DNA of 58,216 bases, the filler included, from Sluysia triapertura (Eukaryota), in NCBI GenBank assembly GCA_046118255.1. It is 4 parts of 4 records of this genome, joined end to end, with 100 filler letters (N's around TTAATTAATTAA, not from the genome) between each part and the next. Parts side by side here need not be neighbours in the genome. Positions count along the whole stretch, not along the records: positions 13,987 to 29,183 come from JBJNIA010235117.1; 3 more parts are not named here. The stretch is one strand, 5' to 3'. Made by a program: the position numbers and the translations under genes. Of this stretch, positions 1 through 58,216 are shown one piece after another; within the stretch, counting starts at the first letter, position 1, and each line of letters begins with the position of its first letter. The notes under the pieces are model-generated. The model saw only the letters and a list, made by a program, of their open reading frames with translations, had not been told where the DNA came from and searched no databases.

Positions 1-518
1 CTTCACATAACACCAATCGTTCTTACTTTACATTTTATTACATATGTGAGAAATATTAGATTTCGAAAGAAAAGATTGTGTAAATTTAAGATAAAGATTT
101 ATGTAGTTTAAATTTATTTAATAATAATATTATTATTATTATTATTTGTAATATTATTATTATTATTTGTAATATTATTATTAATCATAAAATAATTTAA
201 TAAAATAAAATTATTTAATTGTCGCCAATCATCAATGGTGACACTTTATTCGTTATTTTTATTAGTATGTCACTATTAATGGTAGTTCAGTACCACAAAT
301 TAGTTAGTTACACCAACATCCAATCACGACGTAAAAATTTTACAGAGTATTAAATGAGTCATGATTGGATAACCAATAGGCAAACACTCAGTATTAATAA
401 ACTATAGTTGTTATGAGTTGACGAAGAAAAAGAAAATATTATTACTTTTGTGTAAATGTTTTCAATTTAACCTTGTTAAAAATAGTGCAACGAGACATAA
501 AATAGACTACAAAATACG

Positions 519-3193
519 ATGGACTCAAAAAGTTTTTCTGAAACACTGGAATCGGACGATTATTCAAATTTTAGTTATGCACAATGTTGGAATCTATCTG
601 AGTCACATTTTAAATTTCCTAAAACGCGATCTGATTATTTTTATGACAAAAGTACATTTTTTGAAGGACGAACTCCAAATGCAAATGGTATGATTTTCAT
701 TCCTAGATTAATGTCACGAGATTTGAGACAAAAATTAGAATGCAGAATCATTAATGATAATTATGTAGAATTCGATGTAAAAAAAATGTACCTCAATCTT
801 GTAGAAATATAAAGTCTTCAAACGAACCAGTATTTTCCAACAATGTACTAGTTTACTTAAGATGTCTAGACGATGGTTTTAATCGAAATGAAACAGCTGA
901 TATAGATAGCGATTATGATATAGAAAACAGGGATCAGTATGATTTTGGATATTATTATCAGAAACTGTCGAATCCTTTACTAAACTTATACCAGTCAATC
1001 ATTAGTAATTACAGTATGATCCAATCAATTCACCAGGATTACTCATACAGGGTTACAAGCCGAATTGAATTTATAATGACATACAAAACAGTACATAAAA
1101 TTTTTGATGCCATGAAATTCCTAAAGAATGATTACCGAAAGTTTCAAATTCTAACCCATCAATTGATAGTTCAACTATGTCAAAAAAACGATTTTATATT
1201 CCAATCTTACGAATTAATAGTCAACTCCAGCACAACACTATAATTTTTGCTCTATTACAAGCAGACATTAAGATGTTTAAACATTATGACGCATACATTC
1301 AACGAAGAGGCGAATTCTACTCATTTAGACAACCCCAAGATTGGATGCTATGCTATATATTTAAATTTAATTAATGGTCTGAAACCAACGATGCAACATC
1401 AATACTCTGGCAAATTATCACAATACAAGTCGTTAATAAGTGAATCTATAGATAAAGAAGATCCCGAGTTTTTTATTAAAAACGTTTCCAATATTAAAAC
1501 AATTCGCGTGAGTTCTAGTTTTATACATTCATTAACTTTTATTTTAGTTCATAGAATTATCAAACTGGTCGGTGAAGCCCAACAGAGTGTGGCGTGTAAC
1601 AAAAAACAAGAAGAAAAAACAAAACTTTAAATTTAAATCCAATTTATTTAGTGATCAAATATATATCAATTAATGTCTTCCTGTTAAATTTTCAGATTCA
1701 TATTTTAAAAAGATTTTTAATCTCACCTAGTAAAACCGCGACGATCATAGTGTGTTAAAATTAAAATTAATGTTGATAAATCTTTTGATACCATTGAAGT
1801 TAAGTTTATTCAATTCGTATTTAAACACATTAAGACTTATAACTTATTAAAAGATGCTAAAATTAAGATTATACGATACTGGGCAAGCAAAAAAAACACA
1901 TAGATAGATTTTATTAGAAGTTTATGCAACCTGTCTAACATTAAAGTTCATTACGAAACTGTCTTCAACGTAATTTAAAAATAAAGAATACCATACTGGT
2001 AGTGATACATAAAAACTTAATAACGTCGCGAAATTTAAAAATTAAAAACTTATTCAAACATTCCAAAATCGTAAAACTACCAAATACCGTAAAAATATAT
2101 TGCTTGACACATTTTCTTCTTCTTTCTTTTAGTTCATACCCATCACCAACAAATCAGCAAGAGAAACAGTACGAGCCGTCATTGACTCTAAGAGCCGACT
2201 TGGATAGATTCCGATCCAACTGTGATATAATTGGATGATATAATAATATTGATACTTGTAATAATGATTATGTTTTATTTATAATTATTTTATTACTATT
2301 TCTTATTAATAATTAATCATGCAACAAGATTAATTCTCCAAGTTGGAAGAAGATCTCGTGTAAAACCTTATCTTAAGGAATTACATTGGTTGCCAATAAA
2401 AGCAAGAATAGAATTCAAAATAATGACAATAATTTACATTACAGAAGTGCTGAATATCTTTTAGAAATAATATAAAAATAGGACACCAAGATGAATATTT
2501 CATTGAGACATAATAATAATCTATACAGAATCCACACTGATAATAACAGCTAGATGATAGGTTGTATACCGTTTATGTTTCAAAAACATACAACCAGAGA
2601 ATGTCAAATTACTGGAAGATTATGAAATATTTAAGAAAAAGACAAAGTTGTTTCTGTTTCAGAAATATTATAATGCATGATTTATTTTAAGCGCTCTGGA
2701 GTACTTACTTTGTAGTAGATGTGAACGTAATATATATATATATATATATTATTCGTGAAAGTAACACTTAATTAGAATAGTATAATATAGCCGATAAAAT
2801 CAGTCACGAATGAAATGTTGTTATCAAGTACTGATGTGTACAACAACAAATACTGTTCCAAGAATCCGTACTGTTCGCAGTTCAGCTCAGATAATTGATT
2901 GATACTTTCATCTGAATGGAACTGTACCTGGTCTATTTACGATATTCTCGACCTTGTTCACAGGCATCTAGACATGCATGACATACTTGATCGTCCAATA
3001 CGTATGATGCAGTAACTTTGCTGGATACTTATATCCGAAAAGCAGTTTCCACGTTATCATGAGAAGTTGTACTGATTGAGGAAGAGCATGAGATAAAGTT
3101 AGTGTTCATATCGAGATCGTGTCATGCGTAGAAGCCGGAGTAGATGATGATGATGATGATGAAGATGATAATAGTGATGATGATGACAATTGA
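519..3193 (+). pseudogene. Long decayed intronless ORF of unknown family
   Basis: ORFs 519-812, 1016-1243, 1177-1374 and 1247-1630 can be joined by frameshifts, the first two in A-runs near 780 and 1185. The joined frame is open across 800-1016 (SNEPVFSNNVLVYLRCLDDG...RVTSRIEFIM). Coding-like sequence ends in an acidic tract DDDDDDEDDNSDDDDN-stop at 3193. Continuity beyond about 1630 is uncertain. Confidence 0.45.
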
Positions 3194-3349
3194 TTTAAGG
3201 ATTGTGAATTAATATTGGTTATAATTCCACATTATCTTCATATTCCTCATATTCATATATCTGTGGAAACGTCATCGCCATTCAGAGTTGTCAAGGCAGC
3301 TGTTATTGCTTTATCCCTTTGACCTTATTCGAACTATTGCTCAAAAAAG

Positions 3350-4020
3350 GTGAAATATTTAAAGTTATCAGCAATGACTCAATAATTAAATTAGACTTAA
3401 ATCTCGATATATTTTCAATACAAAATGGATGCAAATCGATCACAGAAAAATAAATATTCTCAATCATAAATCAAATGTCTTTATACAATCAGTTAATCAA
3501 TGAAATACTCAAAATTCATGGGTATTGATGTCTGTTTTAAATAAGATAAATATATAACAGTGTGAGCCAAGGAATATCAATTTATGGCTCAGTCAAGTTA
3601 CTAAAGATGAAGCTACTCAATCACAGTTGTGTTGAAGCAGTTTTCCTAATGGAGTCAAAGTTTTTGTTTCATTTATCTTTTGCCGTTTTGTTACTCATTT
3701 CTTGCGATTATTTAATTAAAATGCGACCGGTTATGTTTTTCTTTTGAGTCGGTTACAAGTCGACCAATTTCCATTATTAAATTCCGTCTACTTCCAATTT
3801 ATTATCTTCCAGCAATTACCTTATTTACATAACAAAATCAAAATTTAAGATAATTATCACAACAATGTTCCCTGTTTTAATAATACATCAACTTAAAGTA
3901 AACAAAATTAATTAAATACCGAACACGTCGATTTCAATGACCTGTCTGAGGAATAATTTGATACACATTTTAATTATGCTTGAACATTACATGTATAAAT
4001 TTAACTTTACATTATAGAAA
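3350..4020. repeat. Dispersed repeat, copy A (inverted homologue at about 41720-42625)
   Basis: Colinear blocks such as GTCAAGTTACTAAAGATGAAGCT, CTAATGGAGTCAAAG, TATGCTTGAACATTACA and CTCAATAATTAAATTAG match the reverse complement of 41720-42625. Boundaries are approximate. Confidence 0.8.
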
Positions 4021-5419
4021 ATTAATTAAAATAATGATGTGCTTCGTAACATTATACTTTAGTTAGTATGTTATTTTCTCATATAATTATTAAACCAATG
4101 TTTAATTAACTTAAGTAATGAATGTACTTTTATATTTTTTGTTTTCTTTTTAATTTAAACATTTTGCAAATACATCCCTTAAAGAACACAACTTTATTCT
4201 AGAAATTATAACATTCATCGATACTCCACACTCAATAATATCAATATAAATATCAATGGGCCATAATAAATAATACAGCAACAAAAAACAATAAAAACGA
4301 CGATAACACTAACAACATTTTAGATGATAATGATATTGTGTATAATCAAGTATAAATGTTAATGAAAGTATTGTTATCATTGTTGTATATTATTTGTTGA
4401 ATTTTAATAGCTGCGTTAGGTTAAGTTGAAGTTTGTTTATGAATTTCTTTATGCTTGTTATGTTTTGAGGTTGAGTTCACCACATAATTACAAAAATATT
4501 TATGTTTCAGAAGTTGCACTATGAATAAAGGAAAAATAATTTTTTACTCAAATTAATAAAAACAATAATTTAAATTATTTAACAAAGTCAGTTCAAGAAA
4601 AAATTGAACGGATGGGAAAAGTAAATGGGCACATTTTTTCAACGATGTGATGTATAAAATAATATTGTAAAATGTCATTATGTACACCGAAACAATCCGA
4701 AATACCTTGCAGCATAATAGTGATGACAGAACAACAATCTATAAAACGAACACATTTCCCATCATCACATTTCATATTCATCCAAGACCTTGAAAATTAT
4801 CCCCCCCATCAAAAACATGTCATGTATAATAACAATGACAATATACATTATCCATACACTTTCCAATCATCTGTAGCTAATAATGACAAAAAAGACATCA
4901 AACGATTTCTTTGCTAAGTAACCAAAGAGTTTGCAGCACTTCCAGCATTATGGCATGCGTAATTATTCTTAAAACTGTATATTTTATAACAAAGTAAATA
5001 TTATATATAAAAGTATTAAGATTAAATAGTATCAAAAGTAATTAAAATATCTGATAAAGGATATATAATCTGTGTAGAATTCATACGTTATTAACAAGTT
5101 AAAAATTTTTTATACCATTTGATTGTTTTTCTAATTTTTAATCCTTTTCTTTCGCCCAAAACTGTTTATTCTTCTAGGGAATACCATAAAGATGTTATGG
5201 TATCATCTTTATCTTTAATTTGATATAAAGATCTCTGAAAAAATGCTAGTCTTGAAAGCGTTAAAAAATGAATTCACAAAAATTACCATAAAATTGACAC
5301 CTGGATTAAATTATGCAATTAATAATAATTTAATAAATAATTAATAGAATTAATCACACCACTGATCGAGACCTTGTTTACAAATCGAAACAAGTAATAT
5401 TTGAAATATTATGGGATTT

Positions 5420-6017
5420 TCGATCGACTACGCAATTTTTGCATGAATAATGTAAACCTTGCCATCAATATTAAGTAACAAAACTCGATTTGAAAAATAA
5501 AAAATATTGAATTAGTTTAAAAATTCGGCATTATTTATCATAAAATATTTGATAAAGCAGTTATTGTTATTTAACAACTACTTAAAGAAATGCGTTAAAA
5601 AATGTACAAGATCTTATTTTTATAATGTAGAATGCCAGAAATCACAATTATCGAGGATTGAAAGATGAAGATGACATTTCACGACTTAATTTGAAATACT
5701 CGCCACATTATTCTCATTATTACATCAAATAGAAAATTTAGTTATCCAAGTTGGCGCGAAAAATGAAAATGAATTGAAAAGATAAATTTCTGATATACAT
5801 TTGAAGAAATAACCCTAGAACATTGTGCTGCTTCATACAAGAAAATGCTTTCATATTTATATAAAGCTCTAAACAGAGAAATAATCCTAGAATAACAACT
5901 AAATTTCTATTTTTGATTTTCAATTTTCGAATCTTTAAAACTAATTCAATGTTTTATTTTTCAAAAATTTAATTGGTTTCAAGGTTTACGTTATTCATGC
6001 AGGATTGACGTGATCGA
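5420..6017. mobile_element. Non-autonomous element with long (about 100 bp) degenerate terminal inverted repeats (Mutator/foldback-like)
   Basis: 5420-5528 (GCATGAATAATGTAAACCTTG...ATTGAATTAGTTTAAAAATTCG) is a diverged reverse complement of 5924-6017 (CGAATCTTTAAAACTAATTCAAT...CAAGGTTTACGTTATTCATGC). No target-site duplication was resolved, so the family is inferred. Confidence 0.6.
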
Positions 6018-6469
6018 CAAATGTGTTAATAATTTATAAATTTATTGTGAAATTTAATTTTAAATAAATCCTAATATATAACATTTTAAAATGTTCAACA
6101 CACCAATAAACGTAGCAATATTATCACTTATTTATTTTGCTTCCAGTTGTAAACATCCGGCACTGTTTTGCGAATTTTAGAAAGTTAACTTGTTAATGAA
6201 AAATCAGTGTAAAGAGTATACACTAGTGCACGGCTGGAGATCTTTTCATTCAATAAATGAGTTAGATAATCGAAAAATTCTATTCACTAAACAATGTGAT
6301 TTATCTGGAATGCGAAGGATAAGCGTTGATTATACATTGGTTTTAAAAATATTTCAATAGAAAATTCTATTATTAAATGAAAAATGATTTTACACAAATT
6401 ACAGTGTAAAATAATTTCAGATTTTGCTTATATATTTTAATTTTCTAGAAATGGTACATCTTCTCTAAC

Positions 6470-6734
6470 CATCTTGCATGCGCGGTAAACTGTCCACTAA
6501 GTGTCTGCAAGTTCTAGCAGGTAAATCTTTAGATCCCGTCGGCTTGATGATACTGGCCATACCGAGATGATGGGCTATCGCAGCTTCGTCGGATACCGTT
6601 TGCATAGTTAAAGCATTGGGAACCCCAGGCGGGCCTTGAGGACCTGGCGGACCCATGTTGCCAGGAGGACCTGGTGGTCCGCGTTTACCATCTACTCCTG
6701 GCAAACCTGGTGGGCCTGCGGGGCCAGTTTCACC
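6470..6734 (-). CDS. Fibrillar-type collagen, exon C: end of triple helix, telopeptide and start of C-propeptide (COLFI)
   Basis: 13 Gly-X-Y triplets, then ...[16 protein letters not shown]...DG, matching the PxGSxxxPARTCxxL start of the fibrillar collagen C-propeptide. Phase-1 donor G|gttaga. Later exons were not found in the window. Confidence 0.9.
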
Positions 6735-6772
6735 CTGAAAATATTATTAACATTCAAATAACAATAAATAAC

Positions 6773-7384
6773 AGTGTAGCCTATTTCTCCTTGGAGACCA
6801 TCAACACCGACAGGACCTTGCACGCCAGGTAGCCCAACGCGACCCGGATATCCAGCTGCACCTTTCTCACCTTTATTACCCATTATTCCTGGATCTCCAT
6901 CTGCCCCAGGAGGTCCGGTAATTCCTTTCCACCCAGGCAAACCAGGTCGGCCAGGACTTCCTTGTACTCCAGTTGCACCATTTTCACCTGCTCTTCCTGG
7001 ATTACCCATTGGTCCTTGGTCTCCAGCTATACCTAGTTTTCCAGGTTCTCCAAGTTCTCCTGCTGGACCGGGCTTCCCAACTGGTCCTGGAGGTCCAGCT
7101 TCTCCCTCAGGCCCTGCTGGTCCCTTAGGACCAATATCTCCACTGGGACCTTGCAGTCCAGGATTACCTCGAGAACCTGCAGGGCCTGGTGGACCTTGTT
7201 CTCCCTCATTTCCTTCTTTTCCGATAGGCCCTATTTCCCCCATAGGACCCGGTTTGCCTGGCGGTCCTTGTAATCCAACTGGACCGTCCTCACCAAGTTT
7301 ACCCGGCGCTCCGGCGGCCCCTGGTAGACCACTTGGTCCTATATTTCCTATCGAACCTGGAGTTCCAGGAGCACCTTGTTTTCC
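6773..7384 (-). CDS. Fibrillar-type collagen alpha chain, internal exon B (204 codons)
   Basis: Uninterrupted Gly-X-Y. Acceptor cttcag|GGA, donor ACT|gttatt. Followed by a 38-nt GT-AG intron (6735-6772) that explains the frame change between the two track ORFs. Confidence 0.93.
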
Positions 7385-8004
7385 CTGAAGTAAAAAATCA
7401 AAAGATCCAATTAAATATGATGCAATACATTTTTGAATTTTTAGACAAATATAATTATTTGTGTATAACTAGTTTCTCCATTTTCATCACAAGTTACGAA
7501 TAAATAAGAATGAGAAAGTATAAAAACAAATAATAAAATCAATTTCGACCTGAAATACTCTTCGTGCTGCTGCATACATGCGTGTGGGCAGCGAATGACC
7601 ATGACACAGCTTTCTCTTCTAATCTTAAGATGAAGCTCGTATTGATCTTTTGCGTAATAAAATGCTGAAGATTTTACTTACATTCGAGGAGGATGGACTG
7701 TTAACATGCTAATTAGGGAGGAGGAAGTTATCTAATTATTTCTGTCGCAGCAACAGTTATCAAGACACAAATAATTGTCTTCCATCAGATAACGTATTGT
7801 TAGTGTGTTCATGACGACATTGTTTAAAAAAGAGAGACACTCCTTAAGAATGATACCAACGAGAGATCATTTATCAGCATGGTTAACGTTTTTATAATTG
7901 GCTGGTTATGTTATTACACAACATATCTTATTTAAACAAGATCGCAACACAACCACGATGCGGGGAGTCGCTGTCCATCTTTATTGAGACACAATAAGAC
8001 ATTA

Positions 8005-8200
8005 TAATTATTATTTTATTATCATTATTATAATTATTTAATTATTATCATAATTATTATTACAATTATTATTATTAGTAGTATTAATATTAATTAGTAG
8101 TAATAGCAGTGGTAGCAGCAGTAGTAATAGTAGTCGTAGTAGTAGTAGTAGCAGTAGTAGTAATAGCAGTAGTAGTAGTAGTAGTAGCAGTAGTAGTTAG
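8005..8200. repeat. (TTA)n grading into (TAG/CAG)n microsatellite in collagen intron
   Basis: Directly visible trinucleotide repeats. Confidence 0.9.
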
Positions 8201-8299
8201 AATGGTAAAGAACACAAGAATGAACAATAACCACCACGAGTTGCAATGATGTAAATGTTAATATTCTAGACAATATTTGATTGCTTGGTTTTAGTTTGG

Positions 8300-9500
8300 T
8301 CCACTTATCACTCTAAATTTCGATGTATTTATTACATAAGTTAAAACTTGTTCTTACAAAATGAAGTGCTAAATCCAATATCTTTTCAAAAATATCGATG
8401 TTTCGAATATAGTTGCTACTGGAATAATAAGAATAATATTTTTTGCATCTTTAAATTTATGTTTACTAGTTGATATTAAAGATGATGAGCCAATTGGTTG
8501 TTATTGAACCATTTGGAATTTAAGAACGAATTTGAATATCTAATAACAAATGAATATGAAGACGGATGTTAGCAAGAGCACTTTTTATCAGGTCATACTG
8601 GAAATACCTCATGTTTAAAGCATTATTGTCAGAATGTTTTAGTTCTGGATTACGTTTCTTTCAACACGAATAGCGAATAAGCGATATTTATTGAAATTAA
8701 ACTTTATTTCATTGTTTACTCGTTTTAAAATAATTAGACGCATCATTTGTCCATTCAAGACGAATAATAAATCTCCATCATTACTCCACCTTTTTGATGA
8801 TGAATTTCATTATTGTCTAATGACAATGGACCATGAATAGCGTTTAATGTTCGCATTTCTTGACTCAATGTGACGACCAACACGAGGGATATGTTTCAGA
8901 GAGCTTTAGGCATTAGTTAGTCGCATACATTTGTAATTTAGAAATAATAAAGGTATGTGGAATTGATTGCTTGTCTTTGAACATGATTATGATTACAAAA
9001 TTTGCTAAATGTTTCTCTTTGTTTCATTGTCTTACTTTTGAGTGGTCAAATTCCACACGATTTTACATAAATAAAAAACAAAATAAATTAATTTATTCTG
9101 AAGTATAAAATGTATGAGAACTATGAAATGGAATATATATTTGATCTTTTGCACGATCACTTCACAAACTATTTGGTATTTGCGTATCGGATCTGGATAT
9201 CTGGTGTAGGAATGTTTAAAGGGATAATGCTATACATTGTGCGAGTATTTAAGTGAATGGTACATGACCAATAAGGAATTATTTAGTGATTTCTAGACGT
9301 GTGATAAGAAGTGAAATTGCTGAATTAAGTTGTAGTAATATTTTAATATGAGCTGGCTTTGTAAGGTGTGAATTTTATATGGTGTTCTGTAACTCTGAGA
9401 TGAATCTAATTCAAATATTGTATTCACATGAATTGTTTGAGCTTGTGGATGATTCATAGGATGAATTTATCAAGTGTATTGTTATTGTTAACGCCATCAT
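8300..9500 (-). mobile_element. Possible highly decayed non-LTR retrotransposon remnant in collagen intron
   Basis: Minus-strand fragments resemble a degenerate zinc knuckle (PSCWSSHxVKKC) followed by KGGVMMEIY (APE endonuclease GGV-like). Many stops; weak. Confidence 0.25.
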
Positions 9501-9709
9501 TTCGTATTTATGTAGTCTGACTGTTTTAGATTATTTAAATAAAAGTTAATTTTTTATTTTAAATTAATTTTTATTTATATAAACAAAAATACTTCAATTT
9601 ATTTCTATTAAGAAACTAAAATGATGGAACAATTGCAGAAATGTGTCGACCACTGCATACAAATCATTAATTTCTTACTTAATCAATAATAAATATTCGC
9701 AATACTAAC

Positions 9710-10408
9710 CTGTACCCCTGGGGATCCGTCCCGACCTGGTCGACCAGTAACACCTTGCTCTCCTCGCATTCCGATTGGGCCAACAGGTCCCATTTCACCT
9801 TGAGTACCGTCTCGACCATCTGGACCTGCTATACCTACCTTTCCAATTGGGCCTCTTGGTCCATCAAATCCAGGTTTACCAGAAACTCCGTTAGATCCTT
9901 GGGGACCATCTGGACCCTGCTTTCCGCGTTGTCCTCGAGATCCAGCTGCACCAGGTAATCCACGTGGGCCTTCGTCTCCTGGATTTCCGGGAATACCCTG
10001 CTTACCTGGAGTTCCAGGATTACCATCAAGTCCAGATTTGCCAGGTTTTCCAGGTACTCCATCTTTACCAACAGGACCTGGAGGCCCCTGAGAACCATCT
10101 GGACCTGGTGGACCAGGAGGACCCTTGACACCAACCAAACCAACCTTACCTATAATTCCTGGCAGACCCGAACGACCTGGTTTTCCAGGATATCCTTTAT
10201 CACCTGCTTTTCCCGGCAATCCAGGGGACAGACTTGCACGAGAACTTACTCTAAGAACTGGGCCTTGCATGCCTGGGCTACCAGGGGGTCCAGGTGGGCC
10301 TGCTGCACCTGGTAATCCCGGATTTCCGTCAGTAGCTGATTTGCCTTTAGTACCCTTCTTTCCTCGACTACCTGACAAACCAGGAGAACCTACTGTTCCA
10401 GGAAGACC
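9710..10408 (-). CDS. Fibrillar-type collagen alpha chain, internal exon A (233 codons)
   Basis: Gly-X-Y frame bounded by acceptor ttgtag|GGT and donor CAG|gttagt (phase 0). Contains the non-helical interruption [11 protein letters not shown]. Confidence 0.93.
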
Positions 10409-11029
10409 CTACAATGTAACATCGAAAGTATTATTAAGTCTTTTCGTTATGATAATAATAATAATAATTTGATAATGATTAATGATTAACATATACAATT
10501 AAAGTAGTTATTATTCCAAAATCAATATTTACTTCATTTTCGAGCATTATATACATAAATCTTTATTATCACTCATTGCGCTCTAGAATCAACAATGTCT
10601 GTAGTGAACTCAAAATTAAAACACTACAAATGTAAATACAATCACTAGCACACACCAACACAAATTAACACATCTTAAACAAAATACTGAACAAATTTCA
10701 ACAAACAAGATGCATGAAACACAAACCCAATCATAATATCATGGACATTTTAGAATTTTTATCAAAATTTAAGATTCATGTTATTTATTGTTGTTGATGT
10801 TGTTGTCATTTAAATAATATAATGTTTTAGCCACTTCTCATGTATCTTTTATATGTTACCTATTGTTTTATTTATCATTTATTTCAATTTTGTTATAATT
10901 ATTAAATTTTATTAATCCTTATATTACTTATTGTTAATTTAAAACTTAGTTTTGATAAGTATTTAAATTTTGTAAGACTTAATTATTTTTTTGCATTAAA
11001 ATGTGGCAAAATTGAAATAAGGACGGAAT

Positions 11030-11895
11030 ATAATAATGTAATATATACGATCGCATATTCATGTAAATTCGGTATTAAATTACGCATTCTTTTTATGAAG
11101 TCTATCTATTCTGTTCCATTATTCGGTTTTCTCTTTTTTACTACTTATTTCCATTTCGAAGAAGCATTTTCAATGGTGTTTAAAAATGAAGAATAAGGAG
11201 GTAAAATCAAACTCGACGTTTCTCGCTCTAAACAAATCTCACATTATCCATTATGAACAATATTCTTTCTCTATTTTTTCCTTTACTTTTTGTCGATCAT
11301 GTTGTTAAGGAATTGAATGTAGGACGGGGAATTAAAAGCAAAATCTTGGGATTTCTATGCGAGATTTCTGATTGGAAAATTGCACACCATACCGATACAT
11401 TTCTCGACCTTATTTGTGGCACAACAATAACCGCAAGCGAATCAGCTTCAGATGTCTTCATTGAAACGTTGAACCTTGTCTCATCGAAGAAAATATCTAT
11501 GTTCGATACTGCAAAAATCTTCTTGCATAAGCTATTTTCTCATCAATATTTTCTACAGTGCTTGTGAAACTCTTAGTGAATACTTGAAACTCACAATATA
11601 CTTAGCAATTGCAGTTGTAGAAACAGCGATATTAAAAACTTGTTCACATTTACCAACCAAATGTTGATCAACCCACTATTTCAATGTATCTATATTGTCC
11701 TAATTTAATTTTCGCAACACCCTGCACCTTTAGGCCTAGCTTTAGTTTCCCGGTTTTAACATAAGAATCCACAATGGAATAAAGGGTTGATAATTCCACA
11801 TCCATTATACTCGAAATTTCATTCTTTTTCATTCCGGATACACATGCTTTTGTGCCATTTTCTCTTACTTCATTTCTAATGGCTTTTTTAATCAT
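11030..11895 (-). mobile_element. Tc1/IS630-family DDE transposase pseudogene
   Basis: N-terminal HTH-like ORF 11668-11895, then minus-strand motifs IFFDETRFNVSM, IMDNVRF and ILPPYSSFLNTIENASSKWK, interrupted by frameshifts and stops. Confidence 0.88.
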
Positions 11896-12079
11896 TTAAT
11901 ATAGGGTAATATAAACCTTATAAACTTCAAAAATAGTACAAGATTCTTAAAAATATTTAAAAATAAGGGTTGAAACCCTGCTGTATCTAGCATAAATAAA
12001 TGAAAACAGTTAGTAATATTGTATCATATGTGATCAACAATTCGAACCATTGTGTGTGTGTAGTAGTAGTAGAGTTATA

Positions 12080-12253
12080 CTGTAAAACTTCTTTTATTCC
12101 CCAGGGAAATAACCATTTCCTCATAAATTTTTAATGGTGGGAAATGTTACAAGTTTTCTTAAAAGTTATTTTCCTTCAATAAAGATATAAACAAGGTGGG
12201 AAAATAAGAAATTGAGAATGATTATAGATTAAAAAATAAAAGAAGTTTTACAG
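12080..12253. mobile_element. 174-bp MITE, Tc1/mariner superfamily type
   Basis: Perfect 19-bp TIR CTGTAAAACTTCTTTTATT / AATAAAAGAAGTTTTACAG flanked by TA on both sides. Confidence 0.85.
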
Positions 12254-13746
12254 TAGTAGTAGTTGTAGTTGTGGTGTCTCAGTTATATCCTGTACTTTTA
12301 TTCCCACGTACAGTCACATACTTACATAAAAGTCATTCGCTAATACTCTTGACATTTCACAATCTCAACTCACATCACAAAATTCAAAAATCAAAAATCA
12401 AAAAAAATCTCCAACACATAAACTATTAAAATAAACTATTATTATAAATTATGAATGTTGGTTCCGCTGATATCGCTTTTCTAATTTGTCTCAACATAAT
12501 TTCCTGTTTCGTCCTCTTTCTATTAGTATGTATGTTTATTTATTTGTTTGTATTTTATCTCTGAAGAGAAGAAATTTCGTGCTGAAAACATATTGAATAA
12601 TTATCCTGATAAATCATGGAAGGTGAACAATGAAATGACAAATTGAGAAGAACTTTCATCGAAATACAATTCACAGAATTAATTGATATTGAAGAAATGG
12701 AACTCAGAAATTGTGGATAAGCTTTTATCGAAATTCAGACGTCTCGTTCACGCGATTCAAATGAAAATTATCAAGTGTCGATGATTTCTACAGTACTTAT
12801 ATCATCATTAGAGTCTCATAAATTATGATGGGGCTGATGGAATTAGAAGGATTGATACAAAAAATTTTTACTTGTACAATATCTAACCAAAAACGGGACA
12901 GAGTTAAATTAGACTGTAATCAACTTTTCAATAACAATATTCAATTAAGTTTGAATTATGTAAAAATTTTAAGAAAGGAAAAGAAATTAATTTTTTGTTT
13001 AAATATACTATTTTTTAATTAAAACCTTACTTTTGAAAAAGTTATCACTACTTCTACAATGCTGAATTTAAAATCGAATGGAAATTCTTTCAGATTTATT
13101 ACTTCTTCTATCGATAACAACGATTATGAGGAGACTAACGATGATCACAATGACGATGATGATTATTTTATTGAACAAGCTATTTTCAAGCAGTAAAACT
13201 CGATGGAACTAAGCTTGTGGAAAGATTTCCGAGTTAATTTCGTGACTTTGGTGCAAAATATGAACGAACGTTTGATGAAAGAAATCGATGACAGGTCGAA
13301 GTTAAAACTAACTACTGAATTGCATTCTATGGAAATTGAAGATGAATGTAATGCGCTCGCAGTAAGTTATGGTGAATAGTTAAATTTGAAGTTGTCTCTC
13401 CAGATGTTTCTAGATAGAAGGCACAATTGCAGTTTATGTTCTGGATTTGGACTTGGTCTTGACTTTAATGCGGTGAATCTAATTCAAGAAGAAAATACAT
13501 GTGAAACGATGACACATCATTTACTTTTATTTAAAATTTTAAAAAGGTAATCAATGCAAGAGAACATGGTCATTGTTACGAAAACAAATCATTTGATGGG
13601 GTTTCATCCTTCATCACTGTTTCTGTAATACTCAATTTTGAATCTAACGCAAATTGTTTTAGATCTCTCATTTTGTTTATTATGATAATGACTATGAGGA
13701 GACTCATGACTACGATGATGATGATTTTATTAACAATAATGTTGAA

Positions 13747-13810
13747 GTAGTAGTAGTAGTAGTAGTAGAATTAGTAGTAGTAGAATTAGTAGTAGTAGTA
13801 GTAGTAGAAT

Positions 13811-13843
<33 letters not shown>

Positions 13844-13886
13844 AAGTAGTAGTAGTAGTAGTAGTAGTAATAGTAGTAGAATTAGT
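13747..13886. repeat. (TAG)n microsatellite at contig end
   Basis: Directly visible; runs into the linker. Confidence 0.95.
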
Positions 13887-13986
13887 NNNNNNNNNNNNNN
13901 NNNNNNNNNNNNNNNNNNNNNNNNNNNNNNTTAATTAATTAANNNNNNNNNNNNNNNNNNNNNNNNNNNNNNNNNNNNNNNNNNNN
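13887..13986. other. Artificial contig linker N44-TTAATTAATTAA-N44
   Basis: Identical 100-nt spacer with a six-frame stop cassette, seen three times. Confidence 0.98.
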
Positions 13987-15331
13987 TTTTATTTATAATA
14001 TTGATAAAGTAGAAATCATAATATAAACTTAAAAAACATAAAAAATTGAAAAACGTTAATTTTCTAAAAAAAATTAAAAATTCAACTTAGTGTGATATAG
14101 GTATCAAACATACACATGCGAGCGCATACTGGCGCACACTAAATTCGAACGAGCATACAATAAATATGCACTAAGCTCTGTGAAATACAAACTTGCAAGA
14201 AGGTATCGCTCCAGATAAAAATATAAACACAATATTTATAAGTGGCGAGAGGTACTCGGGATAGCGCAAATCGGAACACATTTGATGCGCGAGAGTCTCC
14301 TTCGAGATTCTTAAGTGGTTAAAGAAAAAAATACAAGCAAATTATATTGACAAAACAGAAGCTTAGTTTTAGTTTATTGGAACTTAATTAGTTTATGATC
14401 ATTATATCACTAATGTTTATCACTACTTTATAGCGTCACTTATGCAATAATTATTTCACTTGTCTTCGGTAATGATCGCAATAGCTTCAATGTCAGTCTT
14501 ATTAATAGTGAAGAAAATGATAGTCAAAAATTTTTTGAATATAATTCTTAGCTATACTTAAGTTACACTTATTAATTTCTACGTTATTTTCACTATATTT
14601 CATTTTGTAGTTAAAAATAGTGTGTGGTCTTACTCTACATATTTTAATGATTATGTAGTCAATTTCTTATGCATAGTTAATATCATTCTGTATTAAAATT
14701 TAGGTTATCTGCCTTGTTAGCTTTTTTAATATTTGTAATGAGTATAGAGTGATTTTTCATACCAGAACAATGATGGAAAAATGTTTGTTAATTTGTGTAT
14801 GTTAATGATTACTATCATTTTGTGTTTTTGAGTTACTGTGTTTCTGTTCGATCAGCATTTATTTTTTGGCTAGTTGGTAGGTCTCTCTACATTCTTATTT
14901 TATTTTCACTTTCCTTCATTTTAAGTTTCATAATTTGCACGAATTAAATTATTTAAAGTTACTTTTGTTTTAAAATTGAATTTTATAAACTTATTTTAGA
15001 TTCATATGTGAGTATAAAATAAATTAATAGAATTTATAAAATAAATAGAATTAATAAATTAATAAATTCTTGAACTGGGTGTTAAAATGATTTTACATTT
15101 TCATTGTTTCATATTTTATATGTAAACAGTTTAACAATAAACTGTCCTTAAAAACTCAAAAAAGGGCATCCGTTTTCTAGAATATTGGATATAAAAAGTG
15201 GTGAATTAAAATTTAACACGACACCTTGAAATGACATTTTATTGTTAATAAACTGTACTTTATTTATGAAATGTGCAGTACATTTGTATTTTTAATCTTA
15301 TACAATATTTTAAAAATATTATTAAATTTAG

Positions 15332-15583
15332 AAAGATCATAAATTCACATGTATCTATAAATGCGGTTATGCTTGTGTCAAACAAAACTTTCTCGCAACA
15401 CACTACAAAGAAGAACATTCAGTTAATAATGAAGTAAAACAGTCGAAAAGCTCAAATATTCATAGAAGTTCATGCACATGTGAATTGTGTGGTATAACTT
15501 TTAATCAAGCATCTCTTAAAATACGCCATTTTTTTCAGAAACATTATCGAGAATGTTTTGTGGCACTTGAGTATTTATCGTGA
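15332..15583 (+). CDS. Terminal exon with two C2H2 zinc fingers (gene may be a pseudogene)
   Basis: After the tttag acceptor: KDHKFTCIYKCGYACVKQNFLATHYKEEH...CELCGITFNQASLKIRHFFQKH...stop. The candidate upstream exon (about 15131-15277) contains two in-frame stops. Not in the ORF track. Confidence 0.72.
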   Translation, partial: KDHKFTCIYKCGYACVKQNFLATHYKEEHSVNNEVKQSKSSNIHRSSCTCELCGITFNQASLKIRHFFQKHYRECFVALEYLS

Positions 15584-15985
15584 TGCGTAATTCCACTTCC
15601 TTTTAAATTTGTATAGAATATATAATTAACAATAATAATTTCATTAAGAAAAATCAATTACTTTTTCTATCGAGTGATTTTTTAATCTCGTATGCATTTA
15701 AAACTCAATGTATTATTATTATTATTATTATTATTAATTTTTAGTATTATTATTAATTTTTATTAATATTATCGTTAATTTTTATTAATATGATTATTAT
15801 TATCATCATCTTTATTATTATCATTATTTTTATTATTATTTATTTTATTATAAGTATTTTTGTTTTAATTTATGTTAATTTATGTTGTACTATTTTTAGT
15901 AACCTTAGGGTTCTAAAAATACTTTCAAAGGTAAATTTGAAATTTTTTAAAAAATACTTTTAAGATTTTTTAGTGCTTTATTTGA

Positions 15986-16828
15986 ATGGACAGAACCAAA
16001 TATGTTGTTTTGGATAGACCTGATAGATCGCTAAAGGCACATTCATGTGATGATTCGATGGAGATGTTATTTAAAACTTTATCAGAGCAACTGAACGACG
16101 AAGGAGACTTGGCAGACTTAAAAGATGTATTACTTAAAGACCTAAAAGATGTATTAGCTAAACATTTAAAAGATGTATTACTTAAAGACCTAAAAGATGT
16201 ATTAGCTAAACATTTAAAAGTTGTATTAGTTAAAGATTTAAAAGACGCATTAGTTAAAGATTTAAAAGACGTATTAGTTAAAGATTTAAAAAATGTATTA
16301 GATAAAGATTTAAAAGATGTATTAGATAAAGATTTAAAAGGTGTATTAGTTAAAGATTTAAAAGATGTATTAGTTAATAACGACTTGACTTATTATTTCC
16401 ATTTTTATAATGTATCGATATATTTGTACCCCCATTTTGTTAAATATTATGAAGTTTATCTTTGTATTCAGTTTCATTTTCAAAAAAATAATATACACAG
16501 TTTAGAACGTCCGTCACCAACTTCTCATCTGGCAACTGATGGCATAAACATTTACAATTCTATTCATCTATTGTTTGATACTTGTTTTTATGATGAAATG
16601 TATGGGCTTTTGGAGCCTAAATTAGATTTTTATAAACTTTTGTATAATTCTAATCTCAAATTCGATTTTTCGTATAAATATATTAACGTTATTCATTATT
16701 TTCCTTACATGATTTTGAATATTTCAGAAACAATAAATTGTAACTATTTTAAAACAATAAGTAGTAGTTATAAATCTTATTTTTTCATTAATATAAATAA
16801 TAAACCCCGGTCATCTGATCCTCTTTGA
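15986..16828 (+). CDS. Hypothetical 280-aa protein with 11 octapeptide repeats (DLKDVLxK)
   Basis: 843-nt open frame in very AT-rich DNA, preceded by a 43-nt GT-AG intron-like segment (15931-15973). The stop codon lies inside the tRNA fragment. Confidence 0.55.
   Translation: MDRTKYVVLDRPDRSLKAHSCDDSMEMLFKTLSEQLNDEGDLADLKDVLLKDLKDVLAKHLKDVLLKDLKDVLAKHLKVVLVKDLKDALVKDLKDVLVKDLKNVLDKDLKDVLDKDLKGVLVKDLKDVLVNNDLTYYFHFYNVSIYLYPHFVKYYEVYLCIQFHFQKNNIHSLERPSPTSHLATDGINIYNSIHLLFDTCFYDEMYGLLEPKLDFYKLLYNSNLKFDFSYKYINVIHYFPYMILNISETINCNYFKTISSSYKSYFFININNKPRSSDPL
16115..16378 (+). repeat. 24-bp in-frame tandem repeat, 11 copies
   Basis: Consensus GATTTAAAAGATGTATTAGTTAAA, contiguous, no spacers. Confidence 0.95.
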
Positions 16829-16906
16829 GGGCGTGGGTTCAAATCCCACTCCTGACACCATTGTAAAGATGGCCGGGCTTTATTATTTATATTAATAAAA
16901 AAATAA
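16777..16906. repeat. 40-bp inverted repeat (37/40) with a 50-nt loop holding the tRNA fragment
   Basis: 16777-16816 versus 16867-16906. Confidence 0.92.
16813..16860 (+). pseudogene. 3' half of a tRNA-Leu with genomically present CCA
   Basis: TCTGA (anticodon stem 3' side), variable arm CCTC-TTT-GAGG, T arm GTGGG-TTCAAAT-CCCAC, acceptor strand TCCTGAC, discriminator A, then CCA. This matches the 3' end of eukaryotic Leu CAA/CAG tRNAs. The D arm and anticodon are absent upstream. Confidence 0.85.
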
Positions 16907-18449
16907 ATACTACGAATAATTCTAGATCAGTAAATAATTCTAAGCAAAATAATAAACTACGTCTATACATCTGTAATTAATTTCGTCGATTATATTAATA
17001 ATTCTCCAACCTGAAATTATAAAAATAATTAAAAAATTAATAATATATCTATGAAAAATAAAAACTGAGTGATAATGAAAACGACAATGAAGACTTTGAA
17101 ATTTGTGAAAATTATGAATGTATTTTTATTTTATTTATTTAAATTAGCAAAATCATTTTTAGTAGATTATAGTGAATAAACTAATATTTTGTCTAACATT
17201 GTTATTAAACTATTTTTACACATTTGAACTCAAACTCCTAAATCTGCAAGATTAAATTGTAATGAACTGAGATCTGATCAATTATGTTTAGTAATCACTT
17301 ATGTTAAAGAATGCGGACTAGATCCCACATTGAATAAATTACAACTTGAAATTTTAAAAAATTTAACATTCCATTACCAAGATTAGATTATACTAAATCG
17401 CAACACAATTTCAGTGACTATCTGTCAATTATATCGAGTCTTCGGATTTATTCGAGTACGGTATTGTACATAGTTTTGATCCTCTATCTTAAAAATAAAT
17501 TAAATTCGTTTTTGGTTAATATATTGTTATTTAAGTTCTTTGCAATTTTAAAAGAAATTAAATCGATTAAATTTGTTAATTTAAAAATTAAAGTGTTGAT
17601 AGTTATTTTTTCAAAGTTTATTCACGTTTTTCAATTTTAAATGCACTAAACCTAAAATTCTCTCATAACTATAATAATATTAATATAATTAAGATAGAGC
17701 TTCGAGGACAAAACACTCTCCTTTTGTTTTTGAAGAGGCCAATAAACTATTTGATCTTTTTGAATAATTGCAGAGATATAAATTTCTAATATTCAACGAT
17801 CCTTTACTTATTGTTCCAGAAGAGAATTTCATTGTCCTTTACTTTTCCATTTCAAAAGAAATCGTAAGTAATTTATGTTAAGGTTTATTTCCTTAAACAA
17901 AATTAAGGATAAGCAAAATTAATCTAAATATTCAATTTTATAATTTATTATATCATAACTATTTTGATATAGTTAATTGTAGTTAATTGCGCTTGTTAAT
18001 TGTAGTTTGTAATATATCTGTTGGTTTTTTATTGCTCTAACAATAATCTTTGTTAAAATTAGGTAATTTATGCACGATAAACAAAGTTTTCTGATAACCT
18101 AAAATTAAGTAATATCAACAAAAATAGGACAAAGTATCCGCATCATATTATGCATAAAGAATAAAGTGAAAAGATTTTACCCTCAGATTAATATTTAATT
18201 TAGTGAATACATTCATAAAAATCCAATAAACCACATCTTTCCCACAGGATACAAAACATTATAGGTGGACCCACCAATGACATTTTATAAGTAACAAATA
18301 TAGAAAATATTTGCAATGAAAATAAAACATTTGTTTGGCGACGGCTGCTAAACCAGATTACATTATAAATTCTAATAAATCATCCATGCTTTCTGAAGAC
18401 ACTAAAGCAAATATTTTAAAAGTCTGCTTAGTAATATTTTAGGTTTTAA

Positions 18450-19000
18450 ATGCACACATAAAGTTCAAAAACTTCTGCAACATTAAATTTATTAGGTTGA
18501 TCTGGATTAGACATATATAAAATACATCTATGATAAATACAAATATTTGATGTATTCATTTTTTGATAATAAACAATGAAACAAAGTAAACAAAGAGTCT
18601 ACACAAAGTTTGCGTCCAATAGAAACAATATGCTTAAAGGCATTTTTGTGGTAATGTTTTATTGTATTTTAATAATAAATGTCTGCAAGGGCGCATATAA
18701 TATATTATTATGAAACTATAAAATCTATTTAATTTTTCAAAACAAACTACTCTATTCTGGTGCTTAAGGCACTTCATTTGAAATTTACTTCTACAATTAC
18801 TAAGAAAATTCAAAATATAAGATCCAAATCCTTTATATTTATTAACAACGTGTACTAAAAAATCTATGAAATTTTGTTTCGCATTTATAATCATAAACAA
18901 AATTTTACAGTTCATATGATTGAAGGAATATAACACAACAGCATTAATTTTAAAATTCTGAGTTTTCCTACCTGTGCCGTCCTTTTGAACATCCTATATC
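18450..19000 (-). mobile_element. Possible decayed piggyBac-type transposase
   Basis: Minus-strand fragments CRSKFQM, CALADIYY and GRKLCVDSLFT occur in the order of the piggyBac core motifs (GRxxFxQY, DxxxYY, GxxxxxDNxFTS). Heavily degraded. Confidence 0.35.
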
Positions 19001-19496
19001 AATCCATTTAACAAAACCAAATTCACTGACTCCTACATTTAAAACCGTTTCTGAACTTTGGCCTTTTGTAAAACCATTATCATCTTGTAAACCTCGATAC
19101 AAAACGGATATATCTGCCGTTCCATGCAAACTACTTCATATAACGAACGTTTTATCAACGAATAATTTAAAATTAACGTACCGTTTATAAGATTGTTTCT
19201 AATGACACTTTTCGAGGTTTCTTCATCCATTCATTCATACTTCAACAGGTTAAAAGTTACACCACAAATCTTCAAAAGAAAATCATTTTAATGAGCATTT
19301 ATTAAAGAGTTAAAATCATAAATAAATTTAGTAACACTAAACTTATTATTCATGACAGATATTTAGTCAAAAAAACTCTTTTAGTTCAAAACATCGAAAA
19401 GATAATTCACCAAATTTGATTGATTTAACAATTTTTTAAATTATTTAATAATTAATTGAAAACGAATTAAGTTCTTTATCTTTATTCAGCAATATA

Positions 19497-20183
19497 CAGT
19501 TATTTCTCTCAAATTGGTCAACCTGGGTTTTTAAATTTTTTGGCTAATTTGAGAAGAACTATTTGAAAAAAACTTTTAAAATTAATATAATTTTTAAACT
19601 TATGAGAATTCTGAGGTATCCATAATGAAAAAACGAGGTATAGTGTTTTTTAGTGAAATTTGGTGAGAAATATGATCTATAATTAAATTGGAATATATTA
19701 AAAAGGTGAATTACGGACTCAGTTTTATTTCGTATTAAAAAAAATAAAATTCCCTATTCCTGGCGTTCTTTCTTATCTTTATCATATCTATAGCAAGTTA
19801 TCGAATGTAAAAGTTCGTATTCAAATTTCTGTTTATTTCTGGATATTTGAGAGCTACGATGGATTTGTGTGACTTGTTTTTGCAATCTCTACCAAATTTT
19901 CAGAATTTTTGAGTAAGTTATTGACAGTTCTCCTTGATATATCTACATTAAATTTTGTAGAAAAAACTGTTGCAATAAATTGACAACTTCTACCCTCATT
20001 ATTTTTTTATACTGGATGATTTGAATTTTCTGCTCTAAAGTCAATCTTGTACAATTTTTTGGTCTATTTTTCGCCATATTATTTGGCCAATTTAAAAATT
20101 TAAACAAAAATTTAAATATAAACAAAATTTCAAATTTTTTATAAAATTAATTGTTAACTTGGCCAATTTGAGAGAATGTACTC
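19497..20183 (-). mobile_element. Internally deleted pogo/Tigger element
   Basis: Imperfect TIRs (CAGTTATTTCTCTCAAATTGGTCAA / TTGGCCAATTTGAGAGAATGTACTC) flanked by TA. CENP-B-type HTH start MAKNRPKNCTRLTLEQKIQIIQY. Confidence 0.75.
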
Positions 20184-20709
20184 TATTAAGATTTATATTT
20201 TATTTAAATCTTAAAATTTAAATCATTTATTTCTGAATGAAGGAATTTAGATAACAAACTTAATAAATAATACAAAGGGCATTGACCAAATCATACTATT
20301 ACTTATTGTAAACTCTAATAAATGTTTGTTTTTGAATAATTCTTATTATAACATGGATACAAGTAATGAATTTATAGGAGGCAACCTACATTCATATTAG
20401 GGTATCAGAGTAAGATTTATTAAAATGTATTCTATCCGAAGAATAACAATAACCTCGATATTAAATAACTTTTAAAATGTTTTTGTTTTTCATTAAATGC
20501 CATTTCAAAAAATCATACTATTCAGAATGATATAGTTTGCGAGATATTGTATAAGAATGCATATGTACAAGAACGATATGTGATATCCTTAAATTTACAC
20601 CTAGATATGTTGAGTAACCAAGACAATCACAATAGCTAATAATAATTTGATATTTTCATGCGTTTTATGATTACCTAATTTATTCTTACTTACGATTGGT
20701 TTAACTTAA

Positions 20710-20897
20710 CATTATACGTACCACGACCAGCCAAATGACCATTTTTAGTTTTACTTTATAAAAATACTAAAATTGTATTGTTTTTTACCATTTAATAACA
20801 TGACTTTTAATTTTATATGTAATTTTATATATAGGTACCGGTAAAATGACCGCTGATGATATGAATAAGTATAAATCAAACCTTGGTACGTAAAATG
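20710..20897. mobile_element. 188-bp piggyBac-type MITE
   Basis: TIR CATTATACGTACCA / TGGTACGTAAAATG flanked by TTAA on both sides. Confidence 0.7.
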
Positions 20898-21110
20898 TTA
20901 AGTATTTAAAAATTGTTTTATTTAATGTCAGATTTTATTTTATAAAGGCGGATATTTTATAAAATAAATTAAGCCGATGATTTAAATAAATCTTAATTGA
21001 TTTAAATATCTAAAATTTATTAAGGATATTTTATTTATTCACTGTACATATTTTATAATATATAAAGTTAAAAATTATATTTCAGGATTAATATAACTTC
21101 ACATTTTAAA

Positions 21111-21781
21111 ATGTTTAAAGTTCTGAAATTTTTTTTGAAATTCAATAAAGTTAATTTTCATGTAAGGTACTATTATAGTTTGTACATTGATTTTAGGAAA
21201 ACTTTGGTATATTATTTGATATTGATGGGGTTTTAATAAGAGGAACACAACCAGTAAAAGAAGCTGGTTACATGTTTGAATTTCTTTACAATAATGGTTA
21301 TTTGAATAAAATACCACTTGCATATTTAACAAATTCTTGTGATCCACCTCAAGAGAAAGCAAAGTTTTTGTCTAACTTGTTTAATACAAAGGTAATAATT
21401 TTTCGTTTTAATATAGGTTTAATTTTTTATTTTTATTAGATATCACCAGATCAAGTGATAAATGCACCTGCTCCTCTTAAATTATATACCCATCTTCATA
21501 ATAAAAGGACCTTTTTTGTTACTCAGGATGAACCAAAAGAAGTTTCTCAAACGTAAATTTACAAAATTATGAATTGAAATGTAGTAATAATTTTTAGTTT
21601 AATTATTATTTTGAAATTTAATTTATTTTGGCTTCTATTAATAGTAAATGTTTCATAAATGCAGCTTATAATAGTCATTTAATTATTTAGGCTTAATTTT
21701 ACAAAACCAGTAACATTAGAGGAAATTAAAACAGCATATCCAGTGTTAGATGTTATGAATAAGAAAATAAGGGAAAAACTT
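21111..21781 (+). CDS. HDHD5: HAD-IIA hydrolase, HDHD5/CECR5-like, 5' part (exons 21111-21161, 21197-21391, 21440-21552, 21691-21781)
   Basis: Spliced translation MFKVLKFFLKFNKVNFH|ENFGILFDIDGVLIRGTQPV...YLTNS...|ISPDQVINAPAPL...|LNFTKPVTLEEIKTAYPVLD. HAD motif I (DxDGV) and motif II (LTN) are present. All introns are GT-AG and phase-compatible (35, 48 and 138 nt). 3' exons were not confidently found. Confidence 0.85.
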
Positions 21782-22085
21782 GTTAGTTAGTTTATGAAAT
21801 AATAATACAATTTTTTTTATGTTAAAATAATGAATTTATTTTGTACTTGAAACAGAATAAATATGTATTATTACCGAATGAATTCTTAAATTATTTGCTT
21901 AAGTGTCAATTATTGAAGTTTATATTTTTAAACAATGGATAAAATAGGAATAAATAATTATTCAAGGATAAAATAAATAATGAATAATTAGTTTTACTTG
22001 AAAATGTGCTAAAACTTTATTAGATTAGCGTTATTTTTATTTTTTCACAATTTTTTAAAAGTTGGCATTGGATAAAATTAGTGTA

Positions 22086-23848
22086 CAGTAAACTCCCGAT
22101 TATTCGGGCTAATGATGGTGAGGGTCTGCACGGATAATCGGCAAAATAATAATACAAAATACCAGTATAATACAAAAACAATGAAACTATATTCAATGCT
22201 TTATTAAAAAAATCGGTAATTTTGGTTTGTTGAAGTGAATTTTTCACTGACTTTTTCATATCATCTCGAATTTTTCTTAATGATATTACATCGTTATAGT
22301 CGAAGCTCCACAGATTGACGTATTCTAGTAAAGTATCGACAGAAGTCACTGTCGTGTCGTGACTGATACTATTGGTAATATCATCTACTTTCATTTAGAT
22401 TTGAAATTAGATATGAAGTAATATCCGTGTCACTCTGTATCTGGAATCCTGGATCAGATGAATCAAATTCCATCAATTTCTCAATAATTTGGTCATCAAC
22501 ATTTTCAAAGCCATTTAAATTTTTCATTAGTTCACGTAATTCTGAAATATCCCAGATTCAATAGAGTCCGAAACATTACTTTCTACATTTGACAAAATTT
22601 TCAACCACGATCGAACTAGTGTCATTGGCTTAATTTTGTTCCAAGATTTATATTACATCCAACAATGTCATTTTTTTCCACAAAAGCTTCTAAGGAGATC
22701 ATTGCGTTTCATTAAAGCGATAACTCCTTGTTCTGTAGGTTGAATTAAAGGTGTTGCATTAGGTGGTAAAAATTTTGCATCTATAAGGTCGTCTATGTTT
22801 TCAGTATGCTTTCATTTGGATGACAAGGAGCATTATCTAATAACAGTACTTCCTTCTGTGGCAATCATTTACTTTAAAAAAAACTAGAATTTCAGGGACC
22901 TTTATCTTTAAACCAATGTTCAAAGATCCTTCTGTCCATCCATGCTACTTTTTGATTGTAGTATTCAACAGGATGATTATTTATTTATGTTCCTTTAAAT
23001 GATCTTGGCTTTTTTACTTTTACAATCATGAGAAGTTCCGATGTGTTGCTACAGCGCATGATTGTGATACGTTATTTAGATGATTTATGGCCTAAAGTTC
23101 TATGATTCATTAAACGAAGCAAGTGTCTTTGTGAGCAAGCACTTCCAGTCTCGTCGGCATTATATATTGGTCTGGTTTCAAATCATTTGCTTGAACATAT
23201 TCCCCAAATTCAATCCGGAATTTAGTAGCGGCGTCAACATGCTCACGGATACCATGACGTTTCTTAAATCCGGTTAGCCATCTAGAAGATTCGTTAAAGT
23301 TGTTTTTTAATCCCAATGAATCATAAAAGATTTGGCTTTATGTGCAATTAGCATTCCTTCTGCTCGTTTTTGATTTAAGCATAGCTGTATCTAAATCTTC
23401 ATATGATGACATTTTCATACTTTTCCGAGTTGAAGCACTTGCATTACTATCACAATCTCTTGTAAACTCCTCAAATTTTCTTTTTTGCTTAATTATATCG
23501 CGAACTGTTTGAGCACCAACTCCGTATTCTTCCGAAAGTTCGATGTGGATTTACCCTTTTCACTCATTTCAATTAACTGAAGTTTTTGTTTCAGTACGAT
23601 TATTTGATTGTACGATTGTTTCGCAATTATTTGACATTGCGATAGGGTATTTTTCTAAAATAATTTAAAATTTAAAATAATTTAATTTTAATTAAAATTT
23701 TTATTATCATAAAGTATTTTAAACCTAAAAAAAATAAACAATACATACCGGTAAATCAATAACAAATCAATAAAATTAAAATTGTGCTTCTTAAAAAAAT
23801 AGATGCGTATTTTCTAAATATTATCCACGGATAATCGAGAGTTTACTG
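22086..23848 (-). mobile_element. Full-length decayed Tigger/pogo DNA transposon
   Basis: 21-bp TIRs CAGTAAACTCCCGATTATTCG / CGGATAATCGAGAGTTTACTG (2 mismatches), TA on the left. Transposase fragments LSEEYGVGAQTVRDIIK, SSRWLTGFKKRHGIR, LLLDNAPCHP, FLPPNATPLIQP and QTKITDFF. Confidence 0.92.
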
Positions 23849-25449
23849 TTTATAGTTTAAGTTATAAAGCTATTTTCCCGTTAAAAATATAAATGAATTT
23901 TTACCATTTCAGAATTTTGTATATTGATATTTCTTGACATTAGTATTTTTAAATTTTCCTTAATAAAACTGTTTTTAAAATAATATATAATGTTTTCTGT
24001 AGCAAAATGTAGGCGTATTCATCTTATCATTTTAAGAAAAGCTAAAAATAATGTTCGTTAAGCGTTTTGTAATTTCAAGAAAATAGTCAAAGCACTAATA
24101 TTTATTCTTTAAGAATTTTTAACTAGTTTTTTTGAATTTCTGGTTCTGGTTATTTTCCTTGACAGTGCATTTTAAAGTTTGGTGCAAGCACTGTACAATC
24201 CTCTTCAATTTTATTTTTACTTATTATTTGCCATTAATTTTGTGTCAGTTTGCAATTGTAATTCATTTCAATTTTATTTCTCAGGTACCTTAAATATCCG
24301 TATATAGTATGCTTATTTCTTTATGGATGATAATCGTGGTGCGCATTATGCAATGGTACAACAGGAAATAATTTTTTTCTTGTTTAGAAAATTAGAAAAG
24401 AATAAATTGTTAATTTTTATTCAAAGAAAATTTTTTCATTATAGAGACCATTATTCTCATATTCACTTTCTGCCAGATTCTCAATTTCAATGAACTCATT
24501 ACCTCCAAACATTAATTCATTTTTTATATATCACTTTGCTCATTCTCTATATCAGATATATTGTCCGCCCAAGTAACGTCATCTGACTCATCAGTAGCAT
24601 TAATCATTGGTTTAGCAATTGTATGAAATGCTTGTACTGAGTAACGATTTTGACAAAGTAAAATAAAATAATGTTATGTAAACTTCTGTTTTTATTATTG
24701 AAGTCTGCTCCAAATTTAAGTTTGATAAGTTCGGTTATAAGTTACTTTAATATTTAGTGAAAGTTTTGCTCTCTTATGTTAATGTTAATTTTAATTTTAC
24801 TACTCGTCTCTGATGTAACAGATGGAAGTTCTAATACTATTCTTCTGTACCATTAAGATAAGTATGTTTGAATCAACGAAGTGATCAAAGGTAGTGGAGA
24901 GACTAGTTTTACTTGCTTAACAAATTCAGATGTAAAATGTTTAACAAGATACTATTATCGTGCAAATTTATCTTAATCTTAGTTATTATTATTGTATTCA
25001 ACAATTCTGATGATTAATTTAATGTTATTAAATTTAACAAGTCGTTTAATAAATTATTAAATTCAATACAAAATCAAATATGACTTTATTTGACTTTAAA
25101 TATTACAAAAATATTTTAATTATTGTAAATAATGTAAATTAGTTTTGTAAAAATTTGTAAATTAGAAAATTTGTAAAAATCAAAGTTATTTAATGATAAT
25201 TTGTAAAAAATAAATTTCTACAAAGTTAAATTATTTAAAATTAATCAGTAAATTAAAAATTTATATTATATTTGATTGACAAAATTTAAAGTATAATATT
25301 TACATTATTTAAGGAAGTTAAAGTATTCCGAATGATTAAATATTTACATTATCTAAATCGTTTGATTAACTAAACTTAAAAATACAAATAAATATCAACA
25401 TTATTCGTTAAAAAAGGAAATAAATAAATAATTTCATTGGCTAAAAACT

Positions 25450-26450
25450 GTATAAAAATGCAGAAATATAGTAACGTTTTAGTAGTAACAGAAGAATCAT
25501 CAACTGTGAATACTGACTGGTCTGTGAAAACCTATTCGTTAGAAAATTAGAATCATTAAATTATTAATCCTGAATTTGTCTTCGGAAAGTTATACGATAG
25601 AAGATTGGAATTGCCATTGATCGCTGTCGAATTTATCTGGAGAATCCTATTGATCAAATTATATCATCACTGTACTAACTGGAAATTTAATGAATAAGTA
25701 TGATATTTATTTTTAAGTTCTGACATTAATATTTTGCCTCAAAATACACATAAATCATCACATTTTTGAAACTCAAGCATTCGCCTGAGTCAAAATCTTA
25801 TTTAAACTGTAAATTTATTAACCAGGATAAATTCGGTGTATAATTTATATTTTGTTTATTCAATGTTTTGATAAATAGATATTTTGTTTTTCGAACTTTA
25901 CGTGTTTTAAGAAGGAAGTTAAAAAATTGATTAGTATTTAATTTTTGTAATTAATCTTTGATTGTTAGTTGGTTAATTAATTTTTAAACGATTATTTGTT
26001 AATTGTATTAAATTATTTGCATACTTTGTTTTGTTGCATAATTCTATAAAGGTTAAAGAATACTTTGTGAAGTTATAAGAAATATTAAGTTAAAAACATA
26101 AATTATCGAAAAATAATTATTAAATTGTTAAGTATCTCGAAATATAATTAATTGACGTAAAAAGTTATTCTAAAGTTATTAGAATAAGTTATTAAAGGAT
26201 ATCACGTTACATTTCATCTAAGTAGTAAGGAACTGTGAGTACGTCTTTCACGTAATATAAATCGTATATCACAGGTGGATCCGCAAGTTTAATAATTTCA
26301 TAATTGTTGCAAACTTAGAGAAAGTTGAACATTATAAAAAATGTAATAAATAATTATGTTAACCAAAATGTTGTTCAGTTGAATTACCTTAGAATGTACA
26401 TTAATTATATAATATTGAAATACTGTCGGTCGGTCCAATTATATTGAAAT
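25450..26450 (-). mobile_element. Probable decayed LTR-retrotransposon gag/protease region, related to 40450-41200
   Basis: Minus-strand FDSGECLSF (retropepsin DSG-like). Shares AAGCATTCGCCTG and colinear patches with the region near 40710. Confidence 0.35.
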
Positions 26451-27849
26451 ATTATATTGAACTATTGTCCTGTTTCATCAATTGTAGTCTTTTTATAGTC
26501 AGTTTTTGGAATTCTTACATAAATTATTTTAGATATTAACAGTTTGTATTAGAAACTAAATTATTATTTTACATACTAAATTACAATTTATAATATTAAC
26601 AGTTAACTAAGCATTATTAATTACTGTATTGTAAAAATTAAAGTTAAGTTAATGTGATAAACGAAATCTTTATTTCTGGTGGTTATTTCTGGTTATCTTC
26701 TTTGCTTTATAGCTAGAAATATTAATGTATGCTTAGAAACTATAAAGTCTTATTTGGGCAGTCAAAATTCGAAAGACTAAATTATTGCTGTTGATATAAA
26801 CTTCTATAATAATTATTCACTTTATCTGAAAGCGTGAATTATTCTTTTAAATCTTGTTTCGTTAAGCTCTTGTTAAGTTCTGAATATCTCTTAGTTGATT
26901 TCGTATAATCATACTTTGTTTGAGCCTAACTTATAAGATTTTACCATACCGATTTAAAATTTTATTTCAGTTGTAATATCTTAAAGCTACCACAAAGGAA
27001 CTTTTATTTTCCATATTTTACTGTTATGCGGTAGCTCAATTCCTAATCCATATTTTATTCAAAAAGATGAAACGAAATTATATACGATTGCAAATAAAAT
27101 AATGAAGATAATATAATGATAATAAAATGCATAACTAAACTAAAATTTATCTAATATATAAATTAACAAATTTTAATTATAATTTTGTATTTTTTTCAGA
27201 CTTACGGAAAGATAAACAATTCTTACCAATAAAGTTGTTAATATTACAATCAGTTTTCTATCCAAAATTCGATCCAGATCTTTTCGTCTAGGTAAAGTTG
27301 ATAAAATGTTAAATCTTCAATAAATATAACGAATTGATCCAAAATTTCGAAGAAATAATCAATATTTTGTTAGGAAACCATGCATGATTATTATATTTTC
27401 TTAACTTTTTATTGTCTTGATTTTTTAGTCATTTTGAATTTTTATCACTTAACGCTTTATTATTGATTTTTATGGCTAGCTCTTTTTTATTATCACTTGA
27501 ATATTTGTGTGTGTGTGTGTGATTATTTAAAATTATTTAATATCATCAAAACATTGAACTTAGATATTGTTTATATAGTTATTGAATTTCTAAAAGCTTC
27601 TGAGTCCATGGTTTTCGAATTTGATAATATAATCAAAATACCTAATTTATTGAAATTTAATAGTAGAAATCGAACATTAATTTTAAGTAACAATTACCGA
27701 ATTGTTTTTATGAAGTATCACAAAAACATTTATCATATGCTATGGAAATTCAAATTTATTCAATAAAAAATGAAACTAATGGTAAATCATTCACTTCCTC
27801 TAATAAACAATCAATTTATGTGTAGAATTTTACAAGAAAAGACCATTTA

Positions 27850-28550
27850 ATTATTTTTATATTCCTTATATTAAGACTACAATACCTGAAAATAGAAAAT
27901 GGGCGGAAATCATGAATTTCTATTTGGTTTTGAAAATATTAAAGAGTGATTGATATTTTTAGACGCTGAATTTGTCCAAGTCAAGTATAAAAAATTAGGA
28001 TTGGCAAGTATATCAATCTTAAATTACGAAGGAAAAGAAATATTTGTCGCTAAAATTATACCTCGAAATTTGTAACAGATTATATCACAAGAATTACGCA
28101 TTTTACTGAAAATGATTTAATCAAAATGATTATTACTAAAGGGTAAGATATTGGTAGGATATGGACTTGATAATGATCTAATAGTTTTAGAAATAAATAA
28201 AAATAACTTATAGTATAACTGATTTAGGATCTAATAAACAATTATTAAGAAGATTTAAACATCCAGGCCCAAAGGATTAGTTCTTTAATTAAAGAAAAAA
28301 TATGGTTTTATTCATACTCTTAATAAAGAAAGGTGTCGAAGAAATGCAGATAAGACTAAATGATAAATGTTTCTTTAAAATAATTATAATCTAATTAATT
28401 TGCATTTAGATTAATGTTTGATGAATGTATGAAGAATTAATGGTATGAAATAAATGATTTTAAAGTATGCTTTCTTGAGTTGGACAATTTATAACATTTG
28501 GTGGTTCAAAGTAGAAACATAAAATAAACTTATATTTTATAATATTAATA
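27850..28550 (+). mobile_element. Possible Ty3/gypsy integrase remnant
   Basis: Fragments HPGPK and FGGSK in the expected order. Many stops; weak. Confidence 0.25.
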
Positions 28551-29183
28551 ATTTTAATTTTATAAAAGTAATTTTTAAAATTGATTTTAACTTTATATTA
28601 AATGCTTTATGGATATTGGACGGAGAGGATCTGCGCTAAAAGTAGCAAAAGATTTTTCTCTTTGCCACTAAACATAGTCAAAAAAGAATCAAAATGCTTA
28701 TCAAGATATCTAATGTAGTTTTTTTTACAAAAGAGATTAGAAAAAGAAACCTAAACTTTGTGTACTGCTTATTTTGGACTTTAATGTGTGCCGATCAGTT
28801 GATAACGTGTTACATAAATGATGATAAAATATCGTGTCATCTAGTGGCTTACTTTTTAGCCTACTCAAACTGGATCATAGGTGAAGAGCAGTGGGTGATT
28901 TGATATTCTTTAATTTATAATTAACGACTTGACATTTTCTTCTTTCATAAATATTAAGAACGTTTAAACAAAAATAATTAATAAGATTATACATTAACAA
29001 AAAGGGCTTAATGCCCGAATTAACAACTAATTTAAACTTCAAGAAAACATAATGGACACAATATATTAATTTATATAACAAACATAATAACAATAATAAG
29101 TTAATAAACGACGGATAAAATATTTGGCTAAAAAAAATTGGACTCCTTTGTCGAACTCTGGACAATTCATTATAAATATTGTC

Positions 29184-29283
29184 NNNNNNNNNNNNNNNNN
29201 NNNNNNNNNNNNNNNNNNNNNNNNNNNTTAATTAATTAANNNNNNNNNNNNNNNNNNNNNNNNNNNNNNNNNNNNNNNNNNNN
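29184..29283. other. Artificial contig linker
   Basis: N44-TTAATTAATTAA-N44. Confidence 0.98.
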
Positions 29284-30789
29284 AGTTTGTTGTGTTAGAG
29301 ATGGTTGAGATATTAGTTGATTTGTTGGTGTATATGAGTTAATGAGGTGTTGTGATTATCAAATGTTGTTTTATGATGTTTGGGTTGATGTAATTCGAAA
29401 GTAGAAAATATGATTGTTTTAAAATCTGCATTTTAGTGAGATTTGGTTTGTAAATGTTAGCTATAGTATTTTAATGGGTTTTGATTATGAGTGTTGACCA
29501 CTACAGACAATTATACGGTTCTGTTTAAATAAAGAACCAGAATAAAATTAATTAATTTCTAGAAGATTTCACGGTTCCATTTAAGTATAGAACTATAATA
29601 AAATTCATTAATTATTAGATTCTGTTTAAGTAAGAATCAATATAAAATTTGCTAACCATTGATTTCAGTTAAAATTAAGTAAAATAATTCTAGTTTCGAT
29701 TTAAATTTAGAATCTAAATAACTTAAGAATTAGCTAAGAAAATTTCGAAATACTAGAATTGAAATTTATTACTCAAGTGTTTAAATAGAACATTAAACCT
29801 CCATAAACATTAAGATTTTATCTTGCCTCTAAATCAAACGACTACCCCTAACTGGTAAGACTAGATACGTTGGTGAACTTACACATACTTTTATTCGTGT
29901 TAGAGTTACAAACACATCATTTTTTCACATTTAGTTTAAAATGATACATTTGAGTGCCTTTTTAAACTAGGACGAATAATGGTATTTTATTGTCGTACAT
30001 AAATCGACGTGAAAGATTTACAAAATCGATTTATTTTACAAGTTTAAAGCTATAAAAATTATCTCTTGAATTTTGCATCCTTTTTAAAAAGGACTGCCAG
30101 GTAATGCGCTTAATTTAATGGTTTGTAGGTTGAGATAGCATCGAATATTGCAATTTATAAAATAAATATATTATGATTTACCAAGAAAAATGTAATTCAA
30201 ACAATATTAAGAAAAGTACAATTATATTCTACAAATTTAAAGTTTAACAACATTTATGTAAAAAACATAACACATAATTTAACGATTTAAAGTGATCTTA
30301 AAGGTCTTTTCAGTAGTTACGTGTATTTTGTTCTATATTAAATATATACATTTATAAATATAAAACTATCAAGTTTCATATTTATTCATATATTTATTCA
30401 CATATTCATATACATATTCATATGTTTCAAGGTTCATGTGTTTACATATATGTTTATGTATCAAAAAATAAATTGAATTTATACATATTCTAAAAATAAA
30501 TCGTTGCTGAATTAAAATTTAGTTAACCAATTGTTTTAGATTTATATAACGTAATTAATAAATATGGCATTGTTATTATTACTGTAAAAGCATTATTATT
30601 ATTGTTGTTATAAAAACTTATTATAAAATTTTAATTATAAAATTGTAAACAAAAAATGCAAAACTTATAAATTTTTAATTATATAATTTTTAAGTACAAT
30701 TTTAAGTTTTTAAGTATAATTTTTAATTTTTATAAGTTACAACACAAAAATTACTTCTCCAATCAAAAACAGTATTTCACATTAATATT

Positions 30790-32950
30790 TATTCAATACA
30801 TTTCCAAGTCACAACCTTTCAACACCAAAACTTTTCTTTCATTTAAAAACATTAAAGTATATGTAAAAATTCTTTAAAACTTTCATCCATTATATTATAG
30901 CATTAGAATCACAATTACACCTTAAATTTTATTGTAAACGCAAAGACTTAATTTAAAACACCATAAGCGCTTTTGAGTACTTTCGCGGTAGATATGAGCG
31001 CCATATAAATTAATATATTAATATTAATTAATAATAATTACATTTATAAAATCAGTTCAAAACATTTTAATCAAAAAATTTCATTTAAAATTAATTTTAA
31101 AGAATTTCAAGGAATTTTAGTTATATTTATGTCAAGAGATAGGATAATTAAATAAACAGAAAGTTCTTGCATAAAAGTAAAAGATTTATGTATTTTAATT
31201 TTGCATTTTCGTAATTTTTATATTATTATTATTATCATTTTTCATGCGAATATTATTTTTAATTTTTCATTATTACTATTATTATGGTAGCTACCAACAA
31301 ATTCAATTCATTTCTGTCAAGTTTGACAGACTGCTATTTAAAAATTTCAAGTGCCTGTCACCATTTTTACATTTCTTAATTATCAGCTGTTCAGACTGCA
31401 TGGTGCGCATTGATTTTAATTGACGATACACAGCAACTGATTGGACGTCCAATCAATATCAACAGCAGCAAATCAAAAATTAGTAATAGTATTAAAGATA
31501 CAAAAAAGAAATTAATAAGAGAGAGAGAGTTTCATTACAATTTTCAAGAATAACAACTATTTCAACATTATAATATGAATTTTGGTAAACAATTTATTAG
31601 CATTAACAGTTTACAAACAATTTAATGATGTATTTTTTCAGTAAAATGTTAACGGTGACTAAAATAAATAATTATTGTAAAGAAGACAATTTAGAATTTG
31701 AAAAGTAACCAAGTAAATCAAATTAAATTAATTTATATATCAATAACAAAAATTCATTTATAATATCCTCTTACTGATAAAAAGAAGGAAATTAATAAAT
31801 TGGTTAAGTGATGTTAAAAATAGAAGATGATGTATCGCACGATTTTGTCCTGATAGATAGTGATGATCTGACACTTTTTCCAAACTGGTACAGATCTGTG
31901 TTTAATCCAAGAAAGTTTATTCTCTTATAACTACATAAAATTAATATCAAGTTCATGTTACTTATCAAAATGCTTAAGATCAACTGTTGAACAAATTTTA
32001 ATTGGGAATTATTTAAATTGCGATTTTTATGATTCTTAAAAATGAAGCCCTACAAAATAGGTGTAGTTTACCCGAGAGTTCATCATTATATGTGCCATTC
32101 AAATGTGTCAAAGGAGTTAATGTGTCCGACTCTCAGATAGAGGATAACTTACAATTTAGCTATACATGTTCTTTCGATAAAGGCAAGTTAATAAAATATA
32201 ATGAATCCAATTTTGGTATTGATGTATTCTTATGTCTGAAAATGTTAAACACTTATGAAACAAATAATCATGCTAAACATAATACGTATTATGGATTTCG
32301 CACACTGTTGGCGATAGATAAAAATTTTCCAAATGATAAAGAGGATGAAGTATGTGTCAATTTCATAGCCATTCCGTTGATGAACTTGACGAGCTCGGAA
32401 TTAACTTAACACGTGCCACCATACATCGCAACAGAATAGATAACTTGTTAGCAACTTTAGTTACTTCTTCTTCAATACAATGTCCCAGTATAAAAGAGCT
32501 CAAGGTGTCCAACGACAATTACGTAAATCTACAATTCGATCAAGTGGTACCAGATAACATGAAAGCAAATTTTAAATTTCACTGTACTGATTATAAATTA
32601 ATCCTATCTTTTTATTTAGTTAGTCAAACATCTATACGAAGTAAACGGCATATTCGGGAAATAATCAATAAATAATCAATAAATAAATATCAATACTTTT
32701 AGTTCAATTAATATAAATAAATTTAGTTTGTCATGCGAGTTGTTATTTCATTTAAATAATTTTAAAACAATTCTTTTGAATAAAGTAAAAATGAAATATA
32801 TTCTCTTTTATCGTAATCAAGTCTTACTAACGTTTTGTAATAGAATAACTGTAATTTCATCAATAAATATTCGTAATTTTATAATCTTAACCACATTAAA
32901 CCATCAGAAAGAAAAATATTCTTATTATTAAATGGACAAACTTCTTTTTC
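30790..32950 (+). pseudogene. Orphan intronless gene family, copy 1, with upstream flank (ORF fragments 32029-32931)
   Basis: Peptides LIKYNESNF, VDELDELGINLT and NFKFHCTDYKLILSFYL, and about 1.2 kb of upstream DNA, are colinear with 46820-49190. Frameshifted. Confidence 0.7.
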
Positions 32951-35519
32951 TTACAAAATCTTGCTTAAGACAATCATGTACTAAAATGTCAATTCTTAAT
33001 AGTGGTAACAACTTAATTCCTTAAATTTTGATTAACTTGATATTTAGAGTAACGTAACAATTACTCGAAATAAATTAATAAGAAACAACTAATAAATTTT
33101 AAATTTAAATATAATGAATAAATTAGATAAAACGTATACAGAATACAATATGCATAAATATACAAATAAAATTAATAATTAAGAACAAAAATCTTAATCA
33201 AAATTTTATTTTAAAAATTCAGCTTAAACCATGATTAATTCTTGGTTTTATAAAAATGTTGAAAGTTTACCTTAGATTTTAACTCTAATATTATAGAAAA
33301 CATTTAACATTAAAAACTTACGGTAACATGGAATACAAAAATGAATTGTGAAAATAGTTCGTATCTCCGTAATAATGAATCCCAGTCAAAAAACCTTTGT
33401 AACTTGTAGTAATGAATTCCCGTTAAAAAGAAATGCTGTGTAGCGCGTTAACAAAAATGAATTCCACATGTATTACTGTTGTTGCGCTATTCTGTTGATT
33501 TTACACTAGTTGCCGTTATTTGTATTCCACTGTGAGATATTTCACCACAAAAATATCATAAAATATCCATAAAATATTTTTATTTATTTTATAAATTAAT
33601 CATAAAGTTTTATCTACTTAACCATAAAAGTAATAAAAATAATCATAAAAAATATTATTATTAGTTTTTTAATATTAACAAAATTAAATTAATATTTTTC
33701 GTTTATCTTCCATAAATTTTTATTTTCATTAATTTATTAAAACTATTTATAAACTTTTACATAAGTAGATTTATTTTATATACATATTTACAGTAATTTG
33801 TTTTCTATTTATTATTGTTGTTAACACAGATGTCAACGTTTATTGATTTGAGTGTGTCAGCCCTGGCAGTAACTTTGAATACTCAGAGTTTGTAATCAAA
33901 GACTATTGAGTTTGATAATAAAATTATTGAATATTTGATTTTATTTGTATATTAAAAGTGTACAAATTTTTTTGTATAACTGTGACAGTTTAAAGTATAT
34001 ACTGAGATTTCGAATTTGTTTAGTTATTCGGTTGTAATTTGATAATTTAAAATAAAAATAAAAAAGACACAACAATTACTGTTATCATTTGCAACTTTCT
34101 TTACTGTCTAATGAAATGTGAATTAATTTCAGTTGCTGCCAATTCAAATTTCATTAGGAAAATAACCGATAAAAATATAATTAAAAATTCAATTTTATAA
34201 TTCCGCTTAAAAAAGAACCCTATTATTGTTATCAGGAAATAAAAACACCACTGAAATTTCCTGTTATTTTAAAACATTTTTCAAAATCTGATATTGTAAT
34301 ACACCCTCAGCCTTATAGTATCGATCGTAAACAAATCAATAGCTTATATTCACCACTAGCACTTAAATATGAACATTATTTCCTTATTGTCGTGGATGTT
34401 AATTGACTTATTATTGTATTATTGTATTTCATACAAACATTAAATTTCGGTTTAAGGCCTATAACGAAACAAAATAATATTATAAACAAATCAACTAAAT
34501 TCAAAATACCAAAGTTTATTTTAAACAATAACGGAAATAACACAACACATCTCTAAAAATAATTGCTCAGAAAATAGAATTGTTCTAGTTTGATATTAAT
34601 ATATTTCTTTCAATAATTGTAGGAGAAAATACTGTAATATAAGATAATTATTGTCATGATATAGTAATTATCAATTGATGACTGTGCAATATAGCACATG
34701 CGTACCATATTATGCATAAATATGTTATAGTTTCCGTTGAATCATAATATACTACTATAAGATTAGTATAAGAACACAAACTTTCCATGATAACACCAGA
34801 ATTTGTGGTAGTATTCGTAGAAAGTATGGTTAAAATAATTGCTTTAAGTATTAGAATTATTTATGACCTATTTCATCAAAACATTTTAATTTAAATAAAA
34901 ATGATAAGATAATTAAAGCTGAAATATGAGGTGACGTAAACATAAACGCTTCATTGAATTATAACTTCCTTGATCTTTGTGAAAAAAATGATGTAAAAAT
35001 TGATAAATGGAACTTTCATTTACATAATACTATTATATGCTTCGAATTAGGAAAAGGTGTATACTTTTTATAATACACTTAATCGGAAAAAATGTAAATT
35101 GATAATTTCTGAAATCGTCATTGTAAATAAAGTCAAATATATTACCAAATATATTACCTTACCAAAATATTTCCATAACCAACAGTTGACATTGTAATAA
35201 TTAAAAAATACATGGAATCAAATAATGTAATATTTTGCCGTAATGTATGAGTACTTTCAACAAGTTCAAACAAACGAGATCAAATAAACCAAAATGATAA
35301 AAAAATCAACTGTTAATTGATAAATTCGATAATTAAAAAATTTTACGTACGTTATCTCTAATTTTTGCAATCCCCAAATAATTCTTAGAAATATAAAACC
35401 ACGCCATCCATTTTTCAGGAAAATGGCAAGGAATAGATTATATATAGTAAAAATATCAGCAAAAGTAAATTTACTAAATAAAAATGTTTTGAAAAGTAAA
35501 AGTAAATTGCAATAATTAT

Positions 35520-35765
35520 ACAGGATGGTCGCTAGAAAAGCGGAAAATTTGTCAAACAGCTATTTATTTTTACAAAGATTAACTTTTACAAAGTATTTTA
35601 AAGGCATATGTTATATAACACTCATAGATGCTCAAAATGTAATCCGTGAACTTCAGAGCAGCGTCTTAACCTAGAAATCCAAACTCATGTAGCGTTTTGA
35701 AGGATAACTTGTGAGAAATCGTTCCAAGTTTGTTTTCAAATCATCAACAGAGTTTATGTCACTGA
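35520..35765 (-). mobile_element. 3' end remnant of a Tc1/mariner-superfamily element
   Basis: Minus strand reads NSVDDLK.../WNDFSQVILQNAT*VWISRLRRCSEVHGLHFEHL-stop, the typical RLxxCxxxxGxHFE C-terminus, next to a TA-CAGGATGG TIR-like end. Confidence 0.75.
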
Positions 35766-35919
35766 TAATATTTAATAAAAATATAATAAAAAATAACTTA
35801 CCGCGAACATGGAATAATAGTTAAGCCACCATATTGAATCGACGAAGAACAAACCAAAATGGCGACTAGAATCGATAAAAATTTTAAAATGAAGATTAAA
35901 TCGAAACTTATAAATTTAA

Positions 35920-36024
35920 AAATGGCAATTTTCACTAAATTGATGCTTGTTTATATACTAGTCATCAGCCAACAGGAATCTATGGAATGTCCTAAAATGT
36001 TCTAGAACATTCCAGAAGCTTCTA
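35920..36024 (-). promoter_or_regulatory. Heat-shock promoter: HSE array, TATA box and initiator-like site
   Basis: Eight in-phase alternating pentamer cores at 35985-36022 (GAA, TCC, AAA, TTC, GAA, TTC, GAA, TTC). TATATAAA at 35957-35950 on the minus strand, with GCCATTTT about 31 nt from the start of the TATA box. Confidence 0.75.
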
Positions 36025-37796
36025 TTCTATTTTTACAAGCCAATTTTCTTTTTTCGAAAAATTTTTTTGGAAAATAAATATTTTTAAAGTGATTTTAAAG
36101 GTTTTCAAAGATTTTAAAGCATTTTTGATGATTTCAGATAGTTGTGATGGTTGTATTATTATTTATTTATTTATTCTTATCGCGTTAAATAAAGTTTACA
36201 ATAATATTTAGAACAGGATATCATATAAAACTATAAAATGTTACATTTGCACATAGAAATGCAAATAACAATATTGTACTCGATTTAATTGAGTATGTTT
36301 ATTAATTCCATAATAAAGACTATAATAACATATAATATTAAAATGAAGTGTCACATTAAAAGGATTGAATTGTTAAGCAATTAATAATTTATAAGAAATA
36401 TATCAAAATTATAATGTAATTTTGTTTAGCAAGAAAAATAGACTATCTTTGAATTAGCAAGTCAATATTTTGTTCTTTCGTGCGTATAATGAAATAGTAG
36501 AATACGTCTAAGAATTAACTTGAGTTAGATTTTGTGCAAATAAAGATAAATAAATGATTTTGTTTAAACATATTAATTTTCTGAATAAATTATTGACACG
36601 TATCATTTATCTATATATCTTGTATCAGATATGTAAACGTTAGTTTCTTATTACGTCTATAAATAAATATATAACTAAATCAATCAAATTGAATCTAATC
36701 AGATTAGCTACATTTTGTAAAACAGAATAAAATTCTTCTTATTGAATGGATTACCAAAAGGTATTACTGGATCTCTTAGTACTTAAAAAAGGAATTGTTA
36801 CTTCAAGTTACATGTTACTTATACTGCAATTGTTTTCTTGACCAACTAAGTGTGGTAAGCTTCATTCTTATTTTCTGAATTTATTTATGAATTGTTTCTT
36901 TTCCTTTTTTGAAATTTCTAAGTTTTTCTTGAGTTAATTAAATTCATTTTATTTATTTCATTAATAATTTTATTTTAAAATTAGATGTTAAAAATTGTTG
37001 TATCCTTACAGATTGACAAAACGCACTATTTAATCTCTTAGTACCTATGAAAACAATTATATCTCAAACAAGAGTTTTCATTTGTAAAGTGTAGAAATTA
37101 TTACACATTTCTCAGTATAATAAAAAATTAGTAGAGGTCAAAATCATCATTTGGAATTTCGTTATAATTTCGATAAGTTTAAATAGTTTAAATACAATTT
37201 TGAAGAGTAGAATTTCAGAGACATCCCTCCTAGAAACTTGGTTAATATTTCGTAATACATAAATTAAAGTGTTATAATGTATTATAAGAGAATAGTCGTA
37301 CTATGTGAGAGTTTCCACAATTATCGCGTATGAATATAACCATGTTATAGGAAATTTACTTCTACTATTAATTTAATAAAATAGTCGTTTGGTTGTTTAA
37401 TCTGTTGTTTAAACAATTCCATAAAATTTAACTCTAAAATAGAACAAATGCATAATACTAATAACAAATTTATTAAATAACTTTAAGCCTATTATGCAAT
37501 TTAATTATATCACAGACTTTTAAATATGTATTTATATAATATATATAATAAAAATAGGTACCATTTGTAATGAAACTAAAACATTGAAACATATTAATTG
37601 TAAAAATACTGGTTACTTTTGTTTTGTTAGCAATTAGCATTGAAAAACACACGCAAGCTCGTCACTTATAATATGTATATTAATCAAGACATATGTTAGC
37701 ATCAATAATCATAAACGTACAATATATATAAAATTTATATGTACATAATCTTGCAAAAGAAAAATAATGATAAGTTTTAATGTTTTAAAAGAACAA

Positions 37797-38364
37797 TTAA
37801 AATTCTTCATTAAACTGTACAATATTTGCATCAATAGAATGTTTTCTTAAAGTATGTATTGGATTTTGGATTGTTGTATTAGAACAATAAGATTGCCGAC
37901 GTTGAATTCTTATTTCCATTTTCGAATAAGGTCTTTCTCGTTCTGTCGTTAAAAGAGATTTAATTGGAGTTGGTAATTTTGATGCTAAAGCTGAGCTAGA
38001 TCGAAATATTTGAGATTGATTGGCAAATAAGTATGGGTTCGATTGAAAATGTTCTGAGGACTTTCGATCATGAAGCTGTACCTCACATATATCAGATACT
38101 TCTTTATCTGTTATAGAATATTTACGAATAGTTGAAGATTTATCACTACATAAATTATCATTGATAATTGTTTTACATTGTTTTTAAATTTATGTTTATC
38201 TGTCATAATTACCGTTTTGTCAAAAGTATCTTCAGGTAAACCTAATTCACTTAGCGTTGTAGAGAACATACTGTTTGATCTTTCCTTTTTCCGAGGTGTG
38301 CTGTTTATTGGTACACTATCTGATCTATTTGAAGTACTGTTGTTTGATAAATCATGTACCATAC
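37797..38364 (-). CDS. Probable Ser/Thr-rich terminal exon of an unknown gene, with one frameshift
   Basis: Acceptor ttaag|GT ATG. ORF 38362-38111 overlaps a second open frame running to TAA at 37797 (...DKEVSDICEVQLHDRKSS...RRQSYCSN...FNEEF). One indel in the A-run near 38183 joins them. Confidence 0.4.
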
Positions 38365-39149
38365 CTTAATTTATTTTATATTGAGATATAATTTCAATTT
38401 CAATACATAAAAAGCACTATATAAATATAGATTTTTTACTTAGTAATACTATATTTAAAACTTGATTCATTTACAAAATCAAAATAAAAATTTATAATAA
38501 ACAAAATTATTATATAACAATAAAAAATCTATTTAGGTTATAATCACAAATAACTTGGCATTATAAAATTATATAGCTTGAGCAATGGATAAATTTTTTT
38601 ATTATTATAAATTTTTTTTCAACTCACTGTTTTTTTTGGCCAACTTTGTTTTTTTGTCTGAGTGTATTTCATAGGAAATGTAACAACACTACTAATGGTT
38701 ATATGAAATAAAATCCAAATTACTTGAGATTATTTTAGAAGAAAATCAATTATTAGTACCAAATCATCTTATATTAAAACGAAAACTTATGTTTTAATTT
38801 AAGATTAAATATTCTCGCAAGAATTTCTAATATTTTTTGTAAATATTTTTTAACTAATTCCATCTATTAATAGATCTTTAATTGTAATAACAGCAATTTA
38901 AATAAAATTGTAAATAATTAAAAAATTATTCAAATAAAAAATTGTACTGAAAATATTAATTTTGTTGAAAGTTAATAATCATTAAAAATAATTGTTTATG
39001 AATTCGATTTTATCAATAAATAATCAGTATAAATGTGAAAATTATTATAATTCAAATAATTGCTTTATTGCAAATGTGGTTAAAATAATCGTAATTAAAA
39101 ATAATTATTTATCTTCGTGATAAAAGAAATAATATAAATAGAGTTGAAT

Positions 39150-41200
39150 TATGACAAGAGCACGCACGACAATATAAAGAGTAAACCCCAATAAGCTACA
39201 TCATTTGTAAAGAGTTTCATAGATTCTTATTAATTCTAAGACTATTAATCTGTTTCGAGTTCGAATATAATTGGTCAAAACATTCTAACAAGCAGTGAAT
39301 GTGATCTTTGTGAAAGTCTAAATCTATTTATTTTAATTTTAATAAGTTTGTTCTTATTAAGTTCTATCTCCTTATTTAAAGTAAGGGTTAAACTCTCGAA
39401 ATCTTTTTATGCTATTCTAAAGGTGGCATCAAAATCTCTTTAAAGTCCTAATATTAATATAAATTATTATTTGTATTTTATTTCGTTGTGTTTCATATTA
39501 CGTTATTTAATAAACCTTTGCATTATTTTATAAAGAATACGTTATTGTAAATTAAGATTCTTGCGATATTGATAAGTTAGAGATTGTGGTCAAGAACGTA
39601 AATTGTAAATCGAATAATCAACAATCTTTTCCATAAAGTTTAGTCAGCAACCGCTTTATTTAAAAGTCTATAGACTCGTCTTTTCTACAGGCGGATCCAT
39701 TTTCATCAAATAACTTTATAAGAAACACTTGCACTACCACAGATAGATTAATTCAAATGAAAATAAGCTTTTATATCATTTTGTTCTTATTTAGAAATTT
39801 ATCAAAAATAAATTTTGGTACTTTTTTTGTAAATGGAATTCAAGAACTATGAAATGGAAATACAATAACAATTATTTTCAGTTTTCATAATTCTGTGGTT
39901 TTTCTAACATTTACCTATGACAAAATATTTTTGAGCCTTGTCCGTTTACAGTAAACGTCTTATGTTTTGCAGAGGGCGTTTCTGTAACTATATAAACTTA
40001 TATTTTATTTCAATAGAAATAATCCTTAGTTAGGGTCTTAACAAATGCTCAAATTTGAATAATTTACTCTAAAACTTTCAATAATTAAATAGGGTCAAAA
40101 AATTGTACAAAATACTGTTAAATATGATTTTTATATGATTCTTCAAAGAATATTTTTAGGAAATTGTTTAATTTATTTTATTTTAAGAATTTTTAAGAAT
40201 TGCTTAATTTATTTAATTTATAATGCAAATTTAAAATTTTAATTGATTTGGTAAATTTAATCTATTATTTAGTATAACGTAAATACAATGAATTTAATGT
40301 AATTATTTATCAGAAAATTGTCGGCATTAAGAAATTTAATTATTTATTAGAAAACTGATTGACATAAACTAAATAATTCTGCAATATAATTGTTGACGTA
40401 AACTTAATAATTCTGTAATATTCGGTATTAACAATTATCAAGTATAAAAGGAAATAAGTTTTCTATCAACATCATTAGCAAAAAAATAAATCTTGGCTGT
40501 TTTGGCTCAATATAATATTTTGGAGATTGATTCAATTGAAAGGAATGTGCATTTTTGAAACCGAATTATCAAAACCAGACTTCATTGGATTTACAATTTC
40601 TTGAATGTCGTCCATTAATTAATAAGCTTATTTCCTTTAAGATTTCACAATAATATTTGTGTCAATTTATTACTTAAATTCATTTGATTTTTCTTTTAAA
40701 AGAACCCCAAGCATTCGCCTGGGTTAATATAATTATTAAAAAATATTTTGTTAACGTAAGGATCCTAAATCCTTATCATATTATTTATATTGATACTTAA
40801 TTTTGTTAGCATTATTTGTATATCGTTTTAAAATATATCGAGGTTACGTTTGACTTATTTTGATTCTTTTTAATTAAATTTGTCGTGAAAGAATAAATTA
40901 AGAGGTAGAACCTCTGAAAATTATCTACAGAAAAAATTGTTGAAAAATTAATAGATTATTTGAAGTATTAACGACCCTCTGGCATTAATATTTAATTGTT
41001 ATAATCGCTTTAGTTGTAAGGAATCTTTCGTAGCATTTGAGATCTCCTATAACTAAGTCTTCCGAGAAATATAAATCTTAGATTATAGGCTGACCCAGTA
41101 AGTTAATTATAATTGTTCGGTAAAGTGAAGTGAATTTTTTTGTTAATCTACGAACAGTTGCTTATAAAGGTAAAATGTCAAGAAAATTGTCGGTAATTGT
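39150..41200 (-). mobile_element. Probable decayed LTR-retrotransposon internal region
   Basis: Homology to 25450-26450 around the protease-like motif (INPGECLGF). Downstream coding-like fragments are only weakly pol-like. Confidence 0.3.
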
Positions 41201-41719
41201 AATTTTTCTTTCTAGATTAGCTTTATTATATAAATACAAACAATATATAGTTCTAAGTTGTTTCTTGAATCGGCGATAACATTCTGTAGTGAGAATGAAA
41301 TCGTAAGCTTGACTGCATTGTGTGGTATAAGTTGGTTGTGTTAAAATATAATAAATATAATAAAAGTAGTATGAAATTTTTCGGTCTATTCAAGGGTGTT
41401 ATAATTTGTAGAATAAGAATAAAACAAGTATTATTGAAAGAATAACGCAAAAATATCATGCTGAGTTGTGTTTGTTAATGGAATATATTTATAAAATGTC
41501 GACACTAAAAAGAAAGAACACTTTAGAAGGTTTTACTCTTAAAAATATAATTAATTAATTAATTAATTAAATTAAAAATCCTTTGGTTTAATAATTTTAT
41601 GAAAAATGTCAGTATATGAGAAAATAACATACGAAATACAGTATAATGTTGAAACTCATTAGTATTATTGATATTGAGATGTGAAGCATGTCGACGCAGA
41701 TAACGCAAAAATTAGTTAT

Positions 41720-42625
41720 TTTAATTAATTACTTATATTTAATTAAATTTGTAATGTTCAAGCATAATCAATAATCAATTTAATGCATATTAAGATATCA
41801 ATTCAGACAGGTTTTTGAAATCGACATGTAATATACGGTTAAGTATGATGCATTGTATTAAAATTTTTTGGACAAGAAATTAGGTATTTAATTAATTTTA
41901 CGTTTACTTTAAATTGATGTATTATTTGAGTAGTAAACATTTTTATGATAATGATGTTAAATTTTGATTTTGCTTTTCACAAATCGCATTATCTTTTGGT
42001 AATTTCTGAGAGATGATAAATTGAAATCGAAAGCAATTATCGTCGAAATTTAATTATTAAAATTAAATTAACAGACTCAAATGAATAAATAATTACATAA
42101 AGTAATTACTTCTATACTTCCCATTTCTAATTTCCTCAGCCTACTAAGTAATCGATCGAGATTTTTAATCAAATATTCAGAAGAAATAAGTAACAGAAAA
42201 GGATAAAATATAAATGAAAAAAAACCTTTGACTCCATTAGAAAAAATGCTTCAACAAAATTGCGGTAAACATTTTGATCGAAGCTTCATCTTTAGTAACT
42301 TGACTAAGTAACTTATTAGCGTGGTTAGTTGTCCCGAGTTGACGCACACTTTTCTCTCATCATTGGCGGCTATAGCCGCACTTTGCGGCAACGTCTTACA
42401 TAAACGTTTCGTGAAGTTCGTCACCCCTGAATTATGAATATTTTATTTATTAATTGATTGTATAAATACTGATTTATAATTAAGACTATTTTTTATTTGA
42501 TGAAAACATTCTGTGATTAAAAAATAATAATTAATTTGTATTGTATACATGTTTTGTATTGAAAACATATCGAGATGTCAGACTAATTTAATTATTGAGT
42601 TATTGTTGATAATTTCAAATAAAAA
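41720..42625. repeat. Dispersed repeat, copy B (inverted relative to 3350-4020)
   Basis: See copy A. Confidence 0.8.
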
Positions 42626-43949
42626 CTCAACAAAATAATATTTAAAATGATATTTTTAAATATATTTAAATATGCAAGAATTATAAAATTATGATACACA
42701 TGAATGTTTTGTGTTGCTTATTTGTGGGTGTCCGCAGTGAATGGTTTCGTATTAAGTTTTGTATATTAAGTTTTGTATTAAGAATTTGTGTGTTCTTATT
42801 CGTTAACAAAAACGCTTGGGCATTTGGTAAGGAAATACAGCTTTAACCTCACCATGGTAATACGGAGTACGCTTGTTCATGCTTATGAGAAGGTGGATAA
42901 GTAAGTTTATAAAAATCAAAATAAATTAAAAATCAAAGTTAATTAAAGTTTGAAAGTGAAATAATGTATACTTTTATGTACATTTTTCATTCTAAATAAT
43001 CATTACATTTAACACATAATATCAAAATCTGTAAGCATTATAAATATGAAAACGATACTTATCATCTTTACACATTATGGTGATCTATTTCTAAAAATAA
43101 ATTGATAAATTACAATATAGTCCAATTATTCCGTAAATTTCTTTAATGCAAAGTAGATTGTTTTGAACGAAATGTTTTTCTATTTAATTTGTTATTAGAT
43201 CGATTCAAAACATGTAAAACTACTATGTGTAAACTAATAATTTTTAAATGTTTGAAATATATTTTCAATTTAATTTTTTTACATTATAATTAACAAATGA
43301 CAATCAGAAAACTTGATTTTTATTAAATTTTTAAAAAATCATGAAACAATGTCTATAACAACACCAATTAAGATCTAATATAAATTCTGTTGAGGTTATC
43401 AAGATTCAATCATTTTGTTTGGTCATTGAAAGTTGGTTTAACAATCCAATCTTTGTTTGATAAAGAATTCTCGAATTTCGAACATAAATATTTAATGATG
43501 TTATAATAAATTGGAAATTGTACCACATGGTTTATCGTGTGGCAAATTAATTATAAGAAGGCAAAAGGATTGTTATCAAATTATGAAGAAATATGAAAAA
43601 TAATTACTTTATTAAATCATTGATAGGATTCAAATTTCGTATTGAATATGTTAAATTGAATAATGGTATAAATAAATTTATCTAACTTGTTTGAAAATAT
43701 TGATTACTCTAAAATTATGTCTAAAATATAATCAAGATTATACATTTAAAGTTAAAAATAAACATTTTTATGATTAACATCCTTAATTAGGTAGATGTTT
43801 TGCCGCAATTCGAAGTTTTCCCTAAAAACGAAGTCTTCAAAACTTAGTACAAAATTTGGAAAAAGAATTTATAATAATAATATTCAAAAAACAAGATAAG
43901 TCGGAGTTTATATTTAATGAAAAATAAGTTATTGTAATGTGCTTTTGTT

Positions 43950-44900
43950 TTTTTTGCAGTGAATACAAAAGTCGGCTTTGAATTTGTGTAGGCTTAGGAC
44001 ATTCTCTGGTGTTTCGTGTTTAACTATATTAAGCAACATAATGAGATCATATTTTGTATTTTTATGATTTTTTCGTCATCTAAATGGCATTCGCCATAAT
44101 ATCTTTCTCTTGTCATTATTTGCATCTCATTCATGGCTTTTGCGAAGCAGTTTCATATTGCAGGCCATTTTTGAACAAGATATTGCATCTATTATGGTGA
44201 TTCTTTTTATTACTTCATCTATTTGATTGTTAGGATAATTGCTCTTATCCGATTATTAAAATGAATTTTGAATGCTTTGATTATTCCCTGTTCACAAGGA
44301 AGGCGTGTTTTTGAAAGAAAACTATGACAATGTTTGAATGTTTAACAGAATAAGCATGACAAATAGTACTATCCATTAACAAAGCTATTTTTCTTCTCTT
44401 TTCCTTCATTTATTTTCATTTTCAAAACTACTTTTTCTCATCCAAACTTTGTTTGAGGTATCAAATAGCATTCAGATCCACTATTCTTGGTGACTTCTAC
44501 TGTTCTATTATGAATGGATTATATTTTTCATCATAAAAGTATTTTGAGGCGTTTTTTTAATTTATGTTCGATAGATAATTTATTTTTCAATGAGAATGTC
44601 TTAAAAAAGCTTCTGTTTCATCGCAATTGAAACATTTTTTCTTCGTATTCTTCAATTAAATTATTAAGTGTTCATCAAAAGTTTTCTGCACGTTCTATAT
44701 CTGCTGATCGGGATTTGCCTCGAAGAGTTACGAATTTGATATCAAATCGTTGTTGGAACCATTTAAAGCTGCAAAGTCTTATCTGCCTCAAAGTTGGCCT
44801 ATTTATTTAGAAACTATAGGATCTGAATTAAGGAAAGTTTCGTTTGCATTGTATCGCTTAATGTGGAGACAAACTGAGCTAAGATCTCCTTCCTTTTCAA
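43950..44900 (-). mobile_element. pogo/Tigger-type transposase pseudogene
   Basis: Minus-strand motifs FQQRFDIKFVTLRGKSRSAD, NVFNCDET, LLMDSTICH and PCEQGIIKAFK, interrupted by stops and frameshifts. Confidence 0.82.
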
Positions 44901-45394
44901 TTTCGTGGAGTGTAAATTTCCTTTAGAAATTATATATTTCTCACAAATGCCTGTTATTATAGGATAACCTTCTTTCCATATTCGTTAACCCTTCTAAAAA
45001 TTTGTAAAAAATATTAAAACATTGAGAAAAAACTTTTATCAGATTGAAATTTATTGGAATAATTTATCTCCAAAAATGGTTGCTCTTGAACAAATATATC
45101 ATTAGAAACTAGGAGAAAATCTTTCTGAAATTTTTGCTAAAGTAAATACAGTTTTCCCAAATGGAGGTTCATTCATTCAAAAAGTCTTCCGCCTCAGAGA
45201 ATTAAATGAAGTTGTAAAAATATTGCTCCAAAGTGAAGTTTTCCCAAAAAATAGGTTTTCTGCGTTCATTTTTTGTTTTATCAGGTGGTGATTTCAAAGT
45301 TTGTACCCACATTTATTTACATACTTTGCTATTTACGTGGCAGGTTATTTATATCTGTAGTATTAGATCGTGGCAGATATTAGTCAATGGAAGG

Positions 45395-45575
45395 TCAGTT
45401 TTGTCAAAATTACGGAAGAAGCGGTAGTTAGTGGAGACTGAGTATAGCGATTATGGATGATGATATAGAAGTTCCATCTCCAATTCTTCTGGTTTTGCCA
45501 TAGTCATTTGTACAGTGTTTCTTATAGCGTTATCATGCAATAAAACAAGAGTTGGTTTGTTTCCTTGACATTTTG
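45395..45575 (-). mobile_element. mariner transposase C-terminal fragment
   Basis: LVLLHDNAIRNTVQMTMAKPEELEMELLYHHP*SLYSVSTNYRFFRNF aligns by eye to the mariner LLHDNA...HPPYSPDLAPSDYHLF motif. Confidence 0.75.
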
Positions 45576-45909
45576 CACCATTCCGTCTTGCAACGCTTCT
45601 GGGCTATACCTAACCTACGATGCAAATACGCCTAGAAGAGTTCGACCTAACAAGAACGTCTTAAGTCTGCACGACGGCGGCCTATTAGGATTTAATATGT
45701 AAAAGGTAGAAGCGAATGGAGGCTTAAGATATGAACAAATTTATGTCGGTTATCTCGTTAAATTATTATTATTATTTGTTGATATTTTTTAAGGATTTTA
45801 AGTTAGCCTTTTTACGGTCTAACTGATCAAAGTAAATATTAAATTAGCCTTTTACGGTCTAATTTCTTTAAAATACGTTTCTTGAAATTTATATAATTAA
45901 GCTATCCTT

Positions 45910-46009
45910 NNNNNNNNNNNNNNNNNNNNNNNNNNNNNNNNNNNNNNNNNNNNTTAATTAATTAANNNNNNNNNNNNNNNNNNNNNNNNNNNNNNNNNNN
46001 NNNNNNNNN
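45910..46009. other. Artificial contig linker
   Basis: N44-TTAATTAATTAA-N44. Confidence 0.98.
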
Positions 46010-46819
46010 TCATTAGAATCATCGTGGTCATAATAATCCAATTTCGATAAATGATACATAAATAAATATTACAAAGACAGTTATATGAATTACTTTAATA
46101 TTATTGATCGAGTAGTGTTAAAAGCAATGATCGTGATAACAATGACAATAATAGTAATAAAAAGTGATTGACACAATGTTGGTGTAACTGGATAGAGCGA
46201 TATCGGTGGATTAAAAATATCGTTGAATAATAAATTATTGTGGTTTAAATGTATTAATATAATATAGTTGAAATACATAATAAGTTTAACGTATGTTATA
46301 TTTTATATAAGCATATTAATATGATAACTTTGAAGTAGATGATGTGTTTAAGGTGTATTATGTTTTAAGTATTGGCCTGTGTGAAGGATGTAGTAACGTA
46401 GTGTGTATGAAAGATTTGTGGTTGGATGTATTGAAGGTTTATGGGTGAGTTGAACATGAAGAAGTAGAAAAAGAAATCAGAGAGGTCAAGGTGAAAACAT
46501 CTAGAGCCTCCTGAATGCCTTATAAATTATTTAAAAAAATTTACATTCTAAACATAAAATTACATAACATCAAATTTATATTTAATATCGAAAATTTTAC
46601 TTAACAAGTTAATTCAAAATATTGCAAACTTAATTTAACACACTTCGCATAAAATCACATTCCATAACATTCTAACTGTTTTCCATCAAAACCTTTGTTT
46701 CATATTTTAATTCGTTCAGATCCACCAAAATCATTTTCATAGCTCAAAACATTTTTAATACACAATCTGTTAACATCCAAACCATAATTACATTCAAAAC
46801 CATCAATATACATTAAAAT

Positions 46820-49190
46820 TTATTCGCTACATTTTAAAGTCACAATCTTCCAACGTCCAAATTTCACAAACATTTAGATATATGTAAAAAATTCTTTCAA
46901 AACATTTACTCACTATATTATAACATTAGCATCAAAATTACACCTAATTTTATCGAAAATACGTCACATTAATTTACATCATAAGAAGTTTACAATATCC
47001 CAACATTTAACCATTTTAGACATTCCAATTAAAATAAATTTATTTAAAGATATTAAATTAAAAGATTTATGTCGAGAAAGAATGATAATTACATTAAAAG
47101 AAAGATTGTGTTTTATGCTTCTATTAAAAATTTATGCATTAATTTTACATTATTATTTTTCATCTCATCATTATTTTTGATTATTTTATCATAGTTGCCA
47201 GGCAACCCTGCCATCAGTGTAAATTAATGTAACCACTTTTAGTTATATAACTATCTACTGATAACAGTTACTATGTCTATTTAATAATTTTCATTATCAA
47301 TTCAGTTGATTGGACCTCCAATCAACAGTACTTTAGAGTTTCATTATTCCTTATTTCTATTGGTTGTACAATCAACATCAACAATTTTGCTTTATATAGT
47401 TTGTATGTGATTGGATGTCCAATAAATTTTGCATATCTTTTGCATATCTTTGAATTTTAATCAATTACACACAAATTTAACGTTGATAACTGGAACACAT
47501 TAATATTATCACTCACTCTTGGCAAGTTACTAAAAAAGATAATTAGTAGTAGTTAGTAAATAAAATCAAACAGTATTATTTCATCAAGATATATAATCAT
47601 AATTTTATAGCGTTAAGCATTATTTTTAGTAATAGTATTTGGCAAATTAATCACAAAATTTTACTAATAATATCTTCTTACTGATAAAAAGAAATTAATA
47701 AGCATTTAATTGATATTTACAATGAAAACTGATTGTCTCTGGCATTTTAAACAAATTGGTACAGAGCTGATTATTACCAAAAAGAAGTGTTAGTACCTAC
47801 CAACATCATAAAATTAAGACCAAATATGGTATTCATCAAATGTTCGAGATCATATGCTGAACAAATTTCAGTGGAAAATTATTTAGATGTTCTTTATGTT
47901 CAACTAAACGACACCATTATTGTTAGTAAAGGTTAAACATTGCAAAATAGGTTTATTTTATCCAAAAATTCTTCATTGTATATGTCATGAAATTATGTTA
48001 ATGGAATTAATATGTTCAACTTTCAAATAAACATGCTAATAAAATATAATGAATCCAAGTTTAGAGATGTGTTATACCTAAGTTTTAAAATGTTAAGCGA
48101 TGATTCAATAAGCGATCGTATCAAACATAATATGCCTTATGGATCGCGCATATCGTTGGCGAATGATATCATTCCTTCATATGATAAATATGACGAATTC
48201 TACATCAGTTTTATATCTGAACAAAACATTAGTTTTAAAAGTTTGACTGCATCAACTTACATCGATCAGTTAAAATTAATGTCTAAGTTGAATAAATATT
48301 ATAAAATGAAATACAGACTGACAAAGATTTATGACAGTATCGGGAGATTAATAAAAACAATTGTGAACCGATTTATGCTGATGCCTAGTAATCTACTAGT
48401 AGATGTAGATTTGTTTGTCATGACAAATAAATTGCACTCATCACGAGCAAAAACTTCAAACACGAATTCGGAAATTATTCGTTTAAAGTCACTGTACTCT
48501 GGTAACAAATTGCAATGCACAAAAATGTCATCTCTAGCAGACTACAACAAACATTATAAAACGGCCCTACATGACAACACAATCCGTAGAACGTTCAAGG
48601 TATGTCACAAGATGAAAATATTACCATAGAGTTGATGAGATTAAAGAGTTTGGAAATAACTCAACAGATGCCATCCTACATCTCAACAGATTAGACAAGC
48701 TGTTTTCAACTTTAAGTATTTCTCCAGTATAATATCCTTATGTGAAAGAACTCAATATGCTCAGTAACAGTCACGCAAATCTGCGATCCGATAGAGTGGT
48801 ACCAAATAAGGTAAAAGTAAATTTTAAATATTTCTGGGCTGATTATAAATTAACTCTATCCTTTTATTTATTTAGTGAATGGCATATTCGGGAGACAATC
48901 AGTATCAATTTCAAAACGTTTAGCTTAGTTAATATAAATAAATTTCGTTTTTCGTATGAGTTGTTATTTTGTTTAAATAAATTAAAATTATTTTTGTTAA
49001 TAAAAGTAATAATAAAACATAATCTTATTTTTCAAATTCATATCAAAAAAGCAATTTTTAACGAAGTAAATGAAACTTCAATAGCAAATGCTGTCAATTT
49101 AATAATATTAATTTTGTATAATAAAGTATACCACATTAAACCATCACAACTGTTTATAATAATAATAATAATTTTAAAACAATTGTAATA
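46820..49190 (+). pseudogene. Orphan intronless gene family, copy 2 (ORF fragments 48012-48629, 48742-49188)
   Basis: LIKYNESKF, VDEIKEFGNNST and NFKYFWADYKLTLSFYL match copy 1. Carries about 0.4 kb (about 48220-48620) absent from copy 1. Confidence 0.7.
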
Positions 49191-51896
49191 AAAAACTATA
49201 ATACAATCAATCAATATATATTCTATTTATTCTGATTACTTAATATTCCTTAATATTGTAAAATTTTATTTCTGTTTATTTATATTGTCATTCATTTTTT
49301 ACCTCATGTTTCATAATGTGACCTTTCTATCACATAATGTTTAGAGGTATTAGAATTAATGTTTAGAATTATTATTATTGTTATTATTATTATTACAATT
49401 ATTATTAATTATTGTTGATAAATAAAAATTTTAAAAAATCAATTTTTTATTGAGTTTAATTATGAAGTTATACATAGTACCAGTTATTTTTTTAAATCAA
49501 GGATTAATAAAACAATTTGGGATTACGATGTTTTCAACGTTATGACAATAAAAAATTTCTACCAAAATTCAAGAATGTGATAAGTATGTGCATCTACTTT
49601 ACGCATGCAAAATAATGTAGATATATCTATTAAATCTTCTAGTGCATGTTATATCGCTGGTATTTCTAAATGTGGTAATGCGGGCGAATTATCTGTAAAC
49701 AGATACGTGATCTATTTTATTCATTTAACGTGATTAATAATCTATGTGATTAATAATTTATGTGTATTTATTTACTAATAATTAACAATTTTGCACTAGT
49801 AATTTATTTTGCGACTTTATTAATCAATTTTTAATCTGATTGATTAATGCAAGAATTTTTAATTTTTATTAATTTTATTTAATTTTTATCAAATTTAAGA
49901 TTATAAATTTAAAAAAGGAAGCGAACTAGCGTCACTAATTTTTATAATTTTTAAAAATTTTAATTTTTTGTTTTGTTTTAGTCTGACCAAGGTCATACTA
50001 AAACAAGTTTATAAATGATTACATCTTTAACGTTTGACACAAAAAAAATTTCACAAGAATTTGATCGAGACAAGATATTATTAGAGACAATTTTAAGAAG
50101 ATTAATTGCAAATAGTGACGTTATTTTAAATTTTTTAAGGTTGATATGAATTTTTATATCATAGGCAAAATCAACGGAAAATCTATATTTATAATTTGGA
50201 TCTTATAAAGATCTTTGGTAAAATTCTTTTTAAATTATAACTAAAGTAAGTTAAAGTAAATTTTATCAGTGTTCAATCATATTTGCTAGTTTTATATTTT
50301 GTATTTAAATAATAAAAGAATTCTCTTTTCTTACAATTTTTAATCGATAAATTTCGTAGTTGCAAAATCAATTAAAATCTCACATCTTTATAGTTTTCAA
50401 GAGACTATAATTTAATTCTAGCAGATAAAATTATATTTTTAATTCCATATAAAGGAATCGTGCGAAAAATATATAATTAAATTTGATTTATTTAATTTTG
50501 TAATTCAAATTAAAATCTTTTGAAGAATATTCACCTCTAGATAAAAAAGTACTCCAGAGACTTACTTTTCTTTAAATTTATCTTACAAAAATCCAACGAC
50601 TGGCTCTAGCAGGTAAGCCCAGTACGTTGGTGGACTCACATCTTTAACTTATTTTATTCTGTTAGCTTCACTCACATTTCTCACAGTAGTTTTGTGAATA
50701 AATTTAAATTTAAAGTTTTGTATATAATAAATTAGTTATTTGTTAGTTAAATTTGTTATTTTTATTGATGCAGGAATGTAATAATAATTGTATTATAACA
50801 GAAATTATACATACAGATATATAACTTTAAATTAATTAATGTGTGGAAAATAATACATAAAGTAAGAAGAAAACTATATCATAAGTAATAGTGATTCCAT
50901 TTAATATTGCAACATTCAATTTATATTCAATTGCGATTTCAACTCTAAAACATTCGATTATTAACCAGCTGATGTCTTATTTCGATTTAATCCGATTGAT
51001 ATTAGGACTCCCTTGGAGTAGTGATTAACTAGTGGTTAACTTGTGAGTACTATTTTCCTGCATTACAAATAAAATAAGAAAATTCTTGTTATTCTATAAA
51101 ATCTATATTAAAAAAAGATTAAATAATTTAATTAATGTCTTATAAAACTTTTAATGAATGTTGCAAAATCTTTTTTTTCATTACGACTAAAATTACATTT
51201 ATCTTGTTTTAAATAAAGTTTTCCTCTGAAATTTTTATTGGGATTAAAAATTAAGATTTAGATATCTTAAAGTTTAATATGAACTTCCATTGTTAAGGAC
51301 AGAGACGAGTAACGAACTCATTCTTCAAGTTAAATTTATAAAAGAAATATTAAGTAAATTAAACGAGAAGTACTTCATTTAAACTAAAGTTATAAAGAGA
51401 ATTTAATTTAGATCAAGAATCACTAGATTAAGAATTAAATAAAGCATTAGAGAAAAAATTTTTAAGTAATTTATAAATATAAAGTTAACATTTATAATAA
51501 CGGTAAACAATTAAAGAATTACTAACAAAGTTATCAGTTTTTACGTAGAGCACAAGTTGAAAATTTTATTAAGGAAAAGAAATTGAAAGTCTTCAAGTTT
51601 AAAGAATTAAAGTTTAAAACCCACTAGAAATTTAGTAAAACAAGAGAATAAGTAAAACACATCATATAAATTTCAATAAAGTTTTTTAAAAATTTTATAG
51701 TTACAATAATAATAGTTATTATTTTAGATTAATTATTTAATATTATCTGGGAATTAATATTACTATATTGGAATCATTTGATAAAAAAGTGAATATTTTT
51801 TCTTATTTTTTATCTTGCCGATATGGTTTGATATAAATGCGGATACTAAAAAGCTACTTTGCTAGTTGATTCTTGGATGCGTATAATTTTTTAATC

Positions 51897-51898
<2 letters not shown>

Positions 51899-51947
<49 letters not shown>
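51899..51947. repeat. (TTA)n microsatellite
   Basis: Directly visible. Confidence 0.95.
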
Positions 51948-54493
51948 GTTATTTATACAATTGTGTAACTTATGAACACCTAATTAGTTAAAATTTTAAG
52001 TTTATCTTCTATTTGTCGAAATATGTTTTAGCGTTCAAAATTCTGTTTTGCATTAATATACATGGGATCGTAAATAAACTCATTAATTTTGAGCACAGAA
52101 TTATGGTAACTATGACCCAGAATATGCTAAGTGTTACATGACACTTAAGAATGCAAATCACAACTACTAGTTGTGATCGTGAAATTGGTACCAGGATACT
52201 AAAGATATTCTGTGCAAAACTGAATACCTACTGATTGAAAATTTAACTTTATTTTTTAACCAATACCAGCTGCATAATGAAGTAATTCAAATGACGGAAG
52301 AACGCTCTGTGACAAATTTGTTTTACATATGACTTATTTAAATATTTTAGCAAAATATGGGCTAAATTAGCAAAATTAGTAGTATTTAAAAAGAATTTAA
52401 TTATTGTTTTAATATATAACAGAAATCTGATGAATCTATCACTCATTATGCTTTTGACCTGCCAATACTAACAAACAGGGTTTTTCCAAATTTTGATACA
52501 GAATCGAAAAACTTTTTACGAATTATATGGCTGAGTTTTACAGTTTAATGTCTTTTTATACATATCAGTCAATATTGTTTATAGCAGACGGTATTTTTTG
52601 TGTCTGAATAAAAATTATACTGCTGCACAACTTTTTGTGTATAAACATAACTTTTCCAGCCAAAAATTCAAAAAAAACTGGCCATTTAATGGGTTACTGA
52701 AATTTTATCATGTCGATGTGGCTTATTAATATAAATGTGGGCATTCAAAATAATATTTTATTCGCAAAAAAATATAAAACCAGAGTTTAAAACCTGCCCT
52801 ATTTAGTCGACTATATTTGGATGAATTTAATTTTTTTACATTATTTTATTAAATCATTATCATTATATAATTGTGCTAAACTTTTTGTAAACTGGTAAAC
52901 ATTTAATTAGTTAACATATTGTGTTCGTTGAAATGTATTATTATTTTAGCGTTTAATATACTTTTTGCCTCTATGTATTGTCTAGTACATAAAATCACCA
53001 ATTATATTTGCCAGAAATATTTGCCAATTATATTTAAGTAATTTCGTCTAGTTGATACAAATTGTTTTGACTAGACATTTTACATTTAAACTTTATTTCA
53101 ACCAAAAGAAATGCATTACAATACGCTACATAATCCTCAGATACCATTGCATTTAAGCAGCTCAATTTGTGTTATGCACCATAATAATAATATTAATAGT
53201 AATAATAATAATATACTAAAAATTGTAGAAAAATAATAAATTTTAAAAACAGTTTAATCATAAATATAGTAATACAGCAATAATTTTTTAATTTTGAAGA
53301 ATAATGGATTTTAAAAATTTAATAATAAATCTTTACTTATTAATTATTAATAATAATTGTTTTTTTTTCAAACAATAAAGTAAATAAATAATTTCTCTCT
53401 CAAATTTAACTATCTAAGAATCAGCATAACAATGATTATTTTATTCTTAAATTGACAGTTTTGGTTTATCGAAATGTTCATAACACAATTTTGGAGTCAA
53501 CTTGTCAGCCACATTAATCGGCCATTTTTGAAAAATTGTTAAGACTATATCACTGCATTTAATTAGATTTGTTTTTATATAGTAAGTTTAATATTTTTAA
53601 GATTGATTCATTTTTGAAGAATAAACTTTAAACTAGACCTAAATTCATTTATTAATTGTTTTGCCTTGATTTGATTAGGGCGAAAATCTCTTTTAAACTA
53701 AAGGCAATTAATCTTTAATTACATTATAATCACTTTGAAAATATTTGATATTTTATTCATCTTTTATCTTTGAACTCTTTTATTTTTGTGCGTTAAATTG
53801 TTATTTTTATTACTTTATTATTTTTATTTTTTACAAGGATATTATTATTTGTATTTAAATTATTAATTAAGTAGATTTACTTGTTTTTAATTGTTACATT
53901 TGTGAATAATTCTTGCAAAATATTTACATGTTTAATAAATGTCAAAGAAATTGTTCAAACTTTACCCATGCAGTCTTAGGATAATAATGATAATTATTAT
54001 TGCCACACGATTCATTGTTAGTTTAAGTAATTACATATGAATACATAAAATTGTACAAAATTAACATTAACTGCTATAAAAGATAAGAGTTGTAGTAAGC
54101 CGTGGATTGTAGCTAAACCCATTAGGTAAACTTATTTTGATTAGAAGTAATTAAGAAAATTATAATAATTTTATTCACTAAAAATGATAAACAAATATTT
54201 TATATAAACAATTATTTTACGTAAATAGCTCGAAAAATAAATATTTTTATCCATTTGTAATGCTTATAAAATTATAAAATATATTATTGCGTAAACTGAA
54301 ACAGAATTATTAATAAATTCTACAAAGAATTTTTGACACCTTAGAGAAAACAGTACATGATTAATAATATCATATTAAATAAATTAATGTAATAAATTAA
54401 TCATATTAAATAAATTAAAAAAATCAACCTTTTACTTTTTGGAAATATTTTAACAGTTTAATTTAAATTATAAATTAATCAATATATTTTAGA

Positions 54494-56666
54494 CAGATTG
54501 TACGAAACTGTTTTTCGTAAAGAAAATGCAATTTTTGTGTAATGGTAAATACTTGTTGATGACAATTAATGGACATATTTCAGGTTAAAATAATTGCTTC
54601 AAAGAAATAGCAATTTTTTCGTTACGCCCTATATAAAATATTTTATTTAATGCATTACAAAAAATATATATTAATGATATCTAATTATTAAGGATAAAGA
54701 AGAAAACATTTTAGAAAAATTATCAAAGAAAGTGAAATTGTTCTGTTCCGAAAATGATTGTAGTATTATTGAAAAATCATATCAAATTTCTAATAAAGTG
54801 TGTGTTTCAACAAGTATGTTGCATTATTTTCAAATACCAGTAATTTTAGAAACAAAACAAGAGTTCATAAATACTTGTGTTAAACATATTGATAAATATT
54901 GGAATAATAATTACCTAGCCTTACGAGATTATTGTGATGGTTTGCTTAAAAATTTGGATTTTAATAATAATTATAATACTTCATTACAATAACTTCATTT
55001 TTAATTATTACAATAGTAATATAAGTAATATAATTATAAGTAGTAATATAAGTAATGTGTATAAATGAATTTTTAATTTGTTATGAAAATTTTATGGTTT
55101 ATGTAATAAGTGTACATATAATAATGCAAATGAAATTTGTTTAGAGTTACATAAATTCTGGTCCAGCAAAGTGAGATTTGTTATGTAAAAATATACATGA
55201 AATTTGTCATGAAAATTTTTGTAGACTTAAAATTATATAAATTTTGGATCAGGAAAAGAAAATAGGAATAATACAAAAGGCACAGAATATAGATTGAGTA
55301 CTCACAAGTTTGTTTTACAATTCTTTAAATAAGATTTTTAGATTTGAAGATTTTTAAGTTACTATAGTCCAAATGAGACTTATATTACCACAGATTCAAA
55401 TTATCACAATTTAAAAATGAATCTTAAATTATCACAATCTAGAAGGATTTTTAAACTATCGTAGTTATCGAAGGAAAGCTATAATTTGTTATGGAAAGAT
55501 CGACCACAATCAACTAAAAGATAATCTTAGATTAATGAAGATTTTCAACTTGTCTATTACTAAAGGACTAAATGAATTTCTTTTTTAAGTTATCTTGGAA
55601 TAATTTTTATCGTTTGTAGTTTTAGCTATTTATTTCGACTATTCAATGCTTTTTTTCACAATAGGAGGCTTTTTCACATATATTGGATTCACATATAATT
55701 GGCTTTTTATAAGGTATGGCTCGAAACCGAAGATTTTTTATTAAATTGTAAAAATAAAAAACAACAAATTAATAAATTAAGATATGTCAGAATCATAAAT
55801 ATAAAGAAAATTAAAACTACAAAGAAATAAAACTAACGTCTTAAAATAATAATAATAATGGTAATTTCGAAAAATTTTCATAATAATAAATTGTGGTGGC
55901 CCAGCCCACACCTACCTACACATCACATAAACCATCTACATAAACCTCAACACAAAAAATTACACCATGGCAAATTTTACACATATCATTCACAAGATTA
56001 CACTACTCATCATATAAAATCACAAATGCCTAGTAAAATTTCTTTTATGAACATTTTTTAATCAAAATATTAAACTCAGTGTTCATTGTCATTTTTATCA
56101 TCGTCATGACGCACTCTCCTCTTGCCTCTATTTCTCACTTTTTATTTTATATTTTTATATCTGAAATGTATTTGTTATATGATTATTTTCTCTTAGTTCA
56201 AGTTTTCCTTTTATTTTTTTATGATTACAAACGTAAGTTACCAGAAAATTTAGAAAATAGTTTAAAAAATATAAATTCCATTAATATTGAGTGCAAAGAA
56301 GATCTCATACATTTAATGATTCTCAAAGCTGTTAAAATATCAAATTATAAAATCCAATTATCTGTACAGTTATTAAAACATGCTCATAAAGTACTAGAAA
56401 CTTTGTCACTACAATCAAAAATTTTTAAATCATCTTGTATTTCTGTTGAAGAATTGAAAGAACAATTTTCGTTTAAACAGTTAATAAAGTGTAATTATGA
56501 TTTTGATAATTTGTTTGATATTATCACAGAGTTTTTACAATTTATAGAAAAGAATGATTATATTGTTGCCCAAGAATTGATCTTGTGTTTAGCAGCTGTA
56601 AATGTATGTATGTGCACACTATTTCTCAAATACAAATATGATTTACATTTTAAAAAAATCATATAA
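54494..56666 (+). pseudogene. Possible fragments of an unidentified multi-exon gene
   Basis: Helical-looking ORFs 54732-54992 and about 56200-56666, and a 40-nt GT-AG segment near 54545-54583. No consistent stop-free model could be built. Confidence 0.25.
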
Positions 56667-57032
56667 CGCTTGTGATATGTTATTTCCTGATTAAAAGTAA
56701 TCGAAGAATGTTTTATTTTTACTAATCATCAAAAACTATAATATGAAAACTGTCCCGAAAGTAAATAAATGTTATTTTTAAATACATTACAAAACTTAAT
56801 TTCTACTACTAAAAATGACAGTAGTAGTGGTGATAATAATGATTACAATTATGATGATCATATATATAGTGATGATCTCAATGAATATGGTGATAATGAT
56901 AACAATAATGACGATGATTATGATGATAATTATAGTAATAACATACACACAAAGGCCAATTAAATTCATAGTGCCGTAACAACATCTGTTTAGCATATAA
57001 ATAGGCAGATAACCATCCAAAAACACACAAAA

Positions 57033-57900
57033 ATGGAAATTCAAAATTTTTTGAATTATTGTCCGATGGTTCGATGGTTTACTATGTTTGAAATGCAAGT
57101 GGATTCAAGCGATGTAGCAGATGAAGGATTAACACTAGATATAGAATGGTATTACTATCAAGTGAAAGATGCAACAAAGGAACATCTCAATGATGCTGAT
57201 ACCACAATCCTTTTCGAATTTGATGAACCCCGAAAAGCTGTGGCTACTGGTGATAATGGTGATCGAGTAGTGATGTTCGTAAGGAGGTGAGATGTAATTA
57301 GTCGAGTAGCAGATTACGTGGTACATTATATGTTCAACATCCACGATTTTGAATATGATTATTTAAAACCAATTAAAATTAAAGAAGTGTCGTTAATAAA
57401 GAGGACACTATATTAGTTGCGTCCTACTTACCTTGTTATTACTATTTCAATTATGATGAATATAATAAATTTAAGCGACTAGAATATTCTTTTAAATATT
57501 CTAGTTATGTCTACTTAGATCATTATCTGAAATATTTGTGTACATTTAAAATTAAAGAAGTGTCGTTAATAAATAGTACTACCTACAATATATTAGTTGC
57601 GTCTTAGTTACCTTGTTATTACTATTTCAACCATGATGAATATAATAAATTTAAGCGACTAGAATATCCTTTTAAATATTCTAGTTATGCCTACTTAGAT
57701 CGTTATTTGAAATATTTATGTAATTTTAAATTTAAGGAAGTTTTGGCGATAAAAAGAATTAATGACAATATATTACTTATATGTTATTTCTGTTGTAACA
57801 TCATCTTCAAACGCGATATAACTAAAATAAAAATAATTACTGTTATTCTTTTAAAATTAATATTCGATTGTCTTTATTTTATTTTGTATGGAAAAAATTT
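57033..57900 (+). pseudogene. Decayed intronless ORF with internal repeat units of about 60 aa
   Basis: ORF 57033-57290 reads on past its TGA (DVISRVADYVVHYMF...KIKEVSL) into tandem units and then into ORF 57707. Confidence 0.4.
57373..57745 (+). repeat. Tandem duplication, unit 173-180 bp, about 2.1 copies
   Basis: TTAAAATTAAAGAAGTGTCGTTAATAAA starts at 57373 and 57546, with a partial copy at 57726. Confidence 0.92.
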
Positions 57901-58216
57901 TGATTTATTACTAATAGTTAAAATTGAACTTTATCAAAGCTTTTATATTAATTTCAATTTAAAAGAGAGTCATAACTTAAGTAATGTAATCATGATATGG
58001 CGTATAAATTGCATCAAAATGACAAATGCGTGGTTATCTACATACATGAAGGAATTAGATTGTCAAATTCAAATTCTACTCGGTAGTCAAGCTATCAAGT
58101 GTCAGCTAGGTTCATCAATAATGCGAGATATAGTGATACAGTTTATGTTGATGGGATTATAAAGATTTGAAGTTATAAAAGATCGAGAGGGCTTATTTTT
58201 ATATAAATAATAACAA

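What the first reader, a model, noticed from the sequence alone, without database searches (positions are those of the whole stretch)
16777..16906. Permuted-looking, CCA-tailed tRNA-Leu fragment enclosed in a 40-bp hairpin
Seen: an intact tRNA-Leu 3' half ending ...TCCTGACA-CCA (16813-16860), then TT, then GTAAAGATGGCCGGG (16863-16877). That second piece matches the canonical Leu 5' start GTCAGGATGGCCGAG at 12/15 positions, so the order is 3' half before 5' start. A 37/40 inverted repeat encloses the fragment, and one arm includes the 5'-like piece. Known: eukaryotic nuclear tRNA genes normally lack CCA, and circularly permuted tRNA genes are described in some algae and archaea; I know of none in animals. 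Inferred options: a cDNA of a circularised or end-joined mature tRNA, a scar of a tRNA-primed or tRNA-targeting element, or a tRNA-like 3' processing module on the mRNA of the upstream ORF. Caveat: the 5'-like piece pairs with the acceptor strand at only 5/7 positions, and the D-arm 3' side and anticodon are missing, so a functional tRNA is unlikely.
Basis: partly seen in the sequence, partly recalled or inferred. Interest (0 to 1): 0.72.

Follow-up and report, generated by a model that had tools for sequence, protein, structure and literature searches.

The report
Hairpin repeat built from tRNA-Leu pieces
The 130-base hairpin is real, but it is a copy of a short, highly repeated (probably mobile) DNA element whose core comes from pieces of a leucine tRNA, and it is neither a working nor a "permuted" tRNA gene.

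Summary
Arms 16777-16816 and 16867-16906 pair at 37/40 around a 50-nt loop (fold -56.8 kcal/mol, z -10).

The loop carries 16814-16857. This matches the 3' exon (positions 39-73) of Drosophila tRNA-Leu(CAA) at 41/44. It is followed by CCA, then TT, then a 16-nt piece that matches tRNA positions 1-16 at 13/16. That piece is the best such match in the 15-kb piece on either strand.

It is not a tRNA gene. ARAGORN and Rfam find none, and the D-arm 3' side, the anticodon and the 5' exon are absent.

Contigs of three public runs from three organisms pile up on exactly this unit. Summed depth is about 7,600-8,800, against about 9-20 for single-copy neighbours. It falls to 502 at 16776 and to 129 after 16904. 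So this is a high-copy family bounded by the ends of the inverted repeat. At least 24 further contigs begin to match only at 16814.

Best reading: a MITE-like hairpin repeat whose core is a fossil of reverse-transcribed tRNA-Leu pieces. Every junction sits at an RNA end, at the exon-2 start or at the m1G37 reverse-transcriptase block.

A rival remains open: CCATTGT may be a natural gene flank, because contigs of a second organism show CCATT followed by a T-run terminator. No other copies could be fetched, so the mobilising machinery is unknown.

The parts
16777..16816 (+). Left arm of the hairpin. The outer 28 nt are pure A/T. The inner 12 nt (CCCCGGTCATCT) are the inverted copy of the tRNA-5'-like piece. 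The last 3 nt (TCT) are shared with the tRNA part.
   Evidence: I1, 37/40; fold; arm found only here and, inverted, at 16867-16887.
16814..16857 (+). Piece derived from the 3' exon of tRNA-Leu(CAA), positions 39-73. It holds the 3' strand of the anticodon stem, the variable arm (CCTC/GAGG), an intact T arm with a B-box-like GGTTCAAATCC, the 3' strand of the acceptor stem and the discriminator A.
   Evidence: 41/44 to Drosophila CR30508 exon 2 (sequence from PMC4536317); unique in the window; 24 contigs of run X1 start to match at 16814.
16858..16862 (+). CCA followed by TT. Either the tRNA 3' end added after transcription plus two filler bases, or the start of a natural gene flank (CCATT).
   Evidence: sequence. 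table 7: X3 contigs read ...CCATT|CTTTT and ...CCATTGT|TTTAAAG. An X2 contig ends at ...TGACA|TATATTTTTGCC.
16863..16878 (+). Piece like the 5' start of tRNA-Leu (positions 1-16, 13/16), including an A-box-like TGGCCGGGC. It lies downstream of the B box, which is the wrong order for pol III.
   Evidence: best hit in the piece on both strands.
16867..16906 (+). Right arm of the hairpin: tRNA-5'-like positions 5-16, then a 28-nt A/T-rich stretch ending in AATAAAAAAATAA.
   Evidence: summed depth falls from 8,774 (16838-16904) to 129 (16905-16971).
15986..16828 (+). Upstream 280-codon ORF whose stop (TGA, 16826-16828) lies inside the tRNA part. It holds a 24-nt x 11 minisatellite (16114-16377). 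It is context only and is not shown to belong to the element.
   Evidence: No Pfam family, no homologue, not on record. Without the 130-nt unit the frame would stop 4 codons later anyway (read from the sequence).

Best explanation
16777-16906 is one copy of a short, high-copy, hairpin-shaped interspersed repeat. It looks like a MITE: two 40-bp terminal inverted repeats around a 50-nt core. It does no tRNA work.

The core and the inner ends of the arms come from cytoplasmic tRNA-Leu(CAA). In order they are the 3' exon (positions 39-73), CCA, TT, and the first 16 nt of the tRNA.

Inferred origin, by reverse transcription:
1. A reverse transcriptase copied an A/T-tailed RNA that began with a Leu-tRNA-like 5' end, and ran to that RNA's 5' end.
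2. It added two bases and jumped to the CCA end of a tRNA-Leu or its 3'-exon half.
3. It ran to position 38/39, which is the 5' end of the 3' exon and also the base next to the m1G37 block to reverse transcriptase.
4. The cDNA snapped back on a 3-4-nt microhomology (AGAT/ATCT) and copied its own start, which made the second arm.

The hairpin form, already carrying its three arm mismatches, then multiplied to hundreds of copies. The machinery was not identified. It was either a DNA transposase that recognises the terminal inverted repeats (TA flanks fit) or a LINE reverse transcriptase acting on the A-rich end.

Shown: the anatomy, the tRNA-Leu(CAA) derivation, the lack of a tRNA gene, and the high copy number with boundaries at the ends of the inverted repeat.

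Inferred: the reverse-transcription origin, the snap-back, and the mode of spread.
For: **Anatomy and significance.**

**tRNA derivation.** 41/44 to Leu(CAA) exon 2, and 13/16 to exon 1 positions 1-16, which is the best hit in the piece.

**Junctions at RNA ends.**
- Homology starts at position 39. In Drosophila Leu(CAA) genes the intron sits between positions 37 and 38 (PMC4536317).
- m1G37 of tRNA-Leu stops AMV reverse transcriptase (PMC8062790).
- CCA is present.
- The downstream piece starts at G1.
- A 2-nt filler separates the two pieces.
- The left arm overlaps the tRNA part by 3 nt.
- tRNA halves are known partners in LINE-made chimeric insertions (bioRxiv 10.1101/2025.02.02.635956).

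**Copy number.**
- Summed contig depth in X1 is 7,558 (16771-16837) and 8,774 (16838-16904).
- Depth is 502 at 16776, 129 in the next bin to the right, and 9-20 for single-copy neighbours. An exact 260-nt contig has depth 16.
- No alternative letter reaching 10% is listed anywhere inside the unit, including the three arm-mismatch positions.
- Solving the two bins gives about 7,900 for copies with the left arm and about 860 for copies without it. This fits the 24 contigs that diverge before 16814.
- The same unit is also the most deeply covered part in X2 (up to 159) and X3 (up to 1,823), which are other organisms and other studies.
Against: - No second copy could be read base by base. The copy-number argument rests on summed depths of short k-mer contigs in 67-nt bins. 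The tool itself warns that these depths are not copy numbers.
- Real tRNA-Leu genes share 16830-16857 and add depth there.
- No listed contig spans both arms.
- No cluster of loose ends marks 16777 or 16906. This may be because the outer arms are low-complexity A/T.
- X3 contigs read ...TGACACCATT(C/GT)TTTT, which looks like a gene flank with a terminator. AAAGA follows in both X3 and the window. This argues that CCATTGT is genomic and not a CCA tail plus filler.
- The 5'-like piece differs from the tRNA more (3/16) than the 3' part does (3/44).
- No target-site duplication is significant in this A/T-rich setting, and no autonomous partner was found. The pogo-like element in the piece has unrelated terminal repeats.
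Confidence: 0.5

Rival explanations
1. The family is a SINE-like retroposon, and the hairpin is private to this copy. The family unit would be only 16814 to about 16893/16906: the tRNA 3' exon, CCA, TT, the 5'-like piece and an A-rich tail. It would be spread by a LINE reverse transcriptase. In this copy the left arm would have arisen during or after insertion, by snap-back or twin priming.
For: table 7. Before 16814 lies by far the best-supported loose end: 24 contigs, median 108 unmatched letters, A/T-rich, agreement 0.44, which means different flanks. Three contigs diverge after 16893. The 3' end is A-rich. The 5' end sits at an RNA end or a reverse-transcriptase block.
Against: The two depth bins do not fit a unit that starts at 16814. 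The predicted ratio of bin 1 to bin 2 is about 0.45, and the observed ratio is 0.86. If right-arm contigs were cross-laid on the left arm, the three arm mismatches would appear as alternative letters, and none is listed (table 3). The unit has no A box upstream of its B box, so its copies could not be pol III-transcribed SINEs.
Confidence: 0.2
2. DNA-level remnant with a coincidental CCA. The core would be the 3' exon of a Leu(CAA) gene with its natural 3' flank (CCATTGT..AAAGA), having lost the T-run. It might include the start of a closely following second Leu gene. A fold-back or inverted duplication would then have caught it, and it later spread as a MITE or as part of a larger repeat.
For: table 7. 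Two different X3 contigs carry ...TGACACCATT followed by CTTTT or GTTTTAAAGA, which is the look of real genes with pol III terminators. The window reads CCATTGT-AAAGA. One X3 contig shows an intron-like ...AATGAGGA|TTCTGGTC boundary, so gene-like DNA copies exist. The boundary at position 38/39 is equally well explained by the intron site.
Against: It does not explain TGGCCGGGC, which matches the tRNA at 8/9 (about 2e-4 by chance within 30 nt). It does not explain why the downstream piece starts in register at G1. A 5-nt spacer between two tRNA genes would be unusual. No 5' exon or intron lies upstream. In X2 the Leu gene flank is TATATTTTT, not CCATT.
Confidence: 0.2
3. A functional RNA module: a permuted or split tRNA-Leu gene, a tRNA-like 3'-end processing signal for the upstream ORF's mRNA, or a hairpin or miRNA precursor gene under selection.
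For: The T arm and the acceptor 3' strand are intact. The stem is long and stable. The ORF's stop lies in the unit. There are weak hairpin-type Rfam matches: mir-548 at 33.9 bits and MIR2646 at 26.9 bits.
Against: ARAGORN finds no tRNA. All Rfam matches are far below their gathering scores (90, 245; mascRNA 16.8 against 42.5). The 5' half ends at position 16. The acceptor pairs at 5/7. The box order is B before A. No RNA run holds the locus. Hundreds of copies argue for a repeat and not a gene.
Confidence: 0.05
4. An assembly or amplification fold-back artefact.
For: No listed contig spans both arms. The best-holding run may be the sample that the assembly came from.
Against: The arms are only 40 nt and carry three mismatches. 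No strand-switch joint is reported at the unit. The unit's letters are supported at high depth in k-mer contigs, and its core is also present in two other organisms' runs.
Confidence: 0.03

Closest known systems
MITEs (miniature inverted-repeat transposable elements), for example the Made1 elements that gave rise to mir-548 hairpins
   Same: About 130 bp, long terminal inverted repeats, no coding capacity, high copy number with boundaries at the repeat ends, TA at both flanks, and a fold into a long hairpin. The best Rfam matches are MITE-type miRNA precursors.
   Different: The core is made of tRNA pieces with a CCA. No related autonomous transposon or matching terminal repeat was found; the pogo-like element at 22085-23849 has different ends. 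The target-site duplication is not significant. A minority of copies seem to start at 16814, without the left arm.
LINE-mediated chimeric retrocopies with tRNA halves, and CCA-bearing tRNA retropseudogenes (bioRxiv 10.1101/2025.02.02.635956)
   Same: A half-length tRNA piece with a breakpoint in or next to the anticodon loop, CCA present, junctions at RNA ends with a short filler, an inverted segment of the kind explained by twin priming or self-priming, and an A-rich 3' end.
   Different: The known cases are single insertions fused to LINE sequence, up to about 21 loci in primates. Here no LINE part is present and the chimera itself is a family of hundreds of copies. The inverted segment duplicates the same 40 nt, not an upstream region.
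Circularly permuted tRNA genes (Cyanidioschyzon merolae type; recalled from my own knowledge, not tested against sequences here)
   Same: The 3' half lies upstream of the 5' start, and the breakpoint is at position 37/38.
   Different: The 5' half is only 16 nt. The D-arm 3' side and the anticodon are missing. CCA is present between the halves. The acceptor pairs at 5/7. No bulge-helix-bulge motif was seen. The element is multi-copy.
Dada DNA transposons that target tRNA-Leu genes (PMC3706591)
   Same: They place a mobile-element end next to a tRNA-Leu half. The insertion site is in the anticodon region (target-site duplication GCGTTCA in Leu-CTG).
   Different: Dada elements lack terminal inverted repeats and are kilobases long. 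Their flanks reconstitute one tRNA gene. Here the order is 3' half and then 5' start, inside the repeat and not outside it.
Primer-binding site of an LTR retrotransposon (tRNA-Leu primer)
   Same: The minus strand reads ...TTTACA A TGGTGTCAGGAGTGGGAT, which has the formal look of an LTR end (CA), a 1-nt spacer and a PBS complementary to the tRNA 3' end.
   Different: Complementarity runs 47 nt, not about 18. No LTR follows: depth drops to 129 right after the arm. There is no direct repeat pair in the piece and no internal gag or pol.

Membership tests
tRNA gene (functional tRNA-Leu) | A complete cloverleaf that tRNA finders or a covariance model can detect | tested here: not met
   ARAGORN finds 0 genes in 13987-29183. 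There is no Rfam tRNA match even at E<=10 on 161 nt.
tRNA gene (functional tRNA-Leu) | A box / D arm and anticodon arm upstream of the B box / T arm | tested here: not met
   Only positions 39-73 are present upstream. The A-box-like piece lies downstream of the B box.
Circularly permuted tRNA gene | The 3' half is followed by a complete 5' half (positions 1-37) that can pair with it | tested here: not met
   The 5'-like piece ends at position 16. The acceptor pairs at 5/7.
Circularly permuted tRNA gene | Bulge-helix-bulge motif formed by leader and trailer, for circularisation by the splicing endonuclease | tested here: inconclusive
   The predicted fold is a continuous 40-bp stem with single mismatches. 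No 3-nt/4-bp/3-nt motif is evident, but no dedicated search was run.
MITE | Terminal inverted repeats that bound a short non-coding unit | tested here: met
   40-nt arms at 37/40 in a 130-nt unit. The similarity stops at the arm ends.
MITE | High copy number, with family boundaries at the terminal repeats | tested here: inconclusive
   Summed contig depth is about 8,000 inside, against 502 at 16776 and 129 after 16904. This comes from binned k-mer contig depths and not from aligned copies. 24 contigs start to match at 16814.
MITE | Target-site duplication typical of a superfamily, and a related autonomous element | tested here: inconclusive
   TA on both sides is automatic here, because TTA...TAA is part of the palindrome. 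ATAAAT on both sides is not significant in 76% A/T DNA. The only transposon in the piece (pogo-like) has unrelated ends.
tRNA-derived SINE | An internal pol III promoter with the A box 30-60 nt upstream of the B box at the 5' end of the unit | tested here: not met
   The B box GGTTCAAATCC is at 16837-16847. The A-box-like TGGCCGGGC at 16870-16878 lies downstream.
LINE-mediated tRNA retrocopy or chimera | A CCA that is not genome-encoded, breakpoints at RNA ends, an A-rich tail and target-site duplications | tested here: inconclusive
   CCA, the G1 start, the position-39 start and the A-rich end are present. The target-site duplication is not significant. X3 contigs suggest CCATT may be a gene flank.
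LTR retrotransposon (PBS region) | An LTR next to an ~18-nt PBS, a second LTR and an internal coding region | tested here: not met
   No direct repeat pair was found. Depth collapses right after the arm. There are no gag or pol ORFs.
miRNA precursor families (mir-548, MIR2646, MIR9563) | A score at or above the Rfam gathering threshold | tested here: not met
   33.9 against 90, 26.9 against 245 and 23.3 against 90 bits.

The most novel reading that the evidence does not exclude
The family is the amplified fossil of a reverse transcript that crossed a tRNA 3'-to-5' junction. The template was either a circularised or end-joined tRNA-Leu, or a CCA-tailed 3'-exon splicing intermediate reached by template jumping. 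The transcript then self-primed into a hairpin. In this way a tRNA-splicing or tRNA-half by-product would have seeded a new high-copy hairpin element in an animal-like, very A/T-rich genome. If transcribed, that element would also be a ready source of hairpin small RNAs carrying a tRNA T-arm at the apex.
Probability: 0.2. Interest if true: 0.65.

Novelty: new variant of a known kind. Interest (0 to 1): 0.4.

Why it matters
If the reading holds, this shows how a by-product of tRNA metabolism can be turned into DNA and then into a successful short hairpin repeat. The by-product would be a 3'-exon half, or a tRNA copied up to its m1G37 block.

It would link three phenomena usually treated apart: tRNA halves, reverse-transcriptase template jumps with snap-back priming, and the birth of MITE-like families.

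It also has a practical use for annotation. Hundreds of CCA-tailed "tRNA-Leu 3' halves" in this genome should be masked as repeats, not scored as tRNA pseudogenes or permuted genes.

If CCATT turns out to be a plain gene flank, the case shrinks to an ordinary MITE that captured a tRNA gene fragment.

Tried and rejected
**Searches for further copies. All came back blank.**
- Exact-pattern scans of viral contigs, metagenome contigs and prokaryotic genome contigs, using the junction, the tRNA+CCA and the arm.
- A protein word search with the open minus-frame translation of the unit.
- A protein word search with the C-terminal part of the upstream ORF.
- An exact look-up of the ORF.
- Sequence strings in full-text papers.

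**Attempt to reach other loci of the same genome.** I searched with a fragment of the pogo-like transposase. The closest relatives sit on 1.2- and 1.9-kb unrelated contigs, so I dropped this route.

**Readings rejected.**
- A larger palindrome around the unit: the flanks score no better than shuffles.
- An LTR/PBS reading of the minus strand: there is no LTR.
- Derivation from the neighbouring pogo-like element: its terminal repeats are unrelated.
- A bacterial-type promoter or terminator scan gave nothing above shuffles at the unit.

Full report
**1. What is there**

The piece (13987-29183) is very A/T-rich, at 20-33% G+C, and it is full of repeats.

At 16777-16816 and 16867-16906 lie two 40-nt arms that are 93% complementary, separated by 50 nt. 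As RNA the + strand folds at -56.8 kcal/mol, against -22.2 +/- 3.4 for dinucleotide shuffles (z -10.1). The - strand folds almost as well.

The inverted similarity ends at the arm ends. The next 200 nt on each side score no better inverted than shuffled or direct.

**2. The tRNA pieces**

As a reference I used the Drosophila tRNA-Leu(CAA) genes printed in PMC4536317. These have an intron between positions 37 and 38.

- Window 16814-16857 matches exon 2 of CR30508 at 41/44 without gaps. It covers the 3' strand of the anticodon stem, the variable arm, the T arm, the acceptor 3' strand and the discriminator.
- CCA follows at 16858-16860, then TT.
- GTAAAGATGGCCGGGC follows at 16863-16878. It matches exon 1 positions 1-16 at 13/16. 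Over 15 nt it is the single best match to that query among all positions of both strands of the piece: 12 matches, with the runner-up at 10. I therefore take it as truly tRNA-derived.
- The right arm starts inside this piece, at tRNA position 5.
- The inner 12 nt of the left arm are the inverted copy of the same piece and share its two derived changes (A5, G14).
- The last three bases of the left arm are also tRNA positions 39-41.

**3. Not a tRNA gene**

- ARAGORN finds nothing in the piece.
- Rfam gives no tRNA match, even with lax filters on 161 nt.
- The only matches are weak, hairpin-type similarities to MITE-like miRNA precursors (mir-548 33.9/90, MIR2646 26.9/245) and to mascRNA (16.8/42.5).
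- The D-arm 3' side, the anticodon and the 5' exon are missing.
- The A-box-like piece lies behind the B box.
- The acceptor would pair at 5/7.

**4. It is a repeat**

Three public runs from three organisms and three studies hold parts of the stretch. All are kept as k-mer contigs, and none is on record as RNA.

Laid on 15900-17900, run X1 gives these summed depths:

| Place | Summed depth |
|---|---|
| 16771-16837 | 7,558 |
| 16838-16904 | 8,774 |
| 16704-16770 | 819 |
| Position 16776 | 502 |
| 16905-16971 | 129 |
| Clearly single-copy neighbours | 9-20 |

An exact 260-nt contig among the single-copy neighbours has depth 16.

No alternative letter reaching 10% of depth is listed inside the unit, although rows supported by a single contig are listed elsewhere. 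In particular, the three positions where the arms mismatch show no alternative. So the depth on the left arm is not right-arm sequence laid the wrong way round.

Let L be the depth of copies with the left arm and E the extra depth from 16814 onward. The two bins give 61L + 24E = 503,367 and L + E = 8,774. Hence L is about 7,900 and E about 860.

This fits the best-supported loose end of the whole stretch. In 24 contigs the match begins at 16814, and about 108 unmatched, mutually different A/T-rich letters lie before it.

I therefore read the hairpin as the predominant family form, several hundred times single-copy depth. A minority of copies start at the tRNA part.

Caveats:
- The tool warns that summed contig depth is no copy number.
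- Real Leu genes share 16830-16857.
- No listed contig spans both arms.
- I could not read a second copy.

X2 and X3 also peak on the unit (up to 159 and up to 1,823). In X3 the shared part is only 16830-16864.

**5. Origin of the core**

Every junction sits at an RNA end.

- The 3' part starts at position 39. This is the start of the 3' exon. It is also one base past G37, whose m1G form in tRNA-Leu arrests reverse transcriptase (PMC8062790).
- The 3' part ends in CCA.
- After two filler bases, the next piece starts at G1.
- The left arm joins through a 3-4-nt microhomology (ATCT/AGAT).

This is what a chain of template jumps followed by snap-back self-priming would produce. tRNA halves in inverted orientation are already known in LINE-made chimeric insertions.

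Against this, two X3 contigs read ...TGACACCATT|CTTTT... and ...TGACACCATTGT|TTTAAAGA.... That is a Leu 3' end followed by CCATT and then a T-run terminator, which is how a real gene looks. The window reads CCATTGT-AAAGA. So CCATTGT may be an inherited gene flank that lost its T-run, and the boundary at 38/39 would then simply be the intron site.

That rival does not explain TGGCCGGGC, or the register with G1. An X2 contig shows a Leu gene with a different flank (TATATTTTT). I give the reverse-transcription origin somewhat less than even odds on its own. The statement that this is a tRNA-Leu-derived repeat and not a gene is much safer.

**6. How it spreads**

This is unknown. Boundaries at the ends of the inverted repeat, and a family-wide fixed set of arm mismatches, favour a MITE-like cut-and-paste element. 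TA flanks are compatible, but they are automatic here.

The A-rich 3' end and the 16814-starting copies favour retroposition.

The degenerate pogo-like transposon at 22085-23849 has unrelated terminal repeats. No LTR, gag or pol is present.

**7. The upstream ORF**

ORF 15986-16828 (280 codons) is longer than any open stretch in 100 shuffles of the piece, where the longest was 148. Of its codons, 88 are a 24-nt x 11 minisatellite.

It has no Pfam family, no homologue and no record. Its region is itself repeated, with depths of 800-13,000.

Its stop lies in the variable-arm part of the unit. Without the unit the frame would end four codons later, so the unit does not truncate it materially. Nothing links the hairpin functionally to this ORF.

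**8. Verdict**

The permuted-gene and processing-module readings are not supported. The "cDNA or scar" reading is partly supported.

The thing is a member of a high-copy hairpin repeat with an unusual tRNA-Leu(CAA) core. That makes it a new variant of known kinds (MITE, tRNA-half retro-chimera). It is of moderate interest, mainly to people who study the birth of mobile elements and the fates of tRNA fragments.

Noticed in passing
window 22085-23849 (- strand): A degenerate, frameshifted pogo/Tigger-like DNA transposon. It has 22-nt terminal inverted repeats (ACAGTAAACTCCCGATTATTCG / CGGATAATCGAGAGTTTACTGT, 91%). ORF fragments hit HTH_Tnp_Tc5 (E 7.5e-4), and the C-terminal fragment ends ...QQTKITDFF. 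The closest database relatives are only 45-60% identical.
   Followed up: partly
window 16114-16377: A 24-nt minisatellite of 11 copies (87% matches). It encodes an LKDLKDVL(V/A/D)K repeat inside a 280-codon ORF with no homologue. It is by far the deepest part of the stretch in X1 besides the hairpin (up to 13,008), and it is also present in X2 and X3.
   Followed up: partly
window 16498-16643 and 16775-16802: One X1 contig (359 nt, depth 179) joins 16642 directly to 16775 and then leaves the window sequence after 28 nt. So in another repeat context the outer A/T part of the left arm sits next to 16642, without the 132 nt in between and without the tRNA core. An exact 126-nt contig (16518-16643) has depth 242. 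Not explained.
   Followed up: no
window 16906/17021: A contig at single-copy depth (12.6) joins 16906, the last base of the right arm, to 17021 and skips 114 nt. This could be an allelic or paralogous deletion that begins exactly at the end of the unit.
   Followed up: no
window 17173-17640: A moderately repeated, diverged family. There are many alternative letters, each carried by 3-26 contigs, and about ten different internal deletions of 71-179 nt among X1 contigs.
   Followed up: no
window 15711-15870: A (TAT)n microsatellite of about 46 copies, just upstream of the ORF.
   Followed up: no
window 19943-20125 (- strand): A second, weak pogo-type fragment (CENP-B_N, E 0.041), separate from the 22085-23849 element.
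   Followed up: no
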